From positions 3,987 through 67,986 of the IMG/VR virus record IMGVR_UViG_3300017963_000273: a stretch of 64,000 bases of DNA; one strand, written 5' to 3'. The notes beneath the pieces were generated by a model. The model saw only the letters and a list, made by a program, of their open reading frames with translations. It made no database searches and had not been told where the DNA came from. Shown one piece after another: positions 1 through 64,000 of the stretch. The stretch's first letter is position 1, and every line of letters begins with the position of its first letter. A program made the translations under genes and the position numbers. Source of the stretch: a virus.

Positions 1-96
1 AAGAATAGATTCAGTTGCATATGAAGCTGGTTTATCTTTTAGTAGGGCAATTTTTCTCTCTTTTACATCAAAGACGATATATTTCTCATCACTCAT
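1..96 (-). CDS. Partial hypothetical protein running off the left edge (MSDEKYIVFDVKERK...)
   Basis: ATG at 96 with AAGGAAAAGAG upstream; frame open to position 1. Confidence 0.5.
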   Translation of the reverse strand, partial: MSDEKYIVFDVKERKIALLKDKPASYATESIL

Positions 97-112
97 TTCT
101 CTTTTTCCTTAA

Positions 113-307
113 TTATTTAATTGTGATATCGTTTCGAGCAGCGTATTTTCTAGCACATGGAATAGAACAAAATAGTGTTCCATGGAATGTAGATTGTCCA
201 TATGTAGTTATTCCAAACATCCATGCAGAAGCTTTGCTACACCAAACGATACCAATGTTATGGTCTCTTGCAAATTTCTTTTGACAAACGTCACAAAATC
301 CTTTCAT
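113..307 (-). CDS. Small Cys-rich (Zn-ribbon-like) hypothetical protein
   Basis: CxxC ... FCSxxC motif; GGAGG RBS; downstream of late promoter 328-335. Confidence 0.6.
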   Translation of the reverse strand: MKGFCDVCQKKFARDHNIGIVWCSKASAWMFGITTYGQSTFHGTLFCSIPCARKYAARNDITIK

Positions 308-330
308 GGGAAACCTCCGCTTTGTGTTAT

Positions 331-807
331 TTATAACACAGCTTTAACGGAAGTAATCGCCTTTCCTAAGAGGTTCTGACCTGGCCATTTATCTGGATCA
401 ACTTGTTGTGCATTAGCTTCATCTAAACCAATTCCCCATACTGCATCGTATGGACTAGCTTCAACAAGAATTCTATCTTCTGTCGCCATTAATGCTTCTT
501 TAGCATCTTCATTCTGAGTAAATTTAAGCATATTAGCAGTAAATACAATTTCGTATTTAACCGCGTCCCATACTTTATCATCAAAATTCTTTACTTGACG
601 TCCAAGTTTCTTTTGATCACGTGGATTAAGAGTTGTTAAAACTTTCGCAGCAGTTTCTTCATCTTTAAAAACCATTGCTTTCTTATACATCATGTATTGT
701 TCACAACAATTAAAACGTATACCATGATCATCTACCATTGGAAATTTAGCCCATTGTGAAAATGGTCCATTCCAGAAAAACTCATAATTAGAGTAATTCG
801 GATTCAT
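331..807 (-). CDS. NADAR (YbiA/DUF1768) family N-glycosidase / ADP-ribosyl hydrolase
   Basis: FSQW, EQYMMYKKA, KxLGRxVxNFD, KFTQN, LVEASPYDxxWGIG and GQNLLG motifs. Confidence 0.93.
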   Translation of the reverse strand: MNPNYSNYEFFWNGPFSQWAKFPMVDDHGIRFNCCEQYMMYKKAMVFKDEETAAKVLTTLNPRDQKKLGRQVKNFDDKVWDAVKYEIVFTANMLKFTQNEDAKEALMATEDRILVEASPYDAVWGIGLDEANAQQVDPDKWPGQNLLGKAITSVKAVL

Positions 808-1171
808 AATTTTCTCCTTTAAATACTTCTTTCACTATATCCCAAAAATCCCCATCTTGCATAAGTGCGCCGACGGGGAAACGGGTTTCTTGATCATCAT
901 CAGGTCCAACTGATATAAAGTCTAAATCCTTTATATGATAATCAAATTTCTCAAAATCTTCTATTGTCTCTATAATACCATCAAATAAATTATTTGGTAC
1001 TAAATCAACAACTGCTATTGAAAATTCAGACAATTTGAGACGGTCTTTATAAACTCCTTCAGCTATTGGAATACCAACGCCTAATTCACATTCGTAATTT
1101 TCATCCAATAACCATAAGACAACGTAATCGCTATCTTCTTCCATTCTTGTTACAATTGCTAATTGTTTCAT
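788..1171 (-). CDS. Acidic hypothetical protein
   Basis: ORF with AAGGA RBS; overlaps the next gene. Confidence 0.7.
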   Translation of the reverse strand: MKQLAIVTRMEEDSDYVVLWLLDENYECELGVGIPIAEGVYKDRLKLSEFSIAVVDLVPNNLFDGIIETIEDFEKFDYHIKDLDFISVGPDDDQETRFPVGALMQDGDFWDIVKEVFKGENYESELL

Positions 1172-1186
1172 ACTTTCCTTAAAAGT

Positions 1187-1262
1187 TGGAGCCCAAGGAC
1201 GGCATCGAACCGACGACCTTCCCCTTACGAGGGGGTGACTCTGCCAACTGAGCTACTCGGGC
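1187..1262 (-). tRNA. tRNA-Thr(CGT)
   Basis: GCCCGAG..CTTGGGC acceptor, CT-CGT-AA loop, GGTTCGAT T-arm, encoded CCA. Confidence 0.9.
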
Positions 1263-1495
1263 TTTGCAAATATCCAATTAAATAATCTTTTATACCAAGG
1301 CTTTCTTAATTTAACCAAGTCTTTTTCAACTGATTCAGTTAAACAAGTTAAAATTCCTTTTTGAATAAACTTAGTCATAGCTTCATTATCTAATTCAACA
1401 GTCATAGTTGCTGAACCATCATCATTTTCTTCAATTTTACCAACTATATCAATTTTCATAATATTAGTCCCATAGATGTTGGAAATATTCTCCAA
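1253..1495 (-). CDS. Hypothetical protein (start probably at MKIDIV); stop overlaps tRNA-Thr
   Basis: ENDDGSATMTVELD motif typical of small phage proteins. Confidence 0.65.
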   Translation of the reverse strand: MENISNIYGTNIMKIDIVGKIEENDDGSATMTVELDNEAMTKFIQKGILTCLTESVEKDLVKLRKPWYKRLFNWIFAKPE

Positions 1496-1871
1496 AGAGT
1501 TTAAGACCTTCTTCTATTTTTAATTGTTTTTCTTTATCAATAGTTGCACAATCATCGATAATGTATTCAAATGCTAGTAACATTTTATCAATGATTTTAT
1601 TCCATTTCTTAGGTGTAAGATTTGATGGATAACCATGTTTAATTTTTTTAAGACGTTTTAAACGAGGATATACAAAAATTGCAATGGACATATCTAGATT
1701 CCACAATTCAGAATCAGAAAATCCTCGTTCTTCTAATTGTTCTTTGTTTCTCTTATAATTCTTACGAATTAATTTACTATCACCATTTGGATCAACATCT
1801 TCATCAAAACAAGCAACCTTAGTAGCACGATATTCATAATATGGTTCGTACTTAAATTTCTCTTTTGCCAT
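1464..1871 (-). CDS. Conserved phage hypothetical protein
   Basis: ELWNLD..IAIFVYPRL..HGYP..W..IIDKM..AF..EGLKLFGEYFQHLWD pattern. Confidence 0.75.
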   Translation of the reverse strand: MAKEKFKYEPYYEYRATKVACFDEDVDPNGDSKLIRKNYKRNKEQLEERGFSDSELWNLDMSIAIFVYPRLKRLKKIKHGYPSNLTPKKWNKIIDKMLLAFEYIIDDCATIDKEKQLKIEEGLKLFGEYFQHLWD

Positions 1872-2205
1872 TTACTATACCTAATTTTTTTTTCATATCT
1901 TTCCAAGAAATTTGTTTTGGAAAGTCAATTAATTCAGGTTTCTTTGGAAACATACTTTCAACTTGTCTCTTTGTTGGTATATATCCAAAATCTCTTATAA
2001 GATGAATTTTAGCAGCTTCAACTGCTTCATCACCCCACATTTCTCTAATTTCTTCTAAAGCTTCATCGTGATGACGCCAACGACGATGATTTATATTAAG
2101 CTGACCATCAATACATGAAAGACCATCAAGCCAGGCATGAACTTCATTCCAATCCTTGCCTAGCTTTTCCATACAATCTTCACAATGTATTTTACGAGTT
2201 GCCAT
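1852..2205 (-). CDS. His-rich putative metal-binding protein (DUF6915-like); start re-set to MATRKIH
   Basis: H..VHAWLD..HRRWRHH..IHLIRDFG pattern; the longer ORF-track N-terminus overlaps the upstream gene. Confidence 0.65.
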   Translation of the reverse strand: MATRKIHCEDCMEKLGKDWNEVHAWLDGLSCIDGQLNINHRRWRHHDEALEEIREMWGDEAVEAAKIHLIRDFGYIPTKRQVESMFPKKPELIDFPKQISWKDMKKKLGIVNGKREI

Positions 2206-2392
2206 TTCTATATTGTGTTTTTCGATGTAATTTCCAACTAAAATGATTTTTCCATCTACTAGCTTTACTATTACATCCTCTATTAGGTCTACATCTTGAA
2301 CAAAAACCGTGAATATTACCAAGATAATTATATCTGATTTTTGTATAAACAGAACTATTAGTTGTTGTTTCTAATTCTTTCTTTAGTTTCAT
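2192..2392 (-). CDS. Small basic CxxC protein
   Basis: CSRCRPNRGCN..SWK..RKTQYR; AAGGAG RBS. Confidence 0.7.
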   Translation of the reverse strand: MKLKKELETTTNSSVYTKIRYNYLGNIHGFCSRCRPNRGCNSKASRWKNHFSWKLHRKTQYRNGNS

Positions 2393-2444
2393 GATTAGGC
2401 TCCTTTATTAACCTAATCATGACCCTCCTTAATAAGAATATAGT

Positions 2445-2693
2445 TCATGCTATATCCTCCAATTGAGATTGAAATGATACATCAGCTTTACGTTCTTGCA
2501 TAGTTTTTTCATTAAACCATTTACGTGCGTTTCCACACATAGCACAAGAACATCGCTTTCTTGTATGTGTCATTAGATGTAATTGAGATTCGTATGTCTC
2601 TTTATCGTAGTGTTCATCCATACATTGTTCTTGAATTTTAAGAACACGTCTGGCTTTAATGCGACCTTTATAAAGTCTTTGCGGTCTACTCAT
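2445..2693 (-). CDS. Small basic Zn-binding protein (CSCxxCGNxRK type)
   Basis: CSCAMCGNARKWFNEKTMQERKAD; GAGGT RBS; directly after a promoter. Confidence 0.75.
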   Translation of the reverse strand: MSRPQRLYKGRIKARRVLKIQEQCMDEHYDKETYESQLHLMTHTRKRCSCAMCGNARKWFNEKTMQERKADVSFQSQLEDIA

Positions 2694-2714
2694 AATAATT
2701 ACCTCTACTTAATA

Positions 2715-2744
2715 ATAAATAAACTAGATTTTTTCAAAGTAAAC
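2715..2744 (-). promoter_or_regulatory. Early-type promoter GTTTAC-N16-TTATTT
   Basis: Same consensus at 19546(-), 24292(+), 30080(-), 30667(+), 38881(+), 47334(+); resembles the T4 early -35 GTTTAC. Confidence 0.7.
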
Positions 2745-2761
2745 TCAGAAGATTAAAAAAA

Positions 2762-2837
2762 TGGAGCCCAAGATCGGATTTGAACCGACATCCTCTATCT
2801 TACCAAGATAGCGCTCAGCCAATTGAGCTACATGGGC
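2762..2837 (-). tRNA. tRNA-Thr(GGT)
   Basis: Cloverleaf with CTATC-TT-GGT-AA-GATAG and CCA. Confidence 0.92.
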
Positions 2838-2840
2838 ATT

Positions 2841-2929
2841 TGGTACACCTGGTAGGATTTGAACCTACGAATTCCTTTCGGCCCTCTCGGTGTAAACGAG
2901 ACGCTCTAACCAGACTGAGCTACAGGTGC
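2841..2929 (-). tRNA. tRNA-Val(TAC) with non-canonical long variable arm
   Basis: TCTCG-TT-TAC-AC-CGAGA; 16-nt V region GGGCCGAAAGGAATTC; CCA. Confidence 0.88.
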
Positions 2930-2972
2930 AACTAAGTGAAAGTTTTTAATTTAGGATATACTTTCAAACCTC

Positions 2973-3047
2973 TGGTACATCGAGTGGGATTCGAACCCAC
3001 AATCTTCTGCGTGTCGAGCAGACGTCTAGCCGTTAGACTTTCGATGC
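2973..3047 (-). tRNA. tRNA-Val(GAC)
   Basis: TCTGC-TC-GAC-AC-GCAGA, GTGGGTTCGAATCCCAC T-arm, CCA; A at position 8. Confidence 0.88.
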
Positions 3048-3049
3048 AA

Positions 3050-3295
3050 TTATAAATCTTTAATTTCTCTTCTAAGCAATTCTTTTTGTTTTGCTCTAAA
3101 ACTTTTCTTATAAGGTCTATCAACTTTCTTACGTTGATAATTTTTATTACCAATCATTTCATCAGGACTCCAAGTCCCGATAGAACCTTTAGATTTTTTA
3201 TACTTATTACGATGTTTTGAACAAGCATTTCCACGCCAATTCTTACGAAGTGATTCTTCGTCATTACATTCACCGGTTTTAGTAAAAGGTTTCAT
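3050..3295 (-). CDS. Small basic hypothetical protein inside tRNA array 1
   Basis: ORF with AAGGA RBS exactly fills the gap between tRNAs. Confidence 0.7.
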   Translation of the reverse strand: MKPFTKTGECNDEESLRKNWRGNACSKHRNKYKKSKGSIGTWSPDEMIGNKNYQRKKVDRPYKKSFRAKQKELLRREIKDL

Positions 3296-3312
3296 TATGT
3301 TTCCTTAAATTT

Positions 3313-3399
3313 TGGAAGCGCGAACGGGGGTCGAACCCGCAAGCCCCTAGAGGCACCTGAGTGAAAGTCAGATTGCTTTACCATTTCGCATACCGCGCC
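3313..3399 (-). tRNA. tRNA-Glu(TTC) with class-II-like body (long V arm)
   Basis: TCTGA-CT-TTC-AC-TCAGG; V arm GCCT-CTAG-GGGC; U73; CCA. Confidence 0.85.
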
Positions 3400-3411
3400 A
3401 GTTAAAATTAT

Positions 3412-3488
3412 TGGCGAGCCTGAACGGATTCGAACCGTCAATCGCCCGGGAGACAGCCGGGTGCATTAGCCAATTATGCTACAAGCCC
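3412..3488 (-). tRNA. tRNA-Asp(GTC), U37 variant
   Basis: CCCGG-CT-GTC-TC-CCGGG, G73, CCA. Confidence 0.9.
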
Positions 3489-3493
3489 ATATT

Positions 3494-3570
3494 TGGCGGA
3501 ACTGACGGGACTCGAACCCGCGACCTCTGCAGTGACAGTGCAGCGTTCTTGCCAGCTGAACTACAGCTCC
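3494..3570 (-). tRNA. tRNA-Asp(GTC), canonical
   Basis: CTGCA-CT-GTC-AC-TGCAG, G73, CCA. Confidence 0.95.
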
Positions 3571-3578
3571 ACTAAAAT

Positions 3579-3653
3579 TGGTGACCCGACGGAGGATCGA
3601 ACTCCGATTGCATGGATGAAAACCATGTGTCCTAGCCATTAGACGACCGGGCC
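3579..3653 (-). tRNA. tRNA-Glu(TTC), canonical
   Basis: CATGG-TT-TTC-AT-CCATG, CCA. Confidence 0.93.
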
Positions 3654-3709
3654 ATTACATCACGTTTCTTTTAGAGTTGTCACGTGATCAACCAATCTCA
3701 AATTCTTAT

Positions 3710-4009
3710 TTAGATTTTAGTATAGAAATAACGTTCCTCGAAAATTCCATACCGACGATCTAAATGATTGATGATACTCTCCTTGTCGTCCTCGTCCAAG
3801 AAAGACTCACCAATATCGCTCCTCTCAATTTCATTTTCCTTTCCGCACCAAACTCTCCATCGTTTCCCACGCCCGGAGATTGGCCAGATTTCTTCATGCA
3901 CATATTCAAGCGGGTTGTCATTAATATGAATGACTTTACTAGAAACCACGCCATACGAATCAACAATACCGAGTATACACTCGATGCTTGGATCCATGTT
4001 GTTTTTCAT
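3710..4009 (-). CDS. Hypothetical protein inside tRNA array 1
   Basis: Co-oriented ORF with GAAGGA RBS filling an inter-tRNA gap. Confidence 0.65.
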   Translation of the reverse strand: MKNNMDPSIECILGIVDSYGVVSSKVIHINDNPLEYVHEEIWPISGRGKRWRVWCGKENEIERSDIGESFLDEDDKESIINHLDRRYGIFEERYFYTKI

Positions 4010-4036
4010 TCCTTCTATTTAGGGTTAAAGGTAAAT

Positions 4037-4112
4037 TGGAGCCCATAAACGGAGTCGAACCGATATTCCTGGATTACAAAACCAGTGCCTTAAGCCATTA
4101 GACGATACGGGC
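4037..4112 (-). tRNA. tRNA-Thr(TGT)
   Basis: CTGGT-TT-TGT-AA-TCCAG, GCCCGTA/TATGGGC acceptor, CCA. Confidence 0.88.
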
Positions 4113-4139
4113 TAATAAAAATTATATTTTCAAAGATCT

Positions 4140-4523
4140 TTACAAAAGTTTTAAGTCTTTTGTAATTTTATCAATCTTTTCAGATTGAGCAGGACCAATA
4201 GCTACACATGTTGCTGTTGGTACTCCATTAAATTCTGTTTTACCAGAATCTACAATTAAAGCAAATGGTAAATCTGCTTTATGAGCTTTAGTTCTAATAT
4301 GATATAGTTCAGATTCGCTATCAACTGAAACACATATTTTAGTAAAAGCACCTTCTTTCCATTCCCTCATTTCTTTTGAGAGCCAGATTAAATAAAGTCC
4401 TTTGAAAAAACTTTTCTTAAATCTGTCGAAGAAAACTTTTAAAGATGCATGTGCTACTTGAGCTGCAATCTTACCTTTTCTCATCTTTAGATCCTTACGG
4501 ACCACAATAACCTGTTTTACCAT
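4140..4523 (-). CDS. pth2: Peptidyl-tRNA hydrolase, Pth2 type
   Basis: KQVIVVRKDLKMRKGKIAAQVAHAS, KICVSV, DSGKTEF, TCVAIGP, IDKITKDLKLL. Confidence 0.95.
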   Translation of the reverse strand: MVKQVIVVRKDLKMRKGKIAAQVAHASLKVFFDRFKKSFFKGLYLIWLSKEMREWKEGAFTKICVSVDSESELYHIRTKAHKADLPFALIVDSGKTEFNGVPTATCVAIGPAQSEKIDKITKDLKLL

Positions 4524-4544
4524 TCCTCAATTTCCGTTTTAATT

Positions 4545-4620
4545 TGGTCTCTAAGGCCGGAATTGAACCGCGCACCTCCTGGGTCACAACCAGATATGCA
4601 TCCTTTACACCACCTAGAGC
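4545..4620 (-). tRNA. tRNA-His(GTG) with G-1 opposite A73 and a bulged T-stem
   Basis: TCTGG-TT-GTG-AC-CCAGG; CCA. Confidence 0.82.
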
Positions 4621-4698
4621 TGGTTGGCCGGGTGGGATTTGAACCCACGTAAACTTGTTTATCAGACAAGCTTCAGGACCAGACTCGAATACCGACCA
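4621..4698 (-). tRNA. tRNA-Ile(GAT), first tRNA of array 1
   Basis: CTTGT-CT-GAT-AA-ACAAG, A73, CCA. Confidence 0.9.
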
Positions 4699-4718
4699 AT
4701 CTTGAAAATTAATGCAAT

Positions 4719-4752
4719 AAAAAAGGTGACCGTCTTTATGATGATCACCTCT
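4719..4752 (-). terminator. Attenuator terminator of tRNA array 1
   Basis: GAGGTGATC..GGTCACCTT hairpin plus U6, 20 nt before the first tRNA. Confidence 0.85.
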
Positions 4753-4780
4753 AAAAAATTTATATCTTTAAAATCTATTT

Positions 4781-4876
4781 CTATAGAAGTGATCGATGCA
4801 TGGAATCAGTATCCACGATATCATGATCGTGTTCTACTGTTTCAATAATTGTAGTGGTTGTATTAACTACTAGCAT
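4781..4876 (-). CDS. Leader peptide 1, MLVVNTTTTIIETVEHDHDIVDTDSMHRSLL (31 aa)
   Basis: AGGAG RBS; 21 of residues 3-24 are V/T/I/E/H/D, the amino acids of the downstream tRNAs; 3' end complementary to the terminator arm. Confidence 0.88.
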   Translation of the reverse strand: MLVVNTTTTIIETVEHDHDIVDTDSMHRSLL

Positions 4877-4896
4877 CTTTCGCTCCTATTTGTATT

Positions 4897-4971
4897 TTCT
4901 TAAGTTTATTTATAACTTTTCAATTATTTTTTCGTTGTTATAATATAACCTAAAAACTATAAAAGTATAGT
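4897..4971 (-). promoter_or_regulatory. 75-bp tRNA-array promoter, copy 1 (early-like CTATAC-N16-TTATAT plus late TATAAATA)
   Basis: Identical to 44435-44509. Confidence 0.85.
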
Positions 4972-4992
4972 TGTTTGATTAAAATTTTTAAA

Positions 4993-5343
4993 TTAATTAT
5001 TTTCAGCTTTTGCCTTCATAATATTATAAAAATTTTCAAACTCATATAATAAACGTACTAAATCTGTTTGATGTTCTTCTATCGGTCGTAATGCTTCATC
5101 AAAAGTATCAGTACCATGATAGAAAAAATCACCATCTTGATCATATTCTATAATTCTTTTAATCTTACTTTCGTTTTCTTTAATAAAATCTAATAATTCA
5201 GTTACTGCTGTATCAAAATTAGAATTTAATCTTGTTAGTTCAGCAATATCTAAATCATCTGTTATTTTTTTAACTATTTGGTTACGTGAAGGTCTTTTAA
5301 AAGCTTCACGTATTGTTTTTAGTTGTTTTTCAAAATTACTCAT
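4993..5343 (-). CDS. EAFK-family putative internal head protein; start re-set to MSNFEK
   Basis: N-terminus MSNFEKQLKTIRE-AFK shared with six other ORFs. Confidence 0.65.
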   Translation of the reverse strand: MSNFEKQLKTIREAFKRPSRNQIVKKITDDLDIAELTRLNSNFDTAVTELLDFIKENESKIKRIIEYDQDGDFFYHGTDTFDEALRPIEEHQTDLVRLLYEFENFYNIMKAKAENN

Positions 5344-6073
5344 CTTTATTATCCTTTCGAGCAGTAGCTTCTTTATACCATTGTGCGTATGTTTTCGCGC
5401 GATCTTTAGCTGGACCATCATCCTTTTTTAAATCAGCACGAATAGTATCATTATTTCTAAATTCTTTCCAAAGTGTTTTAAGATCAGTATGATCTTTTCT
5501 AACTAATTTCCTAAAATTTGGCATTGCATTAACACCATATCTGTAACTTGCATCTAATAACCATTTTTGAACAGTTGGATGCATTTCTTCATATTCTGGA
5601 TAACGAGCTTCAAGTTCTTTAACTTTCTTAGCAACCATAATTCTAAGAAGAACTCCTGCTAATTTTTCATCAACAGTTGCTCTTCCAGTTTTTAATTGTT
5701 CCCAATTAGTACCATAAGCTTTTAAGATAGGATCCATCCAAGATGAATAATGTGTACCATGACCAATTGCAAAACCAGTACGATCATGTCTTGGAGATTT
5801 ATCTATACCTTCCCATTCTTTTAGCTTAAGAATATATTCTCCAAGCCAATTATAAGTTTGTTGTACAGCTTTCTTTTTAGGTTCTTCTTTAGGTGCTTCA
5901 ATTGTTTGAATTTTCTGATTAGGAGTTTTAGTTTGTATACAATCTTTATCTCCTTTTTTACAACTAGCTCCACTTATTGTTAATCCAGTTGCTAACGCTC
6001 CAGCAGCTAATTTTTTAGCAATTCCAGCTTCATCAATAAGATGTAATTTTTCATATAATTTTTGATATTTCAT
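5336..6073 (-). CDS. Lysozyme-like (GH24-type) muramidase with N-terminal targeting/hydrophobic segment
   Basis: LKEWEG..DRTG.AIGHG resembles the phage lysozyme E..D..T/IGxG motif; next to baseplate genes. Confidence 0.6.
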   Translation of the reverse strand: MKYQKLYEKLHLIDEAGIAKKLAAGALATGLTISGASCKKGDKDCIQTKTPNQKIQTIEAPKEEPKKKAVQQTYNWLGEYILKLKEWEGIDKSPRHDRTGFAIGHGTHYSSWMDPILKAYGTNWEQLKTGRATVDEKLAGVLLRIMVAKKVKELEARYPEYEEMHPTVQKWLLDASYRYGVNAMPNFRKLVRKDHTDLKTLWKEFRNNDTIRADLKKDDGPAKDRAKTYAQWYKEATARKDNKDE

Positions 6074-6075
6074 TA

Positions 6076-6510
6076 TTAGGCCGATGGTAGTATATAATTA
6101 TAAGTTATTGAGTTAATATTAAGTGTTGGAACATTAACTTCTATTTCTACGTAATATTCATTAGAATCTTCATCAGGAAAAACATTAACAGAAACAATTC
6201 TAACACGTGGTTCCCATGTGTTAATTGCATTTTTAATTGATGCACCAATTGAACGAGCAGTTTCATCTGTTATTGGTTCATACATATAATCATTGAGTGG
6301 ATTACCAAATTCAGGATTAAGTATTCGTTCACCTTTTCTCCAGTTAAAAATATTTCTTAAGCTATTTCTTATAGCATCAAGATCAAAGTTAGCTTGAAGA
6401 TCAAAGTTAGCTGAATCTTTAACAATTGGAATATCAATATCTTTAAAGCGCCAATTCTTTGATTTACTTTCTTCTTGTGCAAATGCTGCATTAAACGTTA
6501 TTGAGCCCAT
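6076..6510 (-). CDS. Baseplate wedge subunit, gp25-like
   Basis: AIRNSLRNIF..KGERILNPEFG..YEP..WEPRV. Confidence 0.93.
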   Translation of the reverse strand: MGSITFNAAFAQEESKSKNWRFKDIDIPIVKDSANFDLQANFDLDAIRNSLRNIFNWRKGERILNPEFGNPLNDYMYEPITDETARSIGASIKNAINTWEPRVRIVSVNVFPDEDSNEYYVEIEVNVPTLNINSITYNYILPSA

Positions 6511-6531
6511 ATTAACCTCTTTTCCTTATAT

Positions 6532-7593
6532 TTATAAAGAACTGATATCAGGTGGGAAACCTGGTAAAACAAATTGTAAAAATTCACAAAATGTTAATTG
6601 TCCTGTTTCAGAATTAAGTGGTGCTGGCCAGCCAGGCCATCCTGGTAAATCACTAAAAAATTCTGCCGCATAAGCTATCCAATCCAGTAATTCTTTAAAC
6701 GGTGCAAATATAGCTGCCATAAACGCAACAGCTAAACGCCTTGCTAAATCAGCAGTTCTAATTAATAAACCAACTGCTCTATCGGGAACTGTATCAATAT
6801 CTTTAATTTTAACATTAAGAATTGGAATTGTAATTTCACCAATCGCAGTATAAATAGCTTCTATATTATCTCCTAAAGTATCAAAAATTCCATCAATTGT
6901 ATTACTAATACTTGTCCAAATATCTTGTAATGTAGGAGGATCGTCAAGTCCTAAAGCATCCCAGATATCTTCAAACGTAGATATTAATGTACCCATTATA
7001 TCAAAAATCGGTTGTAAAAGAGTATTAGCAGTTTGAGTCATTAAACTAGTAAACCACTCAACTACCTTAACATCTTTCATAATTGGTCCAAATGGTGGTT
7101 TAAACATCTTATCTAATGGAGACGGTAAATCAAAATCTAAATCTATTAAATCGGATAATTCTTGTTTCATTTCTCCACGTTTAGTTTCATCAAATAAATC
7201 TCCAACTGTAAAATCATCTAATGGCCAAGGTAATGGGATAGCTAGAATATCAAATGGAATAAGTAAATTAATAATTTCAGCTAATTTCACTATAAAGAAA
7301 ATTTGCATTTCATTCATTATAGCTTTCATCTTTTGTTCGATTTTAATATCAAAAGAATCTAATGAACCAAACAGTGGATCATTTGCAGATAATGGCCAAA
7401 GTCCTCCAAAAATTTCATCAAAAGTATCGATAATTGCTTGTGCTTCTTCACCAAGCCCGTTCAATACATATAATGTTTTCTTATATGCCATATCTTTAAA
7501 TGATACAACAATATCACCAATCATTGGAAAAGGATTAGCTGGACATGGAGGATTTTCTAAAATAACACCACTTGGAGGAGGAAAATCTGACAT
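6532..7593 (-). CDS. Acidic, Pro-rich hypothetical virion protein
   Basis: Between gp5 and gp25 homologues; AGGAG RBS. Confidence 0.7.
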   Translation of the reverse strand: MSDFPPPSGVILENPPCPANPFPMIGDIVVSFKDMAYKKTLYVLNGLGEEAQAIIDTFDEIFGGLWPLSANDPLFGSLDSFDIKIEQKMKAIMNEMQIFFIVKLAEIINLLIPFDILAIPLPWPLDDFTVGDLFDETKRGEMKQELSDLIDLDFDLPSPLDKMFKPPFGPIMKDVKVVEWFTSLMTQTANTLLQPIFDIMGTLISTFEDIWDALGLDDPPTLQDIWTSISNTIDGIFDTLGDNIEAIYTAIGEITIPILNVKIKDIDTVPDRAVGLLIRTADLARRLAVAFMAAIFAPFKELLDWIAYAAEFFSDLPGWPGWPAPLNSETGQLTFCEFLQFVLPGFPPDISSL

Positions 7594-7604
7594 TATAAAT
7601 CTCC

Positions 7605-8516
7605 TTAATTAACAGTAGTTGCAGGGCTTGAGATCAAGATTGAAGTTGTACCAGTCATAGAATGTGTTCCAGCTTGTTGTGTTTTTGCACCAGTAATAGT
7701 TTCAGCTTTACTAGCAGCATTTTCAGTAACAGCGCCTGTAACATTTTCAGTAACGTTTCCACCAATTGTTTCTTGAACATTAGTAGTAACGTTTGTAGTT
7801 AAATTTTGATTAAAAGTTTCTTGAACATCTTTGGCAACCTCAATTGTAAAAGTATCATTATATTTTTCATCTACTTTACCTTGAACTTGTTCATATTTAT
7901 CGCCTTCAACTTTTCTATAAAGATTACCTTTGATAGTTTCATGAACATTACCATCATATTGTGCATAACCATTTCCAGTAACTTTAATATTCGCATTACC
8001 AACAATAGTTAAATCAAAGTTTCCAGATAATTCAACTGTAGTACGTAATGGCATATTTGATTCTACAACACTTGCAGCTGCTGCATTATCAATTGTGCAA
8101 TCAGCATTATAAGAGTTACGTTGTGCTGTAGATTTTTCGTTAGATGGATCTTCATCAATTCTAATCATTACACTTTTTGTTTGTAATGTATATTGTTGAT
8201 TATGTTCAGCTATCCAACCATCACCGCCTTGACAAGCGGCAAAATAAACAGGAAACATATGATCACCTTGATTAAAGAAAACCCAAACTTCTGCACCAAC
8301 AATTGGCCAACCAGCCCAGCCTGTTTCTTCATTTCCACCATTTACACTTGCGTTACCACCAAATAATGGCATTGCAGGTTCTGCAGGTGGTAGTGCATTT
8401 GGTGTTTTTTCAAATTCTGATGGATAAACACCAGGAACAAAAATTCTACATTGTCCCCTTTTATCAGCTGTACCAACAACTCTTCCTCTAAACATTCCAT
8501 TAAAATTACTAGACAT
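7605..8516 (-). CDS. Baseplate spike, gp5/VgrG-like (OB fold plus beta-helix; no lysozyme domain)
   Basis: GRVV..RGQCRIFVPG, PIVGAEVWVFFNQGD; 8-residue VxGxxxxx repeats. Confidence 0.88.
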   Translation of the reverse strand: MSSNFNGMFRGRVVGTADKRGQCRIFVPGVYPSEFEKTPNALPPAEPAMPLFGGNASVNGGNEETGWAGWPIVGAEVWVFFNQGDHMFPVYFAACQGGDGWIAEHNQQYTLQTKSVMIRIDEDPSNEKSTAQRNSYNADCTIDNAAAASVVESNMPLRTTVELSGNFDLTIVGNANIKVTGNGYAQYDGNVHETIKGNLYRKVEGDKYEQVQGKVDEKYNDTFTIEVAKDVQETFNQNLTTNVTTNVQETIGGNVTENVTGAVTENAASKAETITGAKTQQAGTHSMTGTTSILISSPATTVN

Positions 8517-9783
8517 TTTTCCCTCTATTGGTTGACTCTTCTTTTCCTATTTGACCATAATGATCTGATCTACCTATTTGTAATACATTCTTATAAGTAT
8601 TTTTTGAAAAATTGTGATAGATACGAGTTATAAACCATACACCTAAAAATCTTTCAACTAAACGATTTTTAGGATCTACAAATAAGAAACATAAATCGCC
8701 CGCAGTTCTTTCTAATACTCCATCAGTTTCACCTTGAACAGTTTCTGAACTAACTAATAATTCTCTATATTGATCAGAATTAATAAAATTTAAACCAAGA
8801 GTTTCATATTCAATTTTTCGGCTCTCAGCAGGTACAAAGTTTGGAACAGTTTTATATTTCATTACAAAACTTTTTTCAATAGGTTTATAGAACATATCAT
8901 CAACTTTTTTCCTAGTCCATTTAACATCAGTCCATTTTCTATCTTCATAAGAAAATGTTTTTAATGTTTGCGGGGCTGCAGCATTTACCATTCTCTGAAA
9001 TCCAATATCATTAGTAAGTTTTGTATCAAGTAACATACGTCTATTATCACCAGTTGTTTTCTTAGTTGGAAAAATCAACTTATTATTAGTTTTAATTACG
9101 TGATTTTTGAAAACTTCTTTAACCGAAATTATTTCATACATATTATCAAGCGGATTATATTTAAGAAAGATAATTCCATTATCTTTATCTACCAACTTAA
9201 TTACATCATTAAATGATTGCATTAAACTATAATTAACAGGAGTTGTATAACTAGTTTTTAATGTAGTTTGAACTGTTGGTTTCTTAATATTAATATTACT
9301 CTTTTTCATCATCTCATAGATAATTTCTGTATATGATTTTTTAGCATTTGGTTCTTTATTATTAGTTGTAGAATACACTAAAAGATTATTAAAATTAAAC
9401 CAATAATGACTAACTAAATCAAGTTCAAAAGTATTAGTTTCTTTACTTAAAAGTCTAAGATCTCTTACTATAAATAAGTGTTCAAACTGAAATTCAACTT
9501 CGTGTCTATTTACTTTTTGTATAAAAATACGACAAAAGCATCTACTATCAGGAATAATTTTATGAATAAATTTGTTATCAGTATCAGTAAATTTAACAGT
9601 AGCAGTTAATAATGGAAACATTATATCAGAAATTATTTGAATATGATTAATATTATCATTTAATAATCCTTGATCATATTCTCTGTTTTTTGGTGAAGGA
9701 TCTTCAGACTTTAATCTAAAAACACTTACTTGCTGAATATAATTTTCGTTATTATATTGTTTTACAAATTCTTTATCTTTCAT
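8509..9783 (-). CDS. Baseplate hub protein (gp27-like)
   Basis: Precedes gp5; C-terminal GVWFITRIYHNF. Confidence 0.65.
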   Translation of the reverse strand: MKDKEFVKQYNNENYIQQVSVFRLKSEDPSPKNREYDQGLLNDNINHIQIISDIMFPLLTATVKFTDTDNKFIHKIIPDSRCFCRIFIQKVNRHEVEFQFEHLFIVRDLRLLSKETNTFELDLVSHYWFNFNNLLVYSTTNNKEPNAKKSYTEIIYEMMKKSNINIKKPTVQTTLKTSYTTPVNYSLMQSFNDVIKLVDKDNGIIFLKYNPLDNMYEIISVKEVFKNHVIKTNNKLIFPTKKTTGDNRRMLLDTKLTNDIGFQRMVNAAAPQTLKTFSYEDRKWTDVKWTRKKVDDMFYKPIEKSFVMKYKTVPNFVPAESRKIEYETLGLNFINSDQYRELLVSSETVQGETDGVLERTAGDLCFLFVDPKNRLVERFLGVWFITRIYHNFSKNTYKNVLQIGRSDHYGQIGKEESTNRGKNV

Positions 9784-9786
9784 ATT

Positions 9787-10155
9787 TTAACTCAATTTAA
9801 GTTGTTCAAGTAAATTCGGTATAAAACTTTCTCTTAATAGTAGGATATTTTCACCAACTGTTGGTTCAACTGTTGGATCAGCTATTCCATTTGATTTACA
9901 TACTAGCCACCATAATCTAGTATTTCCATAATATTCATGTGCTATAGTTGTCCAAGTATCACCAAATCTAACTCTATATGTAGCAAATTGTGCTTTTGAA
10001 TGATTATCAAGACCAACAAAGTTAACGGTTCTATTAATGTTATGTGTTAAATATGAACTGCCTAATTTTGGTTCATCATAAATATAAAACAAATTTGCTA
10101 AATCAGTAGAAGCAAGTTTTTCTCTTAATTCTTCATATTCAAAATGTTTTTTCAT
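9787..10155 (-). CDS. Baseplate wedge gp53/LysM-like protein
   Basis: YRVRFGDTWTTIAHEYYGNTRLWWLVCKSNGIADP. Confidence 0.85.
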   Translation of the reverse strand: MKKHFEYEELREKLASTDLANLFYIYDEPKLGSSYLTHNINRTVNFVGLDNHSKAQFATYRVRFGDTWTTIAHEYYGNTRLWWLVCKSNGIADPTVEPTVGENILLLRESFIPNLLEQLKLS

Positions 10156-11387
10156 TATTTTCCCTTACCTGCTGAATCTGATGTTCTTTTTACATTAAGT
10201 GCTGTTGCAGTATTAAAATTACGTTCTTGTCGCTTTCTTCCTGGGTAATTTCTAGATACATTAATTTGCTGATCTTGATTTAATAAAAAATCAATTTGTG
10301 TATTAAAGTTATTTGGTACTAACGAATTAAAACTTATAACAACTTTATAAGCATCAGGATACATTGTATTCGAATCTAAATCAATTTTTGATCCTGGAAT
10401 AGTTGTAGTTCCTTCAAGTATTTTTCTTCTATTTCCAACATGTTCAACAGTAATATGCATTGACGCATACATAATTGTTGCAACCCCAGGTATAAATACT
10501 CTATATAAGTTTGGTGGTTGTTGTTTCCACCCAACTTGAATCCAGTATGCACCACCGGCTAAATCATATAAATATCTTAAATTTTTTAATAAGTTTGTTT
10601 TAGTGTCATTATATAAATGAAATGTTGTTGAAAGTTCAATTCTTGCATCATTTTTATTTTCCCATTCAGGAATTATAGGAACTTCTGATGGGAATGATTG
10701 GTCAATAATTTTCTTTAATGTCGATAAAATATCAATTGATGTTTTAAATTCACCCTTTTGACTCCATCCACTATGTCCATCAGCATTAATAAACCATTCA
10801 TCAGTTAAAGGCATTTCATAAGATGATAAATATAAACCTTCAAAAAATTCTCTATAAAGACGAAGAGGAGCATTTAAAATTGCTTCTTGTTGTTCTTTAT
10901 CATCTTGTGGAACAAATAATTCATTTCCTATACTGCTAACTGATAAATCACTACCATCACCTTCAACAAAAATATCTAAAAGTTTTTGTGCTGCTGATTT
11001 TACAAATTTTGAACTTCCAGCAACATTTTTAACAACACGAGCTGTATTATTATATGCGCCTTGAGCAGATAATTTAAAAGATTTTAGCTTTTGTTGCCAT
11101 TTAAATAAAAGATCAGGTTGAAATTCATAAATAATCATTTTTGGAACAGTGGTACGATTATTTATTGATCCTTCACTATATCTTGGTTGAGCATTACTAA
11201 AATTAATATCTGATAATTTATAATGTTGTTTAGTTCTATTATCTAACCCACCAGTTGCTTTAAATTTATCATTTTCTTGTTGACCATATTGTCCAACACT
11301 ACGAAGATCTCGATAATTTAATTTAGTATCATTATTATTATCAGCAGTGTTGGTATTTGGTGCAGTTGATTTTTCAGGCGATCCCAT
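10155..11387 (-). CDS. Putative baseplate/tube-cap protein (gp48-like position)
   Basis: Synteny; PPNLYRVFIPG and YPDAYKVVISF tube-fold-like strands. Confidence 0.5.
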   Translation of the reverse strand: MGSPEKSTAPNTNTADNNNDTKLNYRDLRSVGQYGQQENDKFKATGGLDNRTKQHYKLSDINFSNAQPRYSEGSINNRTTVPKMIIYEFQPDLLFKWQQKLKSFKLSAQGAYNNTARVVKNVAGSSKFVKSAAQKLLDIFVEGDGSDLSVSSIGNELFVPQDDKEQQEAILNAPLRLYREFFEGLYLSSYEMPLTDEWFINADGHSGWSQKGEFKTSIDILSTLKKIIDQSFPSEVPIIPEWENKNDARIELSTTFHLYNDTKTNLLKNLRYLYDLAGGAYWIQVGWKQQPPNLYRVFIPGVATIMYASMHITVEHVGNRRKILEGTTTIPGSKIDLDSNTMYPDAYKVVISFNSLVPNNFNTQIDFLLNQDQQINVSRNYPGRKRQERNFNTATALNVKRTSDSAGKGK

Positions 11388-13402
11388 TATTTAACCTCCG
11401 TCATAATTGAATTCATAAATGGACGTTCATTAGTTTTTGCATAAACAACTTGTTTAACAATTGCTTGCGGTGTTTGATTTTTAGCAACAGCATTACCAAT
11501 TAGATTTGCAAATGTATACATATCTGCCGATTGCCAAGGACCAAAAGATTGACCTTCAGAGCGTGCTTTAAGCTCTTTTAAGAATGTAGATGTCAAGTTT
11601 GCTTCAAAGTATTTCATAGTATCGTCATCGGATAAACCAGATAATAAACTTTGATTCCATTCCATTTGTTCAGCTTCATTCATCAACCTTTCAGCATCGA
11701 CTCTAGCTTTATCTATTCCCTGTTGTATTTTTGCATGAGATTTAGCTCTTTTTGCTTGTTTTTCTTGTTTTTCTTTATCAAGTATACGTTGTAAATTTTC
11801 AGCAAACATTTTATCTTCAGCTGATTGCATTGATTGATCACGTCGTCGATCTTTTAAACGTACATACATTTGAGAAGCTTTTTGCATCTCAATAAGAGCT
11901 AATCTAGCAGAAGTACTTCTTGCATCACCTATATCTTCATTACCAATATAATCAGCATCAGGAAATATCATTATTCCATCTTTACTTACAGCACGTATTC
12001 CTTCTGACGTTATTGCAACACCCTTAGATGTATCTGCCATAGCTGATATAAATTCTTTATAAGCTTTACCAGCGGGTAATTTTGCATATTTAGCTGCTAA
12101 TTCTGATTGTTTATTTGGATCATGAGAAGCTTCAGCTTTAGCACGTGTTTCTGCTAATTGACTTACAAAATCTTTTTCTAATCTTTCAAGTTCAGTTTTT
12201 CTTCTTTCAGCAATTGATAAATTTTTATTTTTTAGCTTATCTTCTATTTTTTTAATTCCAGTTTCAGCTCTAGCACTTTGACGACCAGCTCTAGCAGCGT
12301 TTGCTGCTAGTTCATCTCTATCTTCCATATATTCAACAATTTTATTACCAAGAAATTCACCAGCTTTAAATGCTAAAACAGCTGTTCCAACAACTGCTGC
12401 AACTTTTAAAAGTAATGGACTTAATGCAGTAAGAACTTTTAATAATTGCGGTGCAAATCCCTTCATAACACCACCAATAATTGTTCCAACACTACCTAAT
12501 ATTGTATTTACTAAACCAGAAAAAATATTATGATTACCTTTTTTAAATTCTTTTCTCCAACCGTCAAATATTCCACCAGGACTAAATGTTAAACCAAGAA
12601 TTTTCGAAATTTCTGTTAACGCATCAGTATTTTGTACTTCACGTTCTTCCTGTTCTTCTTGTTCTCTTTCAGCTTCTGTTGCTTGACGTTCTTCTTCATC
12701 AGCAGATGTTGTTGAAGAATAAGGTACTAAACCACGTTGTTTTATACGCTGTCTTCTACCACGCTTTCCTTCACGATGTCGCGCTGCTGCTTTTGCAGCC
12801 ATATCTTTATCACGTTTTTCTTTTTCTTCTGATTTTTCATGTTCTGCTTTTTCTTTTGCTTCTTCAGCTTCTTGTTCTCGCCACTTTTTTTCAGCATATT
12901 CATATAAATCAGATTTAAATTTTCTACGAACTTTAGGATCTTTATTTTCACGTAAAAATCTAAGCATTTCAGCCAGACCTTTTTCATCAGCAATTTGCTG
13001 AGCACGATCTTTAAGTTCTGCATCTTTAAGTTTATTTAAATCTTCTGAAATACGTTGAAGTGGACCAAGTTTTTTAAGTTGATTTTCGTAATGTTTATCA
13101 AGTAATGCACCAACTTTATCACCAAAAACTTTACCAAGTGCCATTCCCGCAGCTTGAAGTTCTTTATCCTGATTACGACTAAATTTAGTTGATCTAGATT
13201 CACCAACACCGAATAATTTTTTAGATGCTTGAGAGAAAAATGAGTCGGACGATTTACCACCTAGAGTTTCATTAAGTTCAAAAATAGTATGTTCTAATTT
13301 TTCAACAGCTTCAGACATTTTCTGAGCTTCTTCAAACCACTCTTGGCCACGACGATCATTTAATCCATCATTGCTTTTTCTAAAATTTGAATTATCAGCC
13401 AT
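11387..13402 (-). CDS. Putative tape measure protein (gp29-like)
   Basis: Long helical/coiled-coil protein with a central hydrophobic segment, following gp26/gp51-like genes. Confidence 0.6.
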   Translation of the reverse strand: MADNSNFRKSNDGLNDRRGQEWFEEAQKMSEAVEKLEHTIFELNETLGGKSSDSFFSQASKKLFGVGESRSTKFSRNQDKELQAAGMALGKVFGDKVGALLDKHYENQLKKLGPLQRISEDLNKLKDAELKDRAQQIADEKGLAEMLRFLRENKDPKVRRKFKSDLYEYAEKKWREQEAEEAKEKAEHEKSEEKEKRDKDMAAKAAARHREGKRGRRQRIKQRGLVPYSSTTSADEEERQATEAEREQEEQEEREVQNTDALTEISKILGLTFSPGGIFDGWRKEFKKGNHNIFSGLVNTILGSVGTIIGGVMKGFAPQLLKVLTALSPLLLKVAAVVGTAVLAFKAGEFLGNKIVEYMEDRDELAANAARAGRQSARAETGIKKIEDKLKNKNLSIAERRKTELERLEKDFVSQLAETRAKAEASHDPNKQSELAAKYAKLPAGKAYKEFISAMADTSKGVAITSEGIRAVSKDGIMIFPDADYIGNEDIGDARSTSARLALIEMQKASQMYVRLKDRRRDQSMQSAEDKMFAENLQRILDKEKQEKQAKRAKSHAKIQQGIDKARVDAERLMNEAEQMEWNQSLLSGLSDDDTMKYFEANLTSTFLKELKARSEGQSFGPWQSADMYTFANLIGNAVAKNQTPQAIVKQVVYAKTNERPFMNSIMTEVK

Positions 13403-13616
13403 TTTCTATTCCATAAAATTTTTCATAAGAAACAGCAGGTAGTTCTGGTGTTTCTTGCTTTGGCGTTTCTTTCGGTGTTAATTTATCTTGAATACGTAAT
13501 GTCATTACAGTTAATTCAGAATAATCCATTTGTAAAATATCTATAAACGAGTTACTTGTTTTTACTGTGAGAAACATTTCATACTCCATTATTTGTTGGA
13601 GCAACTCAATGAACAT
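13395..13616 (-). CDS. Small baseplate hub assembly protein (gp51-like)
   Basis: Size and position right after the gp26-like gene. Confidence 0.5.
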   Translation of the reverse strand: MFIELLQQIMEYEMFLTVKTSNSFIDILQMDYSELTVMTLRIQDKLTPKETPKQETPELPAVSYEKFYGIENG

Positions 13617-13621
13617 GCTCC

Positions 13622-14440
13622 TCAGATCACGAAAAAATCTTCGATGCTCGGATCATATGTATTTTCAATATTACAACCAGGACAATTGGTTGAATTTCGC
13701 ATTTTTCTAGTTATATCTAGATCTTTATTTTTAACGATAGTATTAGTTATTTTTTCAAATAATGCAGCAGGTAGTTCATTTAAAAATATATCACGATCAG
13801 AAATACTTAATTGATTAAATCCTTCAATTTCTTGATCATTAATCTTAATATTCTTAACAAATAACATTGGAGAATAGCTAGCAAAATAAAGTTCAACTTT
13901 TAATTTTTCTTCATCAGATGCATCTTTTTGTTCTAATTCTTTATTTGTATTTGCAATATATTGTCTAAATTTACAAAGTATATCAATTGAAGGTAAATTA
14001 AGTTCAATTTCATAATTAACATCATCATCAGTAAATTTAAGAAATTCTGATTTTGGTGATATACTTAATTTTTTAATCATATTTTCATAATCTAAATTAA
14101 CACTGTATTGTGATCCACATTCCCTGCATGTAATTTTATAAACATCATCAGACATTTGATTATTAACTTTAATATCTAGAATCAATTTAATTCGATCTAA
14201 ATCAGTTAAAATTTTTGGATCTAAATCTTCAGTACAAACATCTAAAATTAAAGCTGTTGCTGCCATCATAAAATTTTCATCATTTTCATCAATAGCAATT
14301 TTTGATACTGATTTAAGTTCTGCTACTGTAACTGGTTTGAACATACATTCTCTATCTAAACTTGGTACATAGCATGAATATCTATGTGATCCTTTTTTCT
14401 CTCTAAGCATTTCTAATGCTTGGTTTACATTCATACTCAT
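13622..14440 (-). CDS. Baseplate hub assembly protein, gp26-like
   Basis: VPS..FKPVTVAELK, LTDLD..L, CREC and CPGC motifs, ending IEDFF. Confidence 0.85.
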   Translation of the reverse strand: MSMNVNQALEMLREKKGSHRYSCYVPSLDRECMFKPVTVAELKSVSKIAIDENDENFMMAATALILDVCTEDLDPKILTDLDRIKLILDIKVNNQMSDDVYKITCRECGSQYSVNLDYENMIKKLSISPKSEFLKFTDDDVNYEIELNLPSIDILCKFRQYIANTNKELEQKDASDEEKLKVELYFASYSPMLFVKNIKINDQEIEGFNQLSISDRDIFLNELPAALFEKITNTIVKNKDLDITRKMRNSTNCPGCNIENTYDPSIEDFFVI

Positions 14441-14450
14441 AAATTATCTC

Positions 14451-15644
14451 CTAAGATAACATTGTTTGTTGTGGTCCAAATTCACTGAAATTTGGATTTA
14501 TATCTATACTTTGAAGACCACTATTATTACTAGCATTATCTGGAGTAGTAATAGGATCATTACGTCTAATAATTTTCATATAATTAAAATTAAATCTAAC
14601 ATCTCTAGCGTTAACATTAATATCGTCATAACTAGCATCAAGTAAAGCTATATTTTGAGGAAAACAATCAACAAAACGATATGTTAAAATATTACTTCTA
14701 AAACCTTGATCAAAAAAGTCTATATCTATTTCAGCTTTCATAAAAGGTTTTTCAGTATAACAATATGTATCATGTGCAGTTTGTTTAATCCATTCTAACA
14801 TTAAAGATTCATGAACTGAATATTCTGATGATAAAAATCCAATAATCAATGCATTATCTGATGGTATAACTGTTGTTCCTGGTAATGACATATGACCAAA
14901 TTCATTTTTAAGCGAACTTGTTTCAGTTTGTATTTGCGGAATTTCAGCTCTTCTTGATAGCATCTGAATTGTTTTTTGTCCAGGTAACGCAAAAGTTTTA
15001 ATTAAGTTATTAAGCTCACCATTTTCATAACTATAAACGTGAGATGTGTCTGCTAATAATTTATCGTCAAACTTAATTGTGACCATAAAATAATACTTAT
15101 GCATTAATTTAAAAACAGGATTATTTGATGCGATTGCTCTATAAAAATTGATTAATTTAGGAAAATCAGCAGCACCGGGTGGTGTAGAAATAATTGTACC
15201 TAATTTAGGTACAGGAATTGTTGGTGATTTTCTTATATCATCACGTTCTTTAAGAAATTTTGATACAGTCGCTTGATTTTTTGCATAATCGGTCGTCTTA
15301 AAACCATTTTGAATTGAATCATATGATCCTTTTTCAAGTAAATTATCTACAGTGCTACTAATATATTGCTCAAAATTTAAATTTCTTTGAGCAAATGCTT
15401 TTGCATCACTAGATGCATCTCTACCTAAATTAACTAAGGTGTTAATAGCATCTTGTTTGATTTTATTACCGAAGTTTTTTGCGTAATCTTTGGCCGCATC
15501 AACAATCCTTGTTTTTAAGCCACCTAACATCTCTTGGCGAGCCTCATATTCAAGAGTTCCATCATCTTGTCTCTCTAGAATATCAGTAGCTTTATTAATA
15601 AGGGTAGCTGATGCACCATCAACAATGAGATCAGCTAAAGCCAT
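14451..15644 (-). CDS. Tail-tube initiator, gp54/gp19-fold protein
   Basis: C-terminal tube fold (AEIP..W..YRFVDCFPQNI..VRFNF); adjacent to gp19. Confidence 0.6.
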   Translation of the reverse strand: MALADLIVDGASATLINKATDILERQDDGTLEYEARQEMLGGLKTRIVDAAKDYAKNFGNKIKQDAINTLVNLGRDASSDAKAFAQRNLNFEQYISSTVDNLLEKGSYDSIQNGFKTTDYAKNQATVSKFLKERDDIRKSPTIPVPKLGTIISTPPGAADFPKLINFYRAIASNNPVFKLMHKYYFMVTIKFDDKLLADTSHVYSYENGELNNLIKTFALPGQKTIQMLSRRAEIPQIQTETSSLKNEFGHMSLPGTTVIPSDNALIIGFLSSEYSVHESLMLEWIKQTAHDTYCYTEKPFMKAEIDIDFFDQGFRSNILTYRFVDCFPQNIALLDASYDDINVNARDVRFNFNYMKIIRRNDPITTPDNASNNSGLQSIDINPNFSEFGPQQTMLS

Positions 15645-15659
15645 AATTACTTCCCCTTA

Positions 15660-16220
15660 TTAAAGTTCAACAGCAGTTTCGTTGGTTTTCCAATATTGGA
15701 ATTTAAATGTTACAGGAAGTGTTGCAATTCCTGGAGCTGCATTAGTAAATGCAACATTACCAACATCAAGTGGATAAAGACCAATTAATTCGTATGAATG
15801 TGTTCTTGTATCCATTCTATCGTTGAAAAGATCAAGAATAGCTTTTGCTTCAGTAGGTGTTTTAATACCACCACCAGCTGAACCAGCTTCAATAGCAGGA
15901 TCACTAATAACACCTTTCCAGAAGAGAAGAGCTTCTCTGATAGACATGTCAGCATCACAGTTAATTGTGAGTGCCATCTGATTAGTCATTGTAAAATTAG
16001 TAGGAACATTGAACGGATAACCAAGATATGGAATATCCTGGAAATTTTGTTGACGACCAGGAAGTTCTGTACCTTGTGCCCACATTGTAATATTCTCTAA
16101 TATTTCATCAACTTTTGCAATACCAGTACCAAGGATTTGAAGTTGGTATTGGTGCTGAAGTTTTACGCCTTTTTGTTTTAATTCAGCATAAAATTCATTA
16201 AGATTTTTTGGATAAGCCAT
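15660..16220 (-). CDS. Tail tube protein, gp19-like
   Basis: ELPGR, YELIGLYPLDVG, VTFKFQYW; late promoter upstream. Confidence 0.88.
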   Translation of the reverse strand: MAYPKNLNEFYAELKQKGVKLQHQYQLQILGTGIAKVDEILENITMWAQGTELPGRQQNFQDIPYLGYPFNVPTNFTMTNQMALTINCDADMSIREALLFWKGVISDPAIEAGSAGGGIKTPTEAKAILDLFNDRMDTRTHSYELIGLYPLDVGNVAFTNAAPGIATLPVTFKFQYWKTNETAVEL

Positions 16221-16251
16221 AATGTTACTCCTTAAAAATATTCATCATCAT

Positions 16252-16259
16252 TATTTATA
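16252..16259 (-). promoter_or_regulatory. T4-type late promoter TATAAATA
   Basis: Exact consensus upstream of tail tube; further copies at 328, 4907, 6529, 21379, 23781, 42731, 47325 (-) and 36060, 47376, 48964, 54221 (+). Confidence 0.85.
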
Positions 16260-16293
16260 GTTCTGAGAATATTTTTAGAATTTACAGCTTATT

Positions 16294-16716
16294 TCAAAAT
16301 TTAGACCTTATAAGAAAGTCTTTGGAAGATACTCTATCATCTTTAATAACATTAATAGAAGTGCTTTTAACAATACCTTGATAAATTGGAGAATATTCTT
16401 CAGAGAATTCTAGAATACCTTGTTCTAAAAGTTCTTCAGCCAACTTAATTATCGTTTCTCGTTCAAGATAACTATCAGCTTCTTGTTTATAATGATCGTT
16501 ACCATACTTATAAGAAAAATCATTATCAGTACAAAGTACTTCACATTTAATTGTACAAAGATGTTCACGTATTACAGACATAGCTGTATCAACCATGATA
16601 GGATCACCAAGATATTTCAATAAATCATTTTTTAATTTTTGCATTTTTCTTAGTTTTAGGTTTTGTGATATATTTGATATAAGTATTATTATCTTGAGGT
16701 ATAGAAACTGTGGCAA
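16294..16716 (-). CDS. Hypothetical protein (true start likely near 16596-16642)
   Basis: ORF; the 5' part overlaps the gp62-like gene. Confidence 0.55.
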   Translation of the reverse strand: MPQFLYLKIIILISNISQNLKLRKMQKLKNDLLKYLGDPIMVDTAMSVIREHLCTIKCEVLCTDNDFSYKYGNDHYKQEADSYLERETIIKLAEELLEQGILEFSEEYSPIYQGIVKSTSINVIKDDRVSSKDFLIRSKF

Positions 16717-16945
16717 GTTTATACATTTCTTCAGCAGATAATGTACATTGGTATCTATTGAGCTTGGACGCAGTATTTACATACTCTTCCATTGCCTGAT
16801 TTTTAGTTTTTCCTTTACGAGAATCTTTCATACTAATCCATCTAATTAACATAAAAGTATCCCACTGGGAACGAAACGCGGGGTCCTCATCAAGGACCCC
16901 TGATTTGAAGCGTATGACATCTTTAAGATAGTCAAAAATTGTCAT
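16625..16945 (-). CDS. Clamp-loader small subunit, gp62-like
   Basis: IFDYL..FMLIRWISM..LNRY..YIKYI pattern. Confidence 0.65.
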   Translation of the reverse strand: MTIFDYLKDVIRFKSGVLDEDPAFRSQWDTFMLIRWISMKDSRKGKTKNQAMEEYVNTASKLNRYQCTLSAEEMYKLATVSIPQDNNTYIKYITKPKTKKNAKIKK

Positions 16946-17394
16946 CTAATAAGTATTCCGTTGCAAAAATAGTTATTGTTGTATACGGGAAACACCTTAT
17001 GAACTATATCGTCATCAGCAATTGTTACTGGAGTAACAGAAACTAGTTTATTAAGACGATCATCTTCATCAATTAAAAGGTGATTCTTTTTAAGTTTATT
17101 TGGAGAAACGAATCCACTCCAATTAGTTGTAGTTGCAAAAATCTGAGTACTTGTAGAACAAATAATTTTTCGTTCCTGTTCAAGATGATTTCTAACAACA
17201 ACTTCATAAAAAGATTCGTCAGAGTTAGCGGTTAATTTGATTTCATCAATCAATGAGAAACTATAATTCTCATGACCATGATGATTCATTGAAAGGATTT
17301 GATAGGTTTTCATTTTATCGACAGCATCACTAATTTTCATTGTTTTGATGTTGCCCTTGCGATCTTTTACCATGATTTTTCCATTCAAAACCAT
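16942..17394 (-). CDS. Stand-alone Hint (intein-like) domain protein
   Basis: Intein-like blocks: KISD..ILS, IICSTSTQIF, C-terminal NNYFCNGILI. Confidence 0.7.
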   Translation of the reverse strand: MVLNGKIMVKDRKGNIKTMKISDAVDKMKTYQILSMNHHGHENYSFSLIDEIKLTANSDESFYEVVVRNHLEQERKIICSTSTQIFATTTNWSGFVSPNKLKKNHLLIDEDDRLNKLVSVTPVTIADDDIVHKVFPVYNNNYFCNGILIR

Positions 17395-17409
17395 TGTATA
17401 CCTCTTGTG

Positions 17410-17973
17410 TTATGTAATTCCATGGGTCCTGAGTTGAATTTTCATCTCATTATTAAGATAATCAGGAATCTCAAAAAGTAAACTATCATGGTAAATTTTA
17501 TTTCCATCACAAAGTATCTTAAAACTTTGATCATTAGACGATAAAAAAGAACTTCCAATTATATGAGTAGCCGATTCTTCAATATCTAATGTATCCATAA
17601 CATTACTACCAATAGTCTTGTAATTCTTATTTTTAAGAACCATATTCCATTGATTGTCGATCATTGCATCAAGTTTTGTTTGATGTACAAGAACTGTTTC
17701 ATCATTAACAAAATACTTTGGAGGTAAAATATTAGAAGATTTTCTCCAATTAAGTGCGGGGCGACATGTATTATAGAAAATTACAACTTGACCACTATGT
17801 TTATAAGAATAAACTTCTTCATTAATATAGTGATTAAACATCTGAGTTATTTTTCTAGTAATGTTAACCGTTAGATTTCCTTTACGATCAATATGGTCAA
17901 CAGATTCATCTAAAATATATAGAAAAGCATTTGAGCAAACGTCAATAAAATTAACTAATCTAATATATTGCAT
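17410..17973 (-). CDS. Hypothetical protein
   Basis: ORF with GGAGG RBS within the operon. Confidence 0.7.
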   Translation of the reverse strand: MQYIRLVNFIDVCSNAFLYILDESVDHIDRKGNLTVNITRKITQMFNHYINEEVYSYKHSGQVVIFYNTCRPALNWRKSSNILPPKYFVNDETVLVHQTKLDAMIDNQWNMVLKNKNYKTIGSNVMDTLDIEESATHIIGSSFLSSNDQSFKILCDGNKIYHDSLLFEIPDYLNNEMKIQLRTHGIT

Positions 17974-18497
17974 GTTTCCTCCTTCAAAATTTCAGGTGTT
18001 ATAATTTTTAAGAAGGTATCCAGATCATATGTGTATAAATCTGGTAAATTTTCATATCTTAAATGAATCATTGGTTCTGCTGATAGATATTTTTCAAGTT
18101 TATGATGTAACGCAAAGGATGTACCAATCCAGGCTTTGGTTCTATCTTTTTTAAATACAAGAATTGGAATTTTGGAATGTTTTGTTGCATCTTCAGTACA
18201 TTGTTTCCAAAAGTCACGGATACAATTACCTTTAACACCGGTAAGATGTTTATCAAAAGATGCACCGCCATAACCACATTTAGCTTCAAATGAAAATATC
18301 TTCATCCACGAAACATCTTCATTAAGTGGCATAATATCTCCAGAAAGATCGGGATTTCCACCTGACATAGTAGGAATTCCACCGCTTGCCGCAGTTCTAT
18401 AGAACCAATAGTCCTTATCTTGACCAGATGCCCATTTAGTTAGAATTTTTGAAAGTGCTCTTTCATATCCTGAGCCTTTACGTTTTCCATTTGTCAT
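17955..18497 (-). CDS. PD-(D/E)XK nuclease, Holliday-junction resolvase-like
   Basis: KRKGSGYER, R..ASGG, GDI, FEAK, FWKQC..DA, PILVFK. Confidence 0.85.
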   Translation of the reverse strand: MTNGKRKGSGYERALSKILTKWASGQDKDYWFYRTAASGGIPTMSGGNPDLSGDIMPLNEDVSWMKIFSFEAKCGYGGASFDKHLTGVKGNCIRDFWKQCTEDATKHSKIPILVFKKDRTKAWIGTSFALHHKLEKYLSAEPMIHLRYENLPDLYTYDLDTFLKIITPEILKEETCNILD

Positions 18498-19465
18498 AAA
18501 CTATGAATGCCTGTTTCAACTATTTCAACGTGTTGACTTATTGAAGTTTCATCAACTTCAATAACCACAATTTTTTCGTTAAGAATTTCCTCAACGTCAT
18601 GTCGTATTGATTCAGGTATTAATCTAAAATCAATAATCTGTTTGTTAATTTCAAATTGTTGACGAGCTTCTGGATATTCATTAAATTTCTTTTCAAGTAA
18701 TCCAGGTTCATCCATAAATCGTAAACATGTTTTTTGACCAAATCCACGACCCAAATCTTTATCTCCACGTGTTTTAACAAAACAGCTTGGAATTTCATCA
18801 GATCCGTCGCCAATAAGAATCTTAAATTGAAGATCTCTTTCAGGAGATCCCAAAGATTTATCTTTCAAAATATTTTCTTGGATTGTACTGATAATACAAT
18901 TATCATCAATAAGTTGCAAGAAGTCATGATCACATGTTATTATAACAATTTTAATAGTTGGATTCTTATCTCTAATATACTGTTTTGAAATAGCAATAAT
19001 ATCATCACCTTCAGCGATTGGATACTCAACCATGACTCCCATACCATCACTTATAAGCTTAGGTAATAGAACTTCTTTTACATATTCAAAGAGTGGACCA
19101 CGATTAAGCCCTTCAGGTTCTGCAGGACCTTGAATACGATTCAATTTATAAGAATCGAAAAATGATCTTCTCCAAATATCAATTTTTCTACAATCCATAG
19201 CAAATACCACATTTTCTTTATGAAGACGATATTTCTTCAGGAATTTGTTAATTGTGCTTATGAAGTTTCTATTGAAGATTGCCATGAAGTCTTCATCTTC
19301 AGAAAAATTAATCTTCCAGACGTCTTTTGGATCGTCTGGAAGATCGAAGTGGTCTGAATAAATCTTAATTGTTCTAAACGCAATTGTGTGAACAAGATAA
19401 GACGTATCCATTAATAGATAACCGTCATCGGTAAATGACTTTACAAGACCTTTCATTAGTCCCAT
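18494..19465 (-). CDS. rnh: 5'-3' exonuclease / T4 RNase H
   Basis: WRR.FF..YK.NR, EGDDIIA, DHDFLQL, KILIGDGSDEIP. Confidence 0.9.
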   Translation of the reverse strand: MGLMKGLVKSFTDDGYLLMDTSYLVHTIAFRTIKIYSDHFDLPDDPKDVWKINFSEDEDFMAIFNRNFISTINKFLKKYRLHKENVVFAMDCRKIDIWRRSFFDSYKLNRIQGPAEPEGLNRGPLFEYVKEVLLPKLISDGMGVMVEYPIAEGDDIIAISKQYIRDKNPTIKIVIITCDHDFLQLIDDNCIISTIQENILKDKSLGSPERDLQFKILIGDGSDEIPSCFVKTRGDKDLGRGFGQKTCLRFMDEPGLLEKKFNEYPEARQQFEINKQIIDFRLIPESIRHDVEEILNEKIVVIEVDETSISQHVEIVETGIHSL

Positions 19466-19552
19466 TTGATTTTTCTCTCTTTTTGATTGTTTTGAAGTTA
19501 TAACTCTTCCACAATTAAAGATAAATCAAATTTTTACAATGTAAACTGTCAA

Positions 19553-19756
19553 CTAAAAAATATTTTCAGTATATTCACCACACCAATCCGATTCAGGAAA
19601 TGCAGGAACGGCATATTTAGAAACAACAATGTTCTTTTTCTTATTACCGTCGGTCTTGTCCTCTATTGTTATAGTGATCGGAGTTGGTGGATACCGTCTG
19701 CAAAAGCCTGTACGAGGCTCAAAAAATTTGCAGTTTTTACAAACTTTATCGTTCAT
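19553..19756 (-). CDS. Small Cys-rich protein
   Basis: CKNCKFF..CRRYPP..DWCGEY. Confidence 0.75.
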   Translation of the reverse strand: MNDKVCKNCKFFEPRTGFCRRYPPTPITITIEDKTDGNKKKNIVVSKYAVPAFPESDWCGEYTENIF

Positions 19757-19777
19757 TATTCTCTATCTTTTTAGTTA

Positions 19778-20521
19778 CTAAAGTTCTGGGAACTCATCTT
19801 TAATGGTCTGTTCAAGATCATCGCCTTTAAGTTCAAGTGCCCAACTTACTACGTTCTTAAGATTTTCTTTTGGACCAGTTACGGTAAATTCAATCTCACG
19901 ACCAAAGTTAGTTTTGGTAAAGTTGTTAGCTTCAACTTTATATTTCTTAGCAATTGCTTCAATATCACCAATTTCAGTTTTGAAAACAGAAAGACTAATT
20001 GTAGGTTTATCGCTATTGGATGCTTCTACTTCTTCGTCTTCTACTTCTTCGTCTTCTACAGGTTCTTCTGCTGGTGGTTCTTCTACTGGGGGTTCTTCAA
20101 GAGCAGGTGGTTCTTCTACAGGACCTTCTACTTCTTCTTCTTCAGCTTCAGTAATAACAGACATATAAGCAGAAACAATACTATTATCTACTTCGTTATG
20201 TTCGTTAAGTGGTTCTTCTCTCTGTTGAATAAGGAATACACCTTCATCACCATAAGTGAATACACCAGTTCTGCCCCATGCATCTTTAACTGCAACCCAC
20301 GTGAAACCTTCCATATTGTGGTTTTCATTAATAGTTGTTGCTAATTTACTAGTATCGAATTTGCTAACATCTTCGAACTTCTTAGAAAAAGCTAGTACTT
20401 CAAAACGCTCGCCGTTTTTATTTTCTACTAACTTACCATTTTCAAGCTGATCTACTTCTTTAGATCTTTCGCTGATAATTTCATTATAAGCTTCAAGAAT
20501 AGCTGCTTTTGTGCTTTTCAT
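19778..20521 (-). CDS. Acidic putative prohead-core/internal protein
   Basis: Multiple L/I-x-E sites; EEPP repeats; AGGAG RBS. Confidence 0.6.
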   Translation of the reverse strand: MKSTKAAILEAYNEIISERSKEVDQLENGKLVENKNGERFEVLAFSKKFEDVSKFDTSKLATTINENHNMEGFTWVAVKDAWGRTGVFTYGDEGVFLIQQREEPLNEHNEVDNSIVSAYMSVITEAEEEEVEGPVEEPPALEEPPVEEPPAEEPVEDEEVEDEEVEASNSDKPTISLSVFKTEIGDIEAIAKKYKVEANNFTKTNFGREIEFTVTGPKENLKNVVSWALELKGDDLEQTIKDEFPEL

Positions 20522-20567
20522 TGCATATGCTCCTTGTTATTTAAAAGATATCTTCTTGTTTTATTTA

Positions 20568-21080
20568 TTATTGTAGGCCGGTAAAACTCATCAAACCGTA
20601 TCTAAATCTAAAATCATGTTCAATTTCACGTTGTCCACGTTGATAACTAAGTGCAAGTCTTCCAACATTTGAAAGCCAACATCCTTCGAAATCAACAGAA
20701 AACATAGGTTGTCTATATTCACTTAAGATATAAACAGACATATTAACTAACACACTGCTTAGTTCTTCTTCATAACCGTGACAATCATTAGCTAACATTG
20801 AATACCATTTATCTAGAAAACGATATTGATGCCAATCACTCGACAGCATATATTTAACTGTTACAATTTTATCATCTTCTCTAACACCAGTAGGGAGAGG
20901 AAAAGTTCTACCTCTTATAGGCATACTTGCTGAAAGAATCTCTCTTTCTGGTATATCAATCGATGTAAGATTGAAAGTTAAATTGTCAATACCGGCTGAC
21001 GGATCAATTTGTTTAAATGGAATAACTAGAATCCATTTATTACCAGTACTGAGATTATATGCTGACGAAATTAGTGGCAT
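20568..21080 (-). CDS. Tail tube-fold protein (gp3 tail terminator-like)
   Basis: SIDIP..Y.FLDKW..FEGCWLSNVGRL..FRY. Confidence 0.65.
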   Translation of the reverse strand: MPLISSAYNLSTGNKWILVIPFKQIDPSAGIDNLTFNLTSIDIPEREILSASMPIRGRTFPLPTGVREDDKIVTVKYMLSSDWHQYRFLDKWYSMLANDCHGYEEELSSVLVNMSVYILSEYRQPMFSVDFEGCWLSNVGRLALSYQRGQREIEHDFRFRYGLMSFTGLQ

Positions 21081-21338
21081 TTATTGTACCTTAAGTACCT
21101 TGAAAGCTATACCTTTAAGTCCAAGAACAAGCATATCTTCTGAAGTACTAATCACTTCTCCACCAGCAGCTTTAATAGCTTCAATAATTACATCAGCTTC
21201 TTGCTGATTAAATGGTGGTAGAAAATTCTGCTGTGTTCCAACAGTCGTAAATCCTGCAGTGCCAAGTGCTTCTGCGAACTGTCCCTTACCAAACGGGGAC
21301 GACATTGCGCCTTTTGGAGGCAAATTACCATTGCTCAT
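21081..21338 (-). CDS. Hypothetical protein
   Basis: AAGGAG RBS after late promoter 21379. Confidence 0.65.
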   Translation of the reverse strand: MSNGNLPPKGAMSSPFGKGQFAEALGTAGFTTVGTQQNFLPPFNQQEADVIIEAIKAAGGEVISTSEDMLVLGLKGIAFKVLKVQ

Positions 21339-21399
21339 TTCTCAATCTCCTTTGTTTTAATTAAAAAATGTTCTATTATATTTATAAGGAAAAGCGATA

Positions 21400-22497
21400 T
21401 TAATCAATATCGTATCCACCATAGACGTCATCGCTATTGATACCATCATAATCATCAATAGCATCTTCACTATAATCAAAAATATCGTTAGATGAATCTT
21501 CAATCCATTCATTATTTTCATATTTTTCATTAGTGAATTCTTCTTCTTTGCGACCATCAGTTCCGTCAAGTGAAGAATCAATATTATTCGATGCTCCAAT
21601 AACATCTTCATAAGATGGATCTCTTCTAACGCATGTCATTTGCCATACATATTTACTTAAAAGAGGATTTAAACCATCTATTTGTAGATTTCTATCAATA
21701 ACCTTTGTTATTTCATATTCTTCATGGTTTTCATCATGAAAATCTAATCTAAAGAAGTCACCAGCTTTTGGTGCAATATTCCAATTTGGTCCACCACCAT
21801 CAACAGTTGATGTTTCAATATGATAACCAAGAATACCTTCTGCTGAACCAGATACTTCTCCATTTAATGTATTATCTAATGTAGTTGACCAAGATCCACT
21901 AAGTGTTCCATAAGTATTTCGATCATCGTAAGATTCAGTTTTATAAACATAATCGTTATAAAGTCTTGGATTTCTTACAAATGGTTGATCAAATGTTCCA
22001 CTTAAATAGCCGCTAGTATTACCAGAAATTGTATCAATAACCCAACCATCAAGTATTGAATTTGATACAGATCCACTAACATAACCAGTTCCAGAAGTCA
22101 TCGCTCCAATAAGAGATGTTACAAAGTTTGCTGATGTTGTAGTACCAACAAGATCTCTAAATTGCTCAGTAAAATCATCAATTAAAATAAATGCTTCCAT
22201 GTCTCCATCAGTTTCAAAACCAAACTTATTAAGAAGTTCGATATCACCTTTGGATTCCATGTAAATAACTACATGAGCTGAAAGCCAGAATGATTTTGCA
22301 GGTTGTTCTCCGTAAATATAATCAAAATCAGTACCTGAAAGCTGATAGGCGTCAACGTTATGTCTAAAATAAGACGCGTCAACACCATACGAATGTATCA
22401 ATTCCCTAAAATAATTACGTTGTAATTGTTGTTCAGGTTCAAGAATTCTTCGATTAGCATATCGGAGACTAGTTATTGTTCCTGGATGTTTTGCCAT
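21400..22497 (-). CDS. Neck protein gp14-like with Gly/Ser/Thr-rich insertion
   Basis: ELIHSYGVDASY, YGE, LLNKFG, PKAGD, YEIT; follows gp13. Confidence 0.75.
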   Translation of the reverse strand: MAKHPGTITSLRYANRRILEPEQQLQRNYFRELIHSYGVDASYFRHNVDAYQLSGTDFDYIYGEQPAKSFWLSAHVVIYMESKGDIELLNKFGFETDGDMEAFILIDDFTEQFRDLVGTTTSANFVTSLIGAMTSGTGYVSGSVSNSILDGWVIDTISGNTSGYLSGTFDQPFVRNPRLYNDYVYKTESYDDRNTYGTLSGSWSTTLDNTLNGEVSGSAEGILGYHIETSTVDGGGPNWNIAPKAGDFFRLDFHDENHEEYEITKVIDRNLQIDGLNPLLSKYVWQMTCVRRDPSYEDVIGASNNIDSSLDGTDGRKEEEFTNEKYENNEWIEDSSNDIFDYSEDAIDDYDGINSDDVYGGYDID

Positions 22498-23003
22498 TTT
22501 TCTTGTAAGTATCTTTGATAAATTTTATTTGCACAAATAATAGGTCTAATATTATACTTTTGACATCTTTCTAAAATTATTTCTCCATAATCAGAATTAA
22601 GCATTTTATATGCGTCTATTAATGATTCTTCAAAATAACTAAAAAATTCTTTAAGGTAATCAAGACGATTAATATCACAAGTAATTTTTTCAAGTTCTGT
22701 TAAAACTCTACCTTCATAAGTATCAACATAACGTTCTTTAATTTCAGAATTATCTACAGCGTTTTCATCTTCAGGTTCTGGTTCATTAATTTTCTTAATA
22801 TTATCAGCACGTTCTTTTTCAGTATCACGTTCTTTCTTTTCATCGTCTTTTTCATCTCGATCATCATCTAATTGATCTTCAACTGCATCATTTCTTCTCA
22901 TTGCTCTTCCGACAGCAAGTTTACCAGTAAATCCATAAGGATCATTTTTTTCAGAACCAGCATTGAAAGGATATATTCCTTCTTTTAGTCTATCGTATTT
23001 CAT
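22473..23003 (-). CDS. Hypothetical protein between neck genes
   Basis: ORF; N-terminus MKYDRLKE. Confidence 0.65.
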   Translation of the reverse strand: MKYDRLKEGIYPFNAGSEKNDPYGFTGKLAVGRAMRRNDAVEDQLDDDRDEKDDEKKERDTEKERADNIKKINEPEPEDENAVDNSEIKERYVDTYEGRVLTELEKITCDINRLDYLKEFFSYFEESLIDAYKMLNSDYGEIILERCQKYNIRPIICANKIYQRYLQEKWQNIQEQ

Positions 23004-23006
23004 ATT

Positions 23007-23759
23007 TTACCCCATAAAGAATTTTGTAAATGTGTAAGTAGACTTGAGTTCATCAAGTAATGCTTGCTTTTCGGCAAGACCTTCTTCCTTAACTGTTGCA
23101 TTAATAAGACCACCGCCAAGTAATTGAGTGCTATTATATTTTGCTCTCACATAACCGATGACTTCTTTTGCACATGCTAACGCGTATCGTTTAACCCAGC
23201 TTTCTCCATATTGTTGATCATCTGGACGAATAGTGTTAACACCAACACAAATATAACCTTTCATATTTGTTTCAGTTGGATCAGGAATTAATGTTAGTAG
23301 TTGTTCACGTTCATTGAATTCAAAGTAGAATTTAGCAGCAGTTAGTCGATTAATCATATCTACATATGACATTGCAGCTTCAAAATCAACCCAGCTTCCC
23401 ATACTGCTTGACCATGGAACTGGAAACATACCAGCGTTCCACATAGTATTTTTTACACTAAATAATACATTAATACCACCAGTAACATCCCCATAAATTG
23501 TACTTTCTTCAAGCGCAAAAACGGAAGTAACATTACCATCAAGCGTAAATCCACTTGTTGAATATTCTTCAAGATCGAGACCGATATATCCAACTTCTTG
23601 AGTTACATATTTTGTAAACTCTTCAACTGCATCGTTAATACAGTCAGTTAAAGTATCTTCGGTAATCTCAACTTGAACAAGTGGATATCCCAATTTTCTC
23701 ATGATCCAGTCTTTAATATCATCTTCAGACTGTACGCTAAAATTTAGATAATTACTCAT
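23007..23759 (-). CDS. Neck protein gp13-like
   Basis: IKDWIMRKLGYPLVQVEIT, WVKRYALACAK..G.VRAKY..LLGG, FFMG. Confidence 0.92.
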   Translation of the reverse strand: MSNYLNFSVQSEDDIKDWIMRKLGYPLVQVEITEDTLTDCINDAVEEFTKYVTQEVGYIGLDLEEYSTSGFTLDGNVTSVFALEESTIYGDVTGGINVLFSVKNTMWNAGMFPVPWSSSMGSWVDFEAAMSYVDMINRLTAAKFYFEFNEREQLLTLIPDPTETNMKGYICVGVNTIRPDDQQYGESWVKRYALACAKEVIGYVRAKYNSTQLLGGGLINATVKEEGLAEKQALLDELKSTYTFTKFFMG

Positions 23760-23791
23760 TGTCTTTTTTACCTTTTTAAATATTTATAATA

Positions 23792-24271
23792 CTAAAGAGC
23801 ATTAGGCAGACTTATTAGAGGCTCATCATAATATGAATTAATTAGTTTTTCAAGATCGGAATTAATTAATTCGTTAGTAAGAGTTTCACCAATTCCAATT
23901 AATCTTTTAGTCCAACGACTTGTTTCTCCTCCAATTTCTATTATATATACAAGACTTTTCTCAGGTGAATTATAATCAAAACTAATTACTATACTTATTG
24001 GAATAGATTTTTTAATGGGATGTGTAGGAATCATGATTTCAATTGAATTATAATCTTTCTTTTCATACATTTTCATATATTCTGGAACGTTTAATTTGGT
24101 TCCAACTAATTTAAATGCACCATATGCATCACGATAATTATCTTCAGTTATGTCTAATTCGAATTCATCTACATGAAGTTTTTTAAGTTTATTCAACCAT
24201 GAACCAAACATTTTATCTATCTCTGCTTTTTTATTAATTTTAAAAGCTTCCATCAATTTTTTAAATTTCAT
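23792..24271 (-). CDS. EAFK-family putative internal head protein
   Basis: MKFKKLME-AFK. Confidence 0.7.
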   Translation of the reverse strand: MKFKKLMEAFKINKKAEIDKMFGSWLNKLKKLHVDEFELDITEDNYRDAYGAFKLVGTKLNVPEYMKMYEKKDYNSIEIMIPTHPIKKSIPISIVISFDYNSPEKSLVYIIEIGGETSRWTKRLIGIGETLTNELINSDLEKLINSYYDEPLISLPNAL

Positions 24272-24342
24272 AAACTTCTCCTAAAAAGTTAGTTTACTTT
24301 TTCCTTTTCATGATTATTTATTTCAAACGAAGGAGTTTTTAA

Positions 24343-24465
24343 ATGGGAAAAGGCAGTAAGCCAAGACCTGTAGATAAGAAGAGATTTGATAGTAATTATG
24401 ATAAGATCTTTGGAAAGAAACAGGTTGATAAGAAAAACAAAGAAAAACGAGAGGAAAAACGGTAA
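24343..24465 (+). CDS. 40-aa basic protein MGKGSKPRPVDKKRFDSNYDKIFGKK (not in ORF track)
   Basis: AAGGAG RBS after GTTTAC promoter 24292; stop overlaps the next ATG (TAATG). Confidence 0.75.
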   Translation: MGKGSKPRPVDKKRFDSNYDKIFGKKQVDKKNKEKREEKR

Positions 24466-25370
24466 TGTCTCATGATATTCCTGTACTTAATGTTCGTGGT
24501 AAAAGTTTAGCAGAAGCATATGAAAATGCTCTTATTGAACTTAATGAAAATGGCCGCAGAATCAGCACACAATATGATAAACCTGGAGATCCACTAAGTG
24601 TTGATGCAACAATGAATCTTACAATTGAAGATCCATTGGCAGAACCAATGATTCATAAAGCATTTCCTGGCGGTATTGAAGATTTACGTGAATATGTATA
24701 CGAACTTCAAGGTGCTAAAGATAATTGGGTTAAAAACATAAATGATCCTAATGATACTCGCTGGGAATATACCTATCATGGTCGTTTGAAGAATTATGGT
24801 ACTTGGAAAGAAATTTGTGGTGGTCTAATGCCACAATCATCTACTTGTGGTGATTTTGAGGTTGATCAAATTGAAGCTGTTATTCAGAAACTTTGTGATC
24901 AACCATATACTCGTCAAGCTCAAATGATTACTTGGATGCCAAATCTTGATATGGATTGTTATGATCCTCCATGTCTTCAGTCGCTTTGGTATCGTATTAC
25001 CGAAGATGAGGATGGTGTTCAATATCTAAATTGTAATGTACGTTTTCGAAGTAACGATGCATGGGGTGCAAACTTCATGAATATGTTTGGCTTCATTATG
25101 TTTAACAAAGAAGTTATTGCAGATGAAGTTGCGAAACGAACTGGTAAAGAAGTTCGTCTTGGACGTCTAAATTGGCAAGCTGATTCATATCATATTTATG
25201 GTAAAGATGTTACAAACGCACAAGCATTGCTTTTTAACCGTCTTGATAAAACTACTTTTGAACAACGTGTATTTGAATTTACTGATGAAATGATTCAAGA
25301 TATGTATAATGAAGCAGAATCAATGATTTTACAAAAAATTGCAGATCAAAATGCTAAAATGGAGAATTAA
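24465..25370 (+). CDS. Thymidylate synthase-family enzyme (archaeal-like/divergent)
   Basis: YTYHGRL, TRQA, DPPCLQ (catalytic Cys), FRSND..GANFMN, SYHIY. Confidence 0.88.
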   Translation: MSHDIPVLNVRGKSLAEAYENALIELNENGRRISTQYDKPGDPLSVDATMNLTIEDPLAEPMIHKAFPGGIEDLREYVYELQGAKDNWVKNINDPNDTRWEYTYHGRLKNYGTWKEICGGLMPQSSTCGDFEVDQIEAVIQKLCDQPYTRQAQMITWMPNLDMDCYDPPCLQSLWYRITEDEDGVQYLNCNVRFRSNDAWGANFMNMFGFIMFNKEVIADEVAKRTGKEVRLGRLNWQADSYHIYGKDVTNAQALLFNRLDKTTFEQRVFEFTDEMIQDMYNEAESMILQKIADQNAKMEN

Positions 25371-25372
25371 TA

Positions 25373-25624
25373 ATGGCTAAGAAAAACGAACGAAAAGAAG
25401 AGATGGTTGACCATCCTAAACATTATAATTCTCATCCGGCTAATATTGAATGTATTGATGTTGTCGAACCTATGTCATTCAACATTGGAAATGCGATTAA
25501 GTATCTATGGCGCAACGGCCTCAAAAAGGAAGAAGGGCTTGAAGATACTTCTAAACAAATCGAAGATTTAAATAAAGCGATTTGGTATGTTAATCGTGAA
25601 ATAGAACGTCTCTCAAAGAAGTAA
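25373..25624 (+). CDS. DUF3310 (SaV-like) protein
   Basis: VDHPKHY..IECID..FNIGNAIKYLWR..K..EDLNKAIWY. Confidence 0.9.
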   Translation: MAKKNERKEEMVDHPKHYNSHPANIECIDVVEPMSFNIGNAIKYLWRNGLKKEEGLEDTSKQIEDLNKAIWYVNREIERLSKK

Positions 25625-25645
25625 AAACTTCTCCTCTCGCATATT

Positions 25646-25671
25646 AGGCAGCCTTTATGGCTGCCTTTTTT
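25646..25671 (+). terminator. Intrinsic terminator between convergent genes
   Basis: AGGCAGCC-TTTAT-GGCTGCCT followed by a T run. Confidence 0.85.
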
Positions 25672-25676
25672 ATTGC

Positions 25677-26513
25677 TTAATCTTCGTTATCATCGATCCA
25701 ATAACCTTCAGGATCATGGGTTGTTGGTTCAATACCTTGATTTATAGCTGATGATATTCTTAATAACATAAAACCTGCAGGAATTTTTGAATAATTTTTA
25801 TAATAAGTATTTAACATATTAACAAGTTTTTCAAATTCGTCAGGAATTTTTTTCCATGATGTATCACCTTGAGATAAATCATCTATGATATTTACTAAAA
25901 AATTATTAAGTTTTTTTCCAAAATCTTTTCTTTCATCTTTCGGTTGATCTGCAACAAGCTTAGTTATATAATCTGTAATTAAATCTATTTCAACAGCAGC
26001 TTGAACTGGTTTTTCAGTTTTTCTGCCAGTCCGTTTATTAATAGCATCAGTAAGTTTTGATGTAATATTTTCAGGTGTTACAAGACTTCCACCAGCTTTT
26101 TTTCCATTAATAGAATATGATATTTTTGAATGTTTTGAATTTACTATAAGTTCAACAACAATTTTATCACCTTCATATTCAAAACTAATTATAGTTTTTA
26201 TACCGTCAGTTGTGGTATCTATATCAGATTGTTTAACATCGGAAAAATCGCGCTTTAATATCTGAATAAATGAATTTATCAATTGATCATTTTCTTTGTC
26301 TTTAATTTTATTAGATATTTTGTAAATATCTTCAATACGAAGATCATCTATTAAAGAATTAACAATAGATCTTGCATTTTGGATAGTTATATCACCACCT
26401 AAAATATCAACTAAATCTTGAGGATCAACTTTTGATAAATTTTTCTTAACATTAGCTCTAATTTGGTCTTCTTTAGCTTCTATAAGAAGATTGAAAAATT
26501 TCTTAAATTTCAT
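25677..26513 (-). CDS. Putative internal head protein; start re-set to MKFKKFFNLLIE
   Basis: AAGGA RBS; N-terminal domain paralogous to 41429..42028. Confidence 0.7.
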   Translation of the reverse strand: MKFKKFFNLLIEAKEDQIRANVKKNLSKVDPQDLVDILGGDITIQNARSIVNSLIDDLRIEDIYKISNKIKDKENDQLINSFIQILKRDFSDVKQSDIDTTTDGIKTIISFEYEGDKIVVELIVNSKHSKISYSINGKKAGGSLVTPENITSKLTDAINKRTGRKTEKPVQAAVEIDLITDYITKLVADQPKDERKDFGKKLNNFLVNIIDDLSQGDTSWKKIPDEFEKLVNMLNTYYKNYSKIPAGFMLLRISSAINQGIEPTTHDPEGYWIDDNED

Positions 26514-26523
26514 TTTATTTCCT

Positions 26524-28392
26524 TTAATTAACAACAAATCCAAGAGTTGTAATTTCTTCATCAGCATCATAACGATCGTTACTTTCTTGTGCTTCAAAAG
26601 CTTCACCAATAGTTTCTGGATTAGTTTTATGAATTTCGCTATATACTTTATTAAGGAATTCATCCATTTGTGATTGTTCTTGTTCAAAAGACATATCAAA
26701 TTGATTAAGATGTATTGGGAATTGTTGAACACCAACAACAGTAAATTCAGCGTCATAGAAGAATTCAACATTTTGCTGTTTAAGAATATAAAGTGCCCAT
26801 ACAGCTGCCATTACATGGTCATCATGTCTTCCTTTAGTAGCTCTATATGTAAATGTAGCACCAGTTTCAGCTTTTTCAAAATACTCTAGTTCAGTAAATA
26901 ATTGTTTATTTCTAATAAGAATATTTAATTTAGGATGATCGAAATAATCTCTAAATGTTTGACAAGCATCAATTTTTAGTTTATTGTTACTTAAAATACC
27001 GAGTTTTCTATGACCAATAGATGCAACATTTTCATATTCATAAATTAAATGTAAGAATTCTACAACAGTATTTCCCATATTATTAGCTTCCACCATAATT
27101 GGAGCTTTATTATAAAGTAATCCAAGTTTAGCTAATAGATATGCTAGTTTTGCAGGAATAATTTTATTGTCACTAAAATAACATACTTCTGCAACTCTCT
27201 CAGTTGGATTAGTAATATCAAAAATTGAAATAACACTAAAGTCATTACCAGTACCATCAGCAGGATCACAGCCAATTACATAACATTTGTCACGATCTGG
27301 TTTTTCATACATTTCAATTTTAAATTCATGAATACTTAAATTAGTAGTATCTGGAGGATTTTCCGATAAAAACTTTCTTTTACGTGGTAATCCTTCAAGA
27401 TTAACAAGTGTATATGTTGATCCCAAGAATTGATTTCCAAACTCTTGATTAAATTTCTTCATATCATAGTTAAATGATACTAATTGAGTTTCTTTCCATT
27501 CTTCATCTCGACCAGGTACATCCCACCAATCGATTTTAAAATCAGTCCAACGAACTTTATCTGTTCCTTTTCCAGTAACAGCACCGTTATATGTATCATA
27601 AAATAAGTTACCAGTACCATTAGGTGTTGAAACCATCACACATTTTGTATTTTTAGATGAAGAGATAATTGGATAAACAGATTCCCAAAGTTTATTCATA
27701 ATATTAACTGGAATAAACGCAGCTTCATCAATAAGTAGGACGTTACAGGATTTTGAACGAGCTGAGTCAGCGGTTGTAGATGAACCTTGAATAATACAAC
27801 CATTTGAAAGTTTAATTTTTCCTTTATTCCATTCAACAACACTAGGTTTTAACCATTTCGGTAATAACTCAAATGCTAAAGCTATACGTGACATAATCTC
27901 AAGTGCTGTTTCTTGTTTATTGGCAATGATAAGAATTCGTTTATCCTTATTAAAACACATTAACCAAGTAGCAAAAATACAATATGAAGTCGTTTTACCA
28001 GTTTGTCGAGCAGCTAATACAACTACACGATCATCATTAATCATTGTGTTAATTAATTCAGCCTGTTTTGGATAAGTCTTAATAATATGCTGACCTTTAT
28101 CCAAACTAACAATTGTGTAATAATTTTCTGCGAAATAAATTGGATCCATCATACACTTTAAATATTCTTGAGATTTGAATAAATGAGTGTCATAAGGAAG
28201 AGGTACGGAACTATTCTCTGTTAGTCCATACATGTTTCTGTAGTTTAGTTGCTCGTAAGCGTCTTCTAAAAGTTGAAGGTGTTCTTCTCTGGTTTTCTCG
28301 CGATGTTCGTAAATTTCTTCAAAGTGAAGTTCTTCACGAGCCATTGGTTTAACCATGTCTATTTGCATCGTTAAATCTCCTATTTTTACCAA
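26524..28392 (-). CDS. Terminase large subunit, gp17-like
   Basis: DPIYFAENY, ARQTGKTT (Walker A), LLIDEAAF, STPNG, QEF, DPADGTGNDFS, HDDHVMA. Confidence 0.96.
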   Translation of the reverse strand: MVKIGDLTMQIDMVKPMAREELHFEEIYEHREKTREEHLQLLEDAYEQLNYRNMYGLTENSSVPLPYDTHLFKSQEYLKCMMDPIYFAENYYTIVSLDKGQHIIKTYPKQAELINTMINDDRVVVLAARQTGKTTSYCIFATWLMCFNKDKRILIIANKQETALEIMSRIALAFELLPKWLKPSVVEWNKGKIKLSNGCIIQGSSTTADSARSKSCNVLLIDEAAFIPVNIMNKLWESVYPIISSSKNTKCVMVSTPNGTGNLFYDTYNGAVTGKGTDKVRWTDFKIDWWDVPGRDEEWKETQLVSFNYDMKKFNQEFGNQFLGSTYTLVNLEGLPRKRKFLSENPPDTTNLSIHEFKIEMYEKPDRDKCYVIGCDPADGTGNDFSVISIFDITNPTERVAEVCYFSDNKIIPAKLAYLLAKLGLLYNKAPIMVEANNMGNTVVEFLHLIYEYENVASIGHRKLGILSNNKLKIDACQTFRDYFDHPKLNILIRNKQLFTELEYFEKAETGATFTYRATKGRHDDHVMAAVWALYILKQQNVEFFYDAEFTVVGVQQFPIHLNQFDMSFEQEQSQMDEFLNKVYSEIHKTNPETIGEAFEAQESNDRYDADEEITTLGFVVN

Positions 28393-28395
28393 AAA

Positions 28396-29037
28396 TTAAA
28401 ATAGAGATAATTGATCATCCTCATTTGTTTGAGCTTGGTGGACTGATCGTTTTATCTCGTCAATGTCCGCGTCAGTTTCAATAGAAACAATTCGATTTCT
28501 ATCTCCCTGACTTATATAATCAACAGAGACTTCATCATAATCATCAATAAAATTGTCTAATTGACCAAAATTTAGATGACCGACATGCTCATTGTTGAAT
28601 TTCACGGTATATGAATTAATACTATTTTTAGTAATATTGATGTAATTTTTGTTTTTATGAGGAGGAACTTTAATTCCAAGTATATTTGCAGTAATACTTT
28701 TAATGATAGACCAGTTATTGGTATAACCGTCTCTATTAGCAATTAATTTTGCAGTTTTTAATGCTTTAACAACCTCGTTCTCATCATATATATCCAGTTC
28801 TTTTGCAAATTTCTTTGTAATATTTTCTGAAGTTATATTTTCCCATTCTTCTCTATCAAAAGATTCTGTTACAGGAACTTTAAAAGCTTCCATAATTTGA
28901 TCGAATTTCTCGTTAAATTTTCCGCCTTTCATTTTCTTATAAATTCCCATAATGTATGCATAGTTTTTTCCCTTACCTGATTTTTTAGCTAATTTCTTAG
29001 CTTTTGACCATTTCTTTTCGTCAACACCTTTAGGCAT
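28396..29037 (-). CDS. Basic N-terminal module fused to an EAFK-family protein
   Basis: EKKWSKAKK..NYAYIMGIYKKM followed by KFNEKFDQIME-AFK. Confidence 0.7.
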   Translation of the reverse strand: MPKGVDEKKWSKAKKLAKKSGKGKNYAYIMGIYKKMKGGKFNEKFDQIMEAFKVPVTESFDREEWENITSENITKKFAKELDIYDENEVVKALKTAKLIANRDGYTNNWSIIKSITANILGIKVPPHKNKNYINITKNSINSYTVKFNNEHVGHLNFGQLDNFIDDYDEVSVDYISQGDRNRIVSIETDADIDEIKRSVHQAQTNEDDQLSLF

Positions 29038-29500
29038 TTTCTTGTTTATCCTTTAAAAACTTAAGCACATCTAATAAAATTTTATTCCACATATCATTTA
29101 GAATATTTGATGTTATTTTTTCACCGATATTAAATTGTTTATAAACACTAACATTATTAATAATATTATATCTACTAATATCAACGACAAATATATCGTC
29201 ATCTAACATATATGTAGCAATTTGAAAAGAAATATTACTTTGATTAAAACGTAAATACAATACTTTTTCATCAAAATTTTCTCTTTTAATTGATATATCG
29301 TTTGGTTCTATAGCAACCAAATTATCTATAATTAAATTTTGAAGATCATTTACTAGAGTATCAGTTTTTTGTACTTCAATCGAAAAATCATCAAAATAAA
29401 TTTTAAGATTTGTAACATCTCTATCAAGATTTTTAATGATATTATCAATTAATCCAGATTTTGTTAATTTAAAAGCTTCTTGTAATTCATGAAATTTCAT
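29030..29500 (-). CDS. EAFK-family putative internal head protein
   Basis: MKFHELQE-AFK. Confidence 0.7.
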   Translation of the reverse strand: MKFHELQEAFKLTKSGLIDNIIKNLDRDVTNLKIYFDDFSIEVQKTDTLVNDLQNLIIDNLVAIEPNDISIKRENFDEKVLYLRFNQSNISFQIATYMLDDDIFVVDISRYNIINNVSVYKQFNIGEKITSNILNDMWNKILLDVLKFLKDKQENA

Positions 29501-29529
29501 TAAAATTTACTTCTTTTTGTTATTGGCTT

Positions 29530-29844
29530 TTAAAAATTTTTAATTTTGAATGTTGGAGCTTCATTAGCAGTAAAAGATAATTCTTCGATTTCATCTTTAG
29601 AAAACCAAAAACCTTGTGTTTCTTTACTACCTTTAAAATCAATTGGATTTTCCCATGTTCTTATATGACAATCTTCATCTTGAATTGTTAAAATTCCAAC
29701 TAATAACATTCTATCGTTATAAACTAGAGCTTCAACTTCTTCGTTTTGTTCCAAAAAATGATTAAGACGTTTCCAATAATCATTCAAAGTTGGAAGTTTA
29801 AAAGCTTCTGAAAGTTCTTGTACTTTATTTAAAAATTTAGACAT
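29530..29844 (-). CDS. EAFK-family putative internal head protein
   Basis: MSKFLNKVQELSE-AFK; late promoter upstream. Confidence 0.7.
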   Translation of the reverse strand: MSKFLNKVQELSEAFKLPTLNDYWKRLNHFLEQNEEVEALVYNDRMLLVGILTIQDEDCHIRTWENPIDFKGSKETQGFWFSKDEIEELSFTANEAPTFKIKNF

Positions 29845-30126
29845 GTTAATCCTCTTTTGATTATTTATATATAAAGATCAAAAGTCTACACCAAATGTGG
29901 TGCTAGTGTCACTACGCTGTCGCTCCGTTGTCTACACCACAAGAGAATATTTCATCGAGCGAATGCAACTATAAGAAGAAGAGAGAAGAAGTGTCTCCAG
30001 ACACCATACCCAACTAGCCAAACAACCATCCCTTATCGGGAGACCCAGGTCTAAATAATCCATTTTTCGTTAAAGTAAACTGGTTCTAGATCTTTTTTAA
30101 AATTTTATGAAAAAAAGTTATTTTTC

Positions 30127-30636
30127 TTAATCTAGAATAGCAATATTAATATCTTCATTATTTTTTCCAATCGTGAATACAGAATCGTTAACGTGTCCGA
30201 TATGCTGCCACTTAGAAAACTTAATTTTTGAACGAAGATCATTTCCCTTAAATAAAATATCAAACTGATCAGCTATAAGATTTTCAATTTCTTCAACTGA
30301 ATTAAAATCTTTATCACTTATTTCCCAAATATCATCAGATAACGCAAATAGACGATAAACAGTTTGGATTTCATCATCATATTCAGTATCTTTCATATCT
30401 TGACGAACAACAACGAATCCCCAATAGTTTTGTGGTGAAGCTTCTATTGAAGAGATAGATGTAATAATATCAATCTCATTTGTAAGTATATCGATTTTCC
30501 AGCGACCTAATGAAATATTTACAAATCTTTCTGGTGCATTTATATCAGTCATTTCAGCAATAAATCTTCCAAGTTTAGAAATTTTTGGATATTTAAATGC
30601 TTCCATTATTTCATTAAATTTTTCATTAAAGCTCAT
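30127..30636 (-). CDS. EAFK-family putative internal head protein
   Basis: MSFNEKFNEIME-AFK. Confidence 0.7.
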   Translation of the reverse strand: MSFNEKFNEIMEAFKYPKISKLGRFIAEMTDINAPERFVNISLGRWKIDILTNEIDIITSISSIEASPQNYWGFVVVRQDMKDTEYDDEIQTVYRLFALSDDIWEISDKDFNSVEEIENLIADQFDILFKGNDLRSKIKFSKWQHIGHVNDSVFTIGKNNEDINIAILD

Positions 30637-30736
30637 ATATAATCCTTTAAAAGTTTTATTCTATTTATTTACTTTTACGAAAATTAGATTATATAATAAG
30701 GACGCGATAATTAACTAAATAGAGAGATGTATTAAT

Positions 30737-32329
30737 ATGGATGAATTGTCCAAAACCTTTCCAATGGATGATACCGAGTTTAATCGGTACTTTCCCTTTC
30801 CAAGCGCTCGTGATGGGCAAAGAGAAATTGTAGAAGAAATTCTTAATCATTACCGTGAAGGTAAACGAGCTGTAGTTTTATGTGCACCAACTGCTGTAGG
30901 TAAATCTGGTATTGCAACATTTTTTGCTCGTTACTTTGGTTCAGCATATATTTTAACTGGTCAAAAGACGCTTCAAAATCAATATATGAGCGATTTTAAA
31001 AAGATCGGTATGCGTATGATTAAAGGAAAATACAATTATAAATGTAAAATGAATCCCAAGCTTAAATGCGATATGGGAGTATGTGCATCAAGTAATGTCG
31101 ATTGTTCAGATTGTACTTATACTGTTGCACGTGAAAATGCTTATTCATCACCGCTTACTGTATTTAACTATACGTATTTTTTAAATATGGTTCGTACTAG
31201 TTATAAACATCATTCATCAAGAGAATTTTTAGTTTTAGATGAATGTCATGGAGTTGAAGGTCAACTTATTGATTTCATGACAGTAAAACTTTCTGTCGAT
31301 GACTTTAAAGAATTTGAAGTTAGAGGCATGGTTAAATTTCCAAAAGATTATCTTTCCGAAGATGAAAAATTTGAATGGCTATTTGGTCCAGCAAGATCAT
31401 CGATTAAAACAACATTAGCATATGAACAATCTGAACTTGAAGATATGCATTTAGATGATCCAAATTATTATGATCAATCTAGGAAAGTTTCTTATTTAGA
31501 TACATTAGTCTGCATGATAAACAGACTTGAAGAACAGATGCTTGGTAGTGGTTGTGATGGTGTATGTATTCAAAATAAAACATATGATATTACGTTCAAA
31601 CCATTAAAAGCATCATCTTATGGTGATCATTTTCTACATTCTTACGGAGATAGAATATTAGCAATGTCAGCTACTGTTTTTGATAAAGATCAATTCTGTA
31701 GAGATGTAGGATTAGATCCTGAAGTAACTGCATTTGTATCATGTGATTCACCAATACCAACCGAGCGTCGTCTAGTATATGATTTGAACGCTGTAAGTTT
31801 ATCTTATAAGAATAAGGAGAAGAATAAACCCTTACTCGCTGAGTTGGTATCGGATATCATGGAAATGCATGAAGGTCAACGTGGAATTATTCATACAGTT
31901 AGTTATGATATAGCTAAATACTTGATGGAAACTATTAATACTGATAGATTTGTAATGCCACGTGGAGAAACACGAGAAGATGAACTAGAAAAATTCATTA
32001 AAAGTGATAGAGAAGATTTAGTATTAATTTCTCCTTCACTAACTGAAGGTATATCTTTAGACGACGATCTAAGTAGATTTACGATCGTTTGTAAACTACC
32101 ATATGGTAATATTGGTGACCCCTGGATCAAGAAAAGAATGAATTTGTCTCAGAGATGGTACAATAACGAAACTATTCAATCTTTAGTACAGATGACTGGT
32201 CGTAGTGTTAGAAGTGCTGATGATCATGCTGTTTCATATATTCTTGATAATAGCTTCCAATGGTTTTATAAGAATAACGGGTCCAGATTTCCAGATTGGT
32301 GGAAAAATTCACTTAGGAAAATGACATAA
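30737..32329 (+). CDS. DinG/Rad3(XPD)-family SF2 helicase with Fe-S cysteines
   Basis: R.GQ, APTAVGKS, KGKYNYKC..C..C..C, DECH, MSAT, EGIS..D, QMTGRSVRS..D. Confidence 0.9.
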   Translation: MDELSKTFPMDDTEFNRYFPFPSARDGQREIVEEILNHYREGKRAVVLCAPTAVGKSGIATFFARYFGSAYILTGQKTLQNQYMSDFKKIGMRMIKGKYNYKCKMNPKLKCDMGVCASSNVDCSDCTYTVARENAYSSPLTVFNYTYFLNMVRTSYKHHSSREFLVLDECHGVEGQLIDFMTVKLSVDDFKEFEVRGMVKFPKDYLSEDEKFEWLFGPARSSIKTTLAYEQSELEDMHLDDPNYYDQSRKVSYLDTLVCMINRLEEQMLGSGCDGVCIQNKTYDITFKPLKASSYGDHFLHSYGDRILAMSATVFDKDQFCRDVGLDPEVTAFVSCDSPIPTERRLVYDLNAVSLSYKNKEKNKPLLAELVSDIMEMHEGQRGIIHTVSYDIAKYLMETINTDRFVMPRGETREDELEKFIKSDREDLVLISPSLTEGISLDDDLSRFTIVCKLPYGNIGDPWIKKRMNLSQRWYNNETIQSLVQMTGRSVRSADDHAVSYILDNSFQWFYKNNGSRFPDWWKNSLRKMT

Positions 32330-32838
32330 TGGATGAATATGATATTGATAAAGAACTTGATTCTTTAATGGAAATTGGTGGTGCAGGAAATGCTGAATTT
32401 CCAAGCCATGTATCAGATGATACTAAAGATCTTTTTGATTCAGCAGAAAGTGTTTTAAGTGTTAGACTTAAAAAGTATAGTAATTCTGTTAGAGAATCTC
32501 TACTTCTTAATGATATGAATATCCATGAAAAAGCAATGGTTTCACCAGCAATTCATCATGGATTTGTTAATTGTTTGTTTGCTGAAAAACGTAAACTTAA
32601 ACAACTTGAGAAGCTTGTTGAAGAAAAGGAAACAGAATATATTGAAAAATTCGGTCGTCCTGATATTCCAAGATATAAAACAGAACAACAAGCTAAAATG
32701 TGTGATGCTGTTGTAAAAATTAGAGATACAATTGAAGAACAAAAAGAAATTATTAGATACCTTGAAAGTATCTGTAATATGATGTCAAAATTTGGTTTCG
32801 ATATTAAAAACTGTGTCGAAATGATGAAAATGATGTAA
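32329..32838 (+). CDS. uvsY: Recombination mediator UvsY-like
   Basis: Helical protein ending YLESI..FGFDIKNCVE; near UvsW. Confidence 0.7.
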   Translation: MDEYDIDKELDSLMEIGGAGNAEFPSHVSDDTKDLFDSAESVLSVRLKKYSNSVRESLLLNDMNIHEKAMVSPAIHHGFVNCLFAEKRKLKQLEKLVEEKETEYIEKFGRPDIPRYKTEQQAKMCDAVVKIRDTIEEQKEIIRYLESICNMMSKFGFDIKNCVEMMKMM

Positions 32839-32853
32839 AGGAAAGAAAGAGAT

Positions 32854-33186
32854 ATGTTTAAAGTAATCTTGAAAAATATTATTGAAAAGACTATTCTTAG
32901 TGTAGATACTGGTAAATTGCCATCTAATAAAGCGGAAGAAATGACACATAGAATCGCTAAAACACAAGATGGTAAGAATGATTTTACTGTAGTTGCTGCT
33001 CGTCCTGATGGTAGTGTTGGTACTCATATTGAAACAACTGGTGGATTTGGCGTACTTAAAATTGATGCTGATAAAACCGTAACTGAAGCTACTGAATTTG
33101 GATCTTATCAAGTTTTTACTAAAGGTGAAAAGGTAGTTGCTTCTATTGATATTTGTTATATTGTTGGAATTATTGAAGAAAAATGA
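32854..33186 (+). CDS. Hypothetical protein
   Basis: ORF within the operon, overlapping the UvsW start. Confidence 0.7.
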   Translation: MFKVILKNIIEKTILSVDTGKLPSNKAEEMTHRIAKTQDGKNDFTVVAARPDGSVGTHIETTGGFGVLKIDADKTVTEATEFGSYQVFTKGEKVVASIDICYIVGIIEEK

Positions 33187-34724
33187 TTTTATCCGTCAAG
33201 AAGACCAAAAATAGGCTGAAGATATCGTCGTCTAATTTGGAATTACTGAATTTCATACGGAGACGTCTTACAGTAAAAAATCCAAATTATCGCTTCACGC
33301 CTTATGGACAAGAAGAAGTTTCGTGCATCTCTCCGAGCTTCACTTTCATGAATGGTCTTCTATTCGATGTTCTCAAGGAGGCTAGACTCTATGATCCAGA
33401 TGTTAAAATTGATCTTGGAGAAGCAAAAACATCTGCTATTCCTTTTTCAATTGATGTGGATGAGCTAGAACCTCCTGAGAACACCGTTTTTAAATATCGT
33501 GATTATCAACGTGAATCGATTGTACAGGGTTTAAAATTTGGAAGAGGAATATTTGAACTTGCAACCGGTGCAGGTAAGTCATTAGTAATTTATGGGCTCA
33601 TTAAGAATATTTGGAAACATACTAGTAAGAAAAATGTTCTTGTATTAGTTCCAAATGTTCAGTTAGTAGCTCAAATGGCTTCCGATTTTATTGAATATGG
33701 CTGTGATCCATCAATAATTTGTAAATTTACTGCAACTATTGAAAGAAAGATTAGTCCAGTAGCCAATATAATTATATCTAATCGTAGTTGGTTAACAAAA
33801 CATGCTGATGAGCTTCCAGATATTGATATTATGATCATTGATGAAGTTCATATGATGTCTGATTCTGGAAGCAAGACTTTTAAAATGGCAAATAAGATTA
33901 AAACTGAAGTTAGATTTGGTTTTACTGGTACGATGCCAGAATGGGCAATGTCAAAGTGGAATGTTATAGGTGTAACTGGTCAAATTCTTAAAATTAAGAG
34001 AGCTAGAGAATTACAAGATACTGGTTATGTAGCAAAAACAAAAATTGTTTCAGTTCGTTTTAAACATGAACGAAAACCTCAAACAGATCCTGAACTTACT
34101 GCTTTATTAAAAGAAGCACGTGCTGCTGAAGATGAAGATGCTGTTGGATTAATTAAATTAGAAATAGCAAAAGCTCGTTTTCCAACAGAATGGCGTTTCA
34201 TTGAAGATTGTATGTTTACAAATCAATTTATGTTAAGAATGATGGCAAAATTTGATGGTAATACTATTATGTTATACGATCATGTTGAGCATGGAAATAA
34301 ATTAAGAGAATATCTTGAGAAAATAGCTCCAGAAAAACAAATTTTTCTTATTGATGGTAGTACATCTGTCGATTATCGTGAAAATGTTAGAGTAGCTATG
34401 GAAGCTAGTGATAACTGTTTTTTACTTGGTAATAGTAAATGTGTAGCTGTGGGTATGAATGTAAAGAATATTAAAAATGTTGCATTTGGATTTTCTTCTG
34501 GATTAGCAGCATCCAAAATTATTCAGTCTATTGGCCGTGGATTACGTCTAAAAGATGGCAAGACACATGTCAGAATAATTGATTTTTATCATGAATTAAG
34601 ATATTCTCAAGCACATTATACCGAAAGATTAAAACTATACGGTAAACATTACGGAATCAATTCTTCTGACATTGTTCAAAAATTTATTGATGTACAATAC
34701 GGTAATGAATTATCTAATTTCTAG
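33183..34724 (+). CDS. uvsW: UvsW-like SF2 DNA helicase
   Basis: RDYQ, LATGAGKSL, DEVH, RFGFTGT, QSIGRGLR. Confidence 0.92.
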   Translation: MILSVKKTKNRLKISSSNLELLNFIRRRLTVKNPNYRFTPYGQEEVSCISPSFTFMNGLLFDVLKEARLYDPDVKIDLGEAKTSAIPFSIDVDELEPPENTVFKYRDYQRESIVQGLKFGRGIFELATGAGKSLVIYGLIKNIWKHTSKKNVLVLVPNVQLVAQMASDFIEYGCDPSIICKFTATIERKISPVANIIISNRSWLTKHADELPDIDIMIIDEVHMMSDSGSKTFKMANKIKTEVRFGFTGTMPEWAMSKWNVIGVTGQILKIKRARELQDTGYVAKTKIVSVRFKHERKPQTDPELTALLKEARAAEDEDAVGLIKLEIAKARFPTEWRFIEDCMFTNQFMLRMMAKFDGNTIMLYDHVEHGNKLREYLEKIAPEKQIFLIDGSTSVDYRENVRVAMEASDNCFLLGNSKCVAVGMNVKNIKNVAFGFSSGLAASKIIQSIGRGLRLKDGKTHVRIIDFYHELRYSQAHYTERLKLYGKHYGINSSDIVQKFIDVQYGNELSNF

Positions 34725-34944
34725 ATTTACTCATTAATCCTTCAAGCTCTTCGTCACTAAATAATTCGAATCCTTTAATACCAAAATCATTTTTAATTTG
34801 GTCTTTAAATTCTTTAATAGAACCGTCGAAATCCATTTGTCCAATCAAGAATGTAATGGAATTTTTAAGATTCTTCAGATAGTATTCTGAGGCACCCATA
34901 GCTTCTGTTAAAGCTTGCTCATAGCTTTGTGTAAATTTACTCAT
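34714..34944 (-). CDS. Small putative internal head protein; start MSKFTQSY
   Basis: MSKF..Y..ALTE-A N-terminus. Confidence 0.6.
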   Translation of the reverse strand: MSKFTQSYEQALTEAMGASEYYLKNLKNSITFLIGQMDFDGSIKEFKDQIKNDFGIKGFELFSDEELEGLMSKSRN

Positions 34945-35359
34945 CTTCAGTTCCTTCAAGCAATGACCCTTGATCATCAAAAAATTTGAATGTAATCAAA
35001 CCATTTTTGACTTCCATCTCTATAAAGTACGGTGAAGCCGAAATTCTTCTTATATCTTCTTTATTGATTTTTGAATGTTGGTGTTGAGTAACCAATGAAT
35101 GGTGATCACCATCTTCAAGAAACCAAAAAACAACTCTATCAAGTCTAGGATCATATTTCTTTATTCGATTTCTAATATCCTTGACAAGTTCAGTACCTTC
35201 TAGTCTTCGCCAGGTTGGCTTTTCGCGTACAGGTTCCTCTTTATCTTTATCATCTGCTTCTTCCTCAATAGAGGTATGTTCCTTAGCTTTCATTTCCCAA
35301 GGCATATCCTCATTAAGCATTTTTCTATATGCATTTAGATATTTTCTATCACTATTCAT
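34937..35359 (-). CDS. Putative internal head protein
   Basis: KYLNAYRKMLNE N-terminus; late promoter 35390. Confidence 0.65.
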   Translation of the reverse strand: MNSDRKYLNAYRKMLNEDMPWEMKAKEHTSIEEEADDKDKEEPVREKPTWRRLEGTELVKDIRNRIKKYDPRLDRVVFWFLEDGDHHSLVTQHQHSKINKEDIRRISASPYFIEMEVKNGLITFKFFDDQGSLLEGTEDE

Positions 35360-35389
35360 ATCAAAAATTTCTCCATAAAGTATCGGTAG

Positions 35390-35401
35390 TATTTATAAAT
35401 A
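35390..35401. promoter_or_regulatory. Back-to-back late promoters (palindrome TATTTATAAATA)
   Basis: TATAAATA on both strands between divergent genes; same arrangement at 41387-41398. Confidence 0.75.
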
Positions 35402-35425
35402 TCTAAAAGTAAATTCAGGATTAAT

Positions 35426-35728
35426 ATGACCATGAAAAAGTTTCTTGAATCATATAATAAAGCTCTAGATGATCTAGAAAATTTAGATGAAGCAATTAAG
35501 AAGACTGTTTCCAGAACAAAAGATGGGAAAGTTAATGTTTCATACAAATCTACTAGATCAGGTTATAGAGTAAAGAAAATTAAAGGTAGACCTGTCGAAG
35601 TTCGTATGTCACCAATTGAAAGACGACATCGTTCAGAAGCTGCTAAGAAAGCTGCTAAGAAACGTAAAAATAAGACTAAAGTTAAGAAAAGTCAAACACG
35701 CGTTAAGAAAAAGAAGTTACGTAAATAA
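35426..35728 (+). CDS. Basic prohead core protein (gp68-like)
   Basis: LDE-A site, then K/R-rich GKV..GYR..VRMSP.ERR.R..AAKKAAKKR. Confidence 0.6.
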   Translation: MTMKKFLESYNKALDDLENLDEAIKKTVSRTKDGKVNVSYKSTRSGYRVKKIKGRPVEVRMSPIERRHRSEAAKKAAKKRKNKTKVKKSQTRVKKKKLRK

Positions 35729-35729
35729 A

Positions 35730-36020
35730 ATGAAATTCGAAAATCTTAAACTTTTCCTAGAAACTAATGTTGCTGACGAAGAATTACTTAGATTATTTAC
35801 TTCTAATGTTATTGATGCAGCTAATCAGCATGAAGCAAGACAAATTGCAGCTCAATATAAAGCTGTTTTAGAAGAGCCAGATTCAGATTATCATTATCTT
35901 GCCAAACCATATGAAGTTGTTATGAGACAAGCTGTGGGTTATTGGAAAGTTAATAAAAAGGCGCCAACTAAAGAGTGGCTTTTAGATAAGATGGAAGTAG
36001 CAAAGCAAAAATTTCTGTAA
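35730..36020 (+). CDS. Hypothetical protein; start MKFENLKLFLE
   Basis: Start immediately after the previous stop. Confidence 0.6.
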   Translation: MKFENLKLFLETNVADEELLRLFTSNVIDAANQHEARQIAAQYKAVLEEPDSDYHYLAKPYEVVMRQAVGYWKVNKKAPTKEWLLDKMEVAKQKFL

Positions 36021-36096
36021 GACAATATTTATATTTTCAAAATAGAAAATCAAATTATTTATAAATAAATATGAAAACTAAAGAGGAGATTTCATA

Positions 36097-44173: not shown

Positions 44174-44259
44174 TGGTGGTGCGGGTAGGAATCGAACCTA
44201 CGATGTTTCTAATGTAACTGTTTTACAGACAGCGTCCTTCGCCGCTTGGATACCACACC
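44174..44259 (-). tRNA. tRNA-Tyr(GTA), first tRNA of array 2
   Basis: GCTGT-CT-GTA-AA-ACAGT, A73, CCA. Confidence 0.9.
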
Positions 44260-44280
44260 ATATTTAAGAATTTGCCCAAT

Positions 44281-44306
44281 AAAAAAGGCGAGCTTTGTAG
44301 CTCGCC
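44281..44306 (-). terminator. Attenuator terminator of tRNA array 2
   Basis: GGCGAGCT-ACAA-AGCTCGCC-TTTTTT, 21 nt before the first tRNA. Confidence 0.9.
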
Positions 44307-44338
44307 AGTAACCGGGGGGAGATTATTTAATATCCATT

Positions 44339-44419
44339 TTAGTCACAGCGAGCTTGCATTAGCGAATAGCTCCAAGATTGGAGTTGACTAAGTAAATATT
44401 GCTGTGATAAAATGTTCAT
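44339..44419 (-). CDS. Leader peptide 2, MNILSQQYLLSQLQSWSYSLMQARCD (26 aa)
   Basis: AGGA RBS; residues 4-20 are exclusively L/S/Q/Y/W, the amino acids of the downstream tRNAs; 3' end pairs with the terminator arm. Confidence 0.9.
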   Translation of the reverse strand: MNILSQQYLLSQLQSWSYSLMQARCD

Positions 44420-44434
44420 ATTAGTTTCCTAAAA

Positions 44435-44509
44435 TTCTTAAGTTTATTTATAACTTTTCAATTATTTTTTCGTTGTTATAATATAACCTAAAAACTATAA
44501 AAGTATAGT
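44435..44509 (-). promoter_or_regulatory. 75-bp tRNA-array promoter, copy 2
   Basis: Identical to 4897-4971. Confidence 0.85.
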
Positions 44510-44533
44510 AGCTTTAAATAAATTTTTAACTCC

Positions 44534-44989
44534 TTACATTTTATTTAAATATGCGTTAGCTATTCGAGGTTTAAGTTTATTTAATGCTTTATTAAGATCT
44601 GAACCTCTAATAATTCCTGGTCTTTCATAGACTATAGTTTCATTACCAGCTTTAATACTGGAAAATCTAACTTTTACTAAATCTTCAGTAACAATAACTT
44701 CTAAAAATATAATAATTGGCGTTTTGATAAAATTATCTGCTTTATCCCTATAAGATACTGTAGTTACAATTTGTGGTAGGCCCCCACCACGATTAACTAA
44801 TTCATTTGGTTTAATTTTATCTTTTATTTTAGCTAAAATCAACTGTTTAATTTCAGTAGGTAATAATTCATCTTCAGTTGACATAACAAAATCATCAACT
44901 TGAATTTCATCAAATTCACTAAAAAACTTATCATATAACTTATTAAAAGTTGGAACTTTAAAAGCTTCTGTTAATTTACAAAATTTCAT
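44534..44989 (-). CDS. EAFK-family putative internal head protein
   Basis: MKFCKLTE-AFK. Confidence 0.7.
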   Translation of the reverse strand: MKFCKLTEAFKVPTFNKLYDKFFSEFDEIQVDDFVMSTEDELLPTEIKQLILAKIKDKIKPNELVNRGGGLPQIVTTVSYRDKADNFIKTPIIIFLEVIVTEDLVKVRFSSIKAGNETIVYERPGIIRGSDLNKALNKLKPRIANAYLNKM

Positions 44990-45022
44990 TATATTTTGTT
45001 CCTTTTGTGTTTATTTATTATA

Positions 45023-46384
45023 ATGGATAAGAAAACTCTACTTGCTGATTTTTATATGTATGAATTCATTTGTCAATATGGAAAAACAGATGATGAAATA
45101 CTTGAATTTGATCTTCGTGAAGAAGTTATTGAATTTTTAGATGATTTTAAATATGAGTTAAAAACCATTTTAGAATATTCAATAGTTCATGAATTATCAC
45201 ACATATGGTGGGAAACATGTGATTATAATGGACTTCAATTACCATCTTTAGGTGGTGATCGTTATTATGTAGAACAACATATTTCTGATGAAAGTGCTAT
45301 TATTTTACAAGATTTCTTAGATGAATATAAACGTTTTCTTCCTAAATATGAATTTGATAAAGAATTAGAAGGTGTAGATAGAGCATGGGCTTATAAGCGT
45401 GTTTTAGATGCTCCAGAAAATGTTTGTACATTTATTAGAGATACTAAAACATTGTTTTCAAGACTTGAATGGAGACATAATTTTGGTGGTAAAAAATGGA
45501 AAGATATAGCAGAAGCATATTTAAGACTTTTAGATGCAGAAGATTATCTTCTTGATAATCAACTTAATATTTTTACTGAGATAGATAGAATTTTAGATCT
45601 ACAGCATAATACTAATACAATATTTAATAAGATTCCAAGCTATAAAGATGAAAATTCTTATAATTGGTTAACTGAATTTCTTAACTTCAAAAGAGATCTA
45701 AAAGATCCATGGGAACTCTATAAATACTGTGGGAAATCTAAAAAGTTAGCAGCTAAAAAGTTAAAAAAATTAGGATTTGGTACAAAAGAGGAAAAAGAAG
45801 AAATGTCACTACCACCAAAAGTACAAGAACAATTAGATCGTTTAGACCAACAAGATTGGTCATTGGCAAAAGGTGTTATAACTAATGTTGTAGATGTTGA
45901 TGCAAGTCATTTAAAAGAAATGTTAGATGAAAAATTTGATTTTTCAGATATTGTCGAAAAATTGAAAAATTCATTAGATAAATTTACAGAACTTCAAGAA
46001 AAGGTTGGAAATACTAGTGATGAATTTTCTGAAACGATTAACTATGTTGGAGATAATTTTGATGATTTAAGTTCTGGAATAGCAGATTCTATAGAAACTT
46101 TAGAATCTAATTTAAAAGAAGTTAATGATACAATAACTGAACATCTTATACGTCATACTGAAATAATTGATAATATTGAGAATCAAATTAAAATCAATAC
46201 TAACAAAATTGAATCTTATTTAGAAGAACAAAAATCTGAACTTCGTGAATATATTAAAGAACAAATTGCAACTGTAGATCCAGCTTTTAGAACTACATAT
46301 GAATTACTTGATGAAATTTACGAAGCTATTACCACACCTTGGTATAAAAAACTTATAAATATGATAAAGAAGATATTTGTATGA
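45023..46384 (+). CDS. Hypothetical protein: helical N-domain plus coiled-coil C-half
   Basis: FGGKKWKDIA..IDRILDLQHNTNTIFNK motif; heptad-like C-terminus. Confidence 0.7.
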   Translation: MDKKTLLADFYMYEFICQYGKTDDEILEFDLREEVIEFLDDFKYELKTILEYSIVHELSHIWWETCDYNGLQLPSLGGDRYYVEQHISDESAIILQDFLDEYKRFLPKYEFDKELEGVDRAWAYKRVLDAPENVCTFIRDTKTLFSRLEWRHNFGGKKWKDIAEAYLRLLDAEDYLLDNQLNIFTEIDRILDLQHNTNTIFNKIPSYKDENSYNWLTEFLNFKRDLKDPWELYKYCGKSKKLAAKKLKKLGFGTKEEKEEMSLPPKVQEQLDRLDQQDWSLAKGVITNVVDVDASHLKEMLDEKFDFSDIVEKLKNSLDKFTELQEKVGNTSDEFSETINYVGDNFDDLSSGIADSIETLESNLKEVNDTITEHLIRHTEIIDNIENQIKINTNKIESYLEEQKSELREYIKEQIATVDPAFRTTYELLDEIYEAITTPWYKKLINMIKKIFV

Positions 46385-46695
46385 GTAATTTTAAAACACA
46401 AGTAATGCGTAATGCCGTTAAGATTCAGACGAAATTTAATCGTGATATAACTGAAGGCTGGAATCTTCTCTTATCCGGAAAAGATAATGATGAAGTTAGT
46501 TTTATTGTGTTAATTGATGATGGAACAAAACTTACCGGAACAATGTCTCTTACTGGTAAAGATATTATGATTGAATGGGAATCTGATGTTAAATTTTCAC
46601 TTGAAGGTCTTACATTTGGTGAAGATCTTGAAGAAGCTCTTACAGAAATGGTTACACTAATTAGGATTGAAAAATACAATGAAGAAATTTTATAA
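46381..46695 (+). CDS. Hypothetical protein
   Basis: ATGA overlap with the upstream gene. Confidence 0.65.
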   Translation: MSNFKTQVMRNAVKIQTKFNRDITEGWNLLLSGKDNDEVSFIVLIDDGTKLTGTMSLTGKDIMIEWESDVKFSLEGLTFGEDLEEALTEMVTLIRIEKYNEEIL

Positions 46696-46951
46696 AGTTT
46701 TTGAAAAAGTTTCAACAAGCTTAAGAGCTGAACAATCACCTAAAGATTCAGTTTTAGACGATGTACAAATTGGAGATAAATATTTTTGGCTTGTTAAAAG
46801 CGGAAATACTTATAAAGTAGAACAAAGACAAGCTCCTTCTGCAAATGATCCAAAATTTGAAAAATCTAAGAAGGAACTTTATAGTGGTGATGAAAAAACA
46901 GCAAAAGAAAAATTCAGCGAATTTTCATACAAAGCTATTCAGGATTTATAA
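46679..46951 (+). CDS. Hypothetical protein; start MKKFYKVFE
   Basis: ORF with an internal-protein-like N-terminus. Confidence 0.6.
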   Translation: MKKFYKVFEKVSTSLRAEQSPKDSVLDDVQIGDKYFWLVKSGNTYKVEQRQAPSANDPKFEKSKKELYSGDEKTAKEKFSEFSYKAIQDL

Positions 46952-47301
46952 GATCCTCGTCCAAACCATTTTACTGCGTAGTACATTACAGTTCTTCGCC
47001 AAGGTTTTACACCATCAATTTTCATAATATCTAAGAAAATTAAGTCCGCTTTTTCTTTAGTTAGTTTGTGACTTACATAAAGATAATCATGTACTAATGC
47101 TGCTCTAGCATAATTTCCCATATAAGGATGTCCAACAAATGGCCAGAAAATTTTGGGAATACTAGCTCCATCCATAATAAAACCCTTTGGTACAAGTACT
47201 GTATCTCCGTCGTCAGAAGTATAAGTAACTTCAGAATTTGTTTTCCATTTACGTTTATTAGATGTAGGTGAAATGTCTAATTCGCCGTTAATGTGTCCCA
47301 T
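46939..47301 (-). CDS. DUF1353 family protein
   Basis: VPKGF..DGASIP..W, AALVHDYLY, ADLIF..M, MYYAV..FG. Confidence 0.92.
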   Translation of the reverse strand: MGHINGELDISPTSNKRKWKTNSEVTYTSDDGDTVLVPKGFIMDGASIPKIFWPFVGHPYMGNYARAALVHDYLYVSHKLTKEKADLIFLDIMKIDGVKPWRRTVMYYAVKWFGRGSYKS

Positions 47302-47407
47302 GATATAATCTCCTCTAATAATGATATTTATAAGTTTACATGTTTAAAAACGTGATTATAAATTAATATAGATTTTATAAATAATTTATAAAAGGGAGTA
47401 AATTATA

Positions 47408-48940
47408 ATGAACGATGAAAACTACATTTCTGATGAACAATTAAATCAAATTCTTGTCGATTATCAAAAACAACAAACAATTGAGACTATGACGGGTCCA
47501 GCAATTTCATTTGTAATGCATATTGTAATGTTAATATTATGTATTACATTTATTCTAACTAATACAAAATCTCCAGAACCTCCAATAGTAGCTAAAACAA
47601 TTGTTCTTGAAGAAATTGTTCTTGATAAAGAAATAGAAGATGAAGTAATTGAAATTGAACAAGAAATAACTGAAGATGATCTATTTTCAGAAACTTTAGA
47701 AGCACCTAAAGAAGAAATTGTTTCAGAAGATTCAAGTCCTGAAGATATTAATGATGCCCCAGCTGAAACTGCAGATGATTCAGATATGCAAGATGTTTTA
47801 GATATTGTAAATAACAATAGCATTTGTCATTTTCCTAGTACAATGGGTGGACGTAATCCAAATGGAAGAAAACGTGGTGTTAGAGATGGCGGTGGATCAA
47901 TTCGAGGTCAAGCATCTGTAGTTGGTGCATTACGTTGGTTAGCAAGTGTTCAAAATCAAAATGGTTCATGGGGAGAAGGAAAAGGATTTTCTGTTGATAG
48001 TGGACATCCTGGTCACACTGGTTTAGCTCTTTTAGTTTTTCTTGCACATGGTGAAACTCCGCTTTCAGAAAAATATGGAACTCATGTTCAGAAAGCAATG
48101 AGATGGCTTTCTAATTATGGAAATCAAAGCGATTTAAATGTTAAACGCCGTCCAATGGGATATGCTCATGGAATCGCTACTTATGCTATTTCAGAAGCAT
48201 ATGCTATGACTAAAATTCCATTTATGCAAACAGCTATGGAAAACTGTATAGATAAAATTATTGAAGGTCAAATGGGAAATGGAGGATTTGGCTATGGATA
48301 TACTAGTGGATCACGTTGGGATATTTCTGTTGCTGGTTGGAATATTCAAGCTTTAAAAGCGGCTCGTATGGCTGGATGTCATAATGAAAAACTTTCATCA
48401 TCAATTAAAAAATCAGTAAGTTTTCTCAAAACTACTAGCTATAATGGATCTGGTAATTTTGCATATGCTGGAGATAAAAAACAATCTCGTCCTAATATGG
48501 GTGGAATTGGAACACTTTGTTTACAATTATTAGGTGAAGGTAATTCTAAACAAGTTCAAGAAGGTTATCAAAGAATTATCAAAACACGTTTAGAAGAATA
48601 TCAAAAAGTTATGAAAGATCCATCTAAATGGAAAAGTATTGGAAGTCATTCTCTATACGGTTGGTATTATGATACACAAGTTGTTTACAATATGAAAAAT
48701 AAAAATCGTAAACAATGGAAAGAATGGAGAAAAGCTTTTGAAACTGTTTTGATTAAATCACAACATAATGAGGGATATTGGGAAACAACTGGACATGGAA
48801 CAGGTGCTAATACTTCGGGAAGAGTTCTTTCAACTTGCTGGGCAGCACTTCAATTAGAAGTTTATTATCGATATCTTCCATCGTTTGATTCATCTAAATT
48901 TGAAACAATCACTGAAGATGATTTAATAATTGAATTATAA
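47408..48940 (+). CDS. Membrane-anchored prenyltransferase/squalene-cyclase (QW) repeat protein, PVC-bacterial type
   Basis: N-terminal TM and acidic linker; ALRWLASVQNQNGSW, TGLALLVFLAHG, Q..NGGFGY, D.SVAGW.IQALK.A, LQLEVYYRYLP. Confidence 0.85.
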   Translation: MNDENYISDEQLNQILVDYQKQQTIETMTGPAISFVMHIVMLILCITFILTNTKSPEPPIVAKTIVLEEIVLDKEIEDEVIEIEQEITEDDLFSETLEAPKEEIVSEDSSPEDINDAPAETADDSDMQDVLDIVNNNSICHFPSTMGGRNPNGRKRGVRDGGGSIRGQASVVGALRWLASVQNQNGSWGEGKGFSVDSGHPGHTGLALLVFLAHGETPLSEKYGTHVQKAMRWLSNYGNQSDLNVKRRPMGYAHGIATYAISEAYAMTKIPFMQTAMENCIDKIIEGQMGNGGFGYGYTSGSRWDISVAGWNIQALKAARMAGCHNEKLSSSIKKSVSFLKTTSYNGSGNFAYAGDKKQSRPNMGGIGTLCLQLLGEGNSKQVQEGYQRIIKTRLEEYQKVMKDPSKWKSIGSHSLYGWYYDTQVVYNMKNKNRKQWKEWRKAFETVLIKSQHNEGYWETTGHGTGANTSGRVLSTCWAALQLEVYYRYLPSFDSSKFETITEDDLIIEL

Positions 48941-49064
48941 TTCTTCTTCTATTTACTTAAAGTTATAAATAATTCTGATCCAAAAAATATAAAGGGTATA
49001 CATACCCTTAAGGCTTCGGCCTAAGCGAGAGCTAAGATTAATTCTAATATGATGGAGAAGAAAA

Positions 49065-49544
49065 ATGCCTTATCACTCTACTAAACACGGCAGAGCTGAA
49101 TATAATCGTTTTATGCAACTAACTTCTGGAGCATATTTAAATATACGTTCTGAAGAAGGTGGAGATGAAGTTCCTTTAGTTGATCAACGTTATGCACAGC
49201 TTGTCTACCAAGTTAATAGTACAACAATTTCTGGTAACGTTGGAATTGATGGCGTTACTATTACAAGCGGCGCACTTAATGTGTATGACGAAAATGTCTT
49301 AAATGAAATAAGTGCAATTAATTCAAAAATTGATCCGCAAGTTCAATCACTTATTCGCTATGATGGTGACTATACTTATATTATGAACTCTCTTCCTGGT
49401 ACTGCAACATCTGGTGAAACATCATGGCGTATTAAACGTGTCTATGATGGTACAGAAACAACTATAATGTATGCAGAAGGTAGTGATGCGTTTGATAAAG
49501 CTGCATCTGGTTATCTATCTTATAACTATACTTTTAAAGTTTAA
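49065..49544 (+). CDS. Virion structural protein
   Basis: Late promoter; WRIKRV..YAEG..FD motif; N-terminus related to 54260..55903. Confidence 0.7.
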   Translation: MPYHSTKHGRAEYNRFMQLTSGAYLNIRSEEGGDEVPLVDQRYAQLVYQVNSTTISGNVGIDGVTITSGALNVYDENVLNEISAINSKIDPQVQSLIRYDGDYTYIMNSLPGTATSGETSWRIKRVYDGTETTIMYAEGSDAFDKAASGYLSYNYTFKV

Positions 49545-49555
49545 GGAGGTTTTTG

Positions 49556-52144
49556 ATGGATAAATTAAGACCTGTTGTAAATATTACATTAGACGAAAAC
49601 GTTGAACTACATACTCACTCAGAAGTTATTAATAACTGGCAAGATATTCAAATATTATCTGGTGGAACAGCTAGTGAAGTAAGATATATTTCAGGTGTTG
49701 TAGATGATAATACAGCCGATATCGCACAAATTATTGATGGCGATATTGTAATGACTGGGAATAAGAATATATATGGTAATGTTACTGTATATGGTTCTTT
49801 TTATGCGCTTTCTGCTGTCATTATTACTACTGAAGAATTTGCTTTAAGTTCTAATTTTATTGATCTTAATAATAATTGGACATCAGGTATTCCATTAGAA
49901 GATGCAGGTATTCGTGTTATTCGTGGAGATGAACCTTCTTCAGAACTTCGTTGGAACGAATCTGGCGATTATTGGGAGGCTGGAGAAGCAGGTTCTTTAG
50001 AACGACTTGTCACTTCAGGAGATATTGATGAAATTTCTCATAGTAATCTTAATGATTTAGAATGGTCTAATGCTGGTCATACAATTGATGAAGATGTTTA
50101 CTTTGGTAGTAATGATCTTTCTGGTGTAGGTGGAGTATTCTTCGATATTACGGATATACATGAACATGAGGGTGAAGGACTTGTACACTGGAATCCAGAC
50201 GAACAAACATTAGATGTTCATACTGGGTTAGGGCCTATTCTTCAAGTTGGTCAAGAAATTCATACCCTCGTTTATAATAATACTCAAAGTATTATTCCAA
50301 ATGGTACTGTAATTTATCCAACTGGTATTATCAATAATAAGCCAGCTGTTTCACCAGCAACTGCTGAAACACATGAAGGATTTACTTTAGGTGTTGCTGT
50401 AGCTACTATGGATATTCCTCTTAGTGGAGATGGAATTGGTATTGTTGCTCGTGCAGGTGCTGTTCGTGATTTAGATACTACTTCTTTGACTCCAGGTGCT
50501 CCAGTTTATTTATCACCTCTAAGCGGTGGTGTTCTTACTAGCACTAGACCAGAATTCCCTAATTATGTAGTTCAGATTGGTGGTTGCTTTGAATCACATC
50601 CAACTTCAGGTGCTATTGAGTTAGAAATTGATGCTGACCAAGAAGATACATTTGCAAATGCGTTTAATGGAAGTTTCAGGGAAAGTATCGATTTCTTAGT
50701 AGATTCTGATGGAACTAATGTATCAGGTTTCTTAACGCCGTCTAATGGCAATGTAGACATGACAATGTGTTTCTCTGATGGTTTTAGTCTTTTAGATACT
50801 TCCCCATTTGCATATGTTGCGCTTACTCCAGGTACAGATACTAACCCACAACGCAACTATGTGTATATTACTAAAGATAATAAGTATCTTGAAGTTAGTA
50901 CGTCGTCATGGCCCGATTCTTCAACTGAACATATTAAAGTTGCAGATATCATTCTTATGAGTGCTGCAACAACTCAGACTGATGATGCGCTTAAGAATCA
51001 AAACTGGAATGATCACGTTCGTGGCGTTGACGGTAATGGACATATTGTTCATATTGCTGAAGCGCTTCGTAGAAAAGTTGGAGCAACTTGGTTAAACGGT
51101 ACAGCTGGCTCTGCCACAGTTAGTGGTACACCTTCTGATGTTCTAATTAGTGTTACGGGTGGTAATATAATGCAGATGCATCAACAAACATTTCCTGCAT
51201 TATCAAATCCTTCAGATGACTTGCATATCGTTAATAACTTTACGACACCGTATGCACGAGTATCTAATTTAAATACTCAGACTTCTGATGCTCTTGGTAA
51301 TACTCTAGCAAATAGCTCGTTCTCAGTAGTTTTATGGGGAATTGCTAACAAGACTGGCGAAACATCTCATATGATGATTAACTTACCTACTGATTCATAT
51401 GCTAAAAACGATCCAGATTCTGCAGTATCAGATGCTTTGAATTATTCTGTATACTCAATTCCAAATGAATTCCAAAGCGTTGGATTTCTTATTGCAAGAT
51501 TTACATTTATTCTTGAAGCTAATGGCACTACTTGGACTCTCTATGATACTGAAGATCTTCGTGGTAAGATTCCAAATAGTACTGCCGGTGGTGGAGCAGG
51601 TGGAACTGGTGTAACAGATTTTACTGGCCTCACAGATACTCCAACTTCTTATAGTGGAGCTGGTGGATATTTAGTTCAAGTTAACGATGCTGAAAATGCA
51701 ACGGAGTTTACAACAGATCCTACAGTTAATACTTTAGGAGTTGGTACTGCAACACAACTAAGCGGTGCATTACTAACTGTAGACGGTAGCGGTTATTTTG
51801 AAAATAATCTTATAGTTCAAGGCCAATCTTGGTCTGAAACAAGTACTCTTACAGATGCCGCATCTATTGCAACAGATTGTGATGATGGTAATGTTCATAC
51901 AGTTACTTTGACTGCTAACCGAGCACTAGCAAATCCAACTAATCTTAAAGATGGTGCAACATATATTTGGATCATCAAACAGGATGGAACTGGTAGTAGA
52001 ACTCTTACATATGGTTCAGCATTTAAGTTCCCAGGCGGATCAATACCAACTCTTACAACTGGTACTCCAAATGCCGTTGATATTTTGACGGGTGTTTCAG
52101 ACGGAACTAATGTTTATTGTTCCATGCAATTCGATTTTAGTTAA
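49556..52144 (+). CDS. Tail fibre-like structural protein
   Basis: DAGIRVIRG..RWNE..D.W shaft motif, LTDTPTSYSG repeat, C-terminal QDGTGSRTLT domain. Confidence 0.8.
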   Translation: MDKLRPVVNITLDENVELHTHSEVINNWQDIQILSGGTASEVRYISGVVDDNTADIAQIIDGDIVMTGNKNIYGNVTVYGSFYALSAVIITTEEFALSSNFIDLNNNWTSGIPLEDAGIRVIRGDEPSSELRWNESGDYWEAGEAGSLERLVTSGDIDEISHSNLNDLEWSNAGHTIDEDVYFGSNDLSGVGGVFFDITDIHEHEGEGLVHWNPDEQTLDVHTGLGPILQVGQEIHTLVYNNTQSIIPNGTVIYPTGIINNKPAVSPATAETHEGFTLGVAVATMDIPLSGDGIGIVARAGAVRDLDTTSLTPGAPVYLSPLSGGVLTSTRPEFPNYVVQIGGCFESHPTSGAIELEIDADQEDTFANAFNGSFRESIDFLVDSDGTNVSGFLTPSNGNVDMTMCFSDGFSLLDTSPFAYVALTPGTDTNPQRNYVYITKDNKYLEVSTSSWPDSSTEHIKVADIILMSAATTQTDDALKNQNWNDHVRGVDGNGHIVHIAEALRRKVGATWLNGTAGSATVSGTPSDVLISVTGGNIMQMHQQTFPALSNPSDDLHIVNNFTTPYARVSNLNTQTSDALGNTLANSSFSVVLWGIANKTGETSHMMINLPTDSYAKNDPDSAVSDALNYSVYSIPNEFQSVGFLIARFTFILEANGTTWTLYDTEDLRGKIPNSTAGGGAGGTGVTDFTGLTDTPTSYSGAGGYLVQVNDAENATEFTTDPTVNTLGVGTATQLSGALLTVDGSGYFENNLIVQGQSWSETSTLTDAASIATDCDDGNVHTVTLTANRALANPTNLKDGATYIWIIKQDGTGSRTLTYGSAFKFPGGSIPTLTTGTPNAVDILTGVSDGTNVYCSMQFDFS

Positions 52145-52154
52145 GGAGTAGTTT

Positions 52155-53489
52155 ATGTTTACGTTTCCCTTTACATTATTTACTATAGCGACACCTTGGA
52201 CACCTGCCTCGTTAGCTACTACATTGTGGGTCGATCCTTCTGATGAAAGTTCTATCACAACGAACGCTTCAACTGATTCTTATGGTTGGGTTGCCGCTGA
52301 GATGGACGAGACCAATACATACAGAATGTTCGGTTTGAATTATGGCCCTAACGGTGGATCGAACGTTGGAGAAATTGATTATGCGATATACCCGTTTAAC
52401 AATGGTAATGTTCTCGTATATGAGAGCGGCGTCAACAAAGGTATAAAGTCCACGTATGTGACAGGTGATGTTCTAATGGTACGAAAAAATGGTACTACAG
52501 TTGAATATCTTAAGAATGGTACTGTCATTTATACGTCATTAACATCGGCTACTGCCGGTGCTGATATGTATTTTGATTGTGCATTATACAGTAATGGTTG
52601 TACCTTGAAAGATGTTAAGTCCTCTTATGGTGATGTCATATTCACTGATGTTGTAGGGTGTTCTGTAACTGGTAATGACCTAACGAAGACTGCTAGTCAG
52701 AGTTGGGGTAATGCTGGTGCTTACTCTACTAACCCTGCATGTACATCTGGTAACTTTGTTAGTCAGATAGATGACAAAAGTGGTAACGATTATCACCTTA
52801 CTAAGTCAGTCATTGAATCTGAACCTATGACAGGTATAAAGACTATTAATGGTCTTAATGCTTTATCATTTGATGGTGAAAGTAATATTCTAAGCAAGGC
52901 AAGTTTGAGCATAGACTGTGACGTGGTTGAGGCGTATGTCATATTTAGGAGCAGTAATTTATCTCTTGAAGACTCTGTAGGGCATATCTTCAACACAAGA
53001 CCCGAAAACGCTACACAGGGCCGAAATAGGATTTCAGCGGATGGCACTGAACTATTCTCTAGGTTAGGTGGTACACTAAATACTAACGCTTCCGATGCAG
53101 ACGCATTAACTGTTGATACTGAGTATCTAATCTCTAATTGGGGTGATACATCGGGCAATATATTATACGTCAATGGTTCTGAAGCCGCAAGTGCTGGAGC
53201 ATATGATCAAGATGCTAATCATACTAGACTACAAGTTGGTGGCACGAACACTGCTGGTTTTGTCAGAGGTGTAATTGGAGAGTTGGTGTTCATAACGGGA
53301 ACAAATCTGTCCACTGCTGACCGTCAAAAGCTCGAAGGCTATTTAGCTTGGAAGTGGGGATTACGATTCCAGTTACCAGACGATCACCCATACAGATATG
53401 ATGGATCATTATTTGGTTATCCATATGATCTTAGCGATAGTGGTGAAGAACTTGCCGCTATATTCTTAACATTAAATAAAGGAATTTAA
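52155..53489 (+). CDS. Fibre-associated LamG-like protein
   Basis: WTPASL..LWVD.SD..VSQIDDKSGN..RQKLEGYLAWKWGL. Confidence 0.75.
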   Translation: MFTFPFTLFTIATPWTPASLATTLWVDPSDESSITTNASTDSYGWVAAEMDETNTYRMFGLNYGPNGGSNVGEIDYAIYPFNNGNVLVYESGVNKGIKSTYVTGDVLMVRKNGTTVEYLKNGTVIYTSLTSATAGADMYFDCALYSNGCTLKDVKSSYGDVIFTDVVGCSVTGNDLTKTASQSWGNAGAYSTNPACTSGNFVSQIDDKSGNDYHLTKSVIESEPMTGIKTINGLNALSFDGESNILSKASLSIDCDVVEAYVIFRSSNLSLEDSVGHIFNTRPENATQGRNRISADGTELFSRLGGTLNTNASDADALTVDTEYLISNWGDTSGNILYVNGSEAASAGAYDQDANHTRLQVGGTNTAGFVRGVIGELVFITGTNLSTADRQKLEGYLAWKWGLRFQLPDDHPYRYDGSLFGYPYDLSDSGEELAAIFLTLNKGI

Positions 53490-53492
53490 ATT

Positions 53493-54101
53493 ATGGCACA
53501 ATTATACGTACTTGTAGAAGATGCAACAATAGACATTACAAATTGGAACACCCTTGGTTGGGAAGGAACTGCTGCTGGTGGTGGTGGTGGTCACTCTACT
53601 GGAAGTACTAACACAGGTTCCGGTGGAGGAGCAGGTGAATATGGAGCAGGATTCATTGATGTTTCTAGTGATACATCACTTTCAGGAGTTCTTGGTGCCG
53701 CAGGAACAGGAGGAATAAATGGAGGTGCCGTAGCAACTGCAGCCGCAGACACTACACTTGCAGGTGACGTTAGTAATAATCTACTCACCCTCACTGGTGG
53801 TGGTGGAGGGAATCTTAATGGCGCGGGTGGAACTGGTGGAACAGGTGGCAGTGGTGATGGTCGTCTTGCAGGTGGAACTGGACAAAATGCCTATTCTGGA
53901 GGAGCATCTAATGGTTGCGGAGGTGGAGGATACTCTCCGGGCAATCAATCTGGTCTTTCTAATGCTGGTTCTAATAGTGGAACAACCGACACCGATGCCG
54001 CTGAATACGCCGCATGGGGAGCAGGTGGTTCTGGTGGCGGTAACGAGGGTAACGGGTCAAAAGGTGGAGCCGCTAAACTCATAATTTGGAAAATAGATTA
54101 A
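53493..54101 (+). CDS. Glycine-rich adhesin-like protein
   Basis: GGGG/GGxG repeats typical of polyglycine fibre tips. Confidence 0.75.
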   Translation: MAQLYVLVEDATIDITNWNTLGWEGTAAGGGGGHSTGSTNTGSGGGAGEYGAGFIDVSSDTSLSGVLGAAGTGGINGGAVATAAADTTLAGDVSNNLLTLTGGGGGNLNGAGGTGGTGGSGDGRLAGGTGQNAYSGGASNGCGGGGYSPGNQSGLSNAGSNSGTTDTDAAEYAAWGAGGSGGGNEGNGSKGGAAKLIIWKID

Positions 54102-54114
54102 GGACATTACATAG

Positions 54115-54225
54115 CTATTCATAGTTACTCGCCAAAAGATCGAAGGTTACCTCGCATGGAAGTGGGGTCTTGAAAATGACTTGCCGAGCGATCATCCGCA
54201 CAAGAGTGCACCGCCAACAGTATAA
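54115..54225 (+). pseudogene. Orphan 3' gene remnant (TRQKIEGYLAWKWGLENDLPSDHPHKSAPPTV)
   Basis: Matches the C-terminal motif of 52155..53489; in-frame TAG upstream and no start. Confidence 0.75.
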
Positions 54226-54259
54226 ATATCTAAAAGAAATACTTTAAAGGAAAACTATA

Positions 54260-55903
54260 ATGACATATAATGTATCAAATGATGTTGGAATGGCTGAACG
54301 TAAACATTTCATACATATTCCATCAGCAGATTTTGCTGCAATTTCTCAGGGTTCTGATCAAGAAAATTTAGATTTAAGAAACTATGCGCAATTAGTATAT
54401 ACAGTAAATGCTAGTGCAAGCGGTGGTGGAGGCGGTGCTAGTATTGTTGGTCTTAATGGAACCGGTGATGTTGCGCTTTCCGGTGATCAATTGAAAGTTT
54501 ACGATGGAGAATCTATTGCTCTTCTAACTCAAATCTCAAATGGAATTACTATTACTGACACTGTTCAAGTAAGTGCTGTTGGCATAAATGGAAATGGTGA
54601 TGTTGCCCTTTCTGGCGATCAATTGAAAGTTTACGATGGAGAAGCGATTACAGAACTTCAATCAGTAAACACTGCCCTTGACACAATCAATTCAGGTATT
54701 AAATTCGGTGATTCACCATCTATCGATGCATTTGGTAGACTTCGTGTATCAGATCAATTAACCATATTTGATTCTAAACTTCTTTATGATAAACAACCTT
54801 TGTTTTGGGATGAAGAATTAAGTGGAACAGGAACTAGTACACATTCCGTCTCTGGTGCAAATGTGACCATGGGCGTTTCCGCTAATAACGATTATGTAAT
54901 TAGACAGTCACGCCAACGTATGAATTATCAACCTGGAAAATCCCAACTAGTTCTAATGACTGGTGTTATGGGTGGTCCTACAGCTAATATTACTAAGAAA
55001 ATTGGATATTTTTCAACATCAGTTTCCGGAGATTTCACTGAAAACATTGATGGAATTTGGTTTGAGTGCGACGGCGGTAATATGTATGTTAGAGCTGCCC
55101 AAAGCGGTGTAGATACAGTAAATGTTGCGCAAGCAAGTTGGAACATTGATCCAATGGACGGAAGTGGTCCTAGTGCGCATACTATTGACTGGACAAAATC
55201 TCAAATCTTCGTAATGGATTTCGAATGGTTAGGTGTTGGTCGTGTAAGATATGGATTAGTTAAAGACGGATTGGTTTATTACGTTCATCAGAACACTCAA
55301 GTTAATAATCATACTAATGTCTATATGTCATCTCCAAATCAGCCTCTACGATATGAAATTAGATCAACCGGTGGTACGGATGAATTGGTACATATTTGTG
55401 GATCAGTTGCATCAGAAGGTGGACAAACACAAAATGGATTTTTAAGATCTGTGAACACAGCTTCAGCAATTACAGTTGGTAGTGGAGCAACAGAAGGTCT
55501 CATAGGTATCAGACTTAAATCTGATAGACTAGGTGCATTTGTTACACCTTTACGTGTAGAGGTACTTAATCAATCTAATGCCGATGCTCGTTGGATATTA
55601 ACTTTAGATCCAACTTTAGGTGGTACTGCACTAAGTTGGACATCACTTACTAATAGTTCAATTGAATATGCAGATGCAACAGATTCCGGTGATAATATCA
55701 CAGTTTCTGATAATGGTACAATCATTGACCAAGGTTTCATTGAAAATAACAATAGTGGAACAATAACTGTTGCGTTAGAAACCTTCTTACACTTAGGATC
55801 AGCAATTGATGGTACACCAACTGAACTTTGGTTAATTGTAGAAGATTTTGGAGCTGGCGGTGACGCATACCGCGGTTCTATTACATTTAGAGATCAGGTT
55901 TAA
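54260..55903 (+). CDS. Virion structural protein with a duplicated 22-aa repeat and beta-sandwich C-domain
   Basis: VGxNGxGDVALSGDQLKVYDGE x2; DAFGRLRVS, YQPGKS, EWLGVGRVR; late promoter 54221. Confidence 0.8.
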   Translation: MTYNVSNDVGMAERKHFIHIPSADFAAISQGSDQENLDLRNYAQLVYTVNASASGGGGGASIVGLNGTGDVALSGDQLKVYDGESIALLTQISNGITITDTVQVSAVGINGNGDVALSGDQLKVYDGEAITELQSVNTALDTINSGIKFGDSPSIDAFGRLRVSDQLTIFDSKLLYDKQPLFWDEELSGTGTSTHSVSGANVTMGVSANNDYVIRQSRQRMNYQPGKSQLVLMTGVMGGPTANITKKIGYFSTSVSGDFTENIDGIWFECDGGNMYVRAAQSGVDTVNVAQASWNIDPMDGSGPSAHTIDWTKSQIFVMDFEWLGVGRVRYGLVKDGLVYYVHQNTQVNNHTNVYMSSPNQPLRYEIRSTGGTDELVHICGSVASEGGQTQNGFLRSVNTASAITVGSGATEGLIGIRLKSDRLGAFVTPLRVEVLNQSNADARWILTLDPTLGGTALSWTSLTNSSIEYADATDSGDNITVSDNGTIIDQGFIENNNSGTITVALETFLHLGSAIDGTPTELWLIVEDFGAGGDAYRGSITFRDQV

Positions 55904-55919
55904 ATAAAGGAAATTAATA

Positions 55920-56198
55920 ATGTCAGCAAATCAAACAACATTTTCAAACGATAGTGGAGTAGTTGATACAATTTCAACCGAATCTGTAGTAATTACTCGT
56001 CCTGGAACACATAGAGTTAAATATATTGTTATTTCAAATACTAGTGCTAATACTGGATGGTTTAAATTTGATGATTCAAATAGTTGGATATTACTTCCTG
56101 CTAGTACAACAATTACAATGAATAGAATTACAATGACAGCTGATTTAAAAGTTAAACCTGGATCTGGTGATCCAGATGTTTATGCAACTGTCTATTAA
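55920..56198 (+). CDS. Small beta-rich structural protein
   Basis: AAGGA RBS; last gene before the terminator. Confidence 0.7.
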   Translation: MSANQTTFSNDSGVVDTISTESVVITRPGTHRVKYIVISNTSANTGWFKFDDSNSWILLPASTTITMNRITMTADLKVKPGSGDPDVYATVY

Positions 56199-56208
56199 AA
56201 ATTAAATC

Positions 56209-56240
56209 AAAAAAGCGGCTTTTCAAAAAGCCGCTTTTTT
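56209..56240. terminator. Bidirectional intrinsic terminator
   Basis: AAAAAAGCGGCTTTTT..AAAAAGCCGCTTTTTT between convergent operons. Confidence 0.9.
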
Positions 56241-56257
56241 GTGTAAATATTTCAAAT

Positions 56258-56959
56258 TTATGGAATATCAATCGGATCTCCAACACCATCAACTAATGTA
56301 AAGTTATCTACATTAACCTCATATGCATTTCCAATTATGTTGTTAATTCTAATAATGAATTTAGCAACTGAACTAGAAGTTGAAGCTGTAGTAATTACAT
56401 TACTATCGTTACCTACACAGAAAGAGAAGTTATTACCAACCCTTTTCACAATCAGCGTATTAGCAGTATCACTTGTTGCTTGTGAGATTCCACTATCTCC
56501 TTCACCATAGTAATTTCCACCAAAATTGAAATGTATTCTATTCATAAAATGATAATTATTACTACTATCAATTATACCAACACCAATACCTGCACTACCT
56601 GGAAAATCATCACCTATCATTTGAACGACTTCGTAGTCCATGCTAACGGTAAAATCACCAGTAAGGAAACTAAAATCTATAAATAATTCTCCATTAGTTG
56701 AAACCGCCCCTGTAGAGATATTAAGCTTACTACCAGTTATTGTAAAGGTAGGTTCTGTACCATAGGATGTATATGCATTTTCCTGCCATGCCCATCGCCT
56801 ATTCCAATTGGCATCTCCAACTACACCAGAATTATCACCTAATCCACTAAAGTCATCGTTTGCTGGAAATCCTGGTGGAGGTGGGGCCTCATAATATGCG
56901 ATCCCACTATTACCAACTCGTAAAATGTTTCCACCACTTTTTAATAATTGTTTTGTCAT
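56258..56959 (-). CDS. Adhesin-like paralogue 4 (N-type A + body X)
   Basis: Shares N-terminus with 56959..57660 and body with 58350..59012. Confidence 0.75.
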   Translation of the reverse strand: MTKQLLKSGGNILRVGNSGIAYYEAPPPPGFPANDDFSGLGDNSGVVGDANWNRRWAWQENAYTSYGTEPTFTITGSKLNISTGAVSTNGELFIDFSFLTGDFTVSMDYEVVQMIGDDFPGSAGIGVGIIDSSNNYHFMNRIHFNFGGNYYGEGDSGISQATSDTANTLIVKRVGNNFSFCVGNDSNVITTASTSSSVAKFIIRINNIIGNAYEVNVDNFTLVDGVGDPIDIP

Positions 56960-57660
56960 TATGCTTCAATATCCTCGTTAGTTATAATTTCAATATAGTC
57001 TATATACTCTTCGTATGTTGAAGGTACAGGTAGACCTACTGCGTAACCATAAATATAAAATTTCCACGGTACTGGAGGATAGTAATTGTTTGTAGACAAT
57101 GCGGTGTAATTGATACCGTCTGTGCTGTAAAGACACTCGGTATAGGTTCCTACACGAGTTATCCTTAAATAGTAGGACGTTGCAGTGAAAGGTAAAACTG
57201 GAGATGGATATGAATGTAGTGAGTCGCCGACACCTGATTTGTTTTCTCTACTAATAAACGGACCAGTCTCTGGGTCATCTACAGAAGGAGTCCATCCGAT
57301 ACTAAGGAAAATTCCTTCGCCACTTGGGAAACTAGCATTTTCATGCCGAGCCTTCACAGTGAACGTGAAATCTCCATCATAAGCATTTCCAATGTTATAA
57401 CCATAATGACCTCCGAAATCGACAAAATTTGTTGCTAATTTTAATTCATCACTAACTACTAAAGTATCGTAATCATTATTATTTACACTTGGTGTATATC
57501 TAGCCAGTGAAACTGCATCTCCCCACGTAGTGGTACTACCAGGGCTTCCGTCAAAATTATCTCTTAACGTAAATGTTGGAGTTGGAGCTTCATAAAATAC
57601 AAATCCATTAGAACCAGTTCTTAATATGTTTCCACCGCTTTTTAATAATTGTTTTGCCAT
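56959..57660 (-). CDS. Adhesin-like paralogue 3 (N-type A + body Y)
   Basis: YLRITRVG..YSTDG beta-sandwich motif. Confidence 0.75.
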   Translation of the reverse strand: MAKQLLKSGGNILRTGSNGFVFYEAPTPTFTLRDNFDGSPGSTTTWGDAVSLARYTPSVNNNDYDTLVVSDELKLATNFVDFGGHYGYNIGNAYDGDFTFTVKARHENASFPSGEGIFLSIGWTPSVDDPETGPFISRENKSGVGDSLHSYPSPVLPFTATSYYLRITRVGTYTECLYSTDGINYTALSTNNYYPPVPWKFYIYGYAVGLPVPSTYEEYIDYIEIITNEDIEA

Positions 57661-58340
57661 TATGCTTCAATATCCTCGTTAGTTACAATTTCAATCCAAT
57701 CATAGAATGACGTTGCCTCAAATCCAAAATAGCTACCAAAGAGTCCAAGGTAGTATGTTCCAGCAAAAGAAGCTGTGTACGTAGATAATTCGTTATACGT
57801 TACGTTATCTGTGCTATATTCCATCCAAGTATTGATCCCTTCTCTTCTTATTCTAAGATAGAAAGATGTAGGAGCAAATGCGATGCTACCGCCTTGACTT
57901 CGCAACTCCCTTGTAGCTCCATTACCATACATTGAAATATAGGTATTTTGTGGACCATCTATTGCATTATAGGCGAGCTGTATTCCACAGAATGAAGATT
58001 CTCCGCCAGTTCCATTAACCGTATATCGACATTTAGCTGTCATAGTGAAGTCTCCGTTAAAACCATTACCAATACCGATATTATACTGACCTACAAAAGT
58101 ATTATATGCTACTGAAAGTTCTTCTCCGCCAACTACTGAAATTGAATAACCACTGTTGCTTCCAGCTTCAGTGTATCTAGCTAACCATACTGCATCTCCA
58201 TAAGACGTGGTACTTCCAGCAGTCCCATCAAAATCATCTCTTAATGTAAATGTTGGTAATGGTGGAGGTGGAATTATTAGATCAAAAGGCGATCCACCTA
58301 AATTCAATGATCTTCCGTTTTTGTCGTATAATAAACCCAT
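57660..58340 (-). CDS. Adhesin-like paralogue 2 (N-type B + body Y)
   Basis: YLRIRREG..YSTDN; same C-terminus TNEDIEA as paralogue 3. Confidence 0.75.
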   Translation of the reverse strand: MGLLYDKNGRSLNLGGSPFDLIIPPPPLPTFTLRDDFDGTAGSTTSYGDAVWLARYTEAGSNSGYSISVVGGEELSVAYNTFVGQYNIGIGNGFNGDFTMTAKCRYTVNGTGGESSFCGIQLAYNAIDGPQNTYISMYGNGATRELRSQGGSIAFAPTSFYLRIRREGINTWMEYSTDNVTYNELSTYTASFAGTYYLGLFGSYFGFEATSFYDWIEIVTNEDIEA

Positions 58341-58349
58341 GTTAATTCC

Positions 58350-59012
58350 TTATGTACGAGGTATATATTTAGGATTACCATTCCCATCAAGAACAGTAAT
58401 ACTATCAATAGTCATTTCTTTAGTAGAACCAGATTGATTTGCCAAATGAATGAAGATAGTTTCATTAATAGGAGTTAATTCCCCGTCTATTAAATTACCA
58501 AGATGTGTCCAACCAGATCCTTCATCATATTCAGCTACCCAAATGGTACCATTATGTCTAACGCGAAGTGAACAATTTGTACCATTAAATGCTGTAGGAA
58601 CACCATCAAGAGCAATGTTCTGACCACCGGCAACTCTGCCTGCACTAATTCGATATTCTGTAACTCCAATTTCTAATTCCCACGTGAAATAAATATCATT
58701 AGATCCATCATTCGGAATAGTAATATTATTTATTTGAAATGTTCCTATGGGCGTATCGTCCATATTAGCTTCAATTCTACCTTTATTGGTATTCCCACCA
58801 TTACTTCTCAAAACTAGTTTATCATTTTCAATTAAAACATTCGACACGGTGCCTTGTGCAGTCCAACGTCTATTCCAATTATCATCTCCAACAACACTTG
58901 AATTATGTCCAACACCATTAAAAAAATCACTAAGAGGAAAATATCTTTGGAACGAAAGTATTCCACTTCCCAAATTAATTGGCTTTCCAGCCTTTGTTCT
59001 AAAAATTGCCAT
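58350..59012 (-). CDS. Adhesin-like paralogue 1 (N-type B + body X)
   Basis: NSSVVGDDNWNRRW shared with paralogue 4. Confidence 0.75.
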   Translation of the reverse strand: MAIFRTKAGKPINLGSGILSFQRYFPLSDFFNGVGHNSSVVGDDNWNRRWTAQGTVSNVLIENDKLVLRSNGGNTNKGRIEANMDDTPIGTFQINNITIPNDGSNDIYFTWELEIGVTEYRISAGRVAGGQNIALDGVPTAFNGTNCSLRVRHNGTIWVAEYDEGSGWTHLGNLIDGELTPINETIFIHLANQSGSTKEMTIDSITVLDGNGNPKYIPRT

Positions 59013-59032
59013 GTTAAATCCTTTTAGTCTAT

Positions 59033-61675
59033 TTATGATATTCCGTATTTATTCATAAGAATAGATTCAATAGTTTCCATACTATCTAAAGTATCTCTAA
59101 TAAGAATTCCACCAATATTATCACTCCAATAATTACCCTCAATTCCAGGATCGCTTCCATCTCCCATTTCTAAATCAAATGTATTGGTAACATCAAGTAC
59201 TGATGTTGGATTTTGTGATGAACTAAATACTTCTTCAGTACCATTGATGCGAAGTCTGAGTCCGGTAGAACCATCTCGGATAGCAGTAATAAGTTTTATA
59301 TTACCATCATCAATCTCATTAGTAGAAGCCGCATAACTTCTAGTTCCAGATCCATCTGAACATTCAAAAAATACTAATCCAGTTGCACTCATATTAAGTA
59401 AGAATCCGTCTTCATTTCCTCCAGTGAGATCATATTTTTCAATAATAGTTTCTGTTCTTGAAGTAACCGTTCTTCGCACAATTGCAAATATTACAAATGT
59501 GTCAGTTCCAAAATCCATATTAGTAAGATTCGCATTTGCTACACTCATAGAATCATTTATGCCATCAAAACTTTCTACGGCCAAAGTCGTAATTTCGTTA
59601 CTAGGTTTGTATAATGGTTGTTTAGAACTATCTGTTTGAGTAATATCATTTTCGTTAGTGCTAATATCTGGAATAATTGGAGTTTCACCAGTATCCGTAT
59701 TAACGTAAAGTGTTTCATTACTACCATTAAGAATAGCCTCTTCAAAATGTGCATTAAATGTCGGAGAACCATCATCATTATATGTTTTAAGAGTTATTCC
59801 AGTATAGTCTGATGAATTAGTTCCAGACGCCATTGTTATCCATGCAGAGCCATTCCATCTTTCTGCATATAAAGTCGTTCCAGTTCTGCGCCAGCGTACT
59901 TTATCGGTTGTTAAATCAGCTACGTCTGTATTGTAAATAGTTTGTGAACTATTTACTCGAATAACATATTGTGTAGTAGAACTAGTCTTTTGATAGAAAA
60001 TATCACAAGCTCCACCAGAAGCCATTAGAGCATCAGTTCCTATTGCTATTGATGATGATGGAGAAAATATATTGTCCCATGACCAATCAACTTCTTGTGT
60101 AAAGTCTTCAGAATATGCAAGCGTAGGTCTAGTAGCAATGGTTCGATTTCCATTCACATTTAACCAAGAAACTAAACCGCTAGAAACTTGTGGTGCTGTA
60201 CCTTCTGTAACATTCCATCTTCGGGTATTGAAATTGTTATCTTCAAAGGTATCACCTACAGTAATTGCATATGACGGTTTCGCATCATCAATAATGCGAG
60301 TAGCGTTATCACTTCCATTAAAATTAAGAGCTAGAACCGAATTAGAATCAGTTGTAATATCACTAGTACGAGATTCTGGTGTAAAGCTAGTCCCATCTGG
60401 ATAACGACATAGATTTTTAGTAATATGTACTCGCGCAATTTTACCATTAAATCTAGCACCTGTTGTGCCGAGATGAACTTCGTATGTTCCACCAATAGTA
60501 AATGGTGCCGCTTGATTACCTATAACTGCGGATGATACAGAACTTGTACCCACTTGTATCCCATTCACATAACAACGCATTGTACCACCTTGGCGGGTTA
60601 ATGCGACATGTGACCAAGTATCATCTGGAACACTTCCCACACTTGTGATATTGTATCCAAAAGAAGATGAATATATTAAACAAGATATTGTATTATTAGT
60701 TTCAACACGGAACGACCATGATTCTTGAGCAACAGTAGCCCCAGAACCTGCTGACATAATGTATCCAATTCCACCAGCGGCATTCGTTGGGTTTATCCAA
60801 CATTCAGCAGTAAAGTCATCATCATCTACATCCCAATCAGATGAATCGGGAAGATCAACATAATCTGATCCATCAAGATTCAAAACTCTATCGACAATAT
60901 TTGCATCATCATATAATCTAACTGTATGTTGACTATCACTTGAATCTGCAATACCTTCGGCACCCTCATAATTTAAGGCTAAAATAGTATATTCGTCAAC
61001 TGTAAGTTCTGTTGGCAAATTGCTAGAAAAATCTGCTGTCCATCTAGCAATACCATGTGACATTGAAGTCAATCTATAATCAGCATAAATATGTGTATCA
61101 GTAAATCCTGTTCGTTTAAATCTTCCAATCTCAATTGCTGTTGCTCCTAATGAAGGGAAAGTAACTGCTGTAGTACTACTATCAACAATGACACCATCTC
61201 TAAATAATTTAAAATCATTACCAGAACGTGTAACCGCTACATGATATTCAGTACCTATAGTCCACGTTAATGCAACACTCTCCAGATTAATTTCAAATAC
61301 ATTACCACGTTCGACATAAAATGCCATTCTACCATCAGTTAACACGTAAAGATGCCATCTATTAGTTTCACCAATTTCAGCTTCAAAAATACCAGCTAAA
61401 TCATCATTAAACCCAGTTTGTGGAGTAATGTATGTTTGCATTGTAAAATCGTTAGTAAAATTCGCATCAGACGTGGCATTAGTTTCTATACGTCCTGGAT
61501 TACAAACTAATGTTCCATTACCATTTAATTGAGCACTATCATATGCAGTCATTATATGTCTTGAAGCATTTTCAGCCTCTAACCATAATGTCCACATATA
61601 ATCGTTAAGTGATGGAGGTATTCCAGCATGCGCCTTAAAGAACGCAGGTGACCATCTAAATCTTCGTAATCCCAT
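59033..61675 (-). CDS. Multi-LamG/ConA-like lectin domain virion protein
   Basis: DFTAECWI, WSHVALTR.G..YVNG, YHVAVTRSG..LFRDG motifs. Confidence 0.85.
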   Translation of the reverse strand: MGLRRFRWSPAFFKAHAGIPPSLNDYMWTLWLEAENASRHIMTAYDSAQLNGNGTLVCNPGRIETNATSDANFTNDFTMQTYITPQTGFNDDLAGIFEAEIGETNRWHLYVLTDGRMAFYVERGNVFEINLESVALTWTIGTEYHVAVTRSGNDFKLFRDGVIVDSSTTAVTFPSLGATAIEIGRFKRTGFTDTHIYADYRLTSMSHGIARWTADFSSNLPTELTVDEYTILALNYEGAEGIADSSDSQHTVRLYDDANIVDRVLNLDGSDYVDLPDSSDWDVDDDDFTAECWINPTNAAGGIGYIMSAGSGATVAQESWSFRVETNNTISCLIYSSSFGYNITSVGSVPDDTWSHVALTRQGGTMRCYVNGIQVGTSSVSSAVIGNQAAPFTIGGTYEVHLGTTGARFNGKIARVHITKNLCRYPDGTSFTPESRTSDITTDSNSVLALNFNGSDNATRIIDDAKPSYAITVGDTFEDNNFNTRRWNVTEGTAPQVSSGLVSWLNVNGNRTIATRPTLAYSEDFTQEVDWSWDNIFSPSSSIAIGTDALMASGGACDIFYQKTSSTTQYVIRVNSSQTIYNTDVADLTTDKVRWRRTGTTLYAERWNGSAWITMASGTNSSDYTGITLKTYNDDGSPTFNAHFEEAILNGSNETLYVNTDTGETPIIPDISTNENDITQTDSSKQPLYKPSNEITTLAVESFDGINDSMSVANANLTNMDFGTDTFVIFAIVRRTVTSRTETIIEKYDLTGGNEDGFLLNMSATGLVFFECSDGSGTRSYAASTNEIDDGNIKLITAIRDGSTGLRLRINGTEEVFSSSQNPTSVLDVTNTFDLEMGDGSDPGIEGNYWSDNIGGILIRDTLDSMETIESILMNKYGIS

Positions 61676-61676
61676 A

Positions 61677-63629
61677 TTAATTTATTCCATATTTTGCTTG
61701 TAAGTATTGATTAACTCTTCTAAAATCTTTCTGATCTATTCTACCATTGTAAATGAGCATTGCCATTAAACCACCTGTCCAATTTCTACCAATTTCAAAT
61801 GGACCAGCATTAAACGTTGATATATAATTAGTTGCGTCTACTGCTTCAATAAGCGTACCATTAACGTATAGTCTTAGTTCATTTGCAACTGAGTCAACTG
61901 CTACTGCGAAAACTGCTTTACCATTTGGTATATCATATATAATTTCTTTTGCTGGACCTTGGTATTGTAAAACAATATCAAGACCAACATCGTCATTTAT
62001 GATAGATAGTCCAGTTCCACCACCTGCAGTATCGAGCATAGCAAGGATATATCTAAATCCTGCAGTATTTGTCTGAAAATCTATTGCCCCAAATACTGTA
62101 TAATCTTCTTGTAGATCTATATTAATGTCAGTGAAGAATAATATATCTGATCCATCAAAGTCAACAGTTTCATTATCAATATCATATGATAAAGTTCCAG
62201 TATTAAGCACCATATCGTTAGTAGTATTACTTTGGTCTATGATACGTTCTACGTAATTAGCACTAAAATCATTCGCGGCACTGAAAGTTATTTCCTTTCC
62301 GTTTGAATCAACTACCGAAAAATTTGAAATTTCTGAAGTAGTTGTTCCACTACTATTACTAATCTCTTGGAAAAAATGACCAGTAACATTACCAGAGTTA
62401 GTTTCACTTCTTAGTGTTACCCAGCCTGCACCAATATTGTATTCACAATAAACCATATTGCTTGCATCTCTTCGTATTCTAAAATCTGCTTCCGTAACTG
62501 CAGTTACGAATGTGCTAGAACCACTTGGCGTTGTTGCGACAAAACCACCAGAACTTTCATTCCTTTCCATTACAAATGAACCGCCAACGAGACCAAGTGT
62601 GAATACTGCACTCCTAGCACTAGAACCTGCGGCAGTTTGATTCCAATGATATGATATGGTAAATACTGTATTACTAAATGAACTGCTTTCACCAGCTAAC
62701 CACTGTCCAGTTGTTGTATCAGACATAGTTAGAACACCAGTTGATGTTAAAGTAGGAAATCCAGTAACACCACCAAATACCGATGTATATTTACGTTTAT
62801 CTATCGCACTAGATCCTTCTTCACTAAATGATCCAATTTTGTAAGTAACTGTAGTTAAAGATTCTTCTGCAATACTACTAGATATTACTGAGTTAAAATT
62901 ACATAAGGCTAATGTGTAGGCATCTGGTTCAATTATCACATCTCGTGGTATCACTCTCATAGTAGGTCTTCCATAACCTCTATCAGTACCAACAGAAAGA
63001 TGAAGTCTTCCAATTTCACCATTCCAATAATTAGTATTACTTTGCGTTTTTCCGATACACAATTTAGAATTACCACCTGCAATATTAGAGAAATCGCCAG
63101 TTGAAGATGCAACTTTGATTCCATTAACATAAAGTGAGTTTTTACCATCTGCTGTACATGCGGCAAAATGAACCCATTCACCTACATAAGTTGCAAAGTC
63201 TGTAGTATCTGAAAGAATATGAGGTGTAGCATCAAACTGAAATTCTAGAACATGTTTTGCTCCGTCCCATGCAACTCTTATTATATTATAGTTTTCGTCA
63301 ATGACGGTAAATGTATTTGTACCCAAAGCTCCAGTTAATTTAATCCATCCCTCAATGGCAAAATTACCCTCCATAGAACTTCCCCAGTCATTAATTTCTA
63401 CAGCATCGGAAGTACTACGAGTTAAAACAAGAGACTTTTCAGTAGTGTCTATGTATGCACTGTTATTAACCGTAACATCGCGACCATTAGAACGTTCAGA
63501 TTCAATCCAGACTTCCCAATCTACCGTATCCAATGAATAAGGAAAAGTTACGCCTTTCCCATTTCGTTGAACATTATATATTGTTCCGTTACGTTCAACG
63601 GTAATCGGAAGATTTAGATATCCACTCAT
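61677..63629 (-). CDS. LamG/ConA-like domain virion protein
   Basis: NFAIEGWIK, WVHFA..LYVNG..IG..WNGEI; ends YLQAKYGI. Confidence 0.85.
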   Translation of the reverse strand: MSGYLNLPITVERNGTIYNVQRNGKGVTFPYSLDTVDWEVWIESERSNGRDVTVNNSAYIDTTEKSLVLTRSTSDAVEINDWGSSMEGNFAIEGWIKLTGALGTNTFTVIDENYNIIRVAWDGAKHVLEFQFDATPHILSDTTDFATYVGEWVHFAACTADGKNSLYVNGIKVASSTGDFSNIAGGNSKLCIGKTQSNTNYWNGEIGRLHLSVGTDRGYGRPTMRVIPRDVIIEPDAYTLALCNFNSVISSSIAEESLTTVTYKIGSFSEEGSSAIDKRKYTSVFGGVTGFPTLTSTGVLTMSDTTTGQWLAGESSSFSNTVFTISYHWNQTAAGSSARSAVFTLGLVGGSFVMERNESSGGFVATTPSGSSTFVTAVTEADFRIRRDASNMVYCEYNIGAGWVTLRSETNSGNVTGHFFQEISNSSGTTTSEISNFSVVDSNGKEITFSAANDFSANYVERIIDQSNTTNDMVLNTGTLSYDIDNETVDFDGSDILFFTDINIDLQEDYTVFGAIDFQTNTAGFRYILAMLDTAGGGTGLSIINDDVGLDIVLQYQGPAKEIIYDIPNGKAVFAVAVDSVANELRLYVNGTLIEAVDATNYISTFNAGPFEIGRNWTGGLMAMLIYNGRIDQKDFRRVNQYLQAKYGIN

Positions 63630-64000: not shown

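Follow-up and report, generated by a model that had tools for sequence, protein, structure and literature searches.

What controls a phage tRNA array when the first tRNA gene is preceded by an intrinsic terminator, and the terminator by a short reading frame made up largely of the very amino acids that the array serves? This question is raised by a locus of an uncultured marine myovirus, which we analyzed in a window of 64,000 nucleotides (the whole stretch of DNA under study) and in the contig to which it belongs. The initial annotation had proposed an attenuator with a leader that samples the array's amino acids; two more copies of the same design in the contig, each matched to its own array, together with constrained folds, bear out this proposal and make the evidence stronger than it had been. 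We put at about three in four the probability that attenuator 1 belongs to a set of three paralogous transcription attenuators of the ribosome-mediated (leader-peptide) kind, each controlling one tRNA array. This reading is supported in silico by sequence features, by the match in composition, by paralogy and by thermodynamic competition, all of which were computed, while the start of transcription, leader translation, ribosome stalling, the coupling of transcription to translation and feedback are the parts of the model that we infer.

Leader reading frames and the arrays behind them

Leader ORF 1 (4781..4876; on the minus strand, as are the other leader, array and repeat features described here) consists of 31 codons and a stop, encodes MLVVNTTTTIIETVEHDHDIVDTDSMHRSLL, and is preceded by AGGAG (4883..4887), a ribosome-binding site read from the sequence that lies 6 nt before the ATG, as the initial annotation had it. 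Codons 3-24 (4805..4870) form a sensor tract in which a recount again gave 21 of 22 residues as Val, Thr, Ile, Glu, His or Asp, the exception being N5; the same six amino acids, and no others, are served by the 11 downstream tRNAs. Over the leader as a whole, 22 of 30 residues belong to this set, compared with a background of 0.36 (binomial P=3.5e-5).

Array 1 (2762..4698), delineated with ARAGORN and Rfam, opens with tRNA-Ile(gat), tRNA-His(gtg), a PTH2 gene (4523-4140; Pfam PF01981, 125.6 bits), tRNA-Thr(tgt) and a 99-aa ORF, and continues with tRNAs for Glu, Asp, Asp and Glu, an 81-aa ORF, tRNA-Val(gac), tRNA-Val(tac) and tRNA-Thr(ggt); tRNA-Thr(cgt) (1187..1262) lies 1.5 kb further downstream. 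The genes that would be regulated are 11 tRNA genes, PTH2 and small ORFs, the last with no family match in Pfam or PHROG, rather than amino-acid biosynthesis enzymes or synthetases.

A common layout, in which a repeat is followed by a small ORF, an antiterminator and a terminator, precedes three tRNA arrays in the contig. The repeat (family D8), which holds the promoter region, spans 95 nt in its first copy (4897..4991), recurs at 44435..44529 with 94% identity, and has a third copy in the contig outside the window; a 52-mer taken from it is found just twice in the window and never in shuffled sequence. An AT-rich hairpin (4972-4955) lies in copy 1, past the stop of an upstream 142-aa ORF. The unitig carrying the repeat has a depth of ~2-3x that of its flanks, depth here not being a copy number.

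The repeat contains a promoter-like motif, TATAAATA, at 4907..4914, 30 nt before the leader 1 ATG, and at 44452-44445 in copy 2, a motif that we take to resemble the T4 late-promoter consensus. It is found at 27 sites in the window compared with 12.4 +/- 3.5 in shuffles, and an ORF of at least 60 aa begins 10-45 nt past it at 15 of the 27, as against 3.2% of random positions. Leader ORFs 1 and 2, which begin 30 and 25 nt past the motif, are in this respect like the real genes of this phage. A further occurrence inside array 2 (42738-42731) could allow part of that array to bypass attenuator 2.

Leader ORF 2 (44339..44419), with AGGA 7 nt before its ATG, encodes MNILSQQYLLSQLQSWSYSLMQARCD, a peptide rich in Leu, Ser, Gln, Tyr and Trp (18 of 25 residues, P=2.8e-7; with Ser left out, 13 of 25, P=7.5e-5). 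Array 2 (42030..44259; ARAGORN at default and relaxed settings) begins with tRNAs for Tyr, Tyr, Trp, Gln(ttg), Leu(tag), Leu(caa), Leu(gag) and Ser(gct) (43300-43214), followed by two for Leu(taa), then Ser(gga) (42829-42742), Ser(tga) (42513-42427), Gln(ctg) and Ser(cga) (42116-42030). It was the Ser-rich leader that led to the search in which the four overlooked tRNA-Ser genes (gct, gga, tga and cga) were found: default ARAGORN had missed them and relaxed ARAGORN recovered them, and three of the four are also Rfam tRNA-clan matches, Ser(cga) having been read by eye. Leader composition here pointed to tRNA genes overlooked by a standard finder.

Leader 3 precedes the third array just beyond the window, its set being Gly, Ala, Asn, Phe, Lys and Pro plus Arg, Cys and Met. 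The set of its own array accounts for 16 of its 27 residues, rising to 23 of 27 when Arg, Cys and Met are added, the tRNAs for these three not being seen before the contig ends; its GGAG stands 11 nt from the ATG, a spacing that counts against the reading. When all leaders were compared with all arrays, a 3x3 chi-square of 70.8 was obtained (P=1.5e-14) with off-diagonal counts of 1-5, which indicates that the putative regulatory codons are relevant to the genes behind them in all three cases. Among 324 six-frame ATG-initiated ORFs of 20-45 aa in the contig, leaders 1, 2 and 3 rank first, second and first for their own sets. Each leader is by sequence a short ORF with a start codon and a ribosome-binding site, its translation being predicted, and the three peptides, which have no common sequence, each mirror their own array.

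At the level of individual codons, those previously listed for the sensor tract (GTA/GTT/GTG, ACA/ACC/ACT, CAC/CAT and ATT/ATC, with ACG missing) were found as listed. The broader claim that synonymous codons are spread across isoacceptors stands as far as the presence of these codons goes, whereas coverage, at 26 of 29 anticodons, is only weakly above the 23.3 +/- 1.5 given by synonymous resampling and not significantly so (P=0.07). The proposed link between the missing ACG and a promoter serving tRNA-Thr(CGT) separately loses ground, because Leu(CAA) and Lys(CTT), C34 tRNAs within the arrays, are likewise without a leader codon, which brings to three the tRNA species, Thr(cgt), Leu(caa) and Lys(ctt), whose cognate codons their own leaders lack. 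That internal promoter, placed at 2715-2744, is absent from the listing of a consensus scan, although TTGAAA-17-TATTAA can be read by eye at 2737-2709. The leaders together use 58 distinct codons, more than the 51.4 +/- 2.4 expected under synonymous resampling (P=0.005), and their codons are rarer than resampled ones (P=1e-4), an enrichment that non-coding sequence would show equally.

Competing RNA folds ahead of the first tRNA gene

In minimum-energy folds of leader 1 without a ribosome, region 1 (4873..4889), which runs from the ribosome-binding site to the start codon, pairs with region 2 (4783..4799), which comprises the last sense codons and the stop. Region 2 can pair instead, via 4794-4784, with region 3 (4743..4753), which is at once the 3' strand of the antiterminator and the 5' arm of the terminator. 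The pairing of GATCACTTCTA (4794-4784) with TAGAGGTGATC (4753-4743) over 11 bp, noted in the initial annotation, was confirmed, one of the pairs being G-U, and a CACGAT/ATCGTG hairpin that had been described within the sensing region as a possible pause signal appears in the minimum-energy fold at 4831-4814. Between the leader ORF and the first gene stands intrinsic terminator 1 (4719..4751), a stem-loop at 4751-4723 of -12.8 kcal/mol with T6 at 4724-4719, which ends 20 nt before tRNA-Ile (start at 4698). Leader 2 has corresponding elements in region 1 (44414-44401), region 2 (44354-44341) and a segment holding region 3 and terminator 2 (44281..44313; region 3 at 44313-44299, stem at 44306-44287 with -14.0 kcal/mol, T6 at 44286-44281). 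A GC-rich hairpin followed by a T-run is present 20-27 nt before the first tRNA in all leaders (-12.8, -14.0 and -18.6 kcal/mol), and helices analogous to the predicted 1:2 pairing of leader 1 (4889-4873 with 4799-4783) are predicted for leaders 2 and 3.

The leader 1 fold has a z-score of -5.8, and an equally good fold was obtained in 0 of 200 shuffles. The duplex between the leader 1 tail and the terminator arm, at -16.4 kcal/mol, was equalled or bettered by 0.09% of 9706 background windows, the figures for tail-to-arm complementarity in leaders 2 and 3 being 0.7% and 2.9%. With the tail of the ORF free, the lowest-energy structure of leader 1 is the antiterminator (-20.8 vs -13.8 for the terminator state), and it is likewise favored over the terminator state in leader 2 (-28.6 vs -14.6) and leader 3 (-24.3 vs -18.9); with a ribosome on the last codons, constrained folds lose the antiterminator in all three leaders and the terminator is back. 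Each leader accordingly has an antiterminator that is mutually exclusive with its terminator and whose 5' strand is masked by a ribosome at the ORF end. An antiterminator unable to compete with the terminator, which the initial annotation had named as grounds for abandoning the idea, is not what the folds give, since the antiterminator out-competes it.

These folds suggest how the element would operate. The transcript would begin shortly 3' of the TATAAATA promoter, and the leader 1 RNA would present AGGAG and a 31-codon ORF of which codons 3-24 would mostly be decoded by tRNAs of its own array. Without a ribosome, region 1 would pair with region 2, the terminator would form and transcription would stop at ~4719; with undelayed translation, a ribosome at the last codons or the stop would mask region 2, with termination again the result. 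When charged tRNA is scarce, a slow sensor codon would stall the ribosome upstream and leave region 2 unmasked, free to pair with region 3, so that polymerase would enter array 1 and read through tRNA-Ile, tRNA-His, the PTH2 peptidyl-tRNA hydrolase gene and the Thr, Glu, Asp and Val tRNAs. The newly made tRNAs would then end the stall, closing a negative feedback loop. A footprint argument places the end of the sensor tract at about the point where a stalled ribosome would start to mask region 2. Since the three leaders share out the amino acids, each array would be made on demand.

Masking a stalled ribosome together with its queue lowered the terminator probability from 0.62 to 0.05-0.3 in leader 1, from 0.98 to ~0.2 in leader 2 and from 0.59 to 0.02-0.2 in leader 3, and in constrained folds of all three the probability recovered once the ribosome was placed at the stop codon. 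Counting against the model, the ribosome-free terminator probability is just ~0.6 for leaders 1 and 3. With a single ribosome at equilibrium, only early stalls favor the antiterminator (~codons 1-6 in leader 1, 3-11 in leader 2 and 2-5 in leader 3); for later stalls, the modeled antiterminator would need trailing ribosomes over region 1, or kinetic trapping.

That most stall positions of a single ribosome do not move the equilibrium to the antiterminator fits a different reading, which we regard as unlikely, in which the ORFs are translated and array-matched but work in a different way or with reversed polarity. Translation might open a fold that sequesters the ribosome-binding site and protect or process the precursor, the arrangement might serve mainly to time expression late in infection, or a ribosome close behind the polymerase might block termination, so that good decoding would yield more tRNA. 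The minimum-energy fold of leader 1 does hide its own ribosome-binding site, the promoter motif resembles the late type, and at another locus (L051, described below) a hairpin and T-run within the ORF would give the opposite logic. In all three leaders, however, the segment masked by a terminating ribosome is the partner of the terminator 5' arm, and the sensor tract ends just upstream; pairing between these two segments is the geometry of classical attenuation, in which stalling leads to readthrough. A model based on stability only would, moreover, offer no obvious role for a terminator placed 20 nt ahead of the first tRNA.

We consider it very improbable that the leader is an untranslated structured RNA, or the plain terminator of an upstream unit, with an ORF whose composition is coincidental. 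Such a reading would sit well with the strong structure of the leader 1 fold and with a rare-codon enrichment like that of non-coding sequence, but would leave to chance the three-way composition match, the ranks of the leaders among 324 small ORFs, the gene-like spacing of leader start codons from TATAAATA, the four unannotated tRNA-Ser genes found via a Ser-rich leader, and the leader-array match that L053 (below) shows independently; the promoter repeat, furthermore, separates the upstream gene from the terminator, which argues against the latter being no more than the end of the upstream unit. Least credible of all is that the small ORFs, with their ribosome-binding sites behind promoters, encode functional micro-peptides whose composition reflects peptide function and not codon sensing, given that three peptides unlike in sequence each mirror their own tRNA array, that the need to pair with a terminator arm constrains where every ORF closes, and that for the neighboring small proteins no Pfam or PHROG family was found.

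Relation to known attenuators and possible significance

The multi-amino-acid attenuators of enterobacteria include thr (Thr/Ile), ilvGMEDA (Ile/Val/Leu), his, leu, trp and pheA. Like them, the phage element has a short leader ORF with a ribosome-binding site, a run of regulatory codons, a stop codon adjoining segment 2, an RNA of four segments whose 1:2 and 3:4 (terminator) pairings would alternate with 2:3 (antiterminator) pairing, and an intrinsic terminator directly before the first regulated gene. It differs in that tRNA genes and a peptidyl-tRNA hydrolase would be controlled instead of biosynthetic enzymes, in that its sensor covers 5-9 amino acids with ~20 different codons in place of a run of one to three, and in its occurrence as three paralogous phage-borne units that divide the amino acids among themselves behind a TATAAATA-type promoter.

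The pheST attenuator of E. coli (pheM leader) is cellular, senses one amino acid and controls an aminoacyl-tRNA synthetase; leader-peptide attenuation of a component of the translation apparatus serving the same amino acid would be common to both, while the phage element would control the tRNAs themselves. T-box riboswitches, which have a conserved structure, recognize uncharged tRNA by direct binding and need neither ribosome nor ORF. The phage element would similarly couple the status of specific tRNAs to the choice between terminator and antiterminator before translation-related genes, but unlike a T-box it has an ORF with a ribosome-binding site and in-frame sensor codons. At E<=1, cmscan of 1-8000 and 42000-44700 gave no match to an Rfam leader family or T-box, returning tRNA-clan matches and, below threshold, a few hits to unrelated families.

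tRNA genes are regulated at their promoters (growth rate and stringent control) and through processing, and a full-text literature search found no report of tRNA genes under leader-peptide attenuation. The pheL leader is mentioned in connection with PMC3082878. Phage tRNA arrays have been discussed as a counter to host tRNA cleavage or depletion (PMC10264068, PMC11555353, PMC11464382 and PMC7824862), and these arrays resemble ours as large tRNA arrays carried by big phages as cargo. PTH2 is also present in related phages. The text available from PMC7824862 and PMC10264068 makes no mention of attenuation or a leader peptide, nor that of PMC10264068 of a terminator or promoter.

If the element works as read, the product of the operon, tRNA, would be the molecule whose scarcity the leader gauges, and because tRNA would be both product and measured quantity, the result would be a direct homeostat for decoding capacity. 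Phage tRNA arrays would then be an inducible insurance rather than a constitutive supplement, tied to the arms race over tRNA-cleaving defenses, and the attenuators would offer small, modular sensors of decoding at specific codons. A wider reading, which we offer tentatively and would sooner doubt than accept, is that the paralogous attenuators split all 20 amino acids into a three-channel, demand-driven tRNA supply, with L053 and G001 (below) as members of a widespread overlooked class. Translation of the codon sampler would, on this wider reading, keep testing the decoding of the infected cell, and array and peptidyl-tRNA hydrolase would be released only when decoding fails; possible triggers might be host anticodon nucleases, degradation of host tRNA in infection, or a mismatch between the host tRNA pool and phage codon usage, and the attenuator would serve as a built-in sensor of tRNA-targeting defense.

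Candidate relatives in other phages and contigs

Close relatives were sought to test helix covariation. Positions 4400-5500 had no blastn match among GenBank phages, the 151-aa upstream protein had no tblastn match, the 142-aa upstream protein was not found in viral contigs, and a 22-mer of the promoter repeat gave 0 matches in viral contigs; among PTH2 relatives, from 28 viral and 80 metagenome loci, identity did not exceed 64% and synteny was lacking. Among the listed sequencing runs, the stretch is present in two DNA metagenomes and in no RNA run, and because the contigs assembled from read data are identical across leader 1, they provide no natural variants of it. In three cultured phages, E. 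coli phage A4, Vibrio phage Pylo and Aeromonas phage AerS_266, the tRNA regions showed no ORF resembling a leader (all P>0.1), and in Xanthomonas phage XacN1 the PTH2 gene does not adjoin tRNAs.

A structure-first screen of 109 loci and this contig (142 loci were screened in all) yielded 11 ORF-terminator-tRNA combinations at 6 terminator sites, among which the four lowest composition P values belong to leaders 1-3 and L053; of small ORFs adjoining tRNAs in other loci, only 5 of 82 have binomial P<0.01. Judging from sequence, the unrelated viral and metagenome contigs appear to hold one analogue in composition, L053, and one in architecture, G001. L053 encodes MNKVTIITTAATAGTGTEDICVV, followed by Ala, Thr, Gly and Gly tRNAs, and the end of its ORF mimics the 3' arm of the terminator. 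It is without a clear Shine-Dalgarno sequence and, as in L056, the terminator remains the minimum-energy fold even with the tail free, both of which count against the model. L051, which encodes MNIKNFTFIYCLHCYLPLYIPLWGLLR before tRNAs for Tyr, Arg, Cys, Leu (three), Trp, Pro and His (P=7e-5), is an ambiguous candidate leader, with no canonical terminator between ORF and tRNA. L056, L007, L073 and L084 were set aside as weak candidates.

A 17-mer of the terminator 2 arm occurs in 29 viral loci, the element being found only in G001 (= L115), and the other 28 have no tRNA just 3' of the match. A gapped pattern of region 2 and terminator matched 3 loci; matches in L144 and L145, inside coding sequence and without tRNAs, were rejected as chance. 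In G001, TATAAATA is followed by a 22-codon ORF with 16 amino-acid types and then by an operon with 19 tRNAs. Its set test is not significant (16 of 21 residues in a 17-amino-acid set), and the Lys, Asn and Cys of its leader have no matching tRNA in view. The 245-aa protein upstream of the present locus and a 244-aa protein upstream of the G001 leader are marginally similar (E=0.002 in a single comparison), and region 2 and the terminator of G001 use the same words as leader 2.

Leader 1 and tRNA array 1

The source viral contig is 67,986 bases long, with a CheckV completeness estimate of 29%, and belongs to a myovirus by its PHROGs matches (tail sheath, tail tube and baseplate hub). The sequence observation at 4719-4890 is real. 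On the minus strand, a 142-aa ORF read from the sequence ends at 4993 and is followed by a 95-nt segment (4991-4897) carrying an AT-rich hairpin and the octamer TATAAATA (4914-4907), an AGGAG ribosome-binding site (4887-4883), the 31-codon leader ORF 1, MLVVNTTTTIIETVEHDHDIVDTDSMHRSLL (4876-4781), and a terminator stem-loop (4751-4723) with six T (4724-4719). By ARAGORN, tRNA-Ile(gat) starts at 4698, with tRNA-His 1 nt further on. The initial annotation had read this element as an attenuator sensing Val, Thr, Ile, Glu, His and Asp, and its particulars hold: the ORF and its AGGAG site lie where described, 21 of the 22 residues 3-24 are one of those six amino acids, and the synonymous codons listed are all found, with ACG missing. 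The 11-position complementarity between 4794-4784 and 4753-4743 is likewise present, one pair being G-U, and the CACGAT/ATCGTG hairpin appears in the minimum-energy fold of leader 1. The predicted folding energy of the 201-nt stretch is -49.3 kcal/mol, versus -28.7 +/- 3.6 for shuffles (z = -5.8), and the leader 1 sequence is identical in contigs of two DNA runs. Rfam at E<=1 returned only tRNAs for this region, with neither a leader family nor a T-box.

Array 1 (4698-2762, minus strand) runs Ile, His, PTH2, Thr(tgt), Glu, Asp, Asp, Glu, Val(gac), Val(tac), Thr(ggt), where PTH2 encodes a peptidyl-tRNA hydrolase (PF01981, 125.6 bits); tRNA-Thr(cgt) lies beyond this main run (1262-1187, minus strand; ARAGORN). 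The six dominant amino acids of leader 1 are exactly those of the array 1 tRNAs. Long extra arms are unusual in tRNAs of Trp, Val and Glu identity; here they occur in tRNA-Val(tac) (2929-2841, 89 nt), one tRNA-Glu(ttc) (3399-3313, 87 nt) and, in array 2, tRNA-Trp(cca) (44056-43969, 88 nt), all on the minus strand, while the second tRNA-Glu(ttc) is a normal 75 nt. Near PTH2, between arrays 1 and 3, lies a gene for a NADAR-domain protein (PF08719, 174.8 bits; 331-807, minus strand).

Three paralogous units

Array 2 (44259-42030, minus strand; ARAGORN plus relaxed searches) is preceded on the same strand by a second copy of the 95-nt segment (44529-44435; 94% identical to the first), the 26-codon leader ORF 2, MNILSQQYLLSQLQSWSYSLMQARCD (44419-44339), and terminator 2 (44306-44287) with T6. 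Default ARAGORN reported Tyr x2, Trp, Gln x2 and Leu x5, a list without tRNA-Ser that therefore left the five Ser residues of leader 2 unaccounted for. Relaxed-threshold Rfam and relaxed ARAGORN recovered four class-II tRNA-Ser genes missed by the default search, with anticodons GCT (43300-43214), GGA (42829-42742), TGA (42513-42427) and CGA (42116-42030, read by eye), all on the minus strand, and each has a cognate among the leader 2 Ser codons TCA, AGT, TCT, AGC and TCG. Just beyond the window, the contig carries the segment a third time, followed by leader 3, MFTINNRRGMKPGFNPAKPRCFFLRPCL, a terminator and array 3 (Gly x2, Ala, Asn, Phe x2, Lys x2, Pro), which is cut by the contig end. Jointly the arrays cover 17 amino acids with no overlap; Arg, Cys and Met, whose tRNAs are not yet seen in arrays 1-3, are abundant in leader 3. 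The paralogy of the three segment-leader-terminator-array units is the decisive evidence for the attenuator reading.

With the start Met left out, residues belonging to the amino-acid sets of arrays 1, 2, 3 or none number 22, 5, 1 and 2 in leader 1; 2, 18, 2 and 3 in leader 2; and 2, 2, 16 and 7 in leader 3 (3x3 chi-square of leaders by array sets, 70.8; P=1.5e-14). Against the phage's own proteome frequencies, the own-set binomial tails for leaders 1, 2 and 3 are 3.5e-5, 2.8e-7 and 6e-3, and of the contig's 324 six-frame ATG-ORFs of 20-45 aa, leader 1 comes first for the array 1 set, leader 2 second for the array 2 set and leader 3 first for the array 3 set. Because the tRNA-Ser genes were sought after the leader had been seen, leader 2 was retested with Ser omitted (13/25, P=7.5e-5). 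The match at the codon level is weaker than at the amino-acid level: the leaders contain a cognate codon for 26 of the 29 distinct anticodons, versus 23.3 +/- 1.5 by synonymous resampling (P=0.07), the exceptions being Thr(cgt), Leu(caa) and Lys(ctt). Thus, while ACG is indeed absent from leader 1, the earlier explanation that tRNA-Thr(cgt) has a separate promoter is weakened, since the missing codon requires no special promoter when Leu(caa) and Lys(ctt) likewise have no cognate leader codon. Compared with phage genes, codon use in the leaders is more varied (58 distinct codons versus 51.4 +/- 2.4, P=0.005) and favours rarer codons (P=1e-4), a pattern that fits a codon sampler but would fit non-coding sequence too.

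Several minor features accompany the arrays. Two stretches of array 2 (43798-43665 and 43498-43390, minus strand) have no assigned gene; the former ends in a T-arm-like hairpin and CACCA, resembling a tRNA 3' end, is called by no finder, and could represent a tRNA that is degenerate or interrupted, or a small RNA of another kind. One tRNA-Ser gene overlaps a spurious 65-aa ORF (43185-43382). Outside the window, between the tRNA-Lys and tRNA-Pro of array 3 (G000:C1:125-276 of this contig, minus strand), inspection by eye showed the 3' half of a tRNA (T-arm, acceptor strand, CCA) and, 9 nt further on, a tRNA 5' half (acceptor strand, D-arm), with complementary acceptor strands. This arrangement may represent a tRNA gene that is permuted or broken. 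The 151-aa gene directly upstream of leader 2 belongs among genes with a similar N-terminal sequence (24236, 28876, 29465, 30589, 44954; repeat families D5/D7), which points to a family of paralogous small proteins, itself without a family hit.

Predicted folds and proposed mechanism

Each leader contains four segments in predicted folds. In leader 1, segment 1, from the ribosome-binding site to the start codon (4889-4873), pairs with segment 2, which comprises the last codons and the stop (4799-4783). The alternative partner of segment 2, segment 3 (4753-4743), doubles as the terminator 5' arm, segment 4 being the 3' arm. The tail-to-arm duplexes of leaders 1, 2 and 3 are equalled or exceeded by 0.09%, 0.7% and 2.9% of 9706 contig windows. 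With folding limited to the ORF tail and the RNA downstream of it, the antiterminator with the tail free reached -20.8, -28.6 and -24.3, and the terminator with the last codons masked, mimicking a terminating ribosome, -13.8, -14.6 and -18.9. With the whole leader free, 1:2 pairing and the terminator are favoured (probability 0.62, 0.98 and 0.59). Masking the ribosome-covered region, as the initial annotation had proposed, moves the balance to the antiterminator, in the single-ribosome equilibrium model for early stalls only; later stalls favour it when the RNA from ribosome-binding site to stall is counted as occupied by queued ribosomes, and a ribosome at the stop codon restores the terminator. 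In leader 1 the sensor tract extends to 4805, close to the point at which a stalled ribosome would start covering segment 2.

The arrangement is that of classical attenuation, in which slow decoding of the sensor codons would give readthrough into the tRNA array, and fast decoding or an untranslated leader would give termination. Because the operon products are the tRNAs that read the leader's sensor codons, the outcome would be negative feedback on decoding capacity, with PTH2 co-induced upon ribosome stalling. From sequence statistics and thermodynamic prediction, the basis of the whole case, we judge leader-peptide attenuation of the tRNA arrays very probably right in outline (roughly three chances in four), and synthetic templates make it unusually easy to test. 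Ribosome-mediated attenuation is a textbook mechanism class; undescribed in the literature searched are tRNAs as its regulated cargo, a broad codon-sampler leader, amino acids split three ways among units, and the phage setting. Full-text searches of the main text of openly accessible papers yielded no description of leader-peptide attenuation ahead of tRNA genes; a jumbo-phage review nowhere mentions attenuation or a leader peptide (PMC7824862), and a study of anticodon nucleases and the tRNAs of phages mentions neither attenuation nor a leader, terminator or promoter (PMC10264068).

Promoter motif and other phages

The octamer TATAAATA, which resembles the T4 late-promoter consensus, occurs at 27 sites in the window versus 12.4 +/- 3.5 in shuffles, a twofold over-representation, and 15 of the 27 sites are followed, 10-45 nt on, by the start of an ORF of 60 aa or more, versus 3.2% of random positions. 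The leader 1 and 2 ATGs follow it by 30 and 25 nt. It is probably a late-type promoter motif of this phage. Many other ORF starts have it 17-40 nt ahead, as at 36060-36067, 41391-41398, 47376-47383 and 54221-54228 (plus strand) and 6536-6529 (minus strand). Within array 2, a site at 42738-42731 (minus strand), 23 nt before a 63-aa Cys-rich ORF (42707-42516), is a possible internal promoter that would let distal tRNAs bypass attenuator 2. Beside the tail genes, Gly-rich GGT/GGA repeat units (family D2; 51578-54444, plus strand) lie within large ORFs whose products are probably fibre-like structural proteins.

Neither DNA search nor flanking proteins revealed close relatives, and the PTH2 relatives, from 108 loci, are at most 64% identical. 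In a composition-first screen, 46 of these loci have tRNAs (221 in all), and 5 of 82 small ORFs ending <=140 nt from a tRNA reached binomial P<0.01, with ~0.8 expected. A structure-first screen of 109 fetched loci and this contig, requiring a terminator-like hairpin <=110 nt from a tRNA, yielded 11 ORFs at 6 sites, the lowest four composition P values being those of leaders 1-3 and of one fetched locus, L053. Its leader, MNKVTIITTAATAGTGTEDICVV, lies upstream of Ala(tgc), Thr(tgt), Gly(gcc) and Gly(tcc); the terminator has 12 bp, and the ORF end repeats its 3' arm with one mismatch. The terminator persists as the equilibrium fold, so antitermination there would have to be kinetic. Loci L051 and L056 are ambiguous further candidates.

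Pattern search with the terminator 2 word recovered another contig, G001, in which TATAAATA precedes the leader MKNESTLKYALRGINCPQWYFI, with 16 amino-acid types in 21 residues (diversity P=0.013), and a 224-aa ORF and 19 tRNAs for 17 amino acids lie downstream. Words in its region 2 and terminator recur in leader 2, and its minimum-energy fold is the antiterminator (-26.4 versus -13.5). The composition set test was not significant (16/21); no tRNA is in view for the leader's Lys, Asn and Cys, and no leader codon matches its Asp, His and Val tRNAs. The tRNA regions of the cultured E. coli phage A4, Vibrio phage Pylo and Aeromonas phage AerS_266 hold nothing comparable. The leader-attenuator design thus occurs beyond this phage, yet is not general. 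Among the related uncultured phages, L053 (7794-7865) and L008 (2482-2558) each carry a tRNA with anticodon CTA, labelled 'Pyl' by ARAGORN, a possible amber-suppressor tRNA.

Follow-up and report, generated by a model that had tools for sequence, protein, structure and literature searches.

A putative leader-peptide transcription attenuator matched to the downstream tRNA array in a large marine phage

Leader-peptide attenuators are known from the amino-acid operons of enterobacteria, where they include trpL, hisL, leuL, thrL, ilvL, pheL, and pheM of pheST, and some of these leaders mix regulatory codons, as do thrL (Thr and Ile) and ilvL (Leu, Val, and Ile). In Tn916 tet(M) and in erm/cat-type leaders, the speed of leader translation decides between termination and readthrough into resistance genes as a drug response, and for the tet(M) leader a response to the supply of charged tRNA for rare codons has been proposed. 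A T-box RNA needs no ribosome; it binds a single uncharged tRNA itself and controls genes of synthetases, transport, and biosynthesis. Phage tRNA genes tend to be seen as aids to codon usage or as substitutes for tRNAs that host defenses destroy; to our knowledge, little has been described of the control of their expression.

The tRNA system closest in behavior is the trn operon of Anabaena sp. PCC 7120, which comprises 26 tRNA genes, is induced by translational stress, and is repressed by TrcR (PMC10272220). The phage locus described below would resemble it in that a silent tRNA array is turned on when translation is impaired. The control elements differ: a ribbon-helix-helix repressor acts at the promoter in Anabaena, whereas here a cis leader ORF and a terminator would provide a codon-specific sensor for each array, and the terms "leader," "attenuat," and "terminator" are absent from the main text of the Anabaena paper (PMC10272220). 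Studies of phage tRNA genes that counter tRNA-cleaving defenses provide a reason to replace particular tRNAs during infection; that work concerns tRNA function, whereas our subject is expression control (PMC11555353). In searches of the main text of freely accessible papers, no precedent was found for a leader-peptide attenuator that controls tRNA genes. The models presented here give good support to the view that the locus represents a known mechanism, the leader-peptide attenuator, with an unprecedented target, tRNA genes.

The window analyzed in this work is a stretch of 64,000 nucleotides (nt), bases 3987 to 67986 of a 67,986-bp IMG/VR virus contig, with 33% G+C and an estimated share of about 29% of the genome. 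The contig carries T4-like structural and replication genes, including those for terminase, sheath, tube, baseplate wedge, a UvsY-like protein, and helicases, and its sheath protein shows 28 to 31% identity to the sheaths of T4-superfamily phages. The locus, here module 2, is on the minus strand and reads, from 5′ to 3′, promoter block (44432..44530), Shine-Dalgarno (SD) sequence, leader ORF, 32-nt spacer, intrinsic terminator, 21 nt, and the first tRNA of array 2. The SD sequence AGGA (44427..44430) lies 7 nt 5′ of the ATG and is kept in L006, a related metagenome locus described below. Leader 2, the ORF encoding MNILSQQYLLSQLQSWSYSLMQARCD (44339..44419), consists of 26 codons and a TAA stop, and its codons 4 to 20 (44360..44410) form a sensor run of 17 consecutive Leu, Ser, Gln, Tyr, and Trp codons. 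The terminator, GGCGAGCT-ACAA-AGCTCGCC-T6 (44281..44306), would appear in the RNA as GGCGAGCU-ACAA-AGCUCGCC followed by U6 (44306-44281). A first, sequence-only reading of this DNA had already proposed this terminator, and the analysis agrees with it: the stem has 8 bp, of which 6 are G-C, and an energy of −14.0 to −14.6 kcal/mol.

Further RNA segments complete the anatomy, all on the minus strand. Region 1, AUUUUAUCACAGC (44401..44413), is the partner of region 2 when the full-length RNA is in its minimum-energy fold and would be the anti-antiterminator. Region 2 (44340..44355) spans the final codons of the ORF and runs into its stop; it is the predicted 5′ strand of the antiterminator and would lie under a ribosome positioned at the stop. 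Region 3, CGGUUACUGGCGAGCU (44299..44314), has alternative partners, either region 2 (−20.3 to −21.0 kcal/mol) or region 4. The locus therefore shows features by which attenuators are recognized, namely, a short SD-led ORF between the promoter and the regulated genes, in a layout that is kept in L006, and an intrinsic terminator that separates this ORF from the tRNA genes.

As in enterobacterial attenuators, an SD-led ORF with regulatory codons is combined with an intrinsic terminator, with 1:2 pairing, and with an antiterminator 5′ strand that a ribosome at the stop codon would mask. Unlike in those systems, the targets are tRNAs rather than enzymes or synthetases, so that the sensed molecule would be the product; the sensors mix five to seven amino acids with 1 to 5 codons each and do not form a homopolymeric run; and the device is phage borne, with three copies that divide the tRNA set among them, each matched to its share, and with a T4-type late-promoter motif in front. 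No biosynthetic gene was found downstream of the leader, which is followed by tRNAs. Since the regulated genes are tRNAs, the locus falls outside the classical definition of an amino-acid-operon attenuator. It would share with the T-box a terminator/antiterminator switch and the sensing of tRNA charging, but it contains a putatively translated ORF and matches no T-box model. The difference from Tn916 tet(M) and the erm/cat-type leaders is that the leader here is matched to the downstream tRNA genes.

Array 2 (42030..44259, minus strand) contains 14 tRNAs, as identified by ARAGORN, by Rfam, and by reading of the sequence: Tyr GTA (two copies), CCA (of class II shape), Gln TTG and CTG, Leu TAG, CAA, GAG, and TAA (two copies of TAA), and Ser GCT, GGA, TGA, and CGA. 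Ten of these, situated between 44259 and 42346, were called by ARAGORN and found by Rfam as well (GTA twice, CCA, TTG, TAG, CAA, GAG, TAA twice, and CTG). The four candidate Ser tRNAs (GCT, GGA, TGA, and CGA) were not called by ARAGORN and fall below the thresholds of both tRNA finders, with three of them giving subthreshold matches to the Rfam tRNA-Sec model (43.8, 32.1, and 28.5 bits versus a gathering score of 47). All four have a G-CCA end and a long variable arm, and their folds present the anticodon loops GCU, GGA, UGA, and CGA; the L006 orthologue of Ser-GCT is called by ARAGORN. The assignment of the Ser-GGA candidate is based on its acceptor, anticodon, and T stems as read from the sequence, its minimum-energy fold not being a cloverleaf. 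Also present in the array are three small ORFs and two structured RNAs that are conserved but have no assigned function.

The sequence-only reading had listed 17 consecutive leader codons as readable by the anticodons of array 2, and these match codons 4 to 20 (44410-44360) exactly. With standard wobble, 12 anticodons, a set that includes the four weakly supported candidate Ser tRNAs, read 17 of the 17 codons, and only CAA, the reader of the TTG codon, is unused, as had been claimed. In the 50 long ORFs of the contig (16,422 codons), the array 2-decodable share is 23%, which gives a 17-codon run a probability of about 1.4e-11. Among 365 ATG-started ORFs of 20 to 60 codons in the six frames, the second-longest array 2 run was 9. 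Over the entire leader, 18 of 25 codons are readable by array 2 (binomial P = 2.8e-7). The leader is thus enriched in codons that report the decoding by the regulated genes, another feature of attenuators, and the match of leader and array at the level of the amino-acid set is overwhelming. Individual codons occur 1 to 3 times each in the run, which makes it uncertain how sensitively the run would respond if one tRNA species were lost.

Two further modules with the same organization were found on the contig. Paralogous module 1 (4719..4991, minus strand) contains the shared promoter block, a leader ORF encoding MLVVNTTTTIIETVEHDHDIVDTDSMHRSLL (4876-4781), a terminator (4749-4719) 5′ of the array, and tRNA array 1 (4698 to 1187), which supplies Ile, His, Thr, Glu, Asp, and Val tRNAs, all on the minus strand. 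Module 3, located behind the promoter copy at contig positions 2831-2923, has a leader encoding MFTINNRRGMKPGFNPAKPRCFFLRPCL and a terminator and precedes array 3, with Gly, Ala, Asn, Phe, Lys, and Pro tRNAs. When each leader was compared with each array, arrays 1, 2, and 3 could read, respectively, 22, 5, and 1 of the 30 codons of leader 1 (binomial tail, 1.5e-5 for its own array), 2, 18, and 1 of the 25 codons of leader 2, and 2, 2, and 14 of the 27 codons of leader 3 (binomial tail, 0.012). The matrix is sharply diagonal: each leader fits its own array and not the others. Array 3 extends past the contig end, and the match of leader 3 is only 14 of 27 because of this. The unmatched codons of leader 3 are mostly Arg (AGA and three CGA), Met (ATG), and Cys (TGC and TGT) codons and CCT, and they constitute a prediction for the missing part of array 3. 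A 4142-nt assembly contig overlaps contig bases 1-89 and may run beyond the contig start.

L006, a 4983-bp metagenome contig, is the sole related locus obtained in a metagenome scan, and its neighboring protein is 51 to 54% identical to that of the window. Its module consists of the promoter block, AGGA, an ORF encoding MNILSQQSLYSLYLQSWSYLLMRARCD, and a terminator, followed by Tyr, Trp(CCA), Gln, Leu, and Ser tRNAs; 10 of the 10 tRNAs called there by ARAGORN belong to these five types. In the sensor run, 12 of 51 aligned bases are changed and one codon (TTG) is inserted in frame. The substitutions include Tyr to Ser, Leu to Tyr, Gln to Tyr, and Ser to Leu, and all 18 codons of the run nevertheless stay Leu, Ser, Gln, Tyr, or Trp codons, an outcome reached in 2 of 200,000 trials with 12 random substitutions (P of about 1e-5). 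A run that has diverged and yet remained inside the codon set points to selection on which tRNAs read it and not on the peptide. Regions 2, 3, and 4 are identical to those of the window except for one loop base, so that the antiterminator and the terminator are conserved without compensatory change, and the 1:2 helix has one mismatch and one G-U pair more, as read from the sequence. To judge from these sequences, selection also acts on the RNA strands that would form the switch, which is the signature expected of an attenuator leader.

The run does contain five different Ser codons and four Leu codons, from which the sequence-only reading had proposed sensing at the isoacceptor level. This proposal was evaluated with tests conditioned on the peptide sequence and on the phage's own synonymous codon usage. 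Leader 2 covers 11 of 12 anticodons (P = 0.053 to 0.058) with 13 distinct codons (P = 0.011), and the L006 leader covers 10 anticodons (P = 0.30). For leaders 1 and 3, the coverage P values are 0.82 and 0.33, and the three leaders of the contig give 0.051 jointly. Coverage is thus not significant, neither in leader 2 and L006 (P of about 0.05 to 0.3) nor in leaders 1 and 3. Measured against genome codon usage, then, the run of array 2 codons stands out by its amino-acid set (P of about 1.4e-11), whereas its isoacceptor coverage does not (P = 0.053 to 0.058), and isoacceptor-level matching is at most a hint.

These figures bear on what the device would measure. The same hardware could serve another signal, such as amino-acid starvation, failure of aminoacylation, or generally slow elongation, with the extra tRNA a mere side effect. 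A stalled ribosome is blind to whether a tRNA is scarce or uncharged, as is generally known from the trp and his attenuators, and an isoacceptor coverage no better than phage codon usage predicts (P = 0.05 to 0.8) agrees with a signal of this kind. What it leaves unexplained is that, in three independent modules, the regulated genes are the very tRNAs that read the sensor codons, a pairing that L006 keeps and that would have no obvious selective reason if tRNA supply could not relieve the signal. We therefore consider such a signal unlikely and prefer to read the device as a sensor of decoding by the tRNAs that it controls.

The RNA of the leader was then considered as a switch. The 150-nt element folds with a z score of −4.48 relative to dinucleotide shuffles, and 0 of 200 shuffles fold as well. 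A 14-bp pairing with one bulge, between 44354-44341 and 44313-44299, had been drawn in the sequence-only reading, and RNAduplex recovered it at −20.3 to −21.0 kcal/mol. In 3 of 3 modules, the last five to seven ORF codons are the stronger alternative partner of the terminator 5′ arm. The antiterminator and terminator energies are −16.4 and −10.1 kcal/mol for module 1, −21.0 and −14.6 kcal/mol for module 2, and −17.4 and −16.3 kcal/mol for module 3; of 2000 genome windows, fractions of 0.018, 0.0035, and 0.0095, respectively, pair as well, and the duplexes end at ORF bases 94 of 96, 80 of 81, and 82 of 87.

Ribosome positions were modeled in transcripts that end ahead of the terminator 3′ arm, with a mask from −15 to +12 nt relative to the first nucleotide of the codon in the A site. 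In these masked, cut transcripts, the antiterminator forms with the A site at codons 1 to 18 in module 2, 1 to 24 in module 1, and 1 to 19 in module 3, and it is lost with the ribosome on the last codons or the stop (codons 19 to 27 in module 2). Codon 24, the exact limit for antiterminator formation in module 1, is also where the codons read by that module's own array cease to run on. With the −15/+12 footprint, a ribosome at codons 19 and 20 of module 2 (TCG and CTA) already covers part of region 2, and these two codons may therefore not signal. In ribosome-free, full-length module 2, both the minimum-energy and the centroid folds pair 44413-44401 (codons 3 to 7) with the 3′ end of the ORF, and the terminator forms; as modeled, this is the classical state of 1:2 plus 3:4 pairing.

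No switch was seen at equilibrium when the full leader was folded with a masked ribosome, the probability of the module 2 terminator stem being 0.58 to 0.99 at every ribosome position. Since the terminator is favored at equilibrium, switching depends on the antiterminator forming first during transcription, which is an assumption. It is also the classical assumption for textbook attenuators. The equilibrium folds, which retain the terminator in nearly all states, would suit an element that does not switch at all, that is, a fixed leaky terminator or an element for processing or stability of the tRNA precursor, with the small ORF either encoding a microprotein or remaining untranslated. Such an element leaves open why each of the three leaders draws on the amino acids that its own array serves, why none of the 12 changes among 51 bases in L006 leaves that set, why the sole indel in L006 is one whole codon that keeps the frame, or why the best partner of each terminator 5′ arm is located at the last ORF codons. 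We consider a fixed element very unlikely for these reasons. The least probable explanation, and one to which we give hardly any weight, is a ribosome-free, multispecifier analogue of the T-box in which the leader RNA would pair straight with the anticodons of free tRNAs and so set the fold, for although the codons are complementary to the array anticodons, the SD sequence at the right spacing, the ATG, the in-frame run, and the stop inside the antiterminator strand are all conserved, the L006 indel is in frame, no T-box or riboswitch model matches, and three-base contacts lacking a ribosome or a T-box scaffold are generally too weak.

In the Rfam searches, the whole window yielded only tRNA matches at the gathering threshold, with no match to a T-box or other riboswitch, and a scan of 41900-44560 gave no match in the leader region at an E value of ≤1.

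Attenuation of this type would require a promoter upstream of the leader and a polymerase to which translation can couple. The promoter block of module 2 shares 52 identical nt with the block at 4897-4948. On the minus strand, it contains a sigma-70-like TTAAAA-16-TATACT (44529-44502), of which TATACT is kept in L006; a TTGAAA-16-AAGAAT (44461-44434), the TTGAAA of which is absent from the L006 copy; and the late-type motif TATAAATA (44452-44445), kept in L006, which we take to be the T4 late-promoter consensus. The motif occurs in 31 copies in the contig versus about 12 expected, and by manual count about 20 of the 31 are situated 17 to 32 nt upstream of SD-bearing ORF starts, including those of sheath, tube, baseplate, and adaptor genes. 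Its presence suggests use of the host core RNA polymerase, with which translation could couple to transcription and by which intrinsic terminators are recognized. The motif evidence, along with the kinship of the sheath to T4-superfamily sheaths, supports late transcription by the host polymerase in this phage, and no gene for a phage multisubunit polymerase or a nucleus shell was seen in the 29% of the genome examined. A phiKZ-type promoter together with a nucleus, which would forbid coupling, was rejected, as this part of the genome showed no genes in favor of it and the late motif resembles that of T4. Within array 2, a further TATAAATA copy at 42738 may drive the distal tRNAs independently of the attenuator.

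Copies of the promoter block elsewhere show what belongs to the promoter and what to the tRNA arrays. The copy in the window at 4897-4991 is 94% identical over about 95 nt, with the 52-nt identical core, and the copy at contig positions 2831-2923, just outside the window, is 96% identical. A fourth copy (contig 3296-3389; 77% identity) is located upstream of an ordinary protein gene of 116 codons, and neither a leader nor a terminator was found behind it, which makes it a natural control. Because this copy serves a plain gene lacking both elements, the block appears to be a promoter module, to which leader and terminator are added specifically for the tRNA arrays. From the leader start to the first tRNA, the minus strand showed no sigma-70-like site. 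A promoter downstream of the terminator was likewise rejected, since the gap of only 21 nt to the array leaves no room for a second promoter and no site was found there.

Taken together, the anatomy, the two matched paralogues, and the conservation of the codon set in L006 lend computational support to the core of the sequence-only reading, an attenuator responding to Leu, Ser, Gln, Tyr, and Trp codons. We think it probable that the locus gates a tRNA array in a large marine phage by ribosome-mediated transcription attenuation of the trp/his/thr type, with a leader peptide as the sensor, and we infer coupling, stalling, and a choice between termination and readthrough as follows. Transcription would start in the shared promoter block, which offers a sigma-70-like −10 element and the T4-type late motif, and a ribosome would load on the 26-codon leader. 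With fast decoding at the Leu, Ser, Gln, Tyr, and Trp codons, the ribosome would reach the last codons or the stop and cover region 2, the terminator would form, and transcription would stop 21 nt before the tRNAs. If charged tRNA for any of these codons is scarce, the ribosome would lag within codons 4 to about 18, region 2 would pair with nascent region 3, and the polymerase would read through into the array. If no ribosome loads, pairing of region 1 with region 2 would again allow the terminator to form.

The outcome would be negative feedback, with tRNA made on demand and the tRNA complement split into at least three regulons, each with one test leader. A run that mixes five amino acids and uses each codon only 1 to 3 times probably makes the device a sensor of total transit time across the codon class of the array and not of one particular tRNA. 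The loop would be homeostatic, since tRNA output would relieve the stalling signal. Whether the modules together amount to a closed-loop tRNA homeostat, in which a near-complete tRNA set is divided into at least three regulons that detect a collapse of decoding in each codon class and make exactly the missing tRNAs, is a proposal that we judge to be evenly balanced. Possible triggers are the demand of late genes in an AT-rich genome and the loss of host tRNA synthesis; cleavage of tRNAs by host defenses as a trigger is speculation.

If this interpretation is true, the locus would be the first attenuator in which the sensed molecule is the product, and it would provide the first cis-regulatory logic for phage tRNA arrays. 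The phage would have reused the oldest known RNA switch to measure decoding capacity and to feed back on tRNA synthesis, separately for three amino-acid groups. A model of how tRNA is supplied on demand in infected cells would then be open to testing, and the element, a small natural gauge of translation speed at particular codons, could be adopted as a reporter. The composition of a small ORF that mirrors the tRNAs downstream of a terminator is a sequence signature by which further cases may be sought.

Relatives of the locus were searched for in several collections. A protein search with the neighboring protein gave three in all, the window's own, one of 51% identity, and one of 26% identity. 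GenBank phages yielded by blastn only isolated tRNA matches of 76 to 87% identity, no relative was found in IMG/VR by neighboring protein, sheath, protein alignment, promoter, terminator, or the pattern of a conserved RNA of the array, and GTDB genome contigs gave no match to the promoter pattern. The loci were also scanned for upstream ORFs matched to downstream tRNAs. In the tRNA-rich loci of Aeromonas avDM6, Pantoea AAS21, and Vibrio BBMuffin (20, 54, and 58 candidates; 132 in total), nothing was obtained below P = 0.0096, which indicates that phage tRNA clusters do not in general carry a tRNA-matched leader; a further locus labeled as an Acinetobacter phage (L010) was left out, because its annotation lists ordinary genes of a bacterial chromosome. 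The leaders described here (four in total) rank first in the same scan within their own loci, the contig and L006.

The tRNA with anticodon CCA in array 2 (window 44056-43969, minus strand) has a discriminator G73 and a variable arm that is long and paired, giving a class II shape, and this shape is kept in its counterpart (1535-1449, minus strand) on L006, the metagenome contig carrying the same promoter, leader, terminator and tRNA-array module. The body of the molecule resembles a Ser-type tRNA rather than a normal bacterial tRNA-Trp. Four Ser-type tRNAs are encoded in the same array on the minus strand (window 43300-43214, 42829-42742, 42513-42427 and 42116-42030). Their T loops are unusual, e.g., GGCAGAU and AUCGACA; none was called by ARAGORN, and three of the four scored in Rfam on the tRNA-Sec model only, below threshold.

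Array 2 also holds two structured RNAs. The first, at window 43800-43670 (minus strand), is tRNA-like, ends in ACCA and is conserved in L006 (about 590-470, minus strand). Its acceptor stem has a bulged G, the loop of its T arm is UUAAAAU, and the expected anticodon loop is replaced by a 39-nt insertion that folds as an 8-bp hairpin. When the window and L006 versions were compared by eye, compensatory differences were seen at several stem positions. Neither Rfam nor ARAGORN calls this RNA. The second, of roughly 190 nt (window 43498-43301, minus strand; L006 about 1126-935, minus strand), is flanked by tRNA-Leu(GAG) and tRNA-Ser(GCT) and closed by the stem GCGAACC/GGUUCGC. The 5′ half shows high conservation between the window and L006, and Rfam gave no match to this RNA at an E value of ≤1.

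Further tRNA-like genes lie on the minus strand at the start of the contig, outside the window. Two tRNA-Phe(GAA)-like genes (contig 1214-1039 and about 600-438) are near-identical, with T-T mismatches in the acceptor stem, and by eye the approximately 100 nt upstream of each look related. An 80-nt tRNA-like element (contig 2418-2339) has a good T arm, a CCA end and an odd anticodon region; the tmRNA model matched it weakly and in part (20.9 bits; gathering score, 47).

Across the whole contig, about 20 ORF starts, including those of sheath, tube and baseplate genes, have TATAAATA 17 to 32 nt upstream, as at window 36060 and 54221 (plus strand) and 16259 and 6536 (minus strand). This motif is likely to be a late promoter of the T4 type, carried here by a phage that is no more than a distant relative of T4. 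A fourth copy of the composite promoter block, 77% identical (contig 3296-3389, outside the window), directly drives a 116-codon protein gene, with neither leader nor terminator.

The tRNA arrays also contain ORFs, at window 42946-42833, 42707-42516 and 42339-42109 and at contig about 2087-1296, all on the minus strand. The small products are a hydrophobic 37-aa peptide, a Cys-rich, zinc-ribbon-like protein of 63 aa whose ORF has a TATAAATA to itself, and a protein of 76 aa that carries the motifs CPC..C..CPC..CHC. Array 3 contains a 264-codon ORF, which, as read from its Cys/His-rich sequence, looks like a putative homing endonuclease gene.

Locus L010 (CAKLQH020000005.1, 148201-178239) is filed under "Acinetobacter phage MD-2021a." Its annotation in that interval consists of ordinary bacterial chromosomal genes (nusA, infB, secG, nuo/mrp and gsp), and the stretch looks like host sequence within a phage collection.
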